From positions 69,362-133,361 of the forward strand of contig JAAXKQ010000015.1 in the NCBI GenBank assembly GCA_025612245.1: a DNA stretch of 64,000 nucleotides. Direction: 5' to 3'. Shown in pieces: positions 1 through 64,000 of this stretch (position 1 is the stretch's first letter; each line of letters begins with the position of its first letter). Made by a program: the position numbers and the translations under genes. The notes beneath the pieces were generated by a model. The model had not been told where the DNA came from, made no database searches, and saw only the letters and a list, made by a program, of their open reading frames with translations. Source of the DNA: Ignavibacteria bacterium (GTDB taxonomy: Bacteria; Bacteroidota; Ignavibacteria; Ignavibacteriales; SURF-24).

Positions 1-345
1 ATAATTATCGAACGTCCTGATCGAAAATGGTATCCTGTGATCCGGCTCCCCGAAAAACTTCGTATTCAGGAAAAAAGGTCCGTAGACGATTACCGTCGCG
101 TCCGGCTTTGCAATCCTGTAAAGCTCGCTTATCGACTTGTTGAAATTGTACAAATGCTCCAAAACGTGTGAGGCAAAAATCTCGTCAAATGTATTATCCT
201 CAAAAGGATATGGGAACGTATTGATGTCGTGGATCATGTTGCCGCCGTAATCCACTATGTCCAGGTTAAGATACCCCTCTTTAATATCCTTTCCGCATCC
301 CAGGTTCAGTTTCATGTTAGCCTGATCTTCTATAGTTATTTGCAT
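1..345 (-). CDS. class I SAM-dependent methyltransferase, partial (C-terminus lies beyond the window start)
   Basis: Minus-strand translation from the ATG at 345 runs open to position 1: MQITIEDQANMKLNLGCGKDIKEGYLNLDIVDY... The LNLGCG glycine-rich SAM-binding motif and acidic-loop spacing are typical of Methyltransf_11/25. The six-frame track does not list it because it is edge-truncated. Confidence 0.55.
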   Translation of the reverse strand, partial: MQITIEDQANMKLNLGCGKDIKEGYLNLDIVDYGGNMIHDINTFPYPFEDNTFDEIFASHVLEHLYNFNKSISELYRIAKPDATVIVYGPFFLNTKFFGEPDHRIPFSIRTFDNY

Positions 346-529
346 ATAGTCCCCTTTATTAAAACATAGCCCGAAATCAAGGGAAAGTCAAAGCCACGGG
401 GTAACCGGGCTCACAATCCGGCATGGGAAAATGAGTTTAATTAAACTCTTTTCCTGCATAAGTTGTCTAAATATTAGATTCGATGAGATATGAAGTAAGT
501 TTAAGATTAAGATAAGAGATGAAAAGAGT

Positions 530-1843
530 ATGGCAAACAATAATAAAATTTCACGCAGGATAATTGTAGTCTCTGCGGTCTCACTCCTCATCATTGCCGC
601 AGTTTCCTATTACCTGTTTGCTTCCGGAAAAAACGACAAAAACAGCTACAAATTCGTTAAAATTGAAAAAGGTAGCATTGAGTCGCTGGTTTCCAGTACC
701 GGCGTCCTTAACCCCGTGGTAACCGTCCAGGTGGGCAGCCAGGTCTCTGGCACAATTGCCAGGATCTTTACCGATTTTAACCATAAGGTAAAAAAAGGGG
801 AGCTCATTGCCCTCATAGACACTACCTTCCTTTCGGCTTCTGTTCGCGACGCACAGAGCAGCCTCGATAAAGCACAGGCACAGTTTACTCAGGCCGGAAA
901 GGATCTTGAACGCATTAAGGTCATGGTCCAAAAAAATCTAGCCGCACAGACCGACCTTGAAACGGCAGAATATAATTACGCCGTAGCCAAAGCCGGGGTT
1001 AAATCCGCACAGGCAAGCCTCGACAGGGCAAAGATTAACCTCCGCTACGCCAAGATTACGGCCCCGATCAGCGGAACCGTAATCGCCAGGAATGTTGACG
1101 TAGGACAAACCGTGGCAGCAAGCCTCCAGGCGCCTACGCTCTTCCTCATTGCAAACGACCTCTCGCAAATGCAGATAATTGCAAACGTGGATGAAAGCGA
1201 CATAGGACAGATTAAAGTAGGCCAGAATGTAACCTTTACCGTGCAGGCCTACCCCGATAAAACCTTTGAAGGCCTGGTTCAGCAAATCCGCCTGCAGCCT
1301 ACAACAATACAGAACGTTGTAAATTATTCCGTCGTCATTAATGTCAGCAACAACGAGGGATACCTGATGCCCGGCATGACGGCTACAATCAATTTCCAGA
1401 TCGCTCATGCCGATAACGTCCTCAAAGTCCCCAACGCTGCACTCCGCATGAGGCCTACGCCTGAAATGATAGCCCAGGCAAAGTCCTCACCTGGCCGCAA
1501 CGCCGAGTCTAACAGGCGCGACTCTTCGGCTCAGGCTGGCAGCCAGAACCTTGCGACACAAAATACGGGCCCCCAGAACAAAAGCGGTCAGGCACTTTTC
1601 CAGGGACAAAGGAAGAATTCGGCACTCCTCTGGTTCATCGATGAACGGGGAAAGCTTCAGGCTCTCAGGGTCAGAACGGGGTTATCCGACGGACAGTTTA
1701 CCGAAGTCTCCTCGGATAAAATTCACGAGGGAATGGATGTGGTCTCAGGCATTGTTTCTTCCACAACGCAGACTTCACAACAGGGCACCCCATTCCAGCA
1801 AAACAGGTCCATGACCGGCGCAGGCAGAAGAGGAGGATTCTAA
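530..1843 (+). CDS. efflux transporter periplasmic adaptor subunit (HlyD/MacA/RND-MFP family)
   Basis: N-terminal TM anchor, coiled-coil hairpin region (QSSLDKAQAQF...AKINLRYAKI) and beta-barrel/lipoyl-like motifs typical of membrane fusion proteins. Sits immediately upstream of an FtsX-type permease with a 4-nt gap. Confidence 0.85.
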   Translation: MANNNKISRRIIVVSAVSLLIIAAVSYYLFASGKNDKNSYKFVKIEKGSIESLVSSTGVLNPVVTVQVGSQVSGTIARIFTDFNHKVKKGELIALIDTTFLSASVRDAQSSLDKAQAQFTQAGKDLERIKVMVQKNLAAQTDLETAEYNYAVAKAGVKSAQASLDRAKINLRYAKITAPISGTVIARNVDVGQTVAASLQAPTLFLIANDLSQMQIIANVDESDIGQIKVGQNVTFTVQAYPDKTFEGLVQQIRLQPTTIQNVVNYSVVINVSNNEGYLMPGMTATINFQIAHADNVLKVPNAALRMRPTPEMIAQAKSSPGRNAESNRRDSSAQAGSQNLATQNTGPQNKSGQALFQGQRKNSALLWFIDERGKLQALRVRTGLSDGQFTEVSSDKIHEGMDVVSGIVSSTTQTSQQGTPFQQNRSMTGAGRRGGF

Positions 1844-1846
1844 AAA

Positions 1847-3064
1847 ATGAAATGGAATGATTTTATACTGGTGGCAATTGGCTCTATTCTTAAGAACAAA
1901 ATGCGCAGCCTTTTAACTATCCTTGGCATCATCATCGGCGTTGCAGCCGTCATAGTTATGGTTGCAATTGGCCAGGGCGCTCAGGCAAGGGTGGAAGACC
2001 AGATTGCCGGACTTGGCACTAACCTTATAATTGTTTTCCCTGGCTCTGTCCGCCAGGGCGGAGTCAGTATGGGCGGCGGTTCCAATACACGCCTTACTCT
2101 CGATGACGTCGATAAGCTTAAGGCAAACACTACTCTACTTGCCGGCGTCTCCCCTATCATAAGGGCCGCGGGACAGGTAATCGGCGGCATTGGAAACTGG
2201 AATACTGTCACCATGGGCGTTTCGGCCGATTACCCGGATATCAGGCAGTGGAACGTCTCCTCGGGCGACTTCTTTACCATAAATGATGTGAAAACAAACG
2301 CCAAGGTTTGCCTTATCGGCCAGACTATTGCACAAAACCTGTTCCCCGACCAGGATCCTATTGGACAGGAGATCAGGGTGCGCGAGGTCCCTTTTAAGAT
2401 CATCGGCCTTATGGCGCAAAAAGGACAAAACGCCATGGGGCAGGATCAGGACGACATCATTCTGGCTCCTTATACCACGGTGCAGAACCGCCTGAGCGGA
2501 TTTAAGAACATCCAGCAGATCCTCTGCAGCGCCGTTTCACCCGACGCTATGAATGAAGCCCAGCAGGAAATTACCTCCACCTTGAGAGAGGCTCACAGAA
2601 TCCAGCCGGGCGAGGATGATGACTTTACGGTCCGGAACCAGACAGATATTGCCAGTACGGCACAGGAGACTACACGCGTCCTTACAATCCTTTTGGCCTC
2701 AATTGCCAGCGTCTCAATGATCGTCGGAGGCATTGGAATTATGAATATTATGCTCGTCTCTGTCACCGAAAGAACGCGCGAAATCGGAATCAGGCGCGCT
2801 ATTGGCGCCAGGGGAAACGACATCCTAACACAATTCCTCTTTGAAGCCGTGGTGCTGAGCCTTGCAGGCGGAATCCTTGGCGTACTCTTCGGCTTTATTG
2901 CCACCCGGATTGTAAGCTTCTTCAGCGGATGGGCTACCGTAATTTCTCCCTTTACCGTCTTTATGTCCTTCGGCTTTGCAGGACTCGTTGGCATCTTCTT
3001 CGGCTTCTATCCTGCTCGCAAGGCTTCGGGCCTCGTTATTATTGACGCCCTCAGATACGACTAG
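1847..3064 (+). CDS. ABC transporter permease, FtsX/MacB-like (no fused ATPase domain)
   Basis: 405 aa. N-terminal TM, a large periplasmic domain and a C-terminal 3-TM FtsX fold (ERTREIGIRRAIGARGNDILTQFLFEA...). Architecture matches the MacB permease half. No ATPase gene is adjacent. Confidence 0.85.
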   Translation: MKWNDFILVAIGSILKNKMRSLLTILGIIIGVAAVIVMVAIGQGAQARVEDQIAGLGTNLIIVFPGSVRQGGVSMGGGSNTRLTLDDVDKLKANTTLLAGVSPIIRAAGQVIGGIGNWNTVTMGVSADYPDIRQWNVSSGDFFTINDVKTNAKVCLIGQTIAQNLFPDQDPIGQEIRVREVPFKIIGLMAQKGQNAMGQDQDDIILAPYTTVQNRLSGFKNIQQILCSAVSPDAMNEAQQEITSTLREAHRIQPGEDDDFTVRNQTDIASTAQETTRVLTILLASIASVSMIVGGIGIMNIMLVSVTERTREIGIRRAIGARGNDILTQFLFEAVVLSLAGGILGVLFGFIATRIVSFFSGWATVISPFTVFMSFGFAGLVGIFFGFYPARKASGLVIIDALRYD

Positions 3065-3176
3065 CTTTCACCGCCTTTTTCCTGAGGCATTTTTTTGTCT
3101 GCCCCATGTGGTTTTTATGTTATTTTCTGACTATGTTTTATGTCAAAATTAAGCATAAAATTCACCGGGGCAGATA

Positions 3177-4751
3177 ATGAAAAGGCTTTCTTATTACCTA
3201 CTATTCATTCCCATGGTTTTCTTTGGCTGCGGTTCTTCTGGCTCCTCGGGGAAAAATGGCATTGACCTTATTACCTCCGAACTGATGAAAAAACATATTT
3301 CCTTCCTTGCTTCCGATTCGCTGAAGGGAAGGAAAACTCCAGGTGAGGACCTTGATAAAGCCGCCCGCTATATCGCTGAGGAGTTTAAGAGCCTGGGACT
3401 AAGCCCCGTCAATGGAAGCTATTTTCAGACTGTACGCCTGGGGACAATTGACCTCGGGAAGGATAACCGGCTTATAATAAAAAGAAATGGGGCGGATCAT
3501 GCCTTCAGCATAAAAACTGAATTTACCCCGCTTGAGATGACCGGCAGTATGGAAGTCACCTCAGCCATAGTTTTCGCCGGCTACGGCATTACTGCGCCGG
3601 AACTTAAGTACGACGACTATAACGGCCTCGACGTCCAGGGAAAGGTTGTCTTCATCTTACGCCATTGCCCTCGCGAGAACGACCCCGCCTCCGGATTTTC
3701 TTCCGAAAGCGCACTCAAGTATAGCCGGGTAAATACAAAGGTCGATAACGCAATCAAACACGGCGCCAAAGGGATCATTCTTGCAACCGACCCCCTGAAC
3801 CATTCCCTTTTAAGCCCGAGGGGCTTCCCTTGGCCCTCGCTTTCATCTTTTATTCCCAGGGACGCACTTCCTACAACTCTCCTTACCGATGAAAAGGATA
3901 AGATCCCTGTCGTGCAGGCGGGAAGCGAAGTGGTAACGGAACTCTTCGGCTCCGTGGAAAACCTGAAAAGCCTGGAAAGTAAAATTGATTCGGAATTAAA
4001 GCCGGTTTCTTTTGAACTCGAAGGACTTTCAGTCCTGCTCAAAACAACGACCGAGGTAACCGAGACCCCCGCTTTTAACGTTGTTGGCTATCTCCAAGGC
4101 TCCGATCCCGCCTTAAAGGATGAACTGGTAATAGTTGGCGCCCATTACGACCACGTCGGCTTCAGGAAAGAACACTCTCCGGGCGAAGATTATATCTATA
4201 ATGGCGCCGACGATAATGCTTCCGGCACCAGCGGCGTACTGGCCCTTGCCAGGGCATTTGCCTCACTGGAGGCCAGACCCAAAAGAAGCCTCCTTTTTAT
4301 TACCTTTGCCGGCGAGGAGCTCGGACTTCTGGGCTCAAGGGCTTACACAGACTCTCCACTTTTCCCCCTTGAGAAAACTGAGGCCATGCTGAACATGGAT
4401 ATGATCGGGCGCAACAACCCGGACTCGCTTTATATTATTGGAGCTTCAGTCTGCCCCGAGCTAAATGAGCTGAATAAGGAGGAAAACAGGAAAATCGGCT
4501 TTAAGCTCGGCTACAGCCTCGATAAATTCCTCGAGGCTAGCGACCATGCTTCCTTTATGCATAAGGGTGTCCCCGTTTTGTTTTATAATACGGGCGAGAC
4601 TAAGGACTACCACCACGTTAGCGACGAAACTTCTACAATTGACATGGAAAAGGCAGCCAGGGTATCTCGACTTGTCTTTCTGACAACCCTCAGGATTGCC
4701 GGGGACAGTAAATTCGACAGATCTTTTTATAAACCAATTTCACATAAATAA
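3177..4751 (+). CDS. M28 family zinc aminopeptidase with PA domain, lipoprotein
   Basis: Lipobox FFGCGSS. Zn-ligand motifs HYDHVG, NGADDNASG, EELGLLGS and HHVSDE, as in M28 peptidases. Confidence 0.85.
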   Translation: MKRLSYYLLFIPMVFFGCGSSGSSGKNGIDLITSELMKKHISFLASDSLKGRKTPGEDLDKAARYIAEEFKSLGLSPVNGSYFQTVRLGTIDLGKDNRLIIKRNGADHAFSIKTEFTPLEMTGSMEVTSAIVFAGYGITAPELKYDDYNGLDVQGKVVFILRHCPRENDPASGFSSESALKYSRVNTKVDNAIKHGAKGIILATDPLNHSLLSPRGFPWPSLSSFIPRDALPTTLLTDEKDKIPVVQAGSEVVTELFGSVENLKSLESKIDSELKPVSFELEGLSVLLKTTTEVTETPAFNVVGYLQGSDPALKDELVIVGAHYDHVGFRKEHSPGEDYIYNGADDNASGTSGVLALARAFASLEARPKRSLLFITFAGEELGLLGSRAYTDSPLFPLEKTEAMLNMDMIGRNNPDSLYIIGASVCPELNELNKEENRKIGFKLGYSLDKFLEASDHASFMHKGVPVLFYNTGETKDYHHVSDETSTIDMEKAARVSRLVFLTTLRIAGDSKFDRSFYKPISHK

Positions 4752-4765
4752 CAGGAGAGACCATT

Positions 4766-5605
4766 ATGAAGAAGGCCCTGCCTCTGATTTTATCCGCGCT
4801 TTTTGTTTTTTCTCTGCTCTCGGTAAACCTGAACGCCCAGGAGAGCTACAAACTTAAATATAACTTCCAAAAGGGTAAAACCTATAGTTTCCTGAGCACA
4901 ATGGACGGCAACTTTACTCAGGAGGCCATGGGCACTGAAATGAAAATGAGCGTCAACGGCAACTTTAGCGTAAGCATGAAAGTAGATGACGTTAAAGACG
5001 GCAAAGCCGAACTGATTACCGCTCTCGATTCCGGGAGGATTTCCACCAAAAACCCGATGAAAGACACTACCTTGTCACTTGCCCCTTTTGCAGGCAAAAG
5101 GATCAAACTCACCATGCTCGAAGACGGGACAATTGAACAAACCAGCATCATAGATTCAATAAAGTTTTTCAATGTTACGGGACTTTCACAGAATAACCTG
5201 ATCCGCTTCATTAAGCTCCCTAAAGGGGAGGTAAAACCTGGCGTTCCATGGAACATGGTATCAAACGATACAGTTGAAATGATGGGCGCCGGAAAAATGA
5301 CCAATACCATCAACTCTACCTATACCATCGTTGGAAAAGAAAAGGTCCGGGGACACGAATGCCTTAAGGTTACCTATACGGGCGACGTAAAGAACAGCGG
5401 ACAGACTCAGGTGATGGGTATGAACCTGGTAATCGAGGGAACAGGCAAGATATCGGGCAGCCTGTACTTCGATCCTGTAATGGGTATGGCAATTAAAAAC
5501 GACGGCAGCATGGATAACGAAATGACCATGGCCGCTACGGGCCAGCAGAACATGATTATGCCTATTACACAATCTGTAAAGACTTCCATCTCCCTGGTCG
5601 AGTAA
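4766..5605 (+). CDS. secreted hypothetical protein (signal peptide; possibly DUF6263-like)
   Basis: Cleavable signal peptide (LSVNLNAQE), good RBS AGGAGAG, no recognisable catalytic motif. Beta-rich composition. Confidence 0.5.
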   Translation: MKKALPLILSALFVFSLLSVNLNAQESYKLKYNFQKGKTYSFLSTMDGNFTQEAMGTEMKMSVNGNFSVSMKVDDVKDGKAELITALDSGRISTKNPMKDTTLSLAPFAGKRIKLTMLEDGTIEQTSIIDSIKFFNVTGLSQNNLIRFIKLPKGEVKPGVPWNMVSNDTVEMMGAGKMTNTINSTYTIVGKEKVRGHECLKVTYTGDVKNSGQTQVMGMNLVIEGTGKISGSLYFDPVMGMAIKNDGSMDNEMTMAATGQQNMIMPITQSVKTSISLVE

Positions 5606-5649
5606 ACCTGGGAAACTTTTTTCACCCGGAAAGGACCTATTTAAAAAGC

Positions 5650-5686
5650 GAAAAACCTGCTTTTATAGCAGGTTTTCTTTTTTTTC
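5650..5686. terminator. bidirectional rho-independent terminator between convergent genes
   Basis: aaaaacctgcttttatagcaggttttctttttttt: 8-bp stem, 5-nt loop, flanked by an A-run and a T-run. Confidence 0.6.
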
Positions 5687-5700
5687 TTTAAGTTTCAGCT

Positions 5701-6207
5701 TTAGTTCAGAGCCAGCAGGGGTTTATTTTCATCGGCTAAAGCAATTTCTTCTACTTTCAGCTTTAAGACCCCGGGCTTTATGATTCCCAGAGCTAGTGCA
5801 GCACCCCTGGATAGGTCGAGCTGCCTGCCGCTGATATAAGGACCTCTGTCGTTGATCCTTACTATGACAGATTTCGCGTTCTTTGGATTTGTAAGTTTTA
5901 AAAGCGTCCCGAACTTGAAGTACTTGTGGGCGGCAGTAAAAGCCATCTGGTTATACACTTCGCCATTGGCTGTCATTTTGCCATGAAATCTTGGTCCGTA
6001 CCAGGAGGCGGTCATTCTGCCTTTGTCTAAGAACTGAATAAAAGAACTCTCTTGCTTTACAGCATTTTCGCTTTGCGTATTGTTACTTAATTCTTTTATT
6101 CCAGCACTTTGACCGGTCTTGTTGTCGCCTAGCTCCTTGTGTATAATGGTAAATCCGACCAGTAGCAACATGGCAAACATTACTAGTGCTTTTGTTATTG
6201 ATGTCAA
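5701..6207 (-). CDS. rlpA: septal ring lytic transglycosylase RlpA family (DPBB domain) protein
   Basis: WYGPRFHGKMTANGEVYNQMAFTAAHKYFKFGTLLKLTNPKNAKSVIVRINDRGPYISGRQLDLSRGAA is the canonical RlpA double-psi beta-barrel signature. Confidence 0.85.
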   Translation of the reverse strand: MTSITKALVMFAMLLLVGFTIIHKELGDNKTGQSAGIKELSNNTQSENAVKQESSFIQFLDKGRMTASWYGPRFHGKMTANGEVYNQMAFTAAHKYFKFGTLLKLTNPKNAKSVIVRINDRGPYISGRQLDLSRGAALALGIIKPGVLKLKVEEIALADENKPLLALN

Positions 6208-6635
6208 ATATACCTCTCATTTCTGTTAATTAAATATCATCTACTATAAATTAACGGCATTTGCATTCTTATTACAATAATTTAGTACCCACCGAAGGGG
6301 GCGTAAAAGGCTATTCGAATCCTCGACTATATGCCTATAGATATTCGGGTTTCATGAAATTTTTCAAAATTTTTAATTTTTTTGTACTTCTTTTTAGATT
6401 TATTTTTCATATTATTAAATTAAGCACATTTATAAATCTCTCCGCTCCCCGGGGCTAAGGCAAAACTTTGTGGCCTGCCCTGTCTGACCCTCCTTCTTTT
6501 TCTTTCCCGGTCAGTTATCACTTTATCCTATCTATATTATATATGAAGTTAAATTGAGCAATTAGAGTAATGTATCTTTGCTTTATTTTCCTTAAATTGT
6601 CACGCAGTAAAAAACATTTTATTCACGGAGAATTG

Positions 6636-8093
6636 ATGGATAGGAAAATCACAGCCTTCATCCCATACAGCGGTAATGACTATACCAGGAAGACAGTCAG
6701 TGAACTGGTAAACTCAGGACTGGTGGACAAGTGCTATTTAATTGCAACCTCAGAAGTTGGAAATAACATTGAGGGATGCGAAATCATCAAAGTTGAGTCC
6801 CTTTTCAGCAGCGAGACCATCTCACAGCTCAAAGAGAAATCAAATGCCGATTATACTTTATTTATAACACAGGATAACCTGATAGAATTCGGACAGTTCG
6901 GAATTGAAAGATTCCTTCACGTTGCCGAAGACACCGGGGCAGGACTTGTCTATTCAGATTATTATGAAGTTAAGGAAGGAAAAAGGTCAGCTCTTCCTGT
7001 AATAGATTACCAGGTTGGCAGCATCAGAGACGATTTTAATTTCGGTTATGTCTATTTCTTCAGCACAAAGGCCCTTAAAGAAGTAGCCGGCGAAGAAAAA
7101 TACAAGTTTGCCGGACTTTATGACCTCAGGCTTAAAATTTCGCAGAAATATGCATTTCTACGCGTACCGGAATTCCTTTATGCAACCATTGAAACTGACG
7201 TCCGCAAAACCGGCGAAAAACAGTTCGACTACGTTAACCCTAGAAACCGCAGCGTCCAGATTGAAATGGAAATTGCAGCTACTGAACACCTTAAGAAAGT
7301 AAAGGCTTACCTTAAGCCGGAATTCAAGGAAATCGACCTTACGGCCGGCAATTTCGAGTTTGAAGCCTCGGTTATCATCCCCGTCAGAAACAGGGTCAAA
7401 ACCATTGGCGACGCCGTAGAGTCCGTTCTGAAACAGAAAACCGACTTCCCGTTCAACCTTATCGTGGTCGATAACCATTCGACCGACGGCACATCCGATG
7501 TCCTTCAAAAAGCCGCCGCCAAAAACAGCAAGCTCATCCACGTTGTCCCTGAAAGAGACGACCTCGGTATTGGCGGATGCTGGAACCTGGGCGTCCATCA
7601 CGAAAAATGCGGCCGCTTTGCCATTCAGCTCGATAGCGACGACATGTACAAGGATGAAACTACGGTCCAGAAAGTCGTCGATAAGTTCAGGGAAGAAAAG
7701 TGCGCCATGGTTATCGGTAGCTACCAGATGACAAACTTTAAGCTCGAAGAGATCCCTCCTGGAATTATTGACCATAAGGAGTGGACACCCGATAACGGAC
7801 GCAACAATGCACTCAGAATTAACGGCCTCGGCGCCCCGCGCGCTTTCTATACCCCGCTTCTCAGGGAAATTAAACTCCCTAACGTAAGCTACGGCGAGGA
7901 TTACGCCCTCGGACTTGCAATTTCCAGGGAATACCAGATCGGCAGGATCTACGAGCCGATTTACCTCTGCCGCAGATGGGAAGGCAACTCAGATGCCGCT
8001 CTGGACATCAATAAGGCTAATACTTATAACGTATATAAAGACAGAATCAGAACCATTGAACTTTTAGCACGTCAGAGAAAAAATTCCTTATGA
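6636..8093 (+). CDS. two-domain glycosyltransferase: N-terminal domain of unknown function plus C-terminal family 2 glycosyltransferase
   Basis: C-terminal half has GT2 motifs (IIPVRNR..., [16 protein letters not shown] = DxD). Start chosen at ATG 6636 with GGAGA RBS; the track ORF starts upstream at 6570. Confidence 0.8.
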
Positions 8094-9103
8094 GAGATAC
8101 TACTATAATTAAAGATATAGAATTACAACCATATATTTCATCAGATGATCTGGCAGGCAAAGCGAAAGCTTTGCTTGCCCAGCAAAAAGGCAGCTGGGAA
8201 CTGCTCAGCAAGGGCTACAAAAGCCTGGAGAGCATTGAGGTTAAAAATTTTGAGTTCGAACATTTCAAAATAAAGGTCCAGTTCAACCCCGGAAGAATCG
8301 TTTCTTCTTCTGCAAAAGTCGACCCTAAGTCGATTAAGGAGAGAAAATGCTTCCTTTGCCCCGATAACCTCCCGGGCGACCAGAAAGGAATCCTTTATAA
8401 GGATGACTACATCTTGCTCTGCAACCCGTTCCCTATTTTCAACGAGCATTTTACAATTCCCAAAACAGGCCATGTGCCCCAGGAAATAAAAAGCTCGCTG
8501 CCAGCCATGCTGGAGCTGAGCAGGGATTTAAGCCGTTACTACACCGTTTTCTATAACGGCCCTAAGTGCGGCGCTTCGGCACCCGACCACCTTCACTTCC
8601 AGGCTGGCGACAAGGGCTTCATGCCAATCGACAGCGAATACTGCGGAATAAGGGAAAGTCTTGGCCGTAAGATCATTAGCTGCAACGACTTACAGGTCTT
8701 TGCAATTGACAGATACCTTGGTAAATTCTTCTCATTTGAGTCTTCAGACAGCGAAGCCATCGTAAAAGCCTTCAACAGCTTTTATAACATCTTCAGCGCC
8801 ACTTCCCCCAACACAGGCGAAGAGCCGATGATGAACATCCTTTCGTTTTATGAAGACGCAAAGTGGCATGTGCTCGTATTCCCAAGGGCAAAACACCGCC
8901 CGAGCTACTTCTTCATGGAAGGAGACGACAATATTCTCTTAAGCCCGGCTTCAGTGGATATGGGAGGCGTGCTCATTACCCCGCTTGAAAAGGATTTTAA
9001 CAAGATCACAAGAGAAAATATAGTTGATATATTCAGACAGGTAACACTTCAGGATGAAACCTTCGGCACTATTGCTGAAAAGCTTGCCAGGCTCTATTCC
9101 TAG
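8090..9103 (+). CDS. DUF4922-like / GalT-HIT superfamily nucleotidyltransferase-phosphorylase (GDP-hexose phosphorylase-like)
   Basis: HLHFQ histidine motif (HxHxQ of GalT/Ap4A-phosphorylase-type HIT proteins), [15 protein letters not shown]. Its ATG overlaps the GT2 stop (ATGA), implying translational coupling. Confidence 0.55.
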
Positions 9104-9115
9104 TTAATACAATTT

Positions 9116-9146
9116 AGAGAGGCTTTGTGAACCCAAAGCCTCTCTT
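9116..9146. terminator. bidirectional hairpin terminator between convergent genes
   Basis: agagaggcttt-gtgaaccc-aaagcctctct: 11-bp perfect stem. Confidence 0.5.
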
Positions 9147-9190
9147 TAGCTCAAAATTCCACCTTAGCCGGGTCCACGGCATAACTCCCT

Positions 9191-10576
9191 TTACTGCTCC
9201 TCATAGGAGATGTTATACTTTTCCATAAACCTGTAGACCGTGGCCCTCCCGATCTCAAGTTTTTTTGCCGCCTCTACAATGTTTCCGTTTGTAACCTTGA
9301 GCGCGTGCCTTATGGCCTCTTCCTTCAGCTTGTCAAAAGAAATGATCTGACTCTCGTCACCAAAAAGAGGTCCTGCAAAAGAAAGTGGCGAACTGTTCTC
9401 CGTAGCCCTGACGTTCTGCGGCAGGTCGTTTAAGTCCATGAGATCGGTTTCAGAAAGGATAATGCACCTTTCAATTGTATTTTCCAGCTCCCTGACGTTC
9501 CCGGGCCAGCTGTAGTCGTAGAGAAGCCTGAGCGCGCGCCTGGTAAAGCCTTTGCTGCTTCTTCCGAGCTTTTCATTGAAGGTTTTGACAAAGTGGTCAA
9601 TTAAAGTGAGTATGTCACTCCTTCTTTCCCTTAAAGGTGGAATGATTATGGGGAAAGAATTCAGCCTGTAGAAAAGGTCTTCCCTGAACTCCCTTTTTTC
9701 AACCGCTGCCTTAAGGTCTACGTTTGTAGCCGATATGATCCTAACGTCGGTCTTTATTACCTCCGTACCCCCTACGCGTTCAAGTTCCTTCTGCTGAATA
9801 ACCCTCAGTATCTTTGCCTGAAGCGACATCTGCATTTCGCCTATCTCATCCAGAAATATCGTGCCTTCACTTGCCATTTCAAACTTTCCGATCTTCCTCT
9901 GATAGGCACCCGTAAAAGAGCCCTTTTCGTGCCCGAAAAGCTCGCTTTCCAAAAGTTCGCGCGGAATTGAGGCGCAATTAACCACAACAAAAGGCTTGTC
10001 CTTTCTTATGCCGTTATAATGAATTGCCCTTGCAATGAGCTCCTTTCCTGTACCGCTTTCGCCGTGTATGAGTACTGTAATGTCGTTATCCAGCACTTTG
10101 GAGACCATCTTAAAGACGTCCTGCATCTTGCTGTCGGAAGAGATGATATTGTCGAAACTGTACTGCTTCTTTACATCTTCCTTCAAAATCGTGAGCTCTT
10201 TTTGCAGGTCGTGGTTCCGGATTGCATTTTTGACTGCCGGCTCAAGGCGCTGTGTATCTATCGGTTTCGGGAAATAGTCGAACGCCCCTAGGCGCAGTGC
10301 CTCAACGGCAACCTCAATGCTTCCCTGGGCCGAAAGCATTATAATGGGTATGTCTTCATTGAACTGCTTTACCCTTTTAAGAATCTCAATGCCGTCGATA
10401 TCCGGCAGCATAATGTCCAGCAGAATGAGATCCGGACATACTGCAGAAAGCCTCCTGAACATTTCCTGCCCATTTTCAAAGACTTCAACCTTGTATTTCC
10501 ATTTATCCCTGACCCAGTATGTCAGCAGCTTGGAGATTGCCTTTTCGTCGTCAACAATAAAAACCAGTTTTTCCAA
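9191..10576 (-). CDS. sigma-54-dependent response regulator (NtrC family: REC + AAA+ + Fis HTH)
   Basis: REC domain with phosphoacceptor Asp (LILLDIMLPDIDG). AAA+ sigma-54 activator motifs GESGTGKE and GAFTGA (as ESELFGHEKGSFTGA). C-terminal HTH. Confidence 0.9.
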   Translation of the reverse strand: MEKLVFIVDDEKAISKLLTYWVRDKWKYKVEVFENGQEMFRRLSAVCPDLILLDIMLPDIDGIEILKRVKQFNEDIPIIMLSAQGSIEVAVEALRLGAFDYFPKPIDTQRLEPAVKNAIRNHDLQKELTILKEDVKKQYSFDNIISSDSKMQDVFKMVSKVLDNDITVLIHGESGTGKELIARAIHYNGIRKDKPFVVVNCASIPRELLESELFGHEKGSFTGAYQRKIGKFEMASEGTIFLDEIGEMQMSLQAKILRVIQQKELERVGGTEVIKTDVRIISATNVDLKAAVEKREFREDLFYRLNSFPIIIPPLRERRSDILTLIDHFVKTFNEKLGRSSKGFTRRALRLLYDYSWPGNVRELENTIERCIILSETDLMDLNDLPQNVRATENSSPLSFAGPLFGDESQIISFDKLKEEAIRHALKVTNGNIVEAAKKLEIGRATVYRFMEKYNISYEEQ

Positions 10577-10603
10577 TTTTTCCTCGGTTAATTACCCAAT
10601 CGT

Positions 10604-12523
10604 TTAATTGCTTTTTGGTAGCTTTATAATAAAAGTAGTACCCTTGTTTACTTCACTCTGCACGGAAATTAGCCCCTTGTGCATGTCAATGATCTGTTTA
10701 ACAAGCCCGAGCCCAATTCCGGATCCCGGTATCTGCGAAATGCCGGGGCGTGCCGCTTTGTAGAATTTCTGGAATATGTTGGGCAGATCCCTTGAAGGAA
10801 TGCCTATACCCGTATCGCTTACTATAATTTCAAACTCCCTCCTGAAATCCTGCGCAATTAAAGTAACTCGCCCATCCCTGCCCGTAAATTTAATTGCATT
10901 GCTTACCAGATGCTGAATTACCTGCGAAATCCTCTCCTTGTCGGCCGTAATTAGCACCGGATGTTCCGGTATCTCTGAGGTAAGTGCTATGGCCTTCTGC
11001 CTGGCTTCATCGTTCAGGCCGGCCATTACCGACTGAAGGGTTTCCACAATGTCGAATTCCGTTTTGAAGACGTCCAGCTTCCCTGCTTCCATTTTGGCAA
11101 AGTCAAGCACGTCATTGATCAGTTTTGCCAGACGCTTACCCTCGCTTAAGATTATATTGCTGAATTCCAAGATCATCTCCCTCGGCATGTTGGGATCCGA
11201 GGTTATGGTTTCAGCAAAACCTACAACCGAGGCCAGTGGAGTCCTGAGCTCATGTGAAATGTTTGAAATAAAATCGCTTTTAAGTTTATTCAGCTCCTCA
11301 AGGACGGAGACCTGCTGCTTTGCGCGGTCGCGCTCTATGGAAATAAGCCTGTTTGCCTCAATGAATCTGGAGTTCAGTTCCCTCAATTTCCCCTCGTCTT
11401 TGCGACGCTGCGTAATGTCTCGCCCAATGCCGAGCATGCCCGTAATCTCGCCGTTATTCAACGTGGGACGGCACTGCACCTCAAAAAATATTTCCTTGCC
11501 GAACTTGTCTAAAAATGCGGCGTCGAAGGATACCAGCTTGTCTGACTTCAGTATCTGCTGGAACGCTATGGCTATTTCGGCCTTGTAGTCGTCGCTTATA
11601 AACTCCAGGAAATGACGCTGCAGCATCTCCTCCGGCTTATAGCCCAGTGCAAGCGCCCCGTAGTTGTTTACCATCAAAAAGTAACCCGAGCTGTCGAGGT
11701 TAAAAATGAGGTCATTTGCCGTCTCAATGAGCAGACGGAAGCGTTCCTCCGACTTTTCAAGCCTGAGCTGCGTTTCCTTTTCTTTTGTGATGTCGCTCAC
11801 CACTCCGTCTATTCTTACAATCTCGTGGTTCTTTTCAACGGGAAATCCTGAATTCCTGAGGAAATGCATGCTGCCCGAGGTGTCTTTTACCTGGTACTCC
11901 ACTGTGGCACTTGAGCCGCCTCTGAGCTGGTTAATAAACTCCCTGTATTTTGCCAGGTGCTTTGGTTCTATACGCCTTAAAAACCGGCCCGGATTTTCCA
12001 TCAGCTCTGAAGGCGAATAGCCCAGTATCTTCTTTACGGCATCCGTAATGAAAAGGTATTTCTCCCCTTTCACATCGGTAGAATAAATTATGGCTTCTAT
12101 GTTGCCTGCAGCCTCAACCAGCGTCTGCTTTATATTTTTTAATCCGGCAACTTCCATATATTCGCAAAGGAAGTCCTCAAGGAGCCTCACATTTTCCAGG
12201 CGGAATGGGCTGAAATGCCTGTTTTTTTCTGAGAACAGGACAAGAAACAAAGCCCCCTCGTCTTCGGCATTATTATCCAGTTTTTTTATGTAAACGGACC
12301 TGAGTCCGGTTTTTACGGAAAGCTCCCTGAAAGAAGCCCAGTTTACGGCACCTCCAAGTTCCGCCTCCGCCGCCCCGTTTATATCCTGGTTCAGCTCGCT
12401 AAAGAGGCTTTCCGTTCCTGCCCCTGAAAATGCTTCAATGCGCGCTCCTTTTAGCAGATAAGCCGTTCTGCTGTGGCTTAAATTTGCTATGAGCTGTATT
12501 ATATTTGATATCTTAGTCTGCAT
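10604..12523 (-). CDS. cytoplasmic sensor histidine kinase (GAF-like + 2 PAS + HisKA + HATPase_c)
   Basis: H-box SHELRTPL, then N, G1 and G2 boxes (DTGIGI, GSGIGLGL). No TM segments. Lies 27 nt upstream of the response regulator, so an operon. Confidence 0.85.
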   Translation of the reverse strand: MQTKISNIIQLIANLSHSRTAYLLKGARIEAFSGAGTESLFSELNQDINGAAEAELGGAVNWASFRELSVKTGLRSVYIKKLDNNAEDEGALFLVLFSEKNRHFSPFRLENVRLLEDFLCEYMEVAGLKNIKQTLVEAAGNIEAIIYSTDVKGEKYLFITDAVKKILGYSPSELMENPGRFLRRIEPKHLAKYREFINQLRGGSSATVEYQVKDTSGSMHFLRNSGFPVEKNHEIVRIDGVVSDITKEKETQLRLEKSEERFRLLIETANDLIFNLDSSGYFLMVNNYGALALGYKPEEMLQRHFLEFISDDYKAEIAIAFQQILKSDKLVSFDAAFLDKFGKEIFFEVQCRPTLNNGEITGMLGIGRDITQRRKDEGKLRELNSRFIEANRLISIERDRAKQQVSVLEELNKLKSDFISNISHELRTPLASVVGFAETITSDPNMPREMILEFSNIILSEGKRLAKLINDVLDFAKMEAGKLDVFKTEFDIVETLQSVMAGLNDEARQKAIALTSEIPEHPVLITADKERISQVIQHLVSNAIKFTGRDGRVTLIAQDFRREFEIIVSDTGIGIPSRDLPNIFQKFYKAARPGISQIPGSGIGLGLVKQIIDMHKGLISVQSEVNKGTTFIIKLPKSN

Positions 12524-12626
12524 TAAAATTGGAAAAGTTCTCCTGAAAATATCGCGTTTTTATGTGAAATTCAATGGCGTAAGAAAAACTGCAAAATATT
12601 TTATTCCGGGGCGCATAGATGGGTTC

Positions 12627-13823
12627 TCAGGCCCTGCTCTTTTCCTTTTTTATGAAGGAAAAGTAAGCCCAGAAGAGAAAACACAAAAGAGCCGATGCTA
12701 TCCAGAAAGCGTACTGCCTGTTTAATTCCACAAGCATTGAACCCGCAACGGGACCCGCAAGCGTGCCCAGGCCGTATGCCATTGCAAAGTGGCCATTTGC
12801 CTGCGCAACATATGCCTTCTCCACCCTTTCAACCGTGTATGTCAGTCCTATTGTATATAAGGCGGGTACAAATCCCCCGATGACAAAAAATATCACAGTC
12901 AGAATAGCCGTATCTGAAAAGAAAGCCGGCAAGAGGAAAAGAACACTCAGTACGGCAGATACAACGAGGAGAAGCTTAAACTTGGAAGCTTTATCCGACG
13001 CCCTGCCTATCAGGTAAAGCAGTATAATACCTCCAATGACGTAGGAGGCAAGGAAAAGTGAAACCTCATCTTCCGTAAAGCTGCTCCTGAGGCCGAACAA
13101 GGGAATTACTATGGTAATCGAGGACTCAAAGACGCCGTAAACGGCGGAAGAGAAAACCGCAACTACGGGCATCATCCTGAATGGAAAGTTCTCATGCTTT
13201 TTCTCTAAATCCCTTACCGGCTCAAGATCCACCAGCAGGAATTCCACAAAAACATATACTATAAGGATAGTTATTGCGCCAATTACAAAAGGAAGCCATT
13301 CATAGATCCTGACCGTCCAGATGAGCATTGTGCCTGCGGCAATTCCTGTGGAAAGAAACATTACATAAAGCCCTATATTCCGCCCGCGGTTTGTCTCGTC
13401 ACTGATTGTATTTATTAGGACTTCTGTAGCAATAAAAAGGAACGTTACACCTATTCCCTGAAGAAACCTTAAGGGAAAAAGTATGAAGTAATTCCGCCAG
13501 AACATGAGCCCCAGCGAGCAGACCGAGACGATTAAAAGCCCCCACGAAAGCACCCTTTTTATGTTGTAGCGCTCAATGAGTTTTCCCGTCATGCTGGAGG
13601 AAAGCACAATGCTGATGTAAAGCATGGTCGTAACCAGCCCGGTTATCCAGCTTGGCGTGTGGTTCGTTTCCAGGAGAATTACCGTTACGGGCGAAACCAG
13701 CCCAAAGGTAATTCCGGCAACAGAAATTCCGAATATTGCAATTAGAAGAGGGCTTTTCATGTTAGACCTGGAAGCTTGGTTTTTGAATAAACTGAAACTT
13801 GAAACCGGCTGAAAATTGGACAT
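12627..13823 (-). CDS. MFS transporter
   Basis: 12 predicted TM helices. True start may be the internal MKSPLL at 13760. Confidence 0.8.
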   Translation of the reverse strand: MSNFQPVSSFSLFKNQASRSNMKSPLLIAIFGISVAGITFGLVSPVTVILLETNHTPSWITGLVTTMLYISIVLSSSMTGKLIERYNIKRVLSWGLLIVSVCSLGLMFWRNYFILFPLRFLQGIGVTFLFIATEVLINTISDETNRGRNIGLYVMFLSTGIAAGTMLIWTVRIYEWLPFVIGAITILIVYVFVEFLLVDLEPVRDLEKKHENFPFRMMPVVAVFSSAVYGVFESSITIVIPLFGLRSSFTEDEVSLFLASYVIGGIILLYLIGRASDKASKFKLLLVVSAVLSVLFLLPAFFSDTAILTVIFFVIGGFVPALYTIGLTYTVERVEKAYVAQANGHFAMAYGLGTLAGPVAGSMLVELNRQYAFWIASALLCFLFWAYFSFIKKEKSRA

Positions 13824-13945
13824 ACAAAGCTAAGAATTTTTTCCGTTAATAGTCCTTAAAAAGCTGAAAATTGTGTAAAAACAGCCTTTTCTATAATAAT
13901 TTTCCCCTCAAAAGACATTTTATCTTTTATTTACGCCCTTTAATA

Positions 13946-13974
13946 TTGACATTTCGTGAAATTTCGATTAATAT
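13946..13974 (+). promoter_or_regulatory. sigma-70-type promoter (TTGACA-17-TAATAT) upstream of citrate synthase
   Basis: ttgaca tttcgtgaaatttcgat taatat, about 83 nt upstream of the gltA ATG. Confidence 0.4.
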
Positions 13975-14056
13975 TTCATCAAACCACAAGCTCTTCATAA
14001 ACGACGTAACATCCTGTTCAGTTAAATAAATTATCAACATTTCAGAGGGTAGGAAA

Positions 14057-15343
14057 ATGGATAATGCGAAATTAGTTCTCAATGGGAAGGAGTACCAGCT
14101 CCCAGTGACTGTCGGAACAGAGGGTGAGGTTGGAATTGACATTACGGCATTAAGGTCTAAGACCGGTGCAATTACGCTGGATTCAGGTTATGGCAACACG
14201 GGTTCTTGTGAGAGTTCAATTACTTTTATTGATGGTGAGAGAGGAATACTGCAGTACCGCGGTTACCCCATCGAGGAATTAGCCGCAAAAAGCAGTTTTC
14301 TTGAGGTTTCTTTTCTTTTAATATTCGGCCACCTGCCCACCAGGGAAGAGCTTGACAAGTTTACTTTTGACCTTACACACCACAGTCTGCTTAGAGAGGA
14401 TATGAAAAAATTCTACGAGGGCTATCCTCCCACGGCACATCCTATGGGTGTACTTTGCTCTATGGTTGTTTCCTTATCTGCCTATTATCCCGATACACAG
14501 GAAGAACGCTACAATAACATAATTCGTCTTCTGGCAAAGCTGAAAACAATTGCGGCTTTCTCGTACAAAAAATCTATCGGACAGCCCTACGTTTATCCGC
14601 GCAACAACATGAGCTTCGCGGCTGACCTGCTTCATATGATGTTTGCAGTCCCGGCCGAGGACTATGAGGTCCACCAGGAAGTTGCAGACGCCCTGGATCT
14701 GCTCTTAATCCTGCACGCCGACCACGAGCAGAACTGCAGCACCTCGACCGTCAGAATGGTCGGAAGCAGCGAGGCCAACATGTTTGCCACCATTGCCTCC
14801 GGCATTTGCGCCCTCTGGGGCAAACTGCACGGCGGAGCTAACCAGCACGTAATTGAAATGCTGCAGAGAATTCAAAACGAAGGCGGCGATTACAGGAAGT
14901 TTATTGATATGGCAAAGGACAAGAATTCCAGCTTCAAGCTGATGGGTTTCGGGCACAGGGTTTACAAAAATTTCGACCCCCGCGCTAAAATTCTCAAAGA
15001 AGCCGCCGATAAGGTATTAAATAAACTCGGGATCAAGGACCCGCTGCTCGAAATTGCAAAAAACCTCGAACGGGTGGCTCTTGAGGACAGCTACTTCATC
15101 GAACGCAAACTCTATCCGAACGTGGATTTCTACAGCGGCATCATTTACCGCGCCATGGGAATCCCCACGGAAATGTTCACCGTAATGTTTGCGCTTGGAA
15201 GGCTCCCCGGCTGGATAGCACAGTGGAAGGAAATGAGGGAGGATCCGGCTATGAGGATCTACCGCCCGCGCCAGATCTATACCGGCTGCACCGAACGATC
15301 CTACATCCCGATTGACGAACGCAGAACAGTTGAAGTAAAGTAA
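14057..15343 (+). CDS. gltA: citrate synthase
   Basis: GFGHRVYKNFDPRA and the catalytic His/Asp context. 428 aa. Confidence 0.95.
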   Translation: MDNAKLVLNGKEYQLPVTVGTEGEVGIDITALRSKTGAITLDSGYGNTGSCESSITFIDGERGILQYRGYPIEELAAKSSFLEVSFLLIFGHLPTREELDKFTFDLTHHSLLREDMKKFYEGYPPTAHPMGVLCSMVVSLSAYYPDTQEERYNNIIRLLAKLKTIAAFSYKKSIGQPYVYPRNNMSFAADLLHMMFAVPAEDYEVHQEVADALDLLLILHADHEQNCSTSTVRMVGSSEANMFATIASGICALWGKLHGGANQHVIEMLQRIQNEGGDYRKFIDMAKDKNSSFKLMGFGHRVYKNFDPRAKILKEAADKVLNKLGIKDPLLEIAKNLERVALEDSYFIERKLYPNVDFYSGIIYRAMGIPTEMFTVMFALGRLPGWIAQWKEMREDPAMRIYRPRQIYTGCTERSYIPIDERRTVEVK

Positions 15344-15367
15344 TATATATGTAACTTTTCCCCAAAA

Positions 15368-15405
15368 AAAGCCCGGACACGCACAAACTCCGGGCTTTCA
15401 CTTTT
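15368..15405 (+). terminator. rho-independent terminator of gltA
   Basis: aaagcccggacacgcacaaactccgggctttcacttttt. Confidence 0.6.
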
Positions 15406-15425
15406 TCCGGTACCCTTTAAGTGTG

Positions 15426-15680
15426 TTGACATTCTGGGCGCGGGAATCTATAATTTAGTATGATTATGCGAGAGACTCTGATTTCTCCGGAAGAAATATA
15501 ATTCCCGCGGAAATTTCTCTTTTGGGCTTTTGAACTATTAAGCGGTATGCAGCAAAGGAAAAAAGGATAAAAAATAATCATTCCTTATATAATTGATCGT
15601 GATAGCGGGGATAATGTCTGTGGAAAAGAAAGTCTGCTTACCGCTTAAAGCTCGGCATTATCCCCGCTATTTATTTTAAG
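15426..15680 (+). ncRNA. candidate small RNA or leader transcript with its own promoter and terminator
   Basis: Perfect TTGACA(15426-31)-17nt-TATAAT(15449-54). 13-codon ORF MIMRETLISPEEI. 10-bp pair 15541-50/15639-48 crossing a 15-bp pair 15602-16/15656-70, the latter followed by TTTATTTT. Confidence 0.35.
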
Positions 15681-15690
15681 ACATAGCTCT

Positions 15691-16011
15691 CTACTCGAAC
15701 TCCAGCAGAAGTTCTCCTTTTGCCACCCTCTCGCCTTTCGACTTCTTAACCGACTTTATCGTCCCGTCGAATGGCGCCTTGATGGTGTTTCTCATTTTCA
15801 TCGCTTCAAACACAAGTATGCTCTGATCCTGCTTTACTCGCTGCCCTTTGTTTACTGTTATATCCAGTATCACTCCGGGTATTACAGCGTATATCTTTTT
15901 CGGATCCCTGGGCGCATAGGCTTTCCTCTCGGCAAACTTGGGCGTCAGCTTTGTCATGTAAACCGTATCGTCTACAACTATTTTTTCTAGATCTTTATTG
16001 TTGTCGTTCAT
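15691..16011 (-). CDS. biotin carboxyl carrier / biotinyl-domain subunit of an acyl-CoA carboxyltransferase complex
   Basis: EAMKM biotinylation motif (VFEAMKMRNTIKAPFDG). 106 aa. Confidence 0.85.
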   Translation of the reverse strand: MNDNNKDLEKIVVDDTVYMTKLTPKFAERKAYAPRDPKKIYAVIPGVILDITVNKGQRVKQDQSILVFEAMKMRNTIKAPFDGTIKSVKKSKGERVAKGELLLEFE

Positions 16012-16012
16012 G

Positions 16013-17557
16013 TTAAAATGGAGGTATCCCGTGTTTTTTGTTGGGTCTGGTTTCTAATTTGTTAGCTGAAGCCTTCAGCGCATATATCAGCGCATCCCTG
16101 GTTTCATAAGGATTAATTACTGAATCAACGTGACCGTTTGAAGCTGCTACATATGGATTGGCAAACTTCTCCGTGTACTCCTGAACTTTCTGCTTTCTTA
16201 CCGTATCGGGATCTTTTGCAGCCGCAATTTCACCCCTGAAGATGATGTTTGCTGCGCCTTCAGGACCCATAACTGCAATTTCTGCCGTCGGCCATGCAAA
16301 GACGAAATCTGCTCCCAGGTGGCGTGAGCACATTGCAATGTAACCGCCGCCGTAGGCCTTGCGCAGTATGACGGTCAGTTTTGGAACCGTGGCTTCGCTG
16401 TAAGCATAAAGTATTTTTGCCCCATGACGGATAACACCTGCATGCTCCTGATCCACACCAGGCAGATAACCCGGCAGGTCAACTAGCGTAACAAGCGGAA
16501 TGTTAAAGGCGTCGCAGTAACGTATGAAACGTGCCGCCTTGTCCGAAGAATCCACGTCCAGTACGCCTGCTAAGACGAGCGGCTGATTGCCGATGATGCC
16601 AACAGTCTCACCGTTAAGCCTTGCAAACCCGATTACTATGTTTGCCGCCCACTTTTCCTGGATTTCCAGGAAGTCCGAATCGTCGCATATCGACTTTATG
16701 ACGTCGCGTATGTCGTATGGCTTGGTGGTCTCTGCAGGAATGATGCGCTCAACGTCAAACTGCGCGCGCGGCATCTTTGGAGTAACCAGTGGAGCTTTCT
16801 CTCTGTTGCTCCATGGAATAAACGACAGAAGACGCTTTATCTGCTCAAAGCATTCCATTTCGCTTTCTGCATAAAAGTGCGCGTTACCGGTAATTTCTGT
16901 CTGTACGCGTGCCCCGCCGAGGTCTTCCATGGAGATCTCTTCACCCAGCACGGTTTTAATTACTTCGGGACCCGTAATAAACATTTTGGAAATCTTATCC
17001 ACAACAAAAACAAAATCTGTGAGCGCGGGCGAATAAACGGCACCTCCTGCGCACGGGCCTAAAATAACCGAAATCTGGGGTACTATGCCGGAAGCCATCG
17101 TATTCCTGTAGAATATCTCTCCGTAACCTGCAAGTGAATTGACGCCTTCCTGAATGCGTGCCCCGCCTGAATCGTTGATTCCTATTAGAGGAATCCCCAT
17201 GCGCACGGCATGATCCATAACTTTTGTGATCTTTCTTGCATGCATAAGTCCAAGCGATCCGCCTGCAACCGTAAAATCCTGTGCAAATACGCTTACCGGA
17301 CGGTTGTGAACCGAGCCTATGCCGGTAATGACACCGTCTGCTGGGAGCTGCTTTTTGTCCATGCCGAATTCTTCGCACTTATGCTCTACAAAGAGATCAG
17401 TTTCATGGAAGCTGTTTGGATCGAGGAGGACTTTTAGTCTTTCACGGGCCGGCAATTTCCCCATCGCTACCTGCTTTTGGATAGCCTTGTCACCGCCGCC
17501 GGTACTTATCTTTTCTTTTCTTGTGAAGAGTTCAATAATCTTACTTTTTAACGACAC
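16013..17557 (-). CDS. acyl-CoA carboxylase carboxyltransferase subunit (methylmalonyl-CoA decarboxylase alpha / propionyl-CoA carboxylase beta family)
   Basis: 514 aa, two crotonase-fold CT domains. Strong similarity to the PccB/MmdA family by eye. Confidence 0.9.
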   Translation of the reverse strand: MSLKSKIIELFTRKEKISTGGGDKAIQKQVAMGKLPARERLKVLLDPNSFHETDLFVEHKCEEFGMDKKQLPADGVITGIGSVHNRPVSVFAQDFTVAGGSLGLMHARKITKVMDHAVRMGIPLIGINDSGGARIQEGVNSLAGYGEIFYRNTMASGIVPQISVILGPCAGGAVYSPALTDFVFVVDKISKMFITGPEVIKTVLGEEISMEDLGGARVQTEITGNAHFYAESEMECFEQIKRLLSFIPWSNREKAPLVTPKMPRAQFDVERIIPAETTKPYDIRDVIKSICDDSDFLEIQEKWAANIVIGFARLNGETVGIIGNQPLVLAGVLDVDSSDKAARFIRYCDAFNIPLVTLVDLPGYLPGVDQEHAGVIRHGAKILYAYSEATVPKLTVILRKAYGGGYIAMCSRHLGADFVFAWPTAEIAVMGPEGAANIIFRGEIAAAKDPDTVRKQKVQEYTEKFANPYVAASNGHVDSVINPYETRDALIYALKASANKLETRPNKKHGIPPF

Positions 17558-17721
17558 TATATATTTCCTTTATAGATGAGTAATTACTTAATAATAGGTT
17601 GCGCCAAAGAGGTCCGCAAAAACCAACAACAAAGATAATAAAATTCCTGATAAATAATAAATATGCTTCTTTAGAATTAATGAACGCTCCCCATGGAATG
17701 TTCAATAAACGAGTCAAAAAA

Positions 17722-17752
17722 AAAGGCGGAAGTTTTCCTCCGCCCTTCAAAA
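17722..17752 (-). terminator. rho-independent terminator downstream of lpdA (minus strand)
   Basis: Minus-strand reading gggcggaggaaaacttccgcc followed by a T9 run. Confidence 0.6.
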
Positions 17753-17758
17753 GAAAAG

Positions 17759-19174
17759 TCAGCCTCTCTTGGGCCTGTAGAGGTGTGTGCTCTGCCCGAA
17801 GAATACTTCTGCAGATTCCATTACAGTTTCCGACAAAGTCGGATGCGGATGAATGCTTAATGCAACGTCTTTTGCAACGGCAGCCATTTCAACTGCCAGA
17901 ACGCCTTCGGCAATCATTTCACCTGCACCGGGCCCCACAATCCCAACGCCAAGTATCCTTTCTGTCTTTGGATCCATGATCAGTTTTGTCGAGCCGTCGC
18001 TCCTGTCAAGCGTCGTCGCCCTCCCAGAGGCAGCCCACGGGAATCGGGCAACTTTAATTTCAATTCCCTTCTCCCTGGCTTCGGTTTCCGTAAGCCCGCA
18101 CCATGCAACTTCAGGATCCGTAAATATTACGGCCGGAATTGCAGCCGGGTGAAATTCCACGTTGTGGCCTGCAATTACTTCAGCTGCCACCCTGCCTTCG
18201 GCCGAAGCCTTGTGGGCAAGCATCGGGTTTCCTACTACGTCACCAATTGCATAAATCGTTGGCTCCGCGGTCTGCATCTGCGCATTTACCTTTATGAACC
18301 CTCTTTCAACTTCAACCTTTGTATTTTCAAGCCCGAACCCCTTCGAGTTCGGCGTGCGCCCGATTGAGACGAGCACTTTTTCAAAAACCTGCTCTTTTTC
18401 CTGCACGCCTTCGCCTTCAAATGTAACCTTAACACCGTTACCAACGTCCTCCATCTTCACTACTTTTGTACTGAGCATTATGGATTTCATGACCGGCTGA
18501 AGCGAGCGCGCAAGAATGTTCACCATGTCCCGGTCCGCTCCGGGTAATAGTCCCGGCGTCATTTCAACTACCGACACTTCAGTTCCCAGAGAAGCATAGA
18601 CCGACCCAAGCTCAAGCCCTATATATCCGCCTCCAACTACGAGCATATTCTTTGGGATGTCCTTCAGTGCAAGCGCACCCGTTGAATCTATTACGCGCGG
18701 TGAATCCAGCATTAAGGAAGGTATCTGTGCCGGACGCGAACCCGTGCAGACAATGAGGTGCTCAAACGTTAATTCTTCTTTGCCGCCTTCCATTTTTTCT
18801 ATTTCAAGCGTCGTGGGATTCAGAATCGTCGCCCTTCCCTGCAAGTAAGTAATTTTCCTCTGCTTCGAAAGAACCCCGAGACCCCCGGTAAGCTTTCCTA
18901 CAACACTTTCTTTCCAGCTCCTGAGCTTATCGAGATTGATTCTCGGAGAGTCGAATTCTATTCCCCAGTTAGCCGAATGCTTTGTCTCATTTATCAGCTT
19001 TGCTACGTGCAGAAGCGCCTTCGATGGGATGCACCCGCGGTAAAGACATACCCCGCCGGGATTTTTTTCCATGTCAATCAATGTCACCTGCATCCCTAAA
19101 TCGGCCGCAAGAAATGCCGCGGCATAGCCGCCGGGACCGCCTCCTAGAACTGCAAGCTGGGTCTTATTTGCCAT
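17759..19174 (-). CDS. lpdA: dihydrolipoyl dehydrogenase (E3)
   Basis: FAD motif GGGPGGY, redox disulfide [13 protein letters not shown]-binding GGGYIGLE, C-terminal HPHPTLSE. Confidence 0.95.
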
Positions 19175-19290
19175 ACTGCTTTAACTCCGTAAATATTTAA
19201 ATTTTAATGAATTTTCACGCCAAATTTATCACATAAATTCCTAAGAGCAAAAGAAAATATCATTTTCCCTAATGCCCCATCGATAATTTT

Positions 19291-21060
19291 TCAGCCCTCA
19301 AGCGCCATTAAGAACGGCTGCTCTACGGCACCTGCTACCCATCTTAAGAACCGCGCGCCGTCGGCTCCGTCAATTATCCTGTGGTCGTAGGATAAAGACA
19401 GGGGCAGCATCAAACGCGTTTCGAACTTACCATCCCGGTAAACCTGCTCGTAAGAGCTCCTCGAAAGCCCCAGTATGGCAACTTCAGGCGAATTTATGAT
19501 CGGAGAGAAATACGTTCCTCCTATCCCCCCGAGGTTTGTAATTGTAAAACATCCGCCCTGCATATCCTCCAGTGAAAGCTTCCTGTTCCTGGCCTTCTCG
19601 GCTACCTGGTTAAGCTCTACGGCAAGTTCCACAATGTTCTTTTTGTCTACGTCCCTTATTACCGGAACCAACAGGCCCCGGTCTGTATCTACGGCAACGC
19701 CAACGTGATAGTATTTTTTATAGATTACCGCACTGTGCGCCATATCCACGCTTGAATTAAACTGCGGGAAAGCCTTCAGTGCCGAGGCAATAACCTTAAG
19801 AAGTATTGCCGTTACGGTAAGCTTGCCTCCCTGCTTCTCCGCGTGCGCGCCGTACATTTTCCTCAGTCGCTCCAGCTCCGTTATGTCGGCTTTGTCGAAC
19901 TGCGTTACGTGCGGCACTGTGGCCCATGCGTAGCTTAAGTGCTCGGCCGTCTTGCGCCTTATATTGCTCATGTCCTTACTTTCAACCTGGCCCCACTTGC
20001 TGAAATCAGGAAGCGGTTCCGTTGCAATGCCCGCCATAACACCGCCTGCCGCCGGAGCTTCCGCCCTCTGCGGCCTGGAGGCCGTCTCACGCGCATAAGT
20101 TTTTACGTCGTTTATGGATATACGCCCGCCGGGACCTGTACCCGGCACCTCGTTTATGTTTACCCCAATCTCGCGCGCAAAGCGCCTTACCGTGGGAGCT
20201 GCCGGTGCAATTTTACCCGGATCTACTGGCGGCCTTTCCTCGGCCATAATGTATGTTTTTCGCGGGGGCTGGCCTCCAATTACAGTTGTCCCTGCTTCTT
20301 CGGGAGCTTTCTTTTCAGGCTTTCCTGAAGGCTTTACCTGCTCAGGTGTAACCTTTGCGCCCCCCTTTTCAGCTTCTTCCTGCTTTTTATTCATTTCAAG
20401 CTGCTGCTGCCGCTCCTGCCCGGGGCCTTCGCTCGACCTTAGCCTGAAGATTACCTGCCCCACGCTGGCTTTTTCTCCCGCCTTTACGAGAACTTCTTCT
20501 ACTACGCCTTCAATGTCCGAAGGAACCTCAATTGTTGCCTTATCGGTTTCAATTTCAAGAATGATCTGGTCTTTTTTAACCTTATCTCCGGGAGAGACTT
20601 TAACCTGCAGTATGTCGGCAGAACCGATGTTTTCACCCAGCTCAGGAAGTTTGAACTCCACGCTGCCGCCCTTGGCTTCTACACCTGGCTGAATTGTAGC
20701 CTGTGCCTTAACTTCATCTTCCTTTACTGCCTCTTCCTCCTGCCTGACCTCAGGCACTCTTGCCTTTTCCTGCGGCTTTGCTGCTTCATTCGGTGCCTGC
20801 TTTTCATCGGCGGCGGCATCCGACGATTCTTCAACCGTAAAAATCACCTGCCCTACCTTGGCCTTGTCGCCCGGCTTTACATTTACCTCTTTTACTATAC
20901 CCGTTATGGTTGAAGGCACTTCAATTGTGGCTTTGTCTGTCTCAATTTCAAGCACGGTCTGATCTGCTTTTACCTGATCCCCGACCTTAATGAGCACCTG
21001 CAGGACGTCTGCAGAGGCTATATTTTCCCCCAATTCGGGAAGTGTAAATTCTTTTGCCAT
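19291..21060 (-). CDS. aceF: pyruvate dehydrogenase complex dihydrolipoamide acetyltransferase (E2), two lipoyl domains
   Basis: Two lipoyl domains (IETDKATIEVPS x2), Ala/Pro-rich linkers, PSBD, and catalytic DHRIIDGA motif. Confidence 0.9.
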   Translation of the reverse strand: MAKEFTLPELGENIASADVLQVLIKVGDQVKADQTVLEIETDKATIEVPSTITGIVKEVNVKPGDKAKVGQVIFTVEESSDAAADEKQAPNEAAKPQEKARVPEVRQEEEAVKEDEVKAQATIQPGVEAKGGSVEFKLPELGENIGSADILQVKVSPGDKVKKDQIILEIETDKATIEVPSDIEGVVEEVLVKAGEKASVGQVIFRLRSSEGPGQERQQQLEMNKKQEEAEKGGAKVTPEQVKPSGKPEKKAPEEAGTTVIGGQPPRKTYIMAEERPPVDPGKIAPAAPTVRRFAREIGVNINEVPGTGPGGRISINDVKTYARETASRPQRAEAPAAGGVMAGIATEPLPDFSKWGQVESKDMSNIRRKTAEHLSYAWATVPHVTQFDKADITELERLRKMYGAHAEKQGGKLTVTAILLKVIASALKAFPQFNSSVDMAHSAVIYKKYYHVGVAVDTDRGLLVPVIRDVDKKNIVELAVELNQVAEKARNRKLSLEDMQGGCFTITNLGGIGGTYFSPIINSPEVAILGLSRSSYEQVYRDGKFETRLMLPLSLSYDHRIIDGADGARFLRWVAGAVEQPFLMALEG

Positions 21061-21155
21061 AGTTAAATCCGTTTTTATTTCGTCAATATTTGGAGTTTTC
21101 TTCGCTATAGAAGGGTGGGCTCTGCCTGGGAGCCCGCCCGCCCTTTTAGTACTTT

Positions 21156-23831
21156 TTACTGGTGCAGGGGATTCTTCTTATCGGGATTGATCCCCAGCTC
21201 CTTTATTGCCTTTGCGACCACACCAGGCTTAATTTTCTTTTCGTTCGACAGAGCCATTAGGGTTGCCAGCACTATATATCTTGCATCCACTTCAAAGAAG
21301 TTGCGCAGCCCTTCCCTGTCCTCGCTTCTTCCAAAGCCGAAGGTGCCGAGTGTGTTCAAAGGCCGCGGCAGATATTTCGAGATTGAGTCGCCAAGTATCT
21401 GGACGTAATCCGAGGCCGCAATAAAAACACCTTCTTCTTTCTGCAGCATTTCGGTAACATAAGGCACTTTCTTCGGCTGATCCGGGTGCAGCAGGTTCCA
21501 CCTTGTTGCATCCATGGCGTCTATGTGCAGAAGCTTATAACTCGTAACACTCCATGCGTCGGCCGATACGTTGTATTTGTCCTCCAGTATTTCCCGGGCT
21601 TTCAGAACCTCATTCATTATTGCGCCGCTTCCGAAAAGGTGTGCCCTGGCTTTTGAATCTTTCTTGTCCGAAGCCTTGAAGCGGTACATGCCTTTAAGTA
21701 TGCCTTCCTTAACCCCTTCCGGCATTGGCGGCTGTGCGTAATTCTCGTTCATTACGGTTATATAATAGTATAGACTTTCGCCTTCTTCATACATTCTTCT
21801 TATTCCATCGCGTATAATAACCGCAATCTCATAGGCAAATGCCGGATCATAAGACATGCAGTTCGGTATCGTGTAGGAAAGCAGGTGGCTGTTGCCGTCC
21901 TGGTGCTGCAGGCCTTCACCGGCAAGCGTCGTACGCCCTGCGGTTCCTCCTATCATAAAGCCCTTGCACCTCATGTCCCCTGCCGCCCAGGTAAGGTCGC
22001 CTACTCTCTGGAAACCGAACATTGAATAATAAACAAAGAAGGGAATCATGTTTATTCCGTGCGTTGCATAGGCGGTAGCAGCGGTGATAAAGGAGGCCAT
22101 AGAGCCTGCCTCTGTTATTCCTTCCTCAAGGATCTGCCCGTCGACGGCTTCCTTATAATAAAGAAGGCTTGCCTTGTCAACCGGCTCATAAAGCTGTCCT
22201 GCATGTGAATAAATGCCTATCTGCCTGAAAAGCGCCTCCATGCCGAAGGTACGCGCTTCATCGGGAACAATAGGAACTATAAATTTGCCGAGGTCCTTAT
22301 CTTTTAATAGCTTGGCCAGTATCCTCACGAATACCATCGTAGTTGACGCCTCACGCCCTTCGGTGCCCGCATAGAATTCCTCGAAAAGCTCTTCCGGGGG
22401 AGTCTTAAGCGGTTTTGCCCTTACAACCCTCTTGGGCAGAAAGCCTCCCAGCTCCTTACGCCTTTCCTGTATGTACTTCATTTCAGGGCTGTCCTCGGGC
22501 GGCCTGTAGAACGGAGCCTCGGCTACCTGGTCATCCGATATCGGTATTCCAAAACGGGTGCGGAATATCCTGAGCTCATCCTCGTTTAATTTTTTCTGCT
22601 GATGCGTAATATTTTTTCCCTCTCCGGCCTCGCCAAGCCCGTAGCCCTTAATTGTTCTGGCAAGTATTACAGTCGGACAGCCCTTGTTTTCAACTGCGGC
22701 CTTGAAAGCGGCATAAACCTTTTCCGGATCGTGCCCGCCCAGGCGCATCTTTGCCACCTGCTCGTCGGAGAGATTCCTGACCATTTCCTTCAGTTCAGGG
22801 TACTTGCCCCAGAAATGATCGCGTATATAGTCGCCGCCTTCAACAGAGTACTTTTGGCTTTCGCCGTCAATCATTTCATTCATGCGCTTGATCAATAGCC
22901 CGCTTCTGTCCTTTTCCAGGAACGGATCCCAGTCGTCGCCCCATATTACTTTGATCACGTTCCAGCCCACACCCCTGAAGCTTGCTTCAAGTTCCTGCAC
23001 AATGTTGCCGTTACCCCTTACCGGGCCATCGAGCCTCTGAAGGTTGCAGTTGATGACGAAAATCAGGTTATCCAGCTTCTCCCTCGCCGCAAGCGATATG
23101 GCTCCGAGCGTCTCGGGCTCATCGGTCTCGCCGTCGCCCAGGAAAGCCCATACCTTTGTGCCGTTCATCTTCTTGAGCCCGCGGTCTTCCAGGTACCGGT
23201 TAAACCTCGCCTGGTAGATTGCCATTATGGGCCCAAGGCCCATGGACACGGTCGGGAACTCCCAGAAGTCGGGCATCAGCCAGGGATGAGGATACGAGGA
23301 AAGTCCTCCTCCCGGCCTCGTCTCGCGCCTGAAATTTTTCATTTTTTCTTCGGAAATTCTTCCTTCCAGAAACGCCCTGGCATAGATGCCTGGAGAGGCG
23401 TGCCCCTGGAAGAAAACCTGGTCGCCGTCTGTGTCACCGTCTTTACCCTTGAAGAAATGGTTAAAACCTATCTCGTAAAGCGTTGCGGCCGAAGCGTAGG
23501 TCGATATGTGTCCCCCTATGCCGCTGGATTCCCTGTTCGCCTTTACAACCATGGCCATGGCATTCCAGCGTATGAGACTTTTAATTCTTCTTTCAATTTC
23601 CCTGCTCCCCGGGAAAGGCGGCTGCTTGTCGTGAGGTATGGTGTTTATGTAAGGAGTGTTAGCCGTAAAAGGTATTTTTACATCGTGTTTTCTTGCGTAC
23701 AGCTGAAGGTCTGTCAGCAGTTCACGGACCCTCTCAGGCCCGCTATGATATAATACATAGTCCAAGGATTCCAGCCATTCCCTGGTTTCAATGGCGGCCA
23801 GATCCTTTTGCTGAGTATTGTTTCCGTCCAT
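21156..23831 (-). CDS. aceE: pyruvate dehydrogenase E1 component, homodimeric type
   Basis: 891 aa, ThDP-binding GDG...N motif (FLGDGETDEPE), AceE-like length and layout. Confidence 0.95.
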   Translation of the reverse strand: MDGNNTQQKDLAAIETREWLESLDYVLYHSGPERVRELLTDLQLYARKHDVKIPFTANTPYINTIPHDKQPPFPGSREIERRIKSLIRWNAMAMVVKANRESSGIGGHISTYASAATLYEIGFNHFFKGKDGDTDGDQVFFQGHASPGIYARAFLEGRISEEKMKNFRRETRPGGGLSSYPHPWLMPDFWEFPTVSMGLGPIMAIYQARFNRYLEDRGLKKMNGTKVWAFLGDGETDEPETLGAISLAAREKLDNLIFVINCNLQRLDGPVRGNGNIVQELEASFRGVGWNVIKVIWGDDWDPFLEKDRSGLLIKRMNEMIDGESQKYSVEGGDYIRDHFWGKYPELKEMVRNLSDEQVAKMRLGGHDPEKVYAAFKAAVENKGCPTVILARTIKGYGLGEAGEGKNITHQQKKLNEDELRIFRTRFGIPISDDQVAEAPFYRPPEDSPEMKYIQERRKELGGFLPKRVVRAKPLKTPPEELFEEFYAGTEGREASTTMVFVRILAKLLKDKDLGKFIVPIVPDEARTFGMEALFRQIGIYSHAGQLYEPVDKASLLYYKEAVDGQILEEGITEAGSMASFITAATAYATHGINMIPFFVYYSMFGFQRVGDLTWAAGDMRCKGFMIGGTAGRTTLAGEGLQHQDGNSHLLSYTIPNCMSYDPAFAYEIAVIIRDGIRRMYEEGESLYYYITVMNENYAQPPMPEGVKEGILKGMYRFKASDKKDSKARAHLFGSGAIMNEVLKAREILEDKYNVSADAWSVTSYKLLHIDAMDATRWNLLHPDQPKKVPYVTEMLQKEEGVFIAASDYVQILGDSISKYLPRPLNTLGTFGFGRSEDREGLRNFFEVDARYIVLATLMALSNEKKIKPGVVAKAIKELGINPDKKNPLHQ

Positions 23832-23994
23832 TACTCATAATCCTTTAGTCGTTTGTTAAATGAAGTATATTTTATAACACAGATAAAGGATTTACTCTTG
23901 CCCTCTTTATCTGATATTTTCTTATTATAAGGTATTTAACTTGTAAATGCAAAAAACAAAGCCAAAAAACCTGATATTAAGCCGATATCAGCCG

Positions 23995-26900
23995 CTATTT
24001 CTTCAACTGCAGACGGTCGAAATAAGTCTCGGACGGATTAACTATCTTCTCAACTTTTCTGCAGAAGCTTATAAGGAATTCAAAGACTTTCTCTGGACTC
24101 TCAAACAGGTTCGGGATTAAAAGCCTTAGAACATCCTTCTGCTGGCTGAACTTAATCTCATTCTGGTAGTTATCCATTATAAAGCGCATGAGCTCTGTAA
24201 ACTTTGTCTTATAATATTCCTCATTCTCACCCTTGGGCAGAATCAAAATAATGTTTTTCTGCTGTATGATTATTCTTTCAAATAGTGCATACGACGCATA
24301 GTACTTGAGAACGGACATCGCAATGAGCCTCTTTACAAGCACGGGCAGCTTGCCGAATCGGTCCTCAATCTCCTCCTTAATTTCCTCAATCTCCTCAAGT
24401 TTTTTTATGGAGAAGAGTGCCGTATAGAAGCTTAACCTGTCTGCCTGGTCGGGCATGTATGCTCTTGGAATTCCCACTTCAAAATACGTGTCGATCGTCG
24501 TATCTGTTTTCATCCTCTGCTTCGGCAGATCCTTAAAGACTTCCTGGAATTCCTGGCGCTTTAATTCCTCTACCGCCTCGTCGAGCAGCTTGACGTACAT
24601 ATCGAAACCGACCGTGTCGATAAAGCCCGTCTGCTCGGTTCCAAGCAGGTTACCCGCCCCGCGTATCTCAAGGTCGCGCATGGAAAGATTAAAGCCCGCA
24701 CCAACATCCGTAAACTCTTCAATTGCCTGAAGGCGCCTAATGGCGTTTTTATTGATGGACTTCATCGACGGCACGAGGAAATAAGCATATGCCTGGCGGT
24801 CCGAACGCCCCACCCTCCCGCGCAGCTGGTGAAGTTCTGCAAGGCCAAAACGGTCGGCACGGTTTATAATTATTGTATTAACATTCGGAATGTCTATGCC
24901 CGATTCAATAATTTTTGTAGCCAGAAGGACGTCGTATTTTTTATTCAGGAAGTCGTAAATGACATTTTCAAGCTGCAGGGGCTTCATCTGCCCGTGCGCA
25001 ATTGCAATCCTGATTTCAGGAATATACTTCCTCAGATAGTCCGCAATCTTTTCAATCGACTGTACCCTGTCGTGCACAAAGTAAACCTGCCCGTTTCTCT
25101 TCAGCTCATTTAACACCCACTCCCTGATCTTCATGATGTCGAAGGTCTGTACGTGTGTGTAAATCGGCTGACGGTTTGGCGGCGGCGTTGTAATAATTGA
25201 AAGATCCCTTGCCCCGAGCAATGAAAAGTTAAGCGTCCTTGGAATAGGCGTTGCTGTAAGCGTAAGCGTATCCACGTTAAGCTTGAAGTTCTTCAGCCTT
25301 TCCTTTGCCATAACTCCAAAGCGGTGTTCCTCATCTATAATTAGAAGCCCCAGATCGCGGAATTTTACGTCCTGCGACAAAAGCCTGTGCGTCCCGATAA
25401 TAATGTCAACCTTTCCGGCCTCAACGTTCTTAAGAATCTCTTTCTGCTTCTGTTTTGTCTGAAACCTCGAAAGCCCTTCAACCTTAACCGGGAACTGCGA
25501 AAGCCTGTCCTTGAAAGTATTCATGTGCTGCTCGGCCAGGATTGTCGTAGGCACAAGTAGCGCCGTCTGCTTGCCGTCATTTGCTGCCTTGAAGGCGGCT
25601 CTTATTGCAATTTCGGTTTTTCCAAAGCCCACGTCGCCGCATACCAGGCGGTCCATCGGGCTTTCAGATTCCATGTCGCCCTTTACCTCTTCGGTAACTC
25701 TGGCCTGGTCGGGCGTATCCTCGTAGAAAAATGAAGCTTCAAGCTCCCTTTGCCATATAGTATCGGAATTAAATGAATGCCCCCTGGAAGCTTTCCTTTT
25801 TGCATAAAGTATAATGAGCTCCCTTGCAGCTTCCTTAATCCTTTTCTTGACCTTCTTCTTTGCCGATTCCCATTCGCCGCTTCCAAGCGCGGAGAGTTTG
25901 GGCTCTTCGTTATCTTTCGAAGAAAACTTCTTTACAAGGTGAAAGTAGTTAAGATTAACATAAACCTTTCCCCCTTCGGCGTAAAGTATCTTAATGCTCT
26001 CCTGGCTCACGTCGCCTATCTTAATTACCTCGAGGCCGTCATACTTTCCAATGCCGTAGGTTTCGTGCACCACATAGTCGCCCCTCTTAATTGCGGCAAA
26101 TTCCTTTGCGCGCGATTTTCTCACCTTCTGCTTAGAGGATATTTTCGTCCTGTAAGGCTTATTAAATATCTGGTAATCGGTAAGTATCAGGATTTTTGTA
26201 TTCCTGAGAATAAAGCCCCTTCTTATTGCAAGCGTCTCAATTTTAACCTTACCCGACTCAATCAGTCCGGCAAGTTCCTGCCTGAAGTCGCTCAGCAGGT
26301 CAACAAGTCTTTTATGCTGGAATTCATTTTCCGAGGTGATAACAATCTTATAATCCCGGTTCGAGTAATCCTGTATGGTATTGTAAAGGAGCTCAAAGTT
26401 GGCGTTTACTGCCGGGGCCTCCGTAATGTCCAGCCGTATTTTGCCGGGTGCATCGTCAAACGGATCCTCAATTATCCAGCGCGCCTTTTTCCTGAACAGC
26501 TCCTCACCCGTAAGGTCCGATTCAAGCGTAATGGTGGTTTTCTTTTCTGCCTCGGCTCCGGCATATTCTCCGCTCTCCTCAAGCAAGAGTTCCTTTGCCA
26601 GTTCCTCGTCGTCAATTGCAACGGGCTTTTCATCCACTTCCTGCTTTGCCTTCAGGTCGAATATCTTGTTCAGTTCGAAACCGGAAGCAACCACGAGCGG
26701 ATTATCCAGGAAGTCGAATATGTCGGATGACAACCCGGTATTATCTTCAGCCAGGTTGCCCGCAACCGTAACACTGTCTACAAGATCCGACGACCTCTGG
26801 CTCTCAGGTTCAAAGTGCCTGATAGATTCCAGGAAATCCCCGTCAAATTCAAGCCGTGCCGGGTTGCCTTCGCTGTACGACCAGAAGTCTATTATGGAAC

Positions 26901-27396
26901 CCCTTACGGAATAATCCCCCGCATTTTCTACAAACTTGACCTTTGTATAATTAAGAAGATTAAGATACTCGATCAGTTCATCGTAGCTGATTTCACCGCC
27001 GGGACGGACCGTAGTGGTATTTTTTGAGAACTGATTCTTCGCCGGGAGTTTCACCCTGAGAAGCTCGTAAGTGGAAAGAAGAATAAAATTGCCGCGGTTC
27101 TGAAGCTGCGTCAGCTTTTCCTGTAGGCTTTCAAAATTGATCTCGTCAATAACAACCGTAGAATCGCCAAGACCCAGAATGCTGAGTTCAACCTTAATTT
27201 CATTTACGGTTTGTATATCGGGCAGAAGAAGGAAAATCTGCCGGAATTCAGGCTCAATAAGTTTTACAAATAAAGTCCGTGCCGATCCGGATAACGGAGA
27301 AGAATAAACGGGTACAGTGCTTTTTTCAAGGGCCGCTTTTTTCAGCTGTTTTATAGATTCAGAACGGTTAAATAGTTCAATTAGAGACACACTCAT
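23995..27396 (-). CDS. mfd: transcription-repair coupling factor
   Basis: 1133 aa. UvrB-like N-terminus, RNAP-interacting domain, SF2 helicase motifs (GDVGFGKTE, DEEHRFG), TRG motif region. Confidence 0.95.
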   Translation of the reverse strand: MSVSLIELFNRSESIKQLKKAALEKSTVPVYSSPLSGSARTLFVKLIEPEFRQIFLLLPDIQTVNEIKVELSILGLGDSTVVIDEINFESLQEKLTQLQNRGNFILLSTYELLRVKLPAKNQFSKNTTTVRPGGEISYDELIEYLNLLNYTKVKFVENAGDYSVRGSIIDFWSYSEGNPARLEFDGDFLESIRHFEPESQRSSDLVDSVTVAGNLAEDNTGLSSDIFDFLDNPLVVASGFELNKIFDLKAKQEVDEKPVAIDDEELAKELLLEESGEYAGAEAEKKTTITLESDLTGEELFRKKARWIIEDPFDDAPGKIRLDITEAPAVNANFELLYNTIQDYSNRDYKIVITSENEFQHKRLVDLLSDFRQELAGLIESGKVKIETLAIRRGFILRNTKILILTDYQIFNKPYRTKISSKQKVRKSRAKEFAAIKRGDYVVHETYGIGKYDGLEVIKIGDVSQESIKILYAEGGKVYVNLNYFHLVKKFSSKDNEEPKLSALGSGEWESAKKKVKKRIKEAARELIILYAKRKASRGHSFNSDTIWQRELEASFFYEDTPDQARVTEEVKGDMESESPMDRLVCGDVGFGKTEIAIRAAFKAANDGKQTALLVPTTILAEQHMNTFKDRLSQFPVKVEGLSRFQTKQKQKEILKNVEAGKVDIIIGTHRLLSQDVKFRDLGLLIIDEEHRFGVMAKERLKNFKLNVDTLTLTATPIPRTLNFSLLGARDLSIITTPPPNRQPIYTHVQTFDIMKIREWVLNELKRNGQVYFVHDRVQSIEKIADYLRKYIPEIRIAIAHGQMKPLQLENVIYDFLNKKYDVLLATKIIESGIDIPNVNTIIINRADRFGLAELHQLRGRVGRSDRQAYAYFLVPSMKSINKNAIRRLQAIEEFTDVGAGFNLSMRDLEIRGAGNLLGTEQTGFIDTVGFDMYVKLLDEAVEELKRQEFQEVFKDLPKQRMKTDTTIDTYFEVGIPRAYMPDQADRLSFYTALFSIKKLEEIEEIKEEIEDRFGKLPVLVKRLIAMSVLKYYASYALFERIIIQQKNIILILPKGENEEYYKTKFTELMRFIMDNYQNEIKFSQQKDVLRLLIPNLFESPEKVFEFLISFCRKVEKIVNPSETYFDRLQLKK

Positions 27397-27836
27397 ACGC
27401 TTGAGGTATTATGGTTAAAATTACCTTGTAAAAATAACGAAAAAAACTTTCCCCTCTCAACTTCTTTATTTAATAAATGAAAATCGAGGGAAAAATCAAT
27501 ATAATTACCTCAGGCCCCCGAAAGGGTTTATTGCACTTAAACCGAAACCCGCGGGACATAATTGCCCCACCCGAACCTTTAGCATGCCTTTGCCCCGGTT
27601 GCAGGGCGCGCGCGCCTTTAGAAACTGCGTTTTTGGCTCAGACTGAAGCAGCACAATTAGAGCCTCGCCTAATATTAAGAAGAAGGGACTATGTTATATT
27701 TCAATTTTCTGTTATTTTCGATATTTAAATTTTAAGGCTCCTGTAATCTTTACCCGTCCTTTGCACGGGGCTATACGTACAGGTCCCAGCCGCCAATATT
27801 ACTCATTTTAAGCTACAATTTCAGAAGGAAATAGTA

Positions 27837-28586
27837 ATGAAGGTAAAACCAATATCCATTTTAAAGTCTATTTGGTTTTTTGTGATTAGTTCGGCAATTA
27901 TCTATTCGGGTCTTTATTATGGAATACCGTTTTTACAATCAAATGGAATTCCTGTCTTTTTCGCTTATTTGATTGTGTTTCATATCCCCCTGTTTTTGCT
28001 AATAATTACTGCCCTCATCTTCTACCGGATTGAAGGCCATCCGATGAATTTGCAGGCATTCAAAGAACGGATCTGGCTGAGTAAAATGGATAAAAAGGAC
28101 TGGCTCTGGACTGCGGGGTTATTTACGCTCGGAATTTCGGCCTATCTGCTTTTAGCCCCCGCCGGAAAGTCATTGGCGCAAATTGGCTTTCTTGCTCCGC
28201 CCGATTTCTTCCCGGCTGAAATTAATCCGACTAAAATTCCCCGCGATGGATATATCATGGATTATAAACTATCTGGACAGTATTGGATCGCAATTATTTA
28301 TTTTATTGCAGTTGTTACAAATGTACTGGGAGAGGAGTTTTTATTCAGGGGCATGATTCTCAGGAGGCAAATTGTAAAATATGGCAACCGTGCATGGCTG
28401 TACCATGGTGTAATTTGGACCTTATGGCATTTTTTCTGGAAATGGAATTTAATCTCCATTCTGCCCTTCGGGTTAGCTCTTTCATACACAGTATACAAAA
28501 AACAAAATGTTCTAACCGGCATCATTGTCCATGGCTTGATGAACATGCTGCCGTTGGTTTTAATTATTATTGAAATTTTGAAATAA
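27837..28586 (+). CDS. CPBP family intramembrane glutamic endopeptidase (CAAX protease-like)
   Basis: EEFLFRG motif 1, later conserved His motifs (TLWHFFW, HGLMN), multi-TM. Confidence 0.8.
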   Translation: MKVKPISILKSIWFFVISSAIIYSGLYYGIPFLQSNGIPVFFAYLIVFHIPLFLLIITALIFYRIEGHPMNLQAFKERIWLSKMDKKDWLWTAGLFTLGISAYLLLAPAGKSLAQIGFLAPPDFFPAEINPTKIPRDGYIMDYKLSGQYWIAIIYFIAVVTNVLGEEFLFRGMILRRQIVKYGNRAWLYHGVIWTLWHFFWKWNLISILPFGLALSYTVYKKQNVLTGIIVHGLMNMLPLVLIIIEILK

Positions 28587-28726
28587 TTTTCCGGGAAATT
28601 CCAAGCAGCCGCAAAAAGGAATCTGGGGCTAAATCCCCAAAGAAAGGAGAGAAATCCCTGTGCCCCGGCCTAAAAGGCCGGGTACCCGGAAGCTCACTCA
28701 TCTAGACAATAATTCAGCCAGTAAAT

Positions 28727-28972
28727 CAAAAAACGTAAAAATCAGAACAACTTATATAATGCAATTACCAAGCCCCTTTTAGGGGGCTCCATGTCTTTAG
28801 CCCCAGGGAACGGATCCCCCACATTCCCCAGGCCCAATAAAATATCTGACCATCTGTAATCACGCACTAACACTAAGCCCGCTGTAGCGGGCGAGATGTC
28901 TATAGCCCGGGGTAACCAAATCACGAAAGGGATGCGGGACCCCCCGGGGACCTATAAGCGGTAGAAATTATC
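28727..28972. repeat. copy A of dispersed mosaic hairpin-module intergenic repeat (REP/BIME-like)
   Basis: About 85% identical by eye to 63594-63840. Modules of the form ...ccaag-[GC hairpin]-cg...tgtctttagccc, e.g. ccccttttaggggg and cccgctgtagcggg. Confidence 0.7.
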
Positions 28973-29245
28973 TGCACTTGCCTAAAAGTACGGATATTTC
29001 TATCCCCTGTTAGCATTCAGCATTAAACATTTTCCCCGCTAAAGGCTTAAAATTTCTCGTCCGCCCCCGTCTTTTTTGCATTTTTTTCCTCTTCACCCCT
29101 AAATCTTAAAAAAAAATGCAATTTTTTTAAAAAGTGTACGAATAATTCCATTAAATTGTTGTAGGAAATAATAAATTTTATTATGATATTTGTAGGTCCG
29201 GAAAATAGTCCGGGGTATTATATGTTTTATTTTTAAGGTTCTATA

Positions 29246-29497
29246 GTGAGTACTAAATTATTTGTAGGTTCATTACCATGGTCGGTTAACGATCAGCAAT
29301 TAGAAGAAACATTTCAGGGTTACGGAAAAGTTCTTTCTGCTAAAGTTATAATGGACCGTGCTACCGGGAGATCGAGAGGATTCGGTTTCGTTGAAATGGA
29401 AGATTCTTCTGAAGCTACCAATGCTATCAATGCTCTGAACAATTCGGAGCTCAAGGGAAGAACTATCGTAGTTAACGAAGCAAAGCCCCGCAGCTAA
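29246..29497 (+). CDS. RRM-domain RNA-binding protein
   Basis: RNP2 KLFVGSL and RNP1 RGFGFVEM. 83 aa. Confidence 0.85.
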   Translation: MSTKLFVGSLPWSVNDQQLEETFQGYGKVLSAKVIMDRATGRSRGFGFVEMEDSSEATNAINALNNSELKGRTIVVNEAKPRS

Positions 29498-29521
29498 CCA
29501 GATATTTTATGTCGGTTACAA

Positions 29522-29550
29522 AAAAGCGCTCTCAAAAAGCGCTTTTTTCT
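29522..29550 (+). terminator. rho-independent terminator
   Basis: aaaaagcgctctcaaaaagcgcttttttc. Confidence 0.65.
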
Positions 29551-29569
29551 TTTATACCATTCCTCTGCC

Positions 29570-30838
29570 TTAAAGCGGCTTGCTTTTATTCCGCCCGGAA
29601 GCATACGTTTCTACCTCCTTAAAAACCCGGAAAAAGTTTCCGCCCCAGATTTTCGCAACGTCTGCGTGAGAATAGCCTCTTTTCAATAGCTCAACTGTAA
29701 TGTTTTTCATCTCGCTTACATCATAACAGTCCTCAAGTTCGCCCCCGCCGTCAAAATCGGTACCTATACCCGCGTGATCAATTCCACACACCGAAACAAT
29801 GTGGTCTATGTGATCAACCGCATCTGAAACAGTTGCCAGCTTCCTCGGATATTTCTTATCCAGCTCTGCCCTTTCTTTTCTCATTGCGGCTTTTTCATCT
29901 TCAGTCATAGCCCCGTAATTGGCGTATTTCTGACGGAAAATTGACATAACAGAGTCGCGCAGTTTATTCTGAGGCTCTTCCTTGATGTAATCTGTAAGAA
30001 TGCATATCTGTACCACTCCATCGTTTTTGGCAATTGCCCTGAGCATTTCGTCATCCATATCGCGCGGAGAGTTGCACAATGCCCTGGCCGATGAGTGCGA
30101 AGCAATTACCGGCGTCTTGGTATATTTGAGTACGTCATAGAAAGCCTCGTCGGAAATGTGCGATACATCTATGATCATACCGAGATTATTCATCTCTTCG
30201 ACCGCCTTTTTTCCAAGCTCGCTTAAACCTTTATATTTCACTGTATCGGGATCCGTGGAAGAATCGCATATGTCGTTATTCTTTGTGTGGCAGAGCGTCA
30301 TGTATCTTACACCCATGTCGTAATACTTTCGGATCAGCGACAGATCGTTTCCAATTGCATACCCGTTTTCTATCCCAAGATAAATTGCAAGCCTGCCCTG
30401 CAGCTTTAATTTGGCAGCATCGGAAGACGAGGTTGCAAGCGCCGCAACGTCCTTATTCCTTTCAAGCACTGCGTGCACGGTATCTATAATATCTTTGGCC
30501 CTTTTCTTGGCGCTTTCATTTCCTTCCGGCGTTCTGGGCCCCTGCGCTACAAAAGCGGCAAAGAAAACCGCATCCAGCCCGCCTGCCTTCATTCGGGGGA
30601 AATCTATTTTGCTGTGATCCACTCTCGCGTCATGAGGTTTGCTTATGTCAAAACCCTTATCCATCAGGTTAAGCGGCGCATCCGTATGCGTATCGACCGA
30701 AACGATTTCCTTATGTAATTCATCGGCTTCTTTTTTAAGCAGACTGAGGTCTTCCGATGAACTTATATTCCTCTGGCTGCTGCAGCCTGCCATTAAAAGG
30801 CATGAAACAATCATACCTAAAGTTGAGTTGATTTTCAT
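29570..30838 (-). CDS. membrane dipeptidase (peptidase M19 family), lipoprotein
   Basis: Lipobox LMAGCSS. M19 zinc ligands (HTDAP, E, H..H) and renal-dipeptidase-like motifs. Confidence 0.85.
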   Translation of the reverse strand: MKINSTLGMIVSCLLMAGCSSQRNISSSEDLSLLKKEADELHKEIVSVDTHTDAPLNLMDKGFDISKPHDARVDHSKIDFPRMKAGGLDAVFFAAFVAQGPRTPEGNESAKKRAKDIIDTVHAVLERNKDVAALATSSSDAAKLKLQGRLAIYLGIENGYAIGNDLSLIRKYYDMGVRYMTLCHTKNNDICDSSTDPDTVKYKGLSELGKKAVEEMNNLGMIIDVSHISDEAFYDVLKYTKTPVIASHSSARALCNSPRDMDDEMLRAIAKNDGVVQICILTDYIKEEPQNKLRDSVMSIFRQKYANYGAMTEDEKAAMRKERAELDKKYPRKLATVSDAVDHIDHIVSVCGIDHAGIGTDFDGGGELEDCYDVSEMKNITVELLKRGYSHADVAKIWGGNFFRVFKEVETYASGRNKSKPL

Positions 30839-30904
30839 TTTCGATATATCTTGTTAACAATAGCCGTAATAATTGAAGCATCCGCCCCCGAACCGGAATT
30901 CTTA

Positions 30905-31204
30905 TCAGGGCAGAACGATTTTCGGGTCTTCAGGGAAAGGACGATATAGCACAAAAATCCTGCCTATTACCTGAACAAGCTGCACGCCTTCCATCATCTC
31001 CTCAAGACGCTTTCCCGCCTCGGCAGCAGATAATGGAGCATATTCCAGCACTTTTACTTTTAAGAGCTCTCTTCTGTTAAACGCATCTTCAACAGCCTGC
31101 ATGGCACTGCCGGTTAAGCCGTCCTTTCCGATATTAACCACCGGTTTAAGCGGATGTGCCTGTGAACGGAGAAATGCACGTTGTTTTGAGTTAAGGCTGT
31201 TCAT
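30905..31204 (-). CDS. yhbY: ribosome assembly RNA-binding protein YhbY (CRM domain)
   Basis: HPLKPVVNIGKDGLT...LLKVKVL...VQVIGRIFVLYRP is collinear with E. coli YhbY. Internal Met chosen as start. Confidence 0.85.
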   Translation of the reverse strand: MNSLNSKQRAFLRSQAHPLKPVVNIGKDGLTGSAMQAVEDAFNRRELLKVKVLEYAPLSAAEAGKRLEEMMEGVQLVQVIGRIFVLYRPFPEDPKIVLP

Positions 31205-31398
31205 CAATAATTCACCATATATGTTTCCTGGGTATACTTTTATTAAATAGCGTTGTTTATAGGTTAAAAACAACACCTAAAGTTAACGAAATTATGCGAA
31301 AGATTAATGAAAATTCCTACTTAACTTTATCTTCAATGCAACCTTTCCGGGCTCTTATCAGTCTAAATAACTGTACAAAACAAAACGGAGGATGGAAA

Positions 31399-32100
31399 AT
31401 GAAACGGAATTTGTTCAGAAGCCTCGCCCTTTTAGTGCCTGTTTTATTCCTGGCTTGCAGCCTTCTATGCGCACAGGAGATAAGAAAATTCGATTTTAAG
31501 AATTTCAACAGGGTTGAAGCCTCCAGCGGCATGCACGTCCAGATCACACAATCCGGCAACTACTCAGTTGAAGTAAAGGCAAGCGACAGGGATCTTAAAC
31601 AGCTTCTGGTTGAACAACACGGCAATAAACTGGAGTTTAAGCTCAAAGGCTGGTTCCACCACCTTAACGACGAAATCTACATCAAAATTACAATGCCTAA
31701 ACTGAATTATATAAGCCTTAGCGGCGGATCGATGGGAAACATTTCAATGGATAATAGCTCCGAAAATTTCGAGGCCGACCTCTCCGGCGGCGCTAAACTG
31801 AAAGGCAACTTGAAATGCGCAGATGCTTCTTTTGAACTTTCCGGAGGAAGCTGGATGAATGTTTCCGGAAGCGGCAAGAACCTCAAAGTTGACGGCTCCG
31901 GCGGAAGCCAGTTTAAGCTGAAAGATTTTGCCGTCGGTAACGTTAATTCCGAACTCTCTGGCGGAAGCTACGCCGAGGTCAGAATGAACGGCAAACTTAA
32001 CGCCGACCAGAGCGGCGGCTCCAGAACGGTCTATTACGGAAATGCTTCCATGGGTAGATCCGACCTCAGCGGCGGCTCTTCTGTTTCAAAAGGAGAATAA
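31399..32100 (+). CDS. DUF2807 / head GIN-domain putative adhesin-like beta-helix protein
   Basis: Signal peptide, repeated SGGS.../LSGGS... beta-helix rungs. Start at ATG 31399 with GGAGGA RBS. Confidence 0.7.
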   Translation: MKRNLFRSLALLVPVLFLACSLLCAQEIRKFDFKNFNRVEASSGMHVQITQSGNYSVEVKASDRDLKQLLVEQHGNKLEFKLKGWFHHLNDEIYIKITMPKLNYISLSGGSMGNISMDNSSENFEADLSGGAKLKGNLKCADASFELSGGSWMNVSGSGKNLKVDGSGGSQFKLKDFAVGNVNSELSGGSYAEVRMNGKLNADQSGGSRTVYYGNASMGRSDLSGGSSVSKGE

Positions 32101-32140
32101 TTTTACTTCAATAGGAGCTTAAAATCTTAAGCTCCTTTTT
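32101..32140 (+). terminator. hairpin terminator
   Basis: aggagcttaaaatcttaagctcctttttat. Confidence 0.5.
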
Positions 32141-32393
32141 ATGCATCGGACTTACTTGGCAGTCTTAGACTTTAAGACCTCCTTCTCCACACAAAATTAT
32201 ACCTTTTAACGTCCCTCAGGTCTTTGGAAAAACAATTTTTCTTGCAACCTATGCTCCCTTCCGGAATGATTAATATTGCATCTGAGCAAATTATTTTTGA
32301 TCATTGTAGCTGAATTTTTTAGGATACCTGATGGTACTCCTATTCCAACAATTGGGTTAAGTTTAATTATTAAAAGATTTTAGAGGGATCAAA

Positions 32394-32894
32394 ATGTCAA
32401 CTACACAGGAAAACCTTAAGGAAGCTTTTGCCGGCGAAAGCCAGGCTTACCAGAAATACCTTGCATTTGCTAAAAAAGCGGAAAAAGACGGATTACCGAA
32501 CATCGCAAAGCTGTTCAGGACTGCTGCCGAGGCCGAAAGAATTCATGCCGAAGGCCACTTCAGGTCACTTGACGCAATCGGTTCTACGGTTGAAAACCTG
32601 AAGGCCGCAATTGCAGGCGAAACTTACGAATATACCGTTATGTACCCTCCAATGGCTGAACAGGCCGAAAAGGAAGGCCATAAGGCAAAACGCATGTTCA
32701 ATTATGCACTCAAAGCCGAAGAAGTTCATGCCGAACTTTATAAAAAAGCTCTTGAGGCTGCAATACTGGGTAAGGACCTGGACGACTGCCCGATTTATGT
32801 ATGCCCCGTCTGCGGACACATAGAAATTGGCAATCCTCCTGAAAACTGCCCTATCTGCGGCGCTCTCGGAAGCAAGTACGTTAACCTGCAGTAA
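32394..32894 (+). CDS. rubrerythrin
   Basis: Di-iron ExxH motifs (EAERIHAEGH, EEVHAE) plus a C-terminal rubredoxin-like CPVCG...CPICG. Confidence 0.9.
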   Translation: MSTTQENLKEAFAGESQAYQKYLAFAKKAEKDGLPNIAKLFRTAAEAERIHAEGHFRSLDAIGSTVENLKAAIAGETYEYTVMYPPMAEQAEKEGHKAKRMFNYALKAEEVHAELYKKALEAAILGKDLDDCPIYVCPVCGHIEIGNPPENCPICGALGSKYVNLQ

Positions 32895-33089
32895 ACATTA
32901 TTTTTAGTTTCCTAATGCCCTGAACGCGCAGGCAGTTCTCTTTTTGCAGCTATTGCCCCGGGTAAACTCCCTGAACCGGCAAAAATGGTTTTAGGATTGT
33001 AACCCCCAGGCCATTTTTTCTGCATGCAGAGAACCACTCTGCGCGGCCCGGCACACCTGGAACCGTAGTTCCCGCCCGCATTAACTTCT

Positions 33090-35108
33090 TTAATGCTGCT
33101 CCGGGTACAGGGTAATGAAATTAACATCCGGATATTCTTTTACAAATCGCCTTGGGAACCTGTCGAGACTCCTGTCCCAGGAAATGCTTTTTCGCCGGGC
33201 GCTCACCAGTACAAAAAGGTCATCCTTCGAAAGCCCGTCTTTATCCAGGTTAAGAGCCACAAGTTTTTTGACCGTGTTATATTCAGCCTGCACTGCCGGC
33301 TTGCCTTCTTCAAGCTCCTTGCGCACCACACTTAAGCCGTGATAATTCCCGAAAAAGGAAATAACTGCTCCCGTTTGCTTTGCAAGCATGCGCATCTTAA
33401 GAAGCCACTTTTGGAACCCTTTTTCATATTCTGCCCTCTCAGGCATTAATACCGTAATCTTGTTGATTGTATTTACCGGATGTACCATCCGGCAGAAATA
33501 AAACACCGTTCCGGAATCTGTAATAAGCTGGTCCAGTATGTTACCGAATATCCTGTTGCGCGAACGGAACTCCCCTCTCCAGTCCAGTACCACGTCTGTA
33601 ATGAGCAGCTCCCTTACCGCCCTTATTATGCCGTTGGCAATGCTGGAATCGATTCTTGAAATAACTCTGAGCGGCTTCTCCGTAGCCGAAGCATGCAGAA
33701 TTGCGCGGTCGAGCACTTTCCTGTTTTTCATAATTTCATCCGGCGCCTCACGCGTATTGTCTACAACTTTCAAGGCCGTCAAAGGCTCGTCCGAAACCGG
33801 GTCCTGTATCATTGCCGCAAAATCCACCAGCGGCTCTATCGATTCATCCCTTGCAACCGGGATCAGGATTTTTTCCGTAATTGCCCCCGCTTCGCCAAGC
33901 CCTTTTTCCTGCTGCAGCGCCAGCTTACGCCCCGCTTTATCCACTATAAAGGAACTCGTAAGACTCGTTACAAGAATCATGAATATTGTGCCGTTGAGTA
34001 TGTCGTTACTGAACATTCCCGCCCTGAGCGCAATAAGAACGATTGCAAGAGTTGCCGCTGCCTGTGCGCTGCTGAGCCCGAACATAACATTCCTTTCAAG
34101 AGATGTATACTTATAAATATTCTGGACGAAAAATGCGGCAATGAACTTTGATGAAAGCGAAATAACAGTCATTAGAATTGCAACTATCCATGTTTCCGTA
34201 CTGCTGTAAAGGCTTCGTACGTCAACGAGCATTCCTACTGAAATTAGAAAGAAAGGGATAAAGATCGTGTTTCCTACAAAAAGTATTCTGTTCATTAGCG
34301 GTGAGGTTGAAGGTATATAACTGTTAATTGCAAGCCCCGCAAAAAATGCACCTATAATTGGCTCCAGCCCCGCTGCCTGTGCCAGTGAGGCCGAAAGAAA
34401 AAGAGCGGCAAGAACATAAATAAACTGCTGTTCGCCGTCAGTCTCAAGCCCCCTGAAAAACCATGCCGTAAGACGCGGAAGGACAAAGAAAACAAGAAGC
34501 ACTAAAACGGCAAAGCCCGCAATTATCCTTATCCAGAATGAACCGGTCATCTCCCCCTGCCTGATCCCTATGATAACGGCAAGCGTCAAAAGTGCAAGTA
34601 TGTCAGTAATAATTGTGCTCCCCACCGTTACAATAACGGACCTCGACTGTGAAAGCCCGAGCTTGCTGGCGGCAGGATATGTCAGCAGCGTGTGCGAAGC
34701 AAACATTGCGGACAGCAGTATGGACGACAACAGATCCAGCCTGAGCAGATAAAAAGCTGCAGTATAGCCCAGCGATATTGGAATAACAAAGGCTGTAATG
34801 CCGTAAATAATGCTCCTGTTTCGGCTCTTGCGGAACTCCTCCATGTCTATTTCAAGTCCCGCAATAAACATAATATAAAGCAGTCCCACGGTGCTGAAAA
34901 GTTCAATGCTGGCATCGCGCCCAAGAAGGTTTATGCCCTTGGGACCGAATATAACACCGGAAATTATCATGCCCACAATCCCCGGGATGCCAATGCGTTT
35001 TGAAACGAGAGGAATAAGAAGTATGGTCAATAATATTATGACAAAAATTATAACCGGATTTTTTACAGGCAGTTCTATTAAAACAATTGGATGCATTAAA
35101 CCCCGCAC
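33090..35108 (-). CDS. cation:proton antiporter (CPA family) with C-terminal cytoplasmic USP-like domains
   Basis: About 11 N-terminal TM helices typical of Na+/H+ exchangers, plus a roughly 270-aa soluble tail. Confidence 0.8.
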   Translation of the reverse strand: MRGLMHPIVLIELPVKNPVIIFVIILLTILLIPLVSKRIGIPGIVGMIISGVIFGPKGINLLGRDASIELFSTVGLLYIMFIAGLEIDMEEFRKSRNRSIIYGITAFVIPISLGYTAAFYLLRLDLLSSILLSAMFASHTLLTYPAASKLGLSQSRSVIVTVGSTIITDILALLTLAVIIGIRQGEMTGSFWIRIIAGFAVLVLLVFFVLPRLTAWFFRGLETDGEQQFIYVLAALFLSASLAQAAGLEPIIGAFFAGLAINSYIPSTSPLMNRILFVGNTIFIPFFLISVGMLVDVRSLYSSTETWIVAILMTVISLSSKFIAAFFVQNIYKYTSLERNVMFGLSSAQAAATLAIVLIALRAGMFSNDILNGTIFMILVTSLTSSFIVDKAGRKLALQQEKGLGEAGAITEKILIPVARDESIEPLVDFAAMIQDPVSDEPLTALKVVDNTREAPDEIMKNRKVLDRAILHASATEKPLRVISRIDSSIANGIIRAVRELLITDVVLDWRGEFRSRNRIFGNILDQLITDSGTVFYFCRMVHPVNTINKITVLMPERAEYEKGFQKWLLKMRMLAKQTGAVISFFGNYHGLSVVRKELEEGKPAVQAEYNTVKKLVALNLDKDGLSKDDLFVLVSARRKSISWDRSLDRFPRRFVKEYPDVNFITLYPEQH

Positions 35109-35267
35109 GATTGTTTCTAACTACTGACCCCTTATAAATAGATATCAATTTCCGGCGTGGAATTCAGTGCAGAATTTATAGACGGCCTGTGTGAGAACAA
35201 CTCTTAAAAATCTCCAGTCCATGAAACCTGAGCCTGCAGAAAACGCATTTTCCAATGAAGGGTGTTC

Positions 35268-35815
35268 TGTCTTTAGCCCCCGGGAACCATGAATTCCCCT
35301 CATCCATAAAATCTAAACCAACAGAACAATGCATCACCCAAGCTCCGGAAGGAGCGCTTTGTCTGTAGAAAACACCGGTATCCCCCTAAATTCCAGAGCT
35401 CCGAATGGAGCGACTTTTATCTTACTTACTATTGGATAAATATATCATTGAACCATGACCCCACACACATAAAAACCATCCCGTCAAAACAACCGAGAAT
35501 TATCTTAAATATCCATTACACAAAACGCACAATCAGGGAAATGAAAAAGAACATGCAACCGCTATGGGCGGTAGGGAAAACTTCTTTTGTAACCATTTCT
35601 ACAAACATGCTACCGCTAAAGCGGTAGAAATCCCAACACATTTACACCCGACCACATTGCTTCCATTCATAATTCCTCTGTGCCGCTCCTGACCGGAGCT
35701 TTGTGTATTGTTGGTGGAATCCTTTTTCCCCGGGGTTCAGTCGCCCCCATCCGGGGGCTTCCTCACCCCGGGCTACTGATGTTACGCCCGCGCTGCGGGC
35801 TTAGTCATTCCATAA
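35268..35815. repeat. copy B of mosaic hairpin-module repeat, modules in both orientations
   Basis: 35268-35425 matches copy C forward (…aaatctaaaccaacagaacaa…caagctccggaaggagcgctttgtctgtagaaaa). 35765-35805 is the reverse complement of C 63705-63745 (ctaagcccgcagcgcgggcg…cagtagcc). Confidence 0.7.
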
Positions 35816-36100
35816 TTCCAAACTCCCAGCCTTCATGGTTGTTTCCTTCCCCCTCCACCTTTGCCTTTTCCTAAACCTAGAACCTTGAACTTTGAACCCT
35901 TTTCACACTTAAAACTCAAAACTTAAAATTATTCCCCCCACTTAAAAGAAAAGCCCATACATACGCATGGGCTTAAACGGAGAAAGTATTACTTCAAATA
36001 ATCTACTCACGAAACTATTTTACTAATTTCTTCTACTTTTACTTTTTCTACTCTTTCCTCTTTTAGTACTTCAAAAAGAAAAAAGTTCCAGCTTTTTTTT

Positions 36101-38761
36101 TTACATGTTAAACCAGTATGTAAACTTCATCATAAATATATTGTCGGCTCTGGTGTTAACCAGACGGTTTAACGACCTCCCGAATTTAAACTGCCCGTCA
36201 GTATCGGATTCATCCCTGTTCTGTGTCCAGACAAGATATAGTATTGAACCCGGCATGTACTCCCATCTTAAAACTGCATTGCCCCTCAGTGACTTATAAT
36301 TGAAACTCGGGTTGTCAAAAGTATATGCTTCTGCAGGATTTGCTGCTCCGTCGGCATCAACCGTATATTCATCGCCATCCTTAACTATTGTGGAATTCCC
36401 CTTTCCGTAATTATCATAGTCCATCGAGCCCGGACGCGAGAGCATCTTAAAATCCGTATAATCGCCCGAAGAAATCAACGGCTGCATATAAAGCTGCAGA
36501 CTCAGCTGCGGGGTGAATATCCAGTTAACCCTTATTCCGGCTGCCGCGGTTAACTGCTCCATCTTCGCAAATATGTACCTTGTTCCATACGTTGCCCTTG
36601 CAGCCGCATCTTCGTAGGAATCGACCCACTGCGTATTTTCAACCAGCCCGGAGAATTCAGGAGTGATGCTGATGCTGAAGTTTGCCCCCGGCCGCCACTG
36701 TATTTCCCAGTATGTATCCCACTGGTTAGAACCATCCCTGCTCCCATAATAATCGTAGCCGTTTCCTATTACAAGACCTTTCCTGTCATCGGAATGCCAG
36801 TAGAAATTAACCTGGGAACCCGATTCATTTAGCGTAAGCGGACCTCCGCGGGTTCTCCTGTTGCTGATTGTTCGCGGATTGTAAGCCAGGTTCCAGTTGG
36901 CATAATAATAATTTGAAAACGTAATGGACCCGAAATGAAAAAGCCCTTCCCAAATGATGTTTTTGTCAAAATCGTAGCTCCTGAAAAAAGCTCCGCCCAG
37001 CTCAAGATAACGGAAGGTTTTATTCGGCTCTGTCCACTTGTAGCCCGCTCCGGCATGCATGTTTATGACGTCACCCCTCGACATATATCCCGCATCATTG
37101 ACGTCAAACCTGGGATCAATAAAGCCCAATGCCGTATTGACGAAAAAGTTACCCTTCTGCTTAACGACATAGAACCTTCCGGCATAACCCGATAGCGAAG
37201 TAGCCGAACTGTCCACGTGAATATACTTCCTGTCCGGACGCTGCAGGTAGTGCTGCGAATTCATCTGCAGATCGGTAATTCTTTCTTTTGTACCTGTAAC
37301 ACGGGTTCCTTCCATGTACCCGCTTATTACCCATTCCTTATCGGAGTCAAGAAATGTCCAGCCGTCCAGCCCCAGGGCCAATGCGCTGGAATTTATATCG
37401 CTTCTTAACCAGTCCTCCTTAAAAAACCGGCTGCTTTGCGTTGCAAGAAATCCGAGCCCCTGCCTCCCGTCGTTAAAATCTTTCTGCGCACGGTATACCC
37501 CGTAATAGGTTAGGGGTTCAACCTCAAGCGTCGATTTCTTTCCTTCATACTGCATCTCTGCGCTTTCCCGCATTGTAAGTGCACTGATTGCACCAATGTT
37601 CCAGTTATTGCTCATCTTGCCCGTAAGCTTTGCGGCACCCAGTATGTGCGCACCCGAAGGCACGTCCGAGTAATCATTGTCGGGCAGACTTCCCTGCGGC
37701 GCACGGCCAATACGGCGACTGTAAAACAGGTTGGGCTCTGGCCAGTTAAAACCCCAGTAATTAACCGCACCCCCGCGTCCGAAATTGAATATGCTGGAGC
37801 CTTCAATAAAGAACGGCCTTTTCTCCTGGTAAAATGTTTCAACGTCGCTTAAGTTTACAACAGCCGGGTCAACTTCCACCTGGCCGAAGTCGGGGTTAAC
37901 CGTTGCATTAAGCGTAAGATTGCTCCCGAGCCCCATCTTGAAGTCAAGCCCGAGCCCCGGAGTATACCTGGAATTTTTTATGAAGGGATCCTCGGCATCG
38001 TGCCTCAGGTATTCGGCCTTCCCAATTATATAAGGCAGAAGTTCCACCCTTCCCGGAGGCGTTATATGTTCAATACCCTGTATTTCTGGAAACCTGGATA
38101 CAAAGCCGCTGCCGTCTTTTGGAGTAAATGTTATGTAGTCGTCCTCGTTTTTCCTCTGTATCATCCTTTCCACATTTATTGCCCACACATAACTGTCCGC
38201 CTTATGAAACCTCAGCTGCGAATAAGGGATTCTCATTTCCGCAACCCAGCCCAGCGAGTCTATGCTGGACTTGGCTTCCCAGACACCATCCCATGAGTTA
38301 TCCGACCAGTCGTCGTTATAAAGTGTGCCGTCGAAAAGCGTTCCTGCCGCGTTTACCCCAAAGTAGTTTCCCGTGCGGTGGTCAAGGTATGGATCTATGT
38401 AAAAATAAATGATATCGGAACTGGAAGAATTATCGCGGCGACTCAAGCGGGCTACTATGGAATCGGGATGCGAATCGTACATCCTTGCTCCCACGTAGAG
38501 CGCTTCGTCATCATATGCTATGCGGACTTCCGTCCTTTCTGTCGGCTGGGCACCTTCTACTGGATCTCTCTGTAGAAAGTTGGAAAAGCAGTTATCCATC
38601 CGCTGCCAGACAGTTTCCGAGAGCCTGCCGTCTATTACAATTGTCTCTGTTGATCTTAAAGCTTTTGCACCGAGCCGTTTTGAAGTATTGGAATCCCGTC
38701 CTTCGCCAAAAACAATGCCCGCTAAAATAAGCAATACAATGATCAGCACTTTGAGTTTCAT
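36101..38761 (-). CDS. large secreted beta-rich protein, DUF5916 / CBM9-like family
   Basis: Signal peptide. N-terminal carbohydrate-binding-like domain and a long C-terminal beta-barrel-like region ending in an aromatic residue. Family assignment from memory of DUF5916 proteins. Confidence 0.6.
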   Translation of the reverse strand: MKLKVLIIVLLILAGIVFGEGRDSNTSKRLGAKALRSTETIVIDGRLSETVWQRMDNCFSNFLQRDPVEGAQPTERTEVRIAYDDEALYVGARMYDSHPDSIVARLSRRDNSSSSDIIYFYIDPYLDHRTGNYFGVNAAGTLFDGTLYNDDWSDNSWDGVWEAKSSIDSLGWVAEMRIPYSQLRFHKADSYVWAINVERMIQRKNEDDYITFTPKDGSGFVSRFPEIQGIEHITPPGRVELLPYIIGKAEYLRHDAEDPFIKNSRYTPGLGLDFKMGLGSNLTLNATVNPDFGQVEVDPAVVNLSDVETFYQEKRPFFIEGSSIFNFGRGGAVNYWGFNWPEPNLFYSRRIGRAPQGSLPDNDYSDVPSGAHILGAAKLTGKMSNNWNIGAISALTMRESAEMQYEGKKSTLEVEPLTYYGVYRAQKDFNDGRQGLGFLATQSSRFFKEDWLRSDINSSALALGLDGWTFLDSDKEWVISGYMEGTRVTGTKERITDLQMNSQHYLQRPDRKYIHVDSSATSLSGYAGRFYVVKQKGNFFVNTALGFIDPRFDVNDAGYMSRGDVINMHAGAGYKWTEPNKTFRYLELGGAFFRSYDFDKNIIWEGLFHFGSITFSNYYYANWNLAYNPRTISNRRTRGGPLTLNESGSQVNFYWHSDDRKGLVIGNGYDYYGSRDGSNQWDTYWEIQWRPGANFSISITPEFSGLVENTQWVDSYEDAAARATYGTRYIFAKMEQLTAAAGIRVNWIFTPQLSLQLYMQPLISSGDYTDFKMLSRPGSMDYDNYGKGNSTIVKDGDEYTVDADGAANPAEAYTFDNPSFNYKSLRGNAVLRWEYMPGSILYLVWTQNRDESDTDGQFKFGRSLNRLVNTRADNIFMMKFTYWFNM

Positions 38762-38851
38762 AATTTCCTTATTTTTATTTAAGTAAACGCCCGGAAATGG
38801 CTTTTATTGTATATGAATCTTTTTTTATGAAGAGAGTTTTTTCTCCCCCTT

Positions 38852-40102
38852 TTACCCGCGTTTTTTCAGATATACGTTCCCATTGATAGTTTCAATTGTA
38901 ATCTTATTTTTCCCGCCGTTAAAAGAACCGGTGCCTGTCATCTGCTTTCTTGGCGTACCCTGGCTGTCATCCCATTCATCCGACTCATTTTGCTGAAGGC
39001 TGAAATCGCTGATAATTTTGTATTCGCCTTCCCTGCTTTCCGTGTAGTTCAGCTTTACATCCACATCCATTGAAAGATCCATCGGCACTACCAGGGTAAT
39101 ATCGCCTGAGAGAGATGAAATCTTCACATCATGGCCGTCACCCGAACCGGTTAGGTTCACCTCAACGTTACCCGCCATTGTGCTAGCAATAACACGGCCG
39201 TCAATGTCCATAATTTTTATGTCGCCACCCATGGTTTTAGCTTCGACGTATTGCTTTGCCTTGTTGACGGTAATTGCCCCGCCCATAGTACTAAGCTCAG
39301 CCCCCTGGGGAGCTTCTTCAACATTTATGCTTCCGCCCATGGAGGAAATCCTTACTTCCCCGGAAGATTTTCCCGTGGCTTCACCGTCAGCCTCCGTTTT
39401 ACCATCACCCAGGGCCCTGCTGCCTTTGTGACTGACATTTGAATATCTTACGACGCCTCCCATGGAGGGCCCCTTTATATTACCCGTAACATTCCTAATG
39501 TCAACCGGACCTCCCAGAGTCTCAACTCTTCCATCCACGTCGGAATCTGTCAGGTCTATACCTCCGCCTAATGTCTTAAGCTCCAGGTATCCTTTCAGGT
39601 GATCCAGCTTCAGCTTGCCACCCAGTGTTTTGCCGCTGAATCTGCCTTCGATATTGCGCAATTCAATGTCTCCGCCCATTGTGTATAAGGACAGGTCGAA
39701 CTTATCGGGAACCTTAATTTCCAGGTCGCAGCTTGCGCTCCATGTATTGCTTGCGCCATTATATTTGGAATTGATACTAACGCCGTTATCTTTCTCATCG
39801 AACTCAACGTTGCAGTCCTGCCAGTTCTTGCCTTCGAAGCGGGCGCAAACAGAGACAAGCTCTTTATCCCATCCCGAGATTTTAATGGCGCCTCCGGTCT
39901 TAAGATCCACCGTAAGCGTCTGACCTTTCGGAACCTTGAATTCTTTTTGAACAGTCTGCTCCTGGCATTTCTTATCCTTCGAGGGGAATCCCCAAAAGAA
40001 CATAAAATTAATTCCGTTTGAAGCCAGGCTTGAAGCATCCGCAGCAAATGAGGCGCTGAAGCCAAATGCCAATAATAGAGCGGTCGAAAGTAACTTTTTC
40101 AT
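38852..40102 (-). CDS. DUF4097 family beta-strand repeat protein (LiaG/YvlB-like putative adhesin)
   Basis: Signal peptide. Repeated GG(D/P)I..., TLGG..., MGG... rungs. Confidence 0.7.
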   Translation of the reverse strand: MKKLLSTALLLAFGFSASFAADASSLASNGINFMFFWGFPSKDKKCQEQTVQKEFKVPKGQTLTVDLKTGGAIKISGWDKELVSVCARFEGKNWQDCNVEFDEKDNGVSINSKYNGASNTWSASCDLEIKVPDKFDLSLYTMGGDIELRNIEGRFSGKTLGGKLKLDHLKGYLELKTLGGGIDLTDSDVDGRVETLGGPVDIRNVTGNIKGPSMGGVVRYSNVSHKGSRALGDGKTEADGEATGKSSGEVRISSMGGSINVEEAPQGAELSTMGGAITVNKAKQYVEAKTMGGDIKIMDIDGRVIASTMAGNVEVNLTGSGDGHDVKISSLSGDITLVVPMDLSMDVDVKLNYTESREGEYKIISDFSLQQNESDEWDDSQGTPRKQMTGTGSFNGGKNKITIETINGNVYLKKRG

Positions 40103-40192
40103 TTTGCCTATTCCTTTCCATTTAAAGTGGTTTTAAGATTTTCCCAGCTGTCTTAAATCCCCTTTTTCCCTGTCTGTTCCCGCTTACCGGAT

Positions 40193-41353
40193 TTATTCCG
40201 GTTTACCCGGTTTATTTCTGCTTCCGAGTTTCCTTATCTCAATGTCGGCGTTGGCGGTTTCAATCGATATTATTTCTCCCCCGCCGTTAATTGGAATAGT
40301 AGCCTTGATCTCATTGTTGTCTTCATCTACTCCTGCATTTTTCTTTGCGTCAAATTCAGAAGTAAGGTGAAAGGCATTTTTCTTCCAGCCTCGCATGCGT
40401 ATTTTGGCGTCTATTGTAGCCTTAATATCTTCCTTAAGATAGAGCGTAACGGTGCCATCGGAAGCCAGAATGGTGCTTCTCGACTTTCCGGCTGAGAGCA
40501 TTTCCACTATAACCGAGCCGCTGCGCGTGCGGGCATCCACCGATCCCGAAATCTTATTGAGCGTAATGTCGCCCCCTTGTGTATTGGCTCTCACCTTGCC
40601 GCTTGCGCCGCTGAGATATATGTCGCCGCCCGCGGTATTGACCTCGGCGTTGCCGGATACACTTTCAATATGTATGTCACCGCCGTAGGTATTGATCTGC
40701 CCGTCACCTTCAATAGAGCCAATCTGTATATCGCCGCCGTAGGTTGTGGCGCTTAACTTTTCGCCTACGCTTTTAACCTTAATGTCGCCTCCGTTTGTAC
40801 GGACTTCGGCCATGCCGGAAACTTCGCCTATGGAAATATCGCCGCCCGAAGTGCTGAACGCAGCATTGCTTAATATGTCGCCGGCAGTTATATCGCCGCC
40901 CGAAGTGTTCAGATTAACCAGGCCTTCAACCCTGCCGAGCTTAATGTCGCCGCCCGACGTTGAGCCTTTGAGTTCGCCTTTAAGAGTGCCGCTGACAATT
41001 ATGTCGCCGCTTGATGTGCTGAGTGTAACGTTATGCTGCGCCGGAAGGCTGATTATGAAATTCACCTCATCCGGGTGCCCTCCCTGCTCGTAGCTGACCT
41101 TTACAATATTGCCCGTCTGCGTAATCTTTACCTTGTCGGCGTCATCGCCGTACAACCCCTTTGTTTCAATCAGCATTTCGTTTTTATCCCACGGCACAAT
41201 CTGTATTGTTCCCAGTGTGGTATAAACTTCAAGGAAACCGTTTTTCCCAACCTTCAGGGTTTTCTTTAGCTCACCCTGCTCAATATCGCCGGCTGAAATG
41301 GTTCCAAATAAGCAAAGCAGCAAAAACAAAATTAATTTTCCTGGCATTTTCAT
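40193..41353 (-). CDS. DUF4097 family beta-strand repeat protein
   Basis: Repeated SGGDI(K/T/S) rungs. Start overlaps the anti-sigma stop (41350-41353). Confidence 0.7.
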   Translation of the reverse strand: MKMPGKLILFLLLCLFGTISAGDIEQGELKKTLKVGKNGFLEVYTTLGTIQIVPWDKNEMLIETKGLYGDDADKVKITQTGNIVKVSYEQGGHPDEVNFIISLPAQHNVTLSTSSGDIIVSGTLKGELKGSTSGGDIKLGRVEGLVNLNTSGGDITAGDILSNAAFSTSGGDISIGEVSGMAEVRTNGGDIKVKSVGEKLSATTYGGDIQIGSIEGDGQINTYGGDIHIESVSGNAEVNTAGGDIYLSGASGKVRANTQGGDITLNKISGSVDARTRSGSVIVEMLSAGKSRSTILASDGTVTLYLKEDIKATIDAKIRMRGWKKNAFHLTSEFDAKKNAGVDEDNNEIKATIPINGGGEIISIETANADIEIRKLGSRNKPGKPE

Positions 41354-42327
41354 TGTTCACTTACCTCCTGCAGGACCGCTCTGGCACGAATACGGATATA
41401 ATCGTTCTGGTCGTCCTGGCTTTTTTGTTTTAATATCTTTAATAATTCCTTGTCGGACCGAAGCTTTCCGGGGTCTTCAGTCTGCAGACTGTTGATTGCA
41501 GCTATCCTTAAACCCGCGTTCTTATCGTTGGCAAGCGTATAAAGAAACGCATCTTTAATGTCTTTGTCCATCCTTAAACGGCTGAGCACAAGGAGTGCTT
41601 CCCTGCGTACACCGGGATTTGTATCGTATTTAAGCGCGGAAATGAGTGCCGATTTTATGTGCGGATCGGCTGTGGAATCCTTTCCCGAATGCACGGCAAT
41701 TGTATTGATTGTCCTCAGGCGGGCGCCATCGTTGCTTTCATTAACCAGCGCGCGCGCAAGCACCTTCTGTATCGCCTCGTCGTTGATATTGCCTTTCATG
41801 TGAACGGGCTTTACAGCGTCGAAGGAGAATTCAACCTGCCCGTCGCTGGCATCAGAATCCTCAAACCTGAGGTTGTCTATTTGAACGTCGTTCTGTGCCT
41901 GCTTCTGGCTTACGGCAGGCTTAATATCCTGAATGGCAGCACCGCCGCCGCCAGGCACGTGAGGCCTGAAAATAAGGTAGCCCAGTGCAAGACCAAGCAC
42001 CAGCGCAAAAGCGCTTCCAAGGGCGGCTTTGTAGTTAAGGAAAAGGAACCCGCGAACCCTGTCTATAATCTCTTCACCAAAACTTTTCCTGTTCCTCTCC
42101 ATCCTGATTGCAGCCCTGAGGTCCTGCCTTGCTTCAAGCAGAGTCTTTTCATCAGGTTCAGCAGGTTTTGCCTTTGCAACTACGGAGCGGAGTTTATATA
42201 ATTCGGAAAGCTCGGCGCTGCATTCACGGCAGGTCTTAAGATGTTCTGAGAGCTGAAGATTTTCAGCTTCCCCCAGCTCATCGAAAACTGAGAGCTGAAC
42301 CCATTCCTTAAATTTTTCGTGTTCCAT
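41350..42327 (-). CDS. membrane anti-sigma factor with N-terminal zinc-finger (CxxC) and periplasmic HEAT-like repeats
   Basis: HLKTCRECSAELSEL anti-sigma zinc-finger-like motif, single TM, C-terminal PBS-lyase/HEAT-like repeats. Lies directly downstream of the ECF sigma gene. Confidence 0.6.
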   Translation of the reverse strand: MEHEKFKEWVQLSVFDELGEAENLQLSEHLKTCRECSAELSELYKLRSVVAKAKPAEPDEKTLLEARQDLRAAIRMERNRKSFGEEIIDRVRGFLFLNYKAALGSAFALVLGLALGYLIFRPHVPGGGGAAIQDIKPAVSQKQAQNDVQIDNLRFEDSDASDGQVEFSFDAVKPVHMKGNINDEAIQKVLARALVNESNDGARLRTINTIAVHSGKDSTADPHIKSALISALKYDTNPGVRREALLVLSRLRMDKDIKDAFLYTLANDKNAGLRIAAINSLQTEDPGKLRSDKELLKILKQKSQDDQNDYIRIRARAVLQEVSEQ

Positions 42328-42368
42328 TTTCTTTATCCCGGTACAAACAAATGTTTAACATATTAACG

Positions 42369-42950
42369 CTACTCAATAAAATCTTTCAGCTTCTCGCGCA
42401 TTTTCCTGGTTGCAGTAAAAAGATATTTTTTAACCGTACCCTCGCCGCAGTTCATAACCCTGGCAATTTCACTTATTTTCATGTCCTGGAGGTGCTTAAG
42501 CGTAAAAACCATCTTCTGCTGCGGCGGCAGGCTGGCGAGTGCACCGTTAATGTTCTTTTTAATCTCTTCATCCATCAGTTCCTGATCTGCCGAAGGTCCC
42601 CCTTCAATCATATCCGAAAGCCTGAGTTCTGCCGGGTCATCTTCAATTTCAAAACTCTGGTCGATGGAAGCGTACTGGAATCTCTTGTTGCGCGCTTTGT
42701 ACGTAAGGCATACATTAACGGTAATTCTGAACAGCCACGTCGAAAATGCACTGTTACCCTCAAAATTTTTCAACCCCTTGTAGACCCTCATGAAAACCTC
42801 CTGGTAAATGTCCTTTGCATCCTCACTGCTGTGCCTGTAGGATGCGGCAATGGCAAGCACCTGACGGTCGTAACGCGCCACCAGAGCCTCAAATGCCTGC
42901 ATATTGCCGTTTACGGCTTCTTTTACTAAAAGGTTTTCTTCCTGATGCAT
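42369..42950 (-). CDS. ECF-type RNA polymerase sigma-70 family factor
   Basis: Region 2 (AKDIYQEVFMRVYKGL) and region 4 HTH (ISEIARVMNCGEGTVKKYL). Confidence 0.85.
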   Translation of the reverse strand: MHQEENLLVKEAVNGNMQAFEALVARYDRQVLAIAASYRHSSEDAKDIYQEVFMRVYKGLKNFEGNSAFSTWLFRITVNVCLTYKARNKRFQYASIDQSFEIEDDPAELRLSDMIEGGPSADQELMDEEIKKNINGALASLPPQQKMVFTLKHLQDMKISEIARVMNCGEGTVKKYLFTATRKMREKLKDFIE

Positions 42951-43026
42951 CTTTATTAAATTATTATTCGGCCTACATTTATTTAGACTAGAGAATCTGG
43001 AAAAGGTTGTACGGAAAAAGAATAAA

Positions 43027-43128
43027 TAAATTAAAAATAGGAAGATGGGAAATTAAAAAGGAAAAATTAAAAAGGGAAGATTGGGAATTAAAAAGGAAAA
43101 ATTAAAAAGGGAAGATTAGAGAGGGAGG
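43027..43128. repeat. 35-bp A-tract-rich tandem repeat (about 2.5 units) in a divergent promoter region
   Basis: gaagatgggaaattaaaaaggaaaaattaaaaagg at 43041-75 and gaagattgggaattaaaaaggaaaaattaaaaagg at 43076-110, with partial units either side. Confidence 0.7.
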
Positions 43129-43253
43129 AGTGGCGCTTATACTACGCCAGCGGCTCGGATAGAACTTTTCCGCCGCCCCGGACGTCAAAAAATAGGTTGA
43201 ATATACTTATATTTCATTCATAAAATTTTTCCTTCACTAAACAGGACAGGCTT

Positions 43254-45374
43254 ATGAAACTAACCCTTCTACTATTGTTTTCTTCAACATTACTCATTGG
43301 AAGCACTATGGCACAGGAGAAAAATCCATTTTTTTCGGAGTACGATACTCCGTTCAAGGTTCCTCCTTTCAATAAAATAAAGGAAGAACACTATCTGCCC
43401 GCCTTCAAAGAAGGCATTAAACAGCACGAGAAGGAAATTGAGGCTATTACAAATAATACAGCGGAGCCTAATTTCGAAAACACGATCCTCGCCCTTGAAA
43501 GAAGCGGCTCTCTGCTTACTAAGGTAGGCAACGTATATTTTAACGCCATGAATACCCAGATTTCAGACAATATTCTGGAGATATCCAGGGAAATTACTCC
43601 CCTTATGGCAAAGCATAGCGACGACATTAACCTGAATGAAAAACTTTTCCAGAGGGTTAAGGCGGTTTACTCAAAAAAGGATAACCTGAACCTGAATACC
43701 GAACAGAATAAGCTGCTTGAGAAAACTTATAAGGATTTTGTAAGAGGCGGCGCTAACCTGGACGCTATGAAAAAAGAAGAGTTCAGGAAAATTAATACCG
43801 AACTCTCCATGCTCGAACTGAAATTCGGCGAAAATGTCTTAAAGGAAAACAACTCCTTCGAGCTGGTGCTGGATAAAAAGGAAGACCTTGCGGGCCTCCC
43901 CGAATCTGTAATTGCTTCGGCTGCACAGGCCGCTAAAGAACGCGGCAAGGATGGTAAATGGGTCTTTACACTTCATGTGCCGAGCATTATGCCTTTCCTC
44001 CAGTATTCCGAAAGACGCGACCTCAGGGAAAAAATTTATAAGGCTTACATAAATAAAGGCGATAATAATAACGAACTCGATAACAAGTCCGTCCTTTCCA
44101 AAATTGCTTCCCTCAGGGTTAAAAGAGCAAACCTCCTGGGCTATAAATCTCATGCCGATTACGTCCTGGAGGAAAATATGGCAAAAACACCCAAAAACGT
44201 CTATAAACTCCTCGAACAGCTCTGGACCCCCGCCCTGCAAAGAGCTAAAATGGAGGCTTCCGACCTGCAGAAAATGGCTGAAAAAGACGGACAGAATTTC
44301 AAACTGGCCGCATGGGACTGGTGGTATTACGCCGAGAAGCTGAGAAAAGAAAAGTACGCACTGGACGACGAAACCCTCAGACCTTATTTTAAGCTCGAAA
44401 ACGTACGCCAGGGCGCTTTTGACGTGGCTCATAAACTCTACGGCATCACTTTTACTGAAAGAAAGGACCTGCCCGTATATAATAAAGATGTAAAAGCCTT
44501 TGAAGTTAAAGACGCCGACGGCAGCCACCTGGGCATACTTTATGTGGATTACTTCCCGAGAGCCGATAAAAGATCGGGCGCATGGATGAACTCTTACAGG
44601 GATGAATCTAAAGACGGCGAAAAAATTACCCCAATTGTCGTTAATGCTTTTAACTTTACCGCCCCCGCAGGCGATAAGCCCGCACTGCTTACTTTTGAGG
44701 AAGTCTCTACAATGTTCCATGAATTCGGACACGGACTGCATGGACTTTTGGCCAATACAACCTACAGGTCGCTTTCAGGTACGGCAGTGGCTAGGGATTT
44801 CGTTGAACTCCCGTCACAGATCATGGAAAACTGGGCCGGAGAACCTGAAGTCCTGAAATCATTCGCAAAACACTACCAGTCCGGAGAGACAATTCCCGAC
44901 GAACTGATAGAGAAAATTAAAAACGCAAGCCTTTTTAACCAGGGATTTGCAACAGTTGAATACCTCGCAGCTTCAATACTGGACATGGACTGGCATACGC
45001 TGACTGACACAGTACAGGTTGACGCTAAAACCCTTGAAGAAAAAACAGTAAATAGAATAGGCCTCATTCCAGAAATAGCTTTCAGGTACAGAAGCACATA
45101 CTTCTCGCACATTTTTGACGGTGGGTATTCCTCAGGCTATTACAGCTATATATGGGCCGAAGTACTCGACAGCGACGCATTTGAAGCTTTCAAGGAAAAA
45201 GGACTATTTGACCCTGCAACGGCAAAAGCCTTCAGGGACAACGTACTTTCTCTCGGCGGTACGGAAGAACCCATGGTTCTCTACAAACGCTTCCGCGGCG
45301 CCGACCCCTCAATTGAGCCCCTGTTAAAAAGAAGAGGCCTCATTACAGATAAAACAAAAGTGGGACTTAAATAA
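43254..45374 (+). CDS. M3 family metallopeptidase (peptidyl-dipeptidase Dcp / oligopeptidase A-like)
   Basis: HEFGH zinc motif with downstream Glu. 706 aa with signal peptide. Confidence 0.85.
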   Translation: MKLTLLLLFSSTLLIGSTMAQEKNPFFSEYDTPFKVPPFNKIKEEHYLPAFKEGIKQHEKEIEAITNNTAEPNFENTILALERSGSLLTKVGNVYFNAMNTQISDNILEISREITPLMAKHSDDINLNEKLFQRVKAVYSKKDNLNLNTEQNKLLEKTYKDFVRGGANLDAMKKEEFRKINTELSMLELKFGENVLKENNSFELVLDKKEDLAGLPESVIASAAQAAKERGKDGKWVFTLHVPSIMPFLQYSERRDLREKIYKAYINKGDNNNELDNKSVLSKIASLRVKRANLLGYKSHADYVLEENMAKTPKNVYKLLEQLWTPALQRAKMEASDLQKMAEKDGQNFKLAAWDWWYYAEKLRKEKYALDDETLRPYFKLENVRQGAFDVAHKLYGITFTERKDLPVYNKDVKAFEVKDADGSHLGILYVDYFPRADKRSGAWMNSYRDESKDGEKITPIVVNAFNFTAPAGDKPALLTFEEVSTMFHEFGHGLHGLLANTTYRSLSGTAVARDFVELPSQIMENWAGEPEVLKSFAKHYQSGETIPDELIEKIKNASLFNQGFATVEYLAASILDMDWHTLTDTVQVDAKTLEEKTVNRIGLIPEIAFRYRSTYFSHIFDGGYSSGYYSYIWAEVLDSDAFEAFKEKGLFDPATAKAFRDNVLSLGGTEEPMVLYKRFRGADPSIEPLLKRRGLITDKTKVGLK

Positions 45375-45517
45375 CCCTGCCCACAGTCTCCGGCACTCCC
45401 GGACAATGTATTTAGTATCATCCAGTCAGGCGGGCCCGTCCCGCCTGATCCAATCCCGCGTCCCTCTCTGCCATTAAAACTCCGGCTTTAATACTAATCA
45501 CTCTTCACTTTTCCCCT

Positions 45518-45985
45518 CTACTTCGCGTGCATCTCCCTTATTATAAGATCGCTCGTACAATTCGGACAGCGCGTTGCATGCTCGTCAATGGTCGAAAAAC
45601 AATACGGACACTTCTTTACCACGGCCGCCGGAGCTTTGGCTTCCTCTTTCTCCATCCTCTTTAATGCCTTTACTATCATAAATACCGCAAAGGCCACAAT
45701 CAGAAATCCTATTACCGTATTGATGAATAACCCGATATTCATTGTTACGGCGCCCGCTTTTAATGCCTGATCAATCGTGAAATACGGCCCCGGTGTAGTG
45801 CCTTCCTTAAGGACTATAAACCAGTTCGAAAAATCCACCCTCCCCAGCAACAGCCCTATCGGCGGCATGAGAATATCTTTAACCAGCGACTGGACAACAA
45901 CTCCGAAGGCAATACCCAGAATGATGCCTATGGCCAGGTCCACCATATTTCCCTTCAGAGCAAATGCCTTGAATTCCTTTAACAT
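45518..45985 (-). CDS. mscL: large-conductance mechanosensitive channel MscL with C-terminal CxxC...CxxC zinc-ribbon extension
   Basis: N-terminal [20 protein letters not shown] is canonical MscL. C-terminal [20 protein letters not shown]. Confidence 0.85.
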
Positions 45986-46187
45986 AAGTCCCTCCTTCTT
46001 TGGAGTTTTTAGCTTTGTAATAAAACCATTAAATGTTAAACGAAATACAGGAAATGAACCGGTTCTGTTATATGATACTAAAACAGGAATGGCCGGAGGA
46101 CCAGGGATTTGGCCCCCGTGTCCGGCAATAGAATTTTATTATTTAATTTTTCAATTGAAAGATAAAAAACAAGGGAGAGTTCTTTTT

Positions 46188-46787
46188 TCAGCAGAAAACA
46201 TTCTTTTTAAGCAGATCCTCTTTAAGCTGCTCCGCATTAAGAAAGCGTATGCCGTCAATTCCCGCCAGGCGCGCGTTATCCACGTTACGCTGATGATCGT
46301 CTATAAAAAGGCATTCCTCCGGCTTCAAATCAAGACGCCTTAAAAGCTCCGGAAAAACCGCGGGGTCCTTTTTCATCATCCTGAACTCATAAGAAAAACT
46401 GACTTTCTCAAAAATATTCAGGAACGGATGCACGGTCATTATGTACTCTATCCACTCCTTCGAATGATCCGAAAGCAGGTATAGCTTATACTTTTGCGAC
46501 AGGCTGTTTATAAGCGGAATTACACCTTCCACTTCTTCATGGAAATTCCGGCGTATGGCTTCCTTAAGTTCGGCCCGACTTATATTCCATCTGGCGGATT
46601 TTATAAGGTTATCTATATAGAAATCCTCATCAATTTCGCCCGTTAACAGCTCCTCGAATTCCTTTCCCCAGAAACTGTTAATTATCTCCTTTTCCGGGAG
46701 CCCCAGCGTTACGGCCAGCTCCCTCTCCACACCCAATAGCCCGTTTATTATTACTTCAGAAAGGTCAAAAATGAGATTTTTTACCAT
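46188..46787 (-). CDS. HAD-IA family hydrolase
   Basis: Motif I DLSEV (DxSxV variant), motif III K, motif IV DD (FIDDHQRN). Confidence 0.7.
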   Translation of the reverse strand: MVKNLIFDLSEVIINGLLGVERELAVTLGLPEKEIINSFWGKEFEELLTGEIDEDFYIDNLIKSARWNISRAELKEAIRRNFHEEVEGVIPLINSLSQKYKLYLLSDHSKEWIEYIMTVHPFLNIFEKVSFSYEFRMMKKDPAVFPELLRRLDLKPEECLFIDDHQRNVDNARLAGIDGIRFLNAEQLKEDLLKKNVFC

Positions 46788-47038
46788 AAATATTGCAGTT
46801 TAATGATATTGTGAATCCTTAAATATACGATTCCCTGCCGGTAAATAAAAGCCTTGCCTCCGGGTATGCAACTTTGCCTAAAACTGCCGCGTTAAATTAA
46901 TATGGGGATACCGTTTTAAGAGCAAATATTCAAATTTGTAAATTGATTATTGTTACAACAATTTTTAGATTAAAACCGTAAAGCTGCCTTGGGGCCGGCT
47001 TTTGAAGGTATATGATACAGAATGGGAAAAGTTGCAAC

Positions 47039-47383
47039 ATGGGCGCTATAGTATACTGGGCGATAATTCGCACGATAATTCTGATACCGGTCATTTGGGT
47101 CCTTAGGAGCTGGGTAGATTATCAGTTCTGGTGGGCAATGAGTTTTACGCTCATCTACGGAGTGATAATTCATCCTGCGGTAATCCAGTTCAAAATATTT
47201 GAGGAAACCAATAAAGATATAATTGAATCTACTTTATGTTCATCTTGCAAATATTTCGACAAGACAGCGGTATTATGTACAAAATTCGACCAGCACCCCA
47301 CACTGGAGAATCTTCCATGCGAAGGGATGGACTGGGAGCCACAAGTAAGCGAGTATAACGATGAAGAAACCGAAATCAAATAG
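47039..47383 (+). CDS. small membrane protein with C-terminal Cys cluster (hypothetical)
   Basis: Two TM helices, then CSSCKYF...LCTKFD...PCEG. Start at internal ATG 47039. Confidence 0.3.
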   Translation: MGAIVYWAIIRTIILIPVIWVLRSWVDYQFWWAMSFTLIYGVIIHPAVIQFKIFEETNKDIIESTLCSSCKYFDKTAVLCTKFDQHPTLENLPCEGMDWEPQVSEYNDEETEIK

Positions 47384-47621
47384 AAAGGACGGGCAAATTT
47401 CGGACGTTACTTTCTGTACCGCATGCGGCGAAGAGCTAAGGAATTATTCCATGACCGGCAAGGCATCCGACGGCAAGTCGGCCAGGGAAAGATTTCATAA
47501 CTGCCAGAAAAGCGGCAAATTTAAAGGCGATATGTGCGCCCGGCTCTTTATAGCCGACTTTAATGAAGAGGACCTGCCTAAGGACGAAGATATTTTCTTC
47601 CCTCCTGAGGATGAATCTTAA
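47361..47621 (+). CDS. small Cys-containing hypothetical protein (CxxC...C...C)
   Basis: FCTACGEE...HNCQ...CARLF. Overlaps the previous ORF by 23 nt in another frame. Confidence 0.25.
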   Translation: MKKPKSNRKDGQISDVTFCTACGEELRNYSMTGKASDGKSARERFHNCQKSGKFKGDMCARLFIADFNEEDLPKDEDIFFPPEDES

Positions 47622-48501
47622 GAAAAAGTTCTTTAAGAGCCTTCGTAAACCTTGGTCCGGGCCTGAGATACAGGTCGGGGTCCAGCACAATTATATTGTT
47701 GTTCTTAACTGCCTTAAGCGATTTCCATTCCGTGTAATTATTCCTTATTACGTCTCCGCCTGTATGTGAAGTGCCGGTTGTAAGAAGAAAATCGGGGTTC
47801 CTTTTAAGGATCTCCTCCCTGCTGTAAACCGGATAATTCTGCTGCGAATCGCCCGCAATATTAACTAGCCCCGCCGAAGTAAGCAGTCCGTTAATAAATG
47901 TATTTTTACCGGCTACCATAATAGGATTAAACCCAACAAAAAACAGACACTTTGGATGCTCAATGCGCCCTGCGGCCGTAGTAACAGAATCGTACTGTGC
48001 CTGCCAGAGACTAATGGTGCTGTCGGCCTGGCGGGCTTTCCCGAATATTTTCCCCAAATCGGCGTAAGTCTTCTTAATTCCATCAAAATTACGCGGATTG
48101 GAGACGAAGACTTTGAGCCCCAGGTTTTTAAGCTTTATATAACTGTCCTTGGCATTGCCCTCTACCGTAATAAGAACCAGATCGGGCTTAAGGCTGAGAA
48201 TTTTCTCATAATCTATTGTAAGCATGTCACCCACTTTAGTAACCTTCCGTGCCTCAGGGGGATAAGTACAGTATAGCGTATTGCCCACAAGACGGCTTCC
48301 CATGCCGAGAGAATAGACCATTTCGGTAAGATTTGGAGCCATGGAAATGATTTTTTTCGGAACATCATTAAACGGCACCACAATTCCCAGGTCGTCCTTT
48401 ACGGGATTAGATGATCTCACCTCCGGACTTTCATCCCTTTTTGCGCACGAAAACGCCAGCAATGAGGTCAGAATTACAATATGGAATAATTTAATTTGCA
48501 T
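47578..48501 (-). CDS. ABC transporter substrate-binding lipoprotein, cobalamin/iron-siderophore (BtuF/TroA-like, class III) family
   Basis: Lipobox LAFSCAK. Two Rossmann-like lobes with a backbone helix. GNTLYCTYPPEA... typical of BtuF-like proteins. Confidence 0.75.
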   Translation of the reverse strand: MQIKLFHIVILTSLLAFSCAKRDESPEVRSSNPVKDDLGIVVPFNDVPKKIISMAPNLTEMVYSLGMGSRLVGNTLYCTYPPEARKVTKVGDMLTIDYEKILSLKPDLVLITVEGNAKDSYIKLKNLGLKVFVSNPRNFDGIKKTYADLGKIFGKARQADSTISLWQAQYDSVTTAAGRIEHPKCLFFVGFNPIMVAGKNTFINGLLTSAGLVNIAGDSQQNYPVYSREEILKRNPDFLLTTGTSHTGGDVIRNNYTEWKSLKAVKNNNIIVLDPDLYLRPGPRFTKALKELFLKIHPQEGRKYLRP

Positions 48502-48556
48502 ACACTAAAGTAGAACTAAAAATCAAAAAGTGGAAGGATTTAGCAGCGAAAATATT

Positions 48557-48660
48557 AAGTTTTAAGTTTTAAGTTTTAGGTTATAATTTTTAATTTCCAA
48601 TTTCCAATTTCCAATTTTTAATTTTTAATTTTTAATTTTTAATTTTTAATTTTCCCCCCT
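48557..48660. repeat. cluster of AT-rich simple-sequence repeats upstream of the SBP gene
   Basis: (aagtttt)x3, (ttccaatt)x3, (tttttaat)x5, then C6. Confidence 0.8.
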
Positions 48661-48677
48661 TAACTTCCTCCTCACCC

Positions 48678-49346
48678 TCAAAACGAATACCCCACTCCCA
48701 GGGTTAACTGTGTGGTAGTAAACGACTGGTAATAATCACGCAGATCTCTCGGGCCCTCATCGAACCAGATGGAATGGCTATAGCGCAATTTCAGCTTTGA
48801 GCTGACAAAAAATCCACTGCCTTCGCCAAGCGGCATAGTAAACATTAGGAACCCGTTTACGCCCAGATGTGAAGAAGCTAATTTATCGTCAAGACTGGCC
48901 TGCGAGGAGCCCGTGGTCACCGGAGCGTCGAGCTCGAAAATCCTGTTTACTATAACGAACGAAGGTCCCGCGCCATAGGATAAATACCTGCTGATAGCGC
49001 CCACGTAAGCCAGGTCGAAATTATGACTTACGAGCTTAACATCGCCTCCTATTGTGGGGCCCTGATGCTCGCCGTCGGGATATGTTGTAACATTAAATAC
49101 ATTATCCTTTGTGATCTGGTGATAGCTGTAATCCAGCATCAGGTTAAGGCCGAAGAGATCCTCTTTCTGAAGAGTAAGTCCGTAAAGAATATGTGAGCGG
49201 AATTTATGACCGTCGGTTATAGGGGCGGAATTCTCCGAATTGCCGGCATAATAGCCGTAGCCCGCATTAACGCCTATCCTGTTCTGAGCAAAATAAGGGC
49301 AGGTGAAAGAAAGAATTACCGCAAAAATCAGAATATATTTTTTCAT
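48678..49346 (-). CDS. small outer-membrane beta-barrel protein (hypothetical)
   Basis: Signal peptide, alternating amphipathic beta-strands, C-terminal GVGYSF aromatic terminus. Confidence 0.55.
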   Translation of the reverse strand: MKKYILIFAVILSFTCPYFAQNRIGVNAGYGYYAGNSENSAPITDGHKFRSHILYGLTLQKEDLFGLNLMLDYSYHQITKDNVFNVTTYPDGEHQGPTIGGDVKLVSHNFDLAYVGAISRYLSYGAGPSFVIVNRIFELDAPVTTGSSQASLDDKLASSHLGVNGFLMFTMPLGEGSGFFVSSKLKLRYSHSIWFDEGPRDLRDYYQSFTTTQLTLGVGYSF

Positions 49347-49657
49347 TATTTCACCACCACTGTATAAAGAGTTTTTTTCGAATAATTGCCGCTCTCAATG
49401 CCTCTGGTCTCCATTGTCCAGAAATACAAGCCTTCAGGAAGCTTCATATCATTCGTCTGGATAGAGTAAGCCCCGGGAAGTTGAATGTCATCAACAAGTA
49501 AAGCCACGGTAGTTTTGTAGCTGTTTTCGATGGTTATCCTCACATGTTCCCTTTCAGTAACTTTGTAACTAATTGTAGTTGAGGGGTCGTCCAGGATGGA
49601 CGATTTGCATCCTGCAAAAGCAAAGACGAGCAATAATAACGGAATGGCCAGTTTCAT
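49346..49657 (-). CDS. small lipoprotein (hypothetical), translationally coupled to the downstream OMP gene
   Basis: Lipobox FAFAGCKSS. TAATG stop/start overlap at 49344-49348. Confidence 0.5.
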   Translation of the reverse strand: MKLAIPLLLLVFAFAGCKSSILDDPSTTISYKVTEREHVRITIENSYKTTVALLVDDIQLPGAYSIQTNDMKLPEGLYFWTMETRGIESGNYSKKTLYTVVVK

Positions 49658-49938
49658 AATTTCAATATCTCCGGTAATTATGCAATATTTTGATATTTAG
49701 TTCACAATATTACAAACAAATGTAAAAGTATCAAAATGATTTAGCAGGGGGTTTCGCGTTTTTTGGGATTTATTTGGACGGTTATGCAGGGGGGCAGAAT
49801 GCAGAAAATGGTCATTTAATGAATAATAAAACCGGGCAGACAGGAAAAATACGCAAAAAAATCAAAAAAGATATAATGGGACAAAAAAATACCAATAAAA
49901 CCTTTGGAAAAAAGTCGTTTTTTTCTTAATTTTGTCGT

Positions 49939-50011
49939 GCACCCTTAGCTCAGCTGGTAGAGCATCTGACTCTTAATCAGCAGGTCGCCGGTTCGAATCC
50001 GGCAGGGTGCA
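49939..50011 (+). tRNA. tRNA-Lys (anticodon CTT)
   Basis: Manual cloverleaf. Acceptor gcaccct/agggtgc, D-stem gctc/gagc, anticodon loop cuCUUaa, T-arm gccgg-ttcgaat-ccggc. CCA is not encoded. Confidence 0.9.
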
Positions 50012-50015
50012 CTGC

Positions 50016-50050
50016 TAAAAGCTTCAGTTTCGCAAGAAACTCGAAGCTTT
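50016..50050 (+). terminator. terminator after tRNA-Lys
   Basis: aagcttcagtttcgcaagaaactcgaagcttttttt. Confidence 0.6.
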
Positions 50051-50173
50051 TTTTATTTTAAACCTGACTTTATTCATACTAACCCGGATCGTCTCCGTCA
50101 GCATAAATAAGCCTCCTCTCAATCCCATAAATACTAAGGCCCGCCATAAAGACAGGCCCTAATGAACCTTTTT

Positions 50174-52072
50174 TTAATTTAAGCTTACCTGCGTACCCGC
50201 CTCTTCGGCAGGAGCTTCACCGCTTGGTCCGGCTTCAGCTCCTTTCGGCAGCTTATCCTTTATAATCATCGCAAGAAGAGTATTCACAAGCGAGTTTCCA
50301 TCTGCTCCGCTTCCGCTGCCTCCGGCTACAATGTCCGGAACAAGCTTAAATCCGCTCGTGGCTAGCGCCTTTGCTACTTCTATTGCCGCATAGTTGCCCG
50401 ATTCCATCGACTTTATCTTCATCGTTATAACGTCAGCTTCAGCCGTACCAACAGCCTTGATCTTATCTCCCTCGGCAGCACCTACGGTCTTTAATACCAT
50501 TGCATCTGCTTCGGCATTGATCTTCTTCGATTCTGCCGTACCGCCTGCACTCTTTACAGCCGCCTGCGCTTCAAATTCGCTGATCTGCACTTTACGTTCC
50601 GCATCAACTACCCTCGCCTGCGTATCGGCAAGTGCCCTTGCCTGCTGAAGCTCCTTGCGCGTATCTTCCGCAAGCCGCTGTGTATCGTAAGTAACTTTCT
50701 CCTGCTCCGCTATCTTGCGGTCCGTTAGCGTCTTCATGAGCTCTTCCGGCGGCACTATGTCGCCTATTAAAGTATCAACTGCGCCAACGTTATAATCCTG
50801 CAGCGCTCTTGATATGCTCTGCCTTGCGTCATCCTGACGCTCCTTACGGCCTTTGAGGAATTCAATTACATCAGACCCCTGTGCCGTATTGCGGAAGTAA
50901 TTGCCAATTGTGGGCTCAAGCACCTGCGTAACCAGATTCGCCACGCTTCCGAAACGCGCAATTACCTTCGGGGCATCGGTGCTTGGAATGTGTATAATCT
51001 GACTTACGTCAAGACTGAATGTAAAGCCGTCGGAGGAGCGGACTTTAATTGTTGAGAGCTTTTCATCAAGCTTGTGCGATTCGGTTTTGCCGGTAGCCCA
51101 GTTGAGTACTACGTTCGCTGTAGGCACAATCTCTACTTTATGAGTATATGGATTAATAGGATACTTTCCCGGATCAAGCGGCTTAACCCAAACACCCTTC
51201 TGTCCCCTGCTTACAAGATTTCCATGCTTGAATGTTTCACCCGTAACGTCCACTCCCATATCGCCCACATAGGCAATTACAACGCCCACGTTTGCAATAG
51301 GTACGGTAGTCATTTCTTTGATTTCTACTGTTGCAAATCTTGGATTGATGTAATAACGCCCGGCCAGAATCACCTGCTCCTGAAGTCCCTTGTAGCCGCC
51401 GTTATCGAGGAATATCTGCCCGTCCTGGAAGCTGTTATGCCCGGGTATTTCACGGCCTGCAATTTCTCCGGTCTGCAGCGGCAGGCCTTCGCGTGTAGTA
51501 ACAATGCCCACCATATTGTCATCAATTTCAAGCGCCGCTTCTTCAACAACAGTGAATAGTGAAGTATTGATGCGGTAAGTACCCGGCGGAATAATGGTAA
51601 TTTGCGGACCGCGTTCGCCTCCGTTAAGAAGGAAGTCGCGTGCGCTCTGGAATGAATCGCAGTTCACCTTCTTGGCAAGCACGCGTCCGTCCTTAAGAGG
51701 ATGACCGTCCCTTGCCTCAACGATGCCGATATTGCCTTCTTTGATGTTGATGAATTTCTGTTTGGTAACTTCATACTGCCAGGGCCAGAGCCAGAAATGG
51801 AGCCCCGGCGCAAGAGTATCTGCCTGGTAGCCGGCCTCGCCATTCAGTGCTATAATAGCCCCGTCGGGGAGCATGCGGTGTTTGCCCAGAAGTACGAACT
51901 TTTTATTAACAATGCCTATTGAGTCTTCAGGAATAATAACAATTCCGAAGAATCGTAAAATCAATTTGTTGGCTACTATGAGAAGAATAATAACTATAAT
52001 CCACCAGTAGCTGCCCAGGAAATTTGCCAGTCCCACGTTGCGGCTCCTATAATTGTGATAAAAATACGACAT
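50174..52072 (-). CDS. flotillin family (SPFH/band-7) membrane protein
   Basis: N-terminal TM, SPFH domain, C-terminal Ala/Glu-rich coiled-coil flotillin repeats. 632 aa. Confidence 0.8.
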   Translation of the reverse strand: MSYFYHNYRSRNVGLANFLGSYWWIIVIILLIVANKLILRFFGIVIIPEDSIGIVNKKFVLLGKHRMLPDGAIIALNGEAGYQADTLAPGLHFWLWPWQYEVTKQKFINIKEGNIGIVEARDGHPLKDGRVLAKKVNCDSFQSARDFLLNGGERGPQITIIPPGTYRINTSLFTVVEEAALEIDDNMVGIVTTREGLPLQTGEIAGREIPGHNSFQDGQIFLDNGGYKGLQEQVILAGRYYINPRFATVEIKEMTTVPIANVGVVIAYVGDMGVDVTGETFKHGNLVSRGQKGVWVKPLDPGKYPINPYTHKVEIVPTANVVLNWATGKTESHKLDEKLSTIKVRSSDGFTFSLDVSQIIHIPSTDAPKVIARFGSVANLVTQVLEPTIGNYFRNTAQGSDVIEFLKGRKERQDDARQSISRALQDYNVGAVDTLIGDIVPPEELMKTLTDRKIAEQEKVTYDTQRLAEDTRKELQQARALADTQARVVDAERKVQISEFEAQAAVKSAGGTAESKKINAEADAMVLKTVGAAEGDKIKAVGTAEADVITMKIKSMESGNYAAIEVAKALATSGFKLVPDIVAGGSGSGADGNSLVNTLLAMIIKDKLPKGAEAGPSGEAPAEEAGTQVSLN

Positions 52073-52467
52073 AGAAACTAGATAATTCCCCGTTAATTAG
52101 CAAAGGACTAAAACTTTTCCAATTCCTTCTCTCTGGCTCTTGGTTCTGTGAAAGCTTCACATGAAGGAATTCTAATAGCCTGATATTCGTCTCCGGCATA
52201 TTTTGAGTCGAAAAGCCAGGGGAGCATTCCCGCCGGGTCGTTCAATAAGTAAGGCAATAATGCCCCCAGACTTTTCAATTGCATCAATTGCTTAATATGG
52301 GTATTTATACCCTTTCAGGTATAGTTTAGGTTAATTATCTTGTTTTATACCTTATTGGGTATAATTTTTGCAAAAACACTTGATATTATACCCGAGGTGT
52401 TCAGCCGAAACTTTCTCTTGAAATTGAAAGAGCAGGAAAGGATAGACATAATAAAAGGTTTACAATA

Positions 52468-53172
52468 GTGGGCCTTTGGGGCAATTTCATTTTAAAGCCT
52501 CCAATGGAGGAATATTTTCAGATGCCGGAAATTGAAGATCTGACAATGCATCTGTCTGAGATGTTAAAAATCAGAACAGCTGAGCATACGTTAATACGCC
52601 TTAATTCCGGTGAGCTTGCTTATTTATCAAAACGCTTCGACCGAACCGCAAAAAATAAACTTCAGCTTAAGGATATGGCACAGCTTACCGGTACTCTTAC
52701 AGAACGTAAATACAAAAGTTCCATGGGAAAAATCGGCAAAACAATACTTAAATATTCAAGCTATCCGAAATTTGACCTCCTGACATTTTTCGAACTCACG
52801 GTGTTTTCTTTTCTGACGGGAAACGCAGATATGCACCTGAAGAACTTTTCTCTTCTTACAAACAACGAAGACGAGGTAATGCTTTCTCCAGCTTATGACC
52901 TGCTTTCAACAAAGCTCCTTATTCCGGAAGATACAGAAGAAATGGCTCTTACGTTAAACGAAAAGAAAAGCAATCTTAAGAGAAGGGATTTTGACACGTT
53001 TGCTGAATCACTTCAGATAAACAGCACGTCTGTAAACAACTCATACCGGAAGTTTTTTAGCAGTGAACCTATGATACTTGAGTTTATCGATAAAAGTTTT
53101 TTACAGCCAGAACTCAAAGAGGCTTATAAAAAGCTCTATTCAGAAAAGATTGAAAAACTTAAAAATCAGTGA
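52468..53172 (+). pseudogene. 5'-truncated HipA-like Ser/Thr kinase toxin gene (C-terminal catalytic half only)
   Basis: AYLSKRFDR, DMHLKNFSLL and SPAYDLLS are collinear with E. coli HipA RFDRR / DGHAKNFS / PFYDIIS. The upstream GAQEK P-loop region is absent. Operator-like palindromes sit upstream. Confidence 0.55.
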
Positions 53173-53610
53173 TAAATTGGTAGTATCTAGAATTTAGTGT
53201 AAATGATTTATAATTCAATCCCGGAACGTAGCCCCGAGGGGCGGACAGCGGAGGGATTAAATTTACAGCGACTCTGGAAGTTAACCAGAGGAATTAATAA
53301 ATTAAATCATCTACAAGGAAGAGAGATTATCTCTCTTCTCTATACAGCTTCCCATGCAAGATTATTGAGCAGGTGGTTCATTTTGACTAGGCCCTCAAGT
53401 TCAAGGTCCTTACTCATTATAAGATTATGCATCTGGGCTATAGCATTGGAATTTGACAGCTCGTATTCAAGATTAGATTCTGAGTCATCAACTACTTTAC
53501 AGGCTTTTCTAATGTACTTCTATGCTTTTCAAAGAAAGCTTTAGCTGAAATTACTTCCTTCTTGTCATTCGGCAGTCAAACACCTCCTTAAGACCAGCAA
53601 GATAATATCC

Positions 53611-53997
53611 TCAGTAATAAATAAGATCCTCGTCTTTTTCATCGAACTTCAGGATATTGCTGAAATAGCTTGAGATGCTATTCTTCATAATAACAGGGTC
53701 CTTGGGCTTTACTAATATAAAGTAGTAGCCCGTTTTTTCTTCTTCATATTCTGACCATTTGCTTATTTCTCTAAAACCACTACAATCAATCAATTGTTAG
53801 TCACTGTTACCTATCCAATAATACCCATGACTGTCTTTTGATGCAATAACCATCCAATGTTCTTCATTCTCAACCCTTGCGATGATAGGATAGCCTGTTT
53901 CCAAAGTTTTGCCTATTGCCATCTTGACTTTGGCTTCCTCTTTAATATCACATACCACCGATTCAAGGTCGAACTTGTTTAAGACACGACGAATCAC
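53611..53997 (-). pseudogene. disrupted ORF remnant (two adjacent same-strand fragments separated by a stop)
   Basis: Track ORFs 53797-53997 and 53611-53793 share a strand and are adjacent. Motifs GYPIIARV...HWMVIASKD...NSD are faintly papain/C39_2-like. Confidence 0.25.
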
Positions 53998-54334
53998 ACC
54001 CGCAGATGTACCATATTTTTTGTGACACTTGCGGCCCTATGGCCCATTTCGGAACTTATCGGAAAGCCTAATACAAGTGCTAAGTGTAAAATGGCGTACT
54101 CCCAGCAATCGCCATAGACTTCCTGGTACTTAAACCATACTAGTTCCCTTCGCTTTTAAGTAAGCGGATTAGTTTTTTAATCATTTCATTTACTCCGATT
54201 AGTGATTATAAGGATTTGCCGGGCTTTCCTTTTACTGACATTCTACTTATCCCACTTTTATCCACAGAGAAAATGAAGTAATATACCAGTACTTTTATAA
54301 AATTTTATGGAGTGGACTTCATAATGATGTTAAT

Positions 54335-54367
54335 CTAAAAATAAAAGGGAGATATACTCCCTTTTAT
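54335..54367. terminator. hairpin terminator at the 3' end of the OLD gene
   Basis: aaaagggagatatactcccttttattta. Confidence 0.5.
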
Positions 54368-56263
54368 TTAGCTCTCAATCTCTGCCTTGACAGTATTAAT
54401 AACCATCGGACGCTGCACAAATTCATTAACTCTTCTTAATATATTACGAAGTTCATCCTGAGGATCCCTAATACTGAGAAGTTCTGGAGTCATGTGCTTA
54501 ACTGCCAAAGCATTAAGCCACTTCTTGCATGCAGATTCTTTTTTCTTTTTATTCTCATCATCTAAGCTATCCCATGAATTTGGTGAATCGCTATTTTCCA
54601 ATAGCTTTTGTGCAGCCATTATTGGAACATCATCAAAATCTCCAAACGCAATAACAACTTCTGGCCGAACCCTTTGAACGGCTGTAGGATGAAGGTAGTT
54701 TTCAATCTCTAACTTGGATAAAATATATGCTTCACAGTTGTCTCTGAGATTAGTTTCATCGGCATTTTTTTTGTATTTGGGTTCTTTAGGAGGTATAGTA
54801 TCCCTGTCATAAATATGAATTTCGGGACGATTAAAGCCTTTCAGCCTACTGGTCCAAAGAGCCAGATTAGATCCCCCAAATGGAATGAATATTACAGAAC
54901 CAGCATTTTCCAGATCTTCAAGGTTAGGTATGTCTGGTTCTGTTTGCGCAAGTACCTTAGATATCTCCTTAAAAAAGTTTATATCATTTGGCCCTTCAAC
55001 GCATAAAAACAACTTAACATCATGATCAGCTAATATCCCAAGATCTTTAATTATTCTTTTAATTGTTTCATCATCATCTTTGTGCAGTATTCGCTTCTTA
55101 TCTGCTGTTTTTTCAATATATCTTATGGAGGAAGATGGTATTAAGCGGGCTAATGTAGGCGTGTGTGTAGATATTATCACCTGGCAGTTAGAATTATGGA
55201 CCAATTCAAACAAAGATTCAAGCAACATAACTTGGTTTGTCGGATGCTGAGAGGTTTCTGGTTCTTCAATCGCATATATAATACCTGGCGAATTCCGCTC
55301 GATAGCCTGTTGTTCTGCCTTAGCCCTAAAAAAGTTAATTAAAATTAATCTTCTGACACCACTACCTCGCTTGTTGACAGGGACCTGTGTTTCATCAGTC
55401 AAACTTACCTTAAATATCTTGTCCCATGCAGAATCCAATACTTTCGGGTTTAACTCACTTGCCAGATCTGGATCCATTTCCTTTAATTTGTCAACCGTTG
55501 CCTTACTTACCTTTTCAACTTTCTCCTTAACATTTTGTATAATTTTATCAAGATCGTGCCTTTGGCTTTCCAAAGCTTCTTTGATTGCGACCTTCATAGG
55601 GTCCTGCGCTTCATTGTCCTGGTCTGTGCTTTCTCTATCAGATTTAAACAATGCAAATAAGGGCATTTCTGATTTAATTTTATCCCACATTCTTTTCTGA
55701 TCTTCATCTTTATCTTTTAATTGTATTCGTTGTTCGGCCAATTCAAGATCTGGAAATGAACTCCATATTTTTTGTCTTATCTCGGCCTTAATTGTTTCCT
55801 TAACATCATCAAGACTTACCCCAATATCCTTTGCCCTTTTTCTTAGCTGTGTAATTGTTAGTTGATATAAATCATTGGCATTATCGATGCTAGGATGCAG
55901 AGAATTGAGATAGACTTCCTTTGGCTTTGGTTTTCCACCAGTATATACTTTCACAACTACTAAATTCCCATTTGAATTTAGTAAATACTCATCCTTAAGA
56001 TCTACTACATTTGTTGCATCAATTATTAATGTTTGCGGCACTTCAGTAAATTCACAAGTGATAGTTATATCATCAGAGGCGGAACCAACGCTGATATCGC
56101 CTTGATCCAAAGAGGTATCATTAAAGAATACATTCATTGCATCTAAAATGGCCGACTTACCCGAATCATTCTTAGCAATTAAAGTCGTAAAGTCGTCAAA
56201 CTCAATTTTGAATTTTTCTTTGTAGCATCTGAAGTTTTCAATGGTTAAGGAAACCAGTTTCAT
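54368..56263 (-). CDS. OLD-family ATP-dependent endonuclease (ABC-type ATPase + C-terminal Toprim), standalone class-1-like
   Basis: N-terminal IENFRCY...KNDSGKS Walker A of AAA_15/21 OLD ATPases. IEEPETSQHP signature-like motif. C-terminal Toprim with CVEGPND and YDRD. Confidence 0.8.
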   Translation of the reverse strand: MKLVSLTIENFRCYKEKFKIEFDDFTTLIAKNDSGKSAILDAMNVFFNDTSLDQGDISVGSASDDITITCEFTEVPQTLIIDATNVVDLKDEYLLNSNGNLVVVKVYTGGKPKPKEVYLNSLHPSIDNANDLYQLTITQLRKRAKDIGVSLDDVKETIKAEIRQKIWSSFPDLELAEQRIQLKDKDEDQKRMWDKIKSEMPLFALFKSDRESTDQDNEAQDPMKVAIKEALESQRHDLDKIIQNVKEKVEKVSKATVDKLKEMDPDLASELNPKVLDSAWDKIFKVSLTDETQVPVNKRGSGVRRLILINFFRAKAEQQAIERNSPGIIYAIEEPETSQHPTNQVMLLESLFELVHNSNCQVIISTHTPTLARLIPSSSIRYIEKTADKKRILHKDDDETIKRIIKDLGILADHDVKLFLCVEGPNDINFFKEISKVLAQTEPDIPNLEDLENAGSVIFIPFGGSNLALWTSRLKGFNRPEIHIYDRDTIPPKEPKYKKNADETNLRDNCEAYILSKLEIENYLHPTAVQRVRPEVVIAFGDFDDVPIMAAQKLLENSDSPNSWDSLDDENKKKKESACKKWLNALAVKHMTPELLSIRDPQDELRNILRRVNEFVQRPMVINTVKAEIES

Positions 56264-56464
56264 ATTGACTCCCAGAATAGTATGACAAATGAGTTAATAG
56301 TGAACTATATTCGTGTTCGTTTTTAAGCCATTGTTTTAGAGAATGAATGGAATCACTAAGGAATCAGAATATATAGTAGGAAAAGACAGGCCTTGTTCAT
56401 GGTGTCAGAGTATTTTTTAGATCGGCAGTTAAATTAATATTTATTTTAATGTTAAACAAATTAA

Positions 56465-56492
56465 TCGCCGGTTCGAATCCGGCAGGGTGCAC
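56465..56492 (+). repeat. attR-like direct repeat: copy of the 3' 28 nt of tRNA-Lys
   Basis: Identical to 49985-50012 and followed by a related terminator hairpin. Confidence 0.8.
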
Positions 56493-56874
56493 CAGAAAGC
56501 TTCCGTTCCGCAAGAATTTCGAAGCTTTTTATTTTTATCCTGCGCCGTAGAATTAGATAAGCCCCTTACAACTGCCATGAAATGGCCTTTTATGGAAAAA
56601 CCAATGATGATTAACCTGGGGGCATTTTAATCCTTTCTGATACCCTTTATTGCCATGCTTTTTAAATGCCTCGTGCAATGTGGCGTTGAATCGCCCCAAT
56701 TTTTATGATTATACTTTCCTTATCTTACCTTTTGGCATTTAATTATTATTATCTAAATTTGGGAACAAAAATTCTCCATATGCGTTTTTGTTTCCTTAAA
56801 GATAAGTGACAGATCAGAACCTATTAAACTCTTGGCAACACATATAAAACGCGGCTATATAATTGAGGTTAATA

Positions 56875-57720
56875 ATGATTGTAGGTAAAACAATTCAGAT
56901 ATTTCTTCCTGACGCTAACCCCAGAAGCGTTAAAATTGCAGAAATAACCAGCCGGACCGTTCAGGCGATACTAATCCCAAGAACAAAACTGGATTATATT
57001 TTTGCAAGGGAAGAATTGAATAATGTTGGGGTGTATCTCCTCATTGGAAACCCCGATGAAGACGTAAAACCTTTATTATATATTGGCGAGGCAGAAGATT
57101 GCAAAATCCGGCTTAAACAGCATAATGCTTCAAAAGACTTTTGGAATTACGCAATTGCAATAATCTCCAAAACTCACTACTTCACAAAAACCCACATTAA
57201 ATTTCTTGAATCATTCATGTATCAGGAAGCTAAAAGAATTAACAGATATAAACTGGAAAACAGCACTAATCCCACAATGCCTTATGTATCGGAATCCATG
57301 ACGGCAGATTTAATGGATAACTTTGATACGATAAAAATTCTGGTTTCAACGCTTGGGTTTCCGGTATTTGATGAAATAAAAACAGAACAGAAAGCCGATT
57401 TACTTTACTGTAAAGGCAAAGACGCACATGCAACCGGCCAGCTGACCGATGAAGGCTTCTTGGTATTTTCCGGGTCAAAATGCAACCTGAAGGAAGCAAA
57501 TACCCTTCCCCCATGGGCCACAAAAATGCGCAGGAGACTGATTGAAGAAAAAATATTGCAAGTAAAAGATACCGTGATCGAATTTGCTTCGGACCATCTG
57601 TTTGATTCCCCAAGCGCCGCGGCCACCGCCGTTTTAGCGAGAAATGCAAATGGATGGATAGAATGGAGATATAAGAACAGAAAAACTCTGGATGAAGTAA
57701 AAAGGCAGATTAAAGTATAA
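56875..57720 (+). CDS. GIY-YIG nuclease domain protein with C-terminal DUF4357-like domain
   Basis: GVYLLIGN...LLYIGEAEDCKIRLKQH...N matches GIY-(10)-YIG...R...H..N spacing. C-terminal NGWIEWRY motif. AT-rich like the adjacent island. Confidence 0.65.
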   Translation: MIVGKTIQIFLPDANPRSVKIAEITSRTVQAILIPRTKLDYIFAREELNNVGVYLLIGNPDEDVKPLLYIGEAEDCKIRLKQHNASKDFWNYAIAIISKTHYFTKTHIKFLESFMYQEAKRINRYKLENSTNPTMPYVSESMTADLMDNFDTIKILVSTLGFPVFDEIKTEQKADLLYCKGKDAHATGQLTDEGFLVFSGSKCNLKEANTLPPWATKMRRRLIEEKILQVKDTVIEFASDHLFDSPSAAATAVLARNANGWIEWRYKNRKTLDEVKRQIKV

Positions 57721-57949
57721 AAGGGGACTCGTTTACCCTCCTTGCCCCCTGCTTCTTTATTACAGTAATTTTTAGCCTAAACACGGTAATATTTGCCTTC
57801 AAACGGTAATCCTAACTGCCGTTCCTTACCCCATATTCATTCCGTGCCATGCATAATTTTCAGCAAAAACTTTTTTATGCCTCATCGGGTATAATAACGG
57901 TTCTGCCGCTTCTCCTTGCCTCCAACCGGAGCCCTCCTGCCCCCTTCCT

Positions 57950-60325
57950 CTATTTGCACCGTATTACCATAATCGTTACGTCATCTTCCAACTGCGCTTC
58001 CCCTGCCCAGGAACGACTCTTACTGCATATGTATTCTATTATCTCCCCTGCCGGCTTCTCAGCCGATTCCCTGAAGGCTTCTGCCGCCCTCTCCATCCCA
58101 AATGTCTCCTTGCTTTCATTGAACATCTCAATTAAACCGTCACTCATAACCAGTATCACGTCACCATGGCATAATTCAGCCGTAAGTTTTTTGTACGGAA
58201 AATCATTGAACGCCCCGAGAGGCATCCCCTTTACCAGTAACTCCTCAACCTCGCCCGTTTGCTTCCTGTAAATCTGCATCGGCGGCATCCCGGCCGATAC
58301 ATACTCAATTTTATTTCCATCTATCCTTAATAACGACATGCACATCGTCAGCATGTACAGGTTCATCTGCTTTATTGACCGGTTGAATGAATTCATTATC
58401 TCAATCAGGCTTTCCTTATGAGCCAGAGTGTTGAATAACCCCTTTGCCAGAATTACCATGTTCCCTGCTTTCAGGCCGTGCCCCGTTGCATCCCCGATAA
58501 CCGCCGTAAGACGCCTGTTTTCTCCCGCGTGAAAATCGTAATAATCGCCTCCTACTTCTGTTGCCGTCTTCATGTAACAGGCAATCTCCAGGTTCTCTGC
58601 CTGAGGCACATCCCGCGGTAGCAGCGATAACTGCAGTTCCCGCGCCGCATCTAGCTCTTTTGTCTTTCGCTGGCTCTCTGCTTCAATCAGCCTCCTCTCA
58701 ATCTCAAGCGACGCGGCAACCCTCTCCTGCTCAATTGCTTTTTCCGATAAATCCTTCACTTTCTCAAGCTGCCACTCCAGGTCTTTATTGATCGTTGCAA
58801 AATTATATGACAGGTACAGCGACATCGCTATTACAAAACCTATCATTCCGTAAACATATACCTGCTGAAGCCCGAAGACGTCCATTATCGAAAAGTCCAC
58901 CAATAGCTGCAGTATAATGGAAACGCTCATTACCAAAAAGCCGGGTATAATTATCCAGGTACCTCTGTGGCATATCTTGTCCTTCCTGAACCCCGCATAA
59001 AACCCTTCAATGAGCGTAAAGGAAAACTGAAAATAAATAAAGTACGATGTTACACTCGGGGAAATGTCCAAAAATCCCGACACGGAAACCGCAATGTATA
59101 GCGCCAGGTACAGGACCCACCTTTTGGGAAGTCTCTCGTAGTTGAAGGAATATAGCGTAAGTACTGCAAAAAAGATGGCCGTGGAGGCCGATAATACGTT
59201 CAGCCGCTGAAGAAATACCATCATTGCGGCGTCTTCAATCATGAAGCGCTCATAGTTGAAATACGTCAACCCCGCAAAGCCTAAAAGGCATATTGCATAG
59301 TAAAGGTTCTGCTTCTGCCTCCTGAAAAAGAAAAAAAGAGATAGATGCAGAAAGGATAATATTAACGGTATAAGAGTAAATACCATCTGGTGAATTGTAT
59401 ATGGCCGCAGCGCTTCAGTTGAATTGAATGCTGAGTTAAGGTCAATGAGCAGAATTGAAAACCCGGCATCAAACCCCTGATTCCTCTGCGTGGCTGCTTC
59501 ATAGTTTGCATACCTGACCGCAATTACCTGCTCTTCTTTGGGATCGAATGTAAATTCCATCCAGTTGTTTTTGGGAGCGGGTGAGTACCCGGAGTCCTTT
59601 GGCGCAACTTTCCCGAATTTTTTAAGCAGCCGCCCGTTGTAATAAACTTCCGACGCCCCAAACTGCGTCAGCTTAAACCCTACGGCCTTATTCCACAGCG
59701 CCTTGTCCACGTGCAGGCGTGCCCTGAACCATCCGGTATTCTTCCAGTTCAGATCATAGTAATTCTCGCTTACAAAGTTGGAGGAGGCGGTTTTCCAAAG
59801 ACTGTCATTCAGGTCCGCCCGGGCCCACTCGGCGTTATCTCCCTCGTGGTACTTCCAGTTATTTACAAACCTTATCCCGCTCTGGGCCCCGTATATGTAC
59901 TCCGGCGTTACATTTCTTGCACCTACGTATTTTCCCCAGTTACTTATCTTTATTATAACCGTGGTATCTTTCCTAACCTTCAGCCTGGCGTTATCCAGTA
60001 TCCAGCCGTCGGCGTTGAGCGCTTCCGAGTTCCAGCTTCCAAGCGTAAGCTTAAACTCCAGGCTCTCGCCTTCTTTGAACTGAAGAGTTTTTGTCCATAC
60101 CGAATCCGACTGCCTCTCAAGCCTTACGGCAGCGGGGTTCCATTTCCCAAGCCCGGTGCTGCTGCCCGTAAGAAAGACGTCATCCGAACGCAACGCTTTT
60201 TGGGAAATTACCTTAAAGCTTACCAGCTTCTTTTGTCCGGAAGGTACACTGCATCCGGCGCTGAACAGACAGACACAAAATAAAGCTGTAAGGCAAAACT
60301 TAAATTTCCTGCGGAATACAAACAT
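57950..60325 (-). CDS. 7TMR-DISM sensor with N-terminal CBM20-like module and C-terminal PP2C/SpoIIE-type serine phosphatase
   Basis: Signal peptide, starch-binding-like beta-sandwich, 7TMR-DISMED2-like extracellular domain, 7 TM helices, coiled coil. PP2C motifs GDYYDF, DATGHG and MSDGL. Confidence 0.75.
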   Translation of the reverse strand: MFVFRRKFKFCLTALFCVCLFSAGCSVPSGQKKLVSFKVISQKALRSDDVFLTGSSTGLGKWNPAAVRLERQSDSVWTKTLQFKEGESLEFKLTLGSWNSEALNADGWILDNARLKVRKDTTVIIKISNWGKYVGARNVTPEYIYGAQSGIRFVNNWKYHEGDNAEWARADLNDSLWKTASSNFVSENYYDLNWKNTGWFRARLHVDKALWNKAVGFKLTQFGASEVYYNGRLLKKFGKVAPKDSGYSPAPKNNWMEFTFDPKEEQVIAVRYANYEAATQRNQGFDAGFSILLIDLNSAFNSTEALRPYTIHQMVFTLIPLILSFLHLSLFFFFRRQKQNLYYAICLLGFAGLTYFNYERFMIEDAAMMVFLQRLNVLSASTAIFFAVLTLYSFNYERLPKRWVLYLALYIAVSVSGFLDISPSVTSYFIYFQFSFTLIEGFYAGFRKDKICHRGTWIIIPGFLVMSVSIILQLLVDFSIMDVFGLQQVYVYGMIGFVIAMSLYLSYNFATINKDLEWQLEKVKDLSEKAIEQERVAASLEIERRLIEAESQRKTKELDAARELQLSLLPRDVPQAENLEIACYMKTATEVGGDYYDFHAGENRRLTAVIGDATGHGLKAGNMVILAKGLFNTLAHKESLIEIMNSFNRSIKQMNLYMLTMCMSLLRIDGNKIEYVSAGMPPMQIYRKQTGEVEELLVKGMPLGAFNDFPYKKLTAELCHGDVILVMSDGLIEMFNESKETFGMERAAEAFRESAEKPAGEIIEYICSKSRSWAGEAQLEDDVTIMVIRCK

Positions 60326-60570
60326 AGACTTTGTCCTTTACATTTGTCCCGTAAATTCTTTTAAGCGCAATTATACCTATGCCTAAAATAGTCAATTTCC
60401 GCGTGAAACAGAAAAACACTTAGTAATGCCTGGACATAAAGAAATTCCAGGTTTATTTATTTACTGCTTTTATTTCTCCTGTTTTCATGCCATATTGAAA
60501 AAAGCTGAAACTTTTGAATGCAGAAGATGTTTAACACAAAACAGGTATTTTTCTGAAAGGAACTGGTTTA

Positions 60571-60921
60571 ATGCTCAGGAAGAACGAAAAGAATAAAAAG
60601 ATATTTGCCTCAATATTTCTGTTGAGCTACATGTCTTTTATTTTATTGAGCATCACTCACTTCCATTCCTCCGGGCTCAATAACCCATATAAAGCAATTC
60701 AATTTACCGGCGCGTCATCATCTAAAACTGTAATTGATTCTGAGAATGACTGCCCCGTGTGCCACCTGTTCGCAAGCGTAAATTTCAGCCCCGCACAGAC
60801 CTTCGTTGTGCATGGGCTCAAGGCCGAAAGCAAAATTAGCCTCGCCGATGAAACCGGCCTTCAAACCGTATTTGGTAATTCACAATGCCTCCGGGCTCCC
60901 CCGTCTTTAATTTCTCTTTAA
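60571..60921 (+). CDS. small membrane protein with a single CxxCH motif (hypothetical)
   Basis: N-terminal TM, then CPVCH. Located upstream of the TonB-dependent receptor. Confidence 0.3.
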   Translation: MLRKNEKNKKIFASIFLLSYMSFILLSITHFHSSGLNNPYKAIQFTGASSSKTVIDSENDCPVCHLFASVNFSPAQTFVVHGLKAESKISLADETGLQTVFGNSQCLRAPPSLISL

Positions 60922-61072
60922 CATTACTCTCAATCAGATCCCAAAGGATTGTTTTACCAGCCTGCCTTTGGCGCAATGCTAAATTGTGCCTTAAAAGTAC
61001 GGGTAGTGTAGGGTACATCATATCCTTTGCGCGGATCTGCTTTTTACCAATTATAAATAAAAGGAAATTAAG

Positions 61073-63505
61073 ATGGATATACCCGAACTTTATAACAGGA
61101 AACCTGTATGCAATTGGAGAAATTTTATTGTTCCTTCAGTGCATCACATAATTCTTTTTACCATACTATTACTTTTGCTCCTTCATGTTAAATTATCTGC
61201 CGGAACCGTTTCCAGGGGGAATGACCCATCAGCAGATGGAACAATAAATTTTACGGTTACCGTGCTCGATAAAGCCACACTTGCTCCGCTGCAGAATGTG
61301 GTCGTCGTTCTGAGTGAAGGCGCTTCAGTTGTTGCCTCCTCTTCAACAAATCCTTTCGGAAAGGCCGCTTTCAACGACCTCCAAAGCGGCACGTACCTCC
61401 TGTCTGCCCATTACGTGGGGTATCACGATTTTAACGATACCGTTCTTGTCGACCCGGGGCATAAAAGCTATGGAGTCATGCTTTCCGAAAAAACTTTACT
61501 TGCCGGCGAGGTTGTAGTCACGGGTGAGAAACTCCGCAGCACCGCTACCTCAATCGACATAACCGCGGGCCGCCAGGTCTTTGCAGGGGAAACTTACCAT
61601 GCATCCCCTGCCGGAACAATGACACAGCTTATCCAGCAGAACTTGTCCGGTGCGGTTAAAGCGCCAACTGGCGAAGTGCACATTAGAGGCATGCACGGCG
61701 AGTATACATACCTTGTCGACGGCATCCCCATCCCGCTTGGCGTTTTCGGCGGATTGAATGAAATAGTCGACCCGAAGGTTATCTCTAAAATCACTTTCTA
61801 TACGGGCGGGTTTCCTGCCGAATACGGCGGCCAGCTTGCGGGACTGATGGATATTCAGAACAAGGTGCCCACGGGATTGTTCCACATGGACTTTTCTACC
61901 TTCCTGGGCAGTTACCTCAATTCAAATTACGCGTCCCCCGGAAATGATCGGGGCGGCTCCGGAAATATTAACTCAAACGGTCAGGCCCTTTCTTTAAGCA
62001 ACCATGCCGGCAAACTTGGCTATTTTATCGGAGCTTCCAGGCAGGAAACAGACCGCAGGATCGACCAGCCTTCGGAACAGATATTTCACGACCACGGGTT
62101 CGATTACTTCACATACGGTAAATTCGATTACCTGCTGGACAGCCGCAATTACATTACAATGAACCTTAATTACAGCAAAACCCAGACGCAGATCCCTTAT
62201 AACCCCGCCGAAGGAATTCTGCTCGATCAACAGGGCTCTTATAACGCTTTTCAGACACTCTCTTACTACCGCGTCATTTCCGGTGAACCCGATAACGAAA
62301 CAAACCTCTTCATCGGGGGCTTCCTGCGCGAGGGGGGACTGAACTTTACCCCCGGCATTAACGACTTCAATAAAACTTACCTTAACGGCGATTCAACCAA
62401 CGGCTACGTGGTAAGTCAGAATAGAACGTTTACAACCCTGGGCATCAGGGCAAAATACGACGAACGCCTTTCTCACCATTTCAAGTATGCCTTTGGCTTT
62501 AACTATGGCAATACCTCAGGCAAAGAGGATTTCAGGTTCTTTAACGCCTCCGGCAGCAGCCTTCTTAATAATACCACTTACCATGGCTTCGATGCCGGAG
62601 CTTTTGCAGAAACTGAATGGCATCCGTATGAATGGACAAGAATTGACCTCGGGATCAGGTACGACGTTCATAATGTCCCGTCCCTGCCCGATCAGTCTCA
62701 GCTCTCCCCGCGACTAAAGTGGAGCTTTTTCCTAGATGAATTCAACAGCATATCTTTAAGCTACGACAGGCTCTTTATGCCTACTAACATAGAGAACCTT
62801 GGCACCGTGGCATCTTTGCTGGGTAACAATGCCGCCCCCACACTGCCCGAAAAAGATAACCTGTACGAAATTGCATTTCTCAGGAACTGGCAGAACGGCT
62901 TTAATACCAAAATCTCCGGCTTCTATAAAACGGCTTCCCCGGGACTTGATGATCAAACCCTGGGCGCAAGCACAATCAGGGTGAACGTAAACATCGCAAA
63001 CGTTAAATCAACCGGAATTGAATTTTCACTTACTTATAGCAATCCCGCAACCCCATTTTCAGGATACATCAACGCCTCGCTCATCCATGCTTACGGCCGC
63101 GGCCCCGTCTCGGGAGGTTTTCTGCCCGCTGACCCGTCCATCGAACCCTTCGACCTGGATCACGACGAGCGCTTGTCGTCTGTATTCGTAATTAATTATC
63201 AGCCTGCTAATTTCTTCCTCAGCCTCAGCGCCAACTACGCTTCGGGACTTGCCAATGGCAATGAGGATTATTCCTTTAAGACCGGACTATTTGATTTCAA
63301 CCAGGGAGGTCACACCACACCCGCCTGGATACTGGACCTTTCGGGCGGCTATACATTTAATCTCTCACACGGACAGTCGATTGAACCTTCAATTTATGTT
63401 ACAAACTTGCTGGACCACACGCACCTTCTTAAAGGAGCCTTCTTCAGCGGCGCCAGCTATGAAGAAAGAAGAAACATTGTATTCAGGCTTGCCTATCATC
63501 TTTAG
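61073..63505 (+). CDS. TonB-dependent outer-membrane receptor with N-terminal carboxypeptidase-regulatory-like domain
   Basis: Signal peptide, CarbopepD_reg-like beta-sandwich, plug domain (VVTGEKLRSTATSIDI), 22-strand barrel ending in an aromatic residue. Confidence 0.85.
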   Translation: MDIPELYNRKPVCNWRNFIVPSVHHIILFTILLLLLLHVKLSAGTVSRGNDPSADGTINFTVTVLDKATLAPLQNVVVVLSEGASVVASSSTNPFGKAAFNDLQSGTYLLSAHYVGYHDFNDTVLVDPGHKSYGVMLSEKTLLAGEVVVTGEKLRSTATSIDITAGRQVFAGETYHASPAGTMTQLIQQNLSGAVKAPTGEVHIRGMHGEYTYLVDGIPIPLGVFGGLNEIVDPKVISKITFYTGGFPAEYGGQLAGLMDIQNKVPTGLFHMDFSTFLGSYLNSNYASPGNDRGGSGNINSNGQALSLSNHAGKLGYFIGASRQETDRRIDQPSEQIFHDHGFDYFTYGKFDYLLDSRNYITMNLNYSKTQTQIPYNPAEGILLDQQGSYNAFQTLSYYRVISGEPDNETNLFIGGFLREGGLNFTPGINDFNKTYLNGDSTNGYVVSQNRTFTTLGIRAKYDERLSHHFKYAFGFNYGNTSGKEDFRFFNASGSSLLNNTTYHGFDAGAFAETEWHPYEWTRIDLGIRYDVHNVPSLPDQSQLSPRLKWSFFLDEFNSISLSYDRLFMPTNIENLGTVASLLGNNAAPTLPEKDNLYEIAFLRNWQNGFNTKISGFYKTASPGLDDQTLGASTIRVNVNIANVKSTGIEFSLTYSNPATPFSGYINASLIHAYGRGPVSGGFLPADPSIEPFDLDHDERLSSVFVINYQPANFFLSLSANYASGLANGNEDYSFKTGLFDFNQGGHTTPAWILDLSGGYTFNLSHGQSIEPSIYVTNLLDHTHLLKGAFFSGASYEERRNIVFRLAYHL

Positions 63506-63593
63506 ATAGGCTCGCCTTATTCTTATCCCTTCCACCGGGGAGATGCAGTTTATACACAATTTGGTACCGGTTCGGTACCCGTAGCCCGTAATT

Positions 63594-64000
63594 CAAAAAC
63601 GTAAAATGCAGAACACCATACATAACGCAATTACCAAGCCCCTTTTGAGGGGCGCCATGTCTTTAGCCCAATAAAACAAATCCCCCCACATTCCCCAGTC
63701 CCCATAAAATTTCTGACCATCTATAATCACGCAATAACTAAGCCCGCAGCGCGGGCGAAACATCAGTAGCCGGGGGTGACCAAATCCCGATAGGGATGCG
63801 GGAACCCCCGGGAACCATGAAATCCCCACGCTCATAAAATCTAAACCAACAGAACAACGCTTCCCCCAAGCTCCGGGGGCGAATAATCCCACAACCATCT
63901 CTACGATATCTGAACCAATATAATCACGCATCTTCCAAGCTCCGGAGGAGCGCTTTGTCTGTAGAAAAAAACGAATAAAAAAAAGAATCAGAGCTCCGGA
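63594..64000. repeat. copy C of mosaic hairpin-module repeat (truncated by window end)
   Basis: Collinear with copy A for about 245 bp, then extends with modules shared with copy B. Confidence 0.7.

Follow-up and report, generated by a model that had tools for sequence, protein, structure and literature searches.

A mosaic cluster of REP-type hairpin units downstream of a TonB receptor gene in an Ignavibacteria bacterium and its candidate Y1 HUH partner

The repeat that runs off the end of the window (the whole stretch of 64,000 nt of Ignavibacteria DNA analysed here), called copy C alongside the two related copies A and B, is likely to be the start of a mosaic cluster of REP-type hairpin units of about 1.5 kb, comparable to a BIME and presumably mobilised by a Y1 protein. 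The units are multi-copy and dispersed in the DNA that was read, and they stand in inverted orientation around a Y1 gene both here and in other phyla; their hairpin structure is maintained and their tail lies at a fixed distance from it. The REP/RAYT systems are a textbook example of domestication, in which a transposase has a population of non-autonomous repeats of its own. Those known so far involve class-2 Y1 proteins and 5' GTAG tags and come mainly from Proteobacteria and Cyanobacteria.

Copies of the repeat and their extension past the window edge

As the initial annotation had observed, copy C lies downstream of a gene of the TonB receptor type (Table 1), and copy A downstream of a CPBP protease gene. 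Homologues of the former carry the name TonB-dependent receptor; the latter is an Rce1/CPBP-type protease gene (27837-28586) and is followed by a hairpin of its own (28664-28682). The repeat of copy C begins 4 nt past a gene-end hairpin that is absent from copies A and B, and copy B has a gene-end hairpin of its own (35951-35974) that belongs to the minus-strand gene 36101-38761. All three copies adjoin a gene-end hairpin. The earlier reading is right in kind as regards a REP-like element at gene ends; insertion at terminators is an inference. Since the cluster is placed just after gene-end hairpins, it is probably transcribed as a 3' UTR, and it may have a putative secondary role in transcript stabilisation or termination.

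The start of copy C had been set at 63594, and the homology begins slightly earlier, at about 63583; the repeat does run to the window edge, where position 64000 bisects the hairpin of unit C5 between AGAGCTCCGGA and AGGAGCGAC. Both strings quoted in the annotation are present, aaatctaaaccaacagaacaa at 63837 and caagctccggaggagcgctttgtctgtagaaaa at 63936. A blastn comparison against the window shows 63583-64000 to be collinear with copy A and then with copy B, which agrees with the description of copy C as the longest of the three with A-like and B-like parts: 63583-63816 corresponds to 28716-28952 of copy A (83% over 238 nt, E 1e-63), 63805-63876 to the start of copy B at 35277-35348 (89%), and 63908 onward to copy B from 35311 onward (85-87%). 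Within copy C a module of about 69 nt is tandemly duplicated (63839-63879 versus 63908-63948, 78%), the C3 module being the tandem duplicate of the following C4 module, and a partial inverted match to copy C lies at 35726-35817. Inverted copies of unit C2 are found at 35773-35800 and in the extension beyond the window. The copies A, B and C differ from each other by 11-17%, so the duplications are not recent.

Chance can be excluded for the repeat, since its counts lie far above those of shuffled sequence. The pattern AAGCYC-N4-10-GRGCG-N2-4-TGTCTNTAG, itself derived from the copies, occurs 4 times in the window versus 0.00 in shuffles; all six TGTCTNTAG sites of the 64-kb window fall inside the three repeat regions, with 1.2 expected; and a relaxed detector found 10 hairpins of the REP-unit type versus 0.2 in shuffles. 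The predicted DNA fold of the repeat is more stable than that of shuffles (z -2.8). No sigma-70 promoter sites were found in 63300-64000, where the terminator-like matches coincide with REP stems. The minus-strand ORF at 63593-63931 (112 aa) is considered spurious; it matches nothing in Pfam, and within copy A none of the ORFs listed reaches 80 aa.

Two assemblies (L001 and L002) terminate inside the repeat, L001 adding 119 nt that are still collinear with copy B. The full extension was obtained through a protein search with the receptor; a JGI contig of 575,362 nt encodes this protein in a form that starts later (P0001). The locus taken from this contig (L211) is 100% identical to window positions 51262-64000 over 12,739 nt, and window-equivalent coordinates are given as L211 positions plus 51261. 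The receptor gene is separated from a PAS/response-regulator gene by a spacer of 1,741 nt, most of which is filled by the copy C cluster of about 1.5 kb, ending near window-equivalent 65050. The annotation had named as its refutation that the sequence past 64000 would prove to be part of a larger element, for example an rRNA operon or a prophage; what follows 64000 is intergenic spacer. It had also anticipated that an alignment of the copies would define termini and a target-site duplication. Instead, copy C is a mosaic of about 13-14 hairpin units in both orientations, arranged as an A-like part, a B-like part and further units, and A, B and C share blocks; copy B, for instance, aligns collinearly at 87% over 648 nt to the part of copy C at window-equivalent 63805-64546.

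Two ORFs called in this region (L211 12332-12778 and 13363-13764) were flagged as spurious. In the closest upstream-syntenic relative (L214, 73% protein identity) the orthologous site is without the cluster, which is suggestive of an empty site, and the downstream gene differs too; two further loci (L216 and L217) are not syntenic. The finding accounts for three large non-coding spacers in the window and for the contig breaks.

Table 1. Positions of genes, repeat copies and hairpin units. Unmarked positions refer to the window; w.-e., window-equivalent coordinates.
Feature	Position	Strand	Description
TonB-dependent-receptor-like gene	61073-63505	+	810 aa; Pfam CarboxypepD_reg, CarbopepD_reg_2, Plug
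Gene-end hairpin before copy C	63563-63579	+	GGTACCG-GTT-CGGTACC, 7 bp; hairpin scan
Copy A	28716-28952	+	full-tail REP units 28770-28800 and 28875-28905; long hairpin 28906-28949
Copy B	35277-35938	.	on the plus strand, units 35340-35368 and 35395-35418; on the minus strand, units 35558-35572 and 35599-35627; 7-nt periodic tract 35840-35930
Copy B, continued	35678-35829	-	complete three-hairpin element
Visible part of copy C	63583-64000	+	five plus-strand hairpin modules; first ~420 nt of cluster
REP unit C1	63636-63666	+	AAGCCCC-TTTTGA-GGGGCG cca TGTCTTTAG; full tail; hairpin predicted in DNA fold
REP unit C2	63740-63769	+	AAGCCCGC-AGC-GCGGGCG aaaca TCAGTAG; variant tail
Long nested hairpin after C2	63770-63811	+	CCGGGGG-TGACCAA-[ATCCC-GATA-GGGAT]-GCGGGAA-CCCCCGG; DNA fold
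Degenerate REP unit C3	63868-63881	+	AAGCTCCGGGGGCG; decayed stem, without tail
REP unit C4	63937-63964	+	AAGCTCC-GGA-GGAGCG ctt TGTCTGTAG; full tail
REP unit C5, left half	63990-64000	+	short-tail type; AGAGCTCC-GGAA-GGAGCGAC TTGT
Five units	63636-64010 w.-e.	+	
Two units	64154-64235 w.-e.	-	
Complete three-hairpin element	64278-64411 w.-e.	-	followed by 7-nt periodic CTTGAAC tracts
Full-tail plus short-tail pair	64653-64725 w.-e.	+	
Three units	64768-64915 w.-e.	-	tail TTGTTTGTAG
Further CTTGAAC tracts	to about 65020 w.-e.		
P0127, Y1 HUH	119748-120218 of record Ga0395530_000002		156 aa; same 575,362-nt contig
REP array upstream of P0127	L212 3270-3905	+	ends with CAGAGCTCCGGCAGGAGCGACTTGT 95 nt before ATG
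Two units directly downstream of P0127	L212 4519-4600	-	
Further array past P0127	L212 4740-5130	+	interrupted by assembly gap

Structure, conservation and spread of the hairpin unit

The basic unit reads AAGC-YCC-loop-GGR-GCG, followed after 3-4 nt by the full tail TGTYTRTAG, and a short-tail type carries only (A/T)TGT, as in AGAGCTCC-GGAA-GGAGCGAC-TTGT. Its G+C-rich stem of 5-6 bp (A-GCYCC/GGRGC-G) comes in the three versions GCCCC/GGGGC, GCCCGC/GCGGGC and GCTCC/GGAGC, and all hairpin units, which are 26-31 nt long with stems of 5-6 bp, are intergenic. On the 5' side the units are flanked only by (A)A or AG; the conserved tag lies on the 3' side as NNN-TGTYTRTAG, ending in GTAG or ATAG, and the tail seen in the window, TGTCTNTAG, is a variant of the commoner TGTTTRTAG. 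The units are part of modules of about 65-70 nt that consist of a CA-rich leader (…ATCTGAACCA…TAATCACGCA…), the hairpin A-A-GCYCC-loop-GGRGC-G, 3-4 nt and TGTCTNTAG. The lineage often carries the unit within a three-hairpin element of about 150 nt with a CA-rich leader. In Ignavibacteriales relatives the leader of this element (GAGCATCTNGAATNNCGCA…) is followed by three hairpins, the first with a full tail, the second long and nested (CCCGGGG-…-CCCCGGG) and the third with a short tail; copy B contains a complete minus-strand copy of the element. Two such elements face each other in the Ignavibacteriales genome SMAG_U6937, forming an inverted doublet of about 400 nt (L043, 3695-4095).

An RNAalifold consensus of 14 copies from four or more genomes shows three helices. 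Compensatory changes affect 6 of the 24 pairs, and the long hairpin accounts for four of these six. The Y/R position of the stem covaries across 139 non-identical instances (CG 71, TA 57, CA 6, TG 5; mismatched in 11 of 139), with a Fisher p of 9e-26 that is not corrected for relatedness, and the next inner stem pair is C-G in 129 of the 139. At the covarying position G-T (5) is no commoner than C-A (6), so that there is no hint of an RNA-specific wobble.

The distribution of the unit was determined by scanning one genome per GTDB species with the pattern AAGCYC-N5-8-GRGCG-NNN-TGTCTNTAG, which returned at least 118 loci, the number of chance matches to this pattern in 596 Gb being estimated by us at several tens. 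Among the loci listed, the matches are grouped by genome and have common flanks within a genome, unlike what chance would give. The genomes represented include Blastocatellia MFD01916 and SMAG_U8901, SMAG_U6937 and several Poribacteria as well as Limisphaerales, Saprospiraceae, Cytophagales and Bacteroidales/Bacteroidaceae. Among these listed matches many genomes, from no fewer than five phyla, contain the hairpin-plus-tail core in multiple copies. It recurs in this way in Ignavibacteriales, Blastocatellia, Poribacteria, Verrucomicrobiota and Bacteroidota; relatives have more than 14 loci per genome, frequently as tandem arrays with a period of 52-54 nt. About 95 kb of the source genome were read, with three clusters inside the 64-kb window, the rest of copy C beyond its edge and the arrays at the Y1 locus; a copy number for the whole genome would be an extrapolation from these. 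Viral contigs gave ten single matches only, which is at chance level. Rfam was compared with the window as a whole, with the repeat regions and with ten loci related to them, both at the gathering threshold and at E <= 10, and returned only a tRNA and sub-threshold noise.

Hairpin units beside Y1 HUH genes

When the ORFs around the at least 118 listed motif loci were clustered all-against-all, no large family of neighbouring proteins stood out. One small family occurs at six of the listed loci, labelled as several different phyla, and consists of a protein of about 150 aa with HUH and Tyr motifs; its members match Pfam Y1_Tnp PF01797 (E 1e-25; 90 and 79 bits) and score above the cutoff of the NCBIfam IS200/IS605 transposase model and far below that of REP_Tyr_transpos. 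In an Ignavibacteriales locus (L015) the Y1 gene (2065-2613, minus strand) has a plus-strand element on one side (hairpin 1823-1850) and a minus-strand element on the other (2778-2805), and the arrangement is the same in a Chitinophagales locus (L095).

A tblastn search of the window, including the 260-nt core of copy B that consists of two minus-strand units, found no Y1 gene or remnant. A protein search with the L015 protein led to P0127 (67% identity), encoded on the same contig as the receptor at about 77 kb from copy C (record 41408-42876). P0127 occurs on four contigs; two of these places represent a single locus that was assembled twice, and the other two are reported to be similar. REP arrays flank its gene (locus L212) in inverted orientation with their tails toward the gene (Table 1), and the copy C units match these flanks at 85-96%: C4 matches REPs flanking the gene at 88%, and C5 is 96% identical to the REP nearest the start codon (63989-64014 versus L212 3879-3904). 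The analogy to REP elements drawn in the initial annotation is thereby backed by a cognate Y1 HUH gene, which shares the contig with copy C and has the same hairpins in its flanks.

P0127 carries the motifs DHVH, WQ and YIQNQEEHH, has a precomputed match to Pfam Y1_Tnp (PF01797), and scores 80.3 bits against NCBIfam transpos_IS200 (NF033573, cutoff 55) and 33.7 bits against REP_Tyr_transpos (NF047646, cutoff 80), lacking Y---NP. Its best PDB matches are the TnpA proteins of ISDra2, IS200 and IS608, and the E. coli RAYT 4ER8 is absent from the matches at E <= 0.01. In the alignment of P0127-type proteins a C-terminal block EEY..L..F....Y.F is conserved.

With a profile built from five such Y1 proteins, 80 loci with an identity of about 50% were recovered from metagenomes. 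By eye, most of them show an outer hairpin with NN-CTGTTT(A/G)TAG, a spacer of about 25-30 nt, and an inner hairpin with CTGT that directly adjoins the start or stop codon, the two sides of the gene being inverted with the tails toward it. A strict detector (perfect stem of at least 5 bp, tail within 0-5 nt) found the hairpin and tail upstream in plus orientation at 41 of 75 loci, downstream in minus orientation at 35 of 71 and on both sides at 21 of 66, about half of the loci being without the motif under this detector. Elsewhere in the same loci the background is 0.0076 per 250 nt per strand, which corresponds to an enrichment of the hairpin-plus-tail core beside homologous Y1 genes of about 70-fold. 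The hosts of the unit-flanked genes include Ignavibacteriales, Chitinophagales and Bacteroidales; one further unit-flanked Y1 contig is labelled Acidimicrobiia and one bin Syntrophomonadaceae, the latter label being probably wrong.

Relation to known systems and competing explanations

Like REPs and BIMEs, the units are short G+C-rich hairpins that lie outside genes, often 3' of them, and carry a conserved tag that is left unpaired; in the DNA read they are dispersed and multi-copy, and they occur singly, as inverted doublets, as tandem reiterations and in mosaic clusters. Their length of 26-31 nt falls within the 20-40 nt of canonical REPs. Known REPs likewise form dimers and clusters, and known RAYT genes are flanked by REPs (PMC3733652, PMC6006769); the low-copy Y1 HUH gene between inverted arrays of the same hairpins is what resembles a REPtron here. 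However, the known families have GT[AG]G or CGTC at the 5' foot (PMC3733652, PMC6006769), whereas the units described here lack a GT[AG]G tag 0-2 nt 5' of the hairpin foot and have a tail of 9-10 nt, (Y)TGTYTRTAG, 3' of the stem after a spacer of 3-4 nt. A further difference is the short stem of only 5-6 bp. Head-to-tail dimers are rare in GTAG families (PMC3733652) and head-to-tail arrays are common here, and while canonical REPs are described as species-specific (PMC6006769), the present core is conserved across phyla. The earlier designation as REP-like is thus apt for the kind of element, and it does not extend to the canonical form, as the units carry 3' TGTYTRTAG and not 5' GTAG and the protein is not a class-2 RAYT.

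P0127 shares with class-2 RAYTs the HUH motif, the single catalytic Tyr and the Y1_Tnp fold, but instead of Y---NP it has the class 1 motif YIQNQEEHH. Quentin et al. (2018) describe a TnpA-Y1 subclass 1.2 with DH[IV]H, WQ and YIKNQKEHH, a specific C-terminal domain and a median of 148 aa. Its members are low-copy, come chiefly from Cyanobacteria and Bacteroidetes and as a rule lack secondary structures at their ends, and the subclass is listed as "REP: no" (PMC6006769). The P0127 family (DH[IV]H, WQ, Y---Q--HH, about 150 aa, low-copy, closest to IS200 TnpA) matches this subclass, the assignment being made by the published signature and not by the authors' HMM. P0127-type genes are flanked by dispersed hairpin-plus-tail repeats, which is a departure from the description of the subclass, not an exclusion from it. 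The REP descriptor of that study required a 5' GT[AG]G and stems of 7-20 nt (PMC6006769) and would therefore miss stems of 5-6 bp with a 3' tail. A further parallel is found in the class 3 Y1 proteins of the acidobacterium Solibacter usitatus, which have an IS200-like Y motif with Q and, beside the gene, atypical hairpins that are highly repeated in the genome; they differ in the protein (NHVH, Y----Q, about 178 aa) and in the 5' tag CnGA at the hairpin foot (PMC6006769). The system works like a REPtron and fails canonical REP/RAYT on tag and protein class. In the literature searched, no later paper links subclass 1.2 to repeats, and literal motif strings returned primer coincidences only; the combination of a 3' tail, a supposedly repeat-free nuclease subclass and a cross-phyla core is new with respect to that literature.

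The IS200/IS605 elements (subclass 1.1; IS608, ISDra2) and PATEs also combine a Y1 HUH enzyme with subterminal hairpins recognised as single-stranded DNA, and the right end of IS608 has a short conserved sequence at a fixed distance 3' of its hairpin, as do the units here. They differ in that the present gene is not enclosed by left and right ends on the same strand, lacks multiple identical copies and lacks tnpB. By analogy with the TnpA proteins of IS608 and ISDra2 and with E. coli TnpA-REP, the Y1 protein would bind the hairpin where the DNA is single-stranded, for instance at a replication fork, would cut and rejoin at the fixed-distance tail, where the putative site is a guess, and may copy or move the dispersed units in trans. 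Clusters would grow via tandem duplication and recombination between units, which would explain both the duplication of a module at 63839-63948 and the block mosaic that A, B and C share.

Of the other explanations, an unlikely one is that the units are non-autonomous IS200/IS605 miniature elements of the PATE type, with a full-tail hairpin and a short-tail hairpin about 25-120 nt downstream as left and right ends, excised as single-stranded circles and re-inserted at a short target; this would be true transposition in place of REP-style processing. The score of P0127 above the IS200/IS605 cutoff, its nearest solved relatives, the location of both hairpins of a unit on the same strand, as in IS608 ends, and the near-identical long copies that break contigs in SMAG_U6937 and suggest recent spread are all consistent with it; yet the Y1 gene is low-copy and never lies between full-tail and short-tail hairpins of one strand, being bordered by inverted arrays instead, no common target or clean unit boundary emerges from A, B and C, and tandem arrays with a period of 52-54 nt are not expected from cut-and-paste. 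Less probable still is a primarily RNA-level feature, a long structured 3' UTR or small-RNA array (stabilisers, terminators or protein-binding hairpins) under transcript selection with a secondary Y1 link. Canonical REPs do affect mRNA stability and termination (PMC3733652, PMC6006769), and the position of all three copies directly 3' of genes, the compensatory changes in the conserved stems and the fold stability (z -2.8) would fit such a feature, but it is at odds with the lack of any Rfam family match up to E of 10, with both unit orientations within one spacer, with the missing wobble (G-T 5 versus C-A 6) and with the cluster-free orthologous 3' region of the relative, and the roughly 70-fold inverted enrichment beside Y1 genes has no RNA-level rationale.

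It is very improbable that ordinary segmental duplication or recombination of a non-coding segment, with no dedicated enzyme, left A, B and C as relics whose resemblance to the Y1 flanks is due to shared ancestry only. While old duplications account better than recent insertion unit by unit for collinear blocks of 238-648 nt at only 83-89%, the blocks themselves consist of one small unit in both orientations, the 28-nt core is multi-copy per genome across phyla, and the geometry beside Y1 genes is fixed in many unrelated contigs. That the repeat marks the border of some known, larger element (rRNA operon, prophage, CRISPR array or integron cassette array) can practically be dismissed: contigs of two assemblies do end inside the repeat, as often happens at rRNA operons and prophages, and there is one weak CRISPR-DR28 match (20 bits, E 0.55), but the extension is a 1.74-kb spacer followed by PAS/response-regulator, MCP and histidine kinase genes, the repeat has no rRNA or other Rfam match and no cas or integrase genes nearby, the "spacers" between the hairpins are themselves repeated, and viral contigs give only single chance-level matches.

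Within the preferred reading of a REP-type mosaic cluster associated with a Y1 protein, we see an even chance that the "orphan" Y1 proteins of subclass 1.2 have their cognate repeats, missing so far, in the hairpin-plus-(Y)TGTYTRTAG units, the two together forming a REPtron-like system of IS200-side origin, independent of the RAYTs, with a core shared by at least five phyla. The main value of the finding lies in linking this Y1 subclass to its repeats. If true, it would constitute a second REP/RAYT-like system, built on an IS200-like subclass published as repeat-free, and a case for the study of convergent domestication. It would offer a simple HUH-enzyme substrate, consisting of one oligonucleotide (AAGCTCCGGAGGAGCGCTTTGTCTGTAG, or AGAGCTCCGGAAGGAGCGACTTGT in the short-tail form) and a 156-aa protein, and a search pattern with which thousands of intergenic repeats in environmental genomes could be annotated. 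The 28-nt core would be recognisable from Ignavibacteriales to Poribacteria, and its conservation across phyla would imply strong constraints on the interface of protein and DNA and, possibly, a function for the host.

Repeat-associated hairpins, arrays and reading frames

Three isolated hairpins in the window fit the unit definition (a short hairpin followed by the 3' tail TGTYTRTAG) only in part, one of them without a tail and two with weak-tail matches. Probably these are gene-end hairpins with no relation to the units, and the family count leaves them out. Outside the window, Bacteroidaceae, Saprospiraceae and Bacteroidales genomes carry the same unit, hairpin plus tail, in head-to-tail arrays with a period of 51-54 nt, within which the segments between units are identical; some of these arrays are broken by assembly gaps. 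In one of two samples a scaffold gap (L212 4952-5052) lies inside the REP array that follows the Y1 HUH gene, and the spacer holding this array measures 938 nt (~100 N included) there versus 783 nt in the other sample (L213). The length of the array is either polymorphic or unresolved.

The open reading frames lying wholly within the repeat cluster are almost certainly spurious. The Pfam scan of the one in the window gave no match, and the two in L211, the contig region extending the window, appear in the public record as gene calls and have no precomputed Pfam matches. No reading frame reaching 80 aa is listed within copy A.

Features in the window and at related loci
Feature	Coordinates	Remarks
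Isolated hairpin	window 53230-53243	AGCCCCGAGGGGCG, no tail
Isolated hairpins	window 45389-45415, 54346-54371	weak-tail matches
Head-to-tail arrays	L023 2173-2466; L038 5732-6021; L054 5414-5594; L098 1642-1780; L067 3859-4120	loci in other genomes
ORFs, 112-148 aa	window 63593-63931; L211 12332-12778, 13363-13764	all (-)
AAATTAA/TTAATTT-like tracts	window 43028-43118, 48555-48653	strict 7-nt period
CTTGAAC-like tracts	window 35840-35930; L211 13150-13385, 13640-13760	strict 7-nt period; copy B; copy C
tRNA-Lys(CTT)	window 49939-50012
Pseudo-tRNA	window 56410-56494	ARAGORN
Partial tRNA-Lys repeat	window ~56465-56536
Island	window 49939-56536, bracketing tRNA sequences included	Band_7 protein (632 aa); HipA_C-like protein; AAA_15/AAA_21 ATPase (631 aa)

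Periodic tracts and doubtful bins

The AAATTAA/TTAATTT-like tracts occupy two spacers 5.5 kb apart in mutually inverted orientation, and in copies B and C the CTTGAAC-like tracts adjoin the minus-strand units. Possible readings of such tracts are bent DNA, upstream elements, or a further class of repeats travelling with the cluster.

The Ignavibacteriales-type three-hairpin element is also present in JBLNAZ01, labelled "Syntrophomonadaceae MAG164" (L021, L053, L079, L103, L108), and in JBLMYS01, labelled "Acidobacteriota MAG223" (L062, L064, L085-L088). MAG164 additionally carries an orthologue (P0004) of the window's TonB-dependent-receptor-like gene, 71% identical. The taxonomic labels of both bins are probably wrong, or the bins mixed.

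A tRNA-Lys-bracketed island

The last 28 nt of tRNA-Lys(CTT) and the terminator hairpin following it recur as a second copy at the site of the ARAGORN pseudo-tRNA call, and the tRNA and this partial repeat enclose ~6.5 kb. No integrase was seen. The interval looks like a decayed, tRNA-integrated island and is possibly a defence or toxin island.
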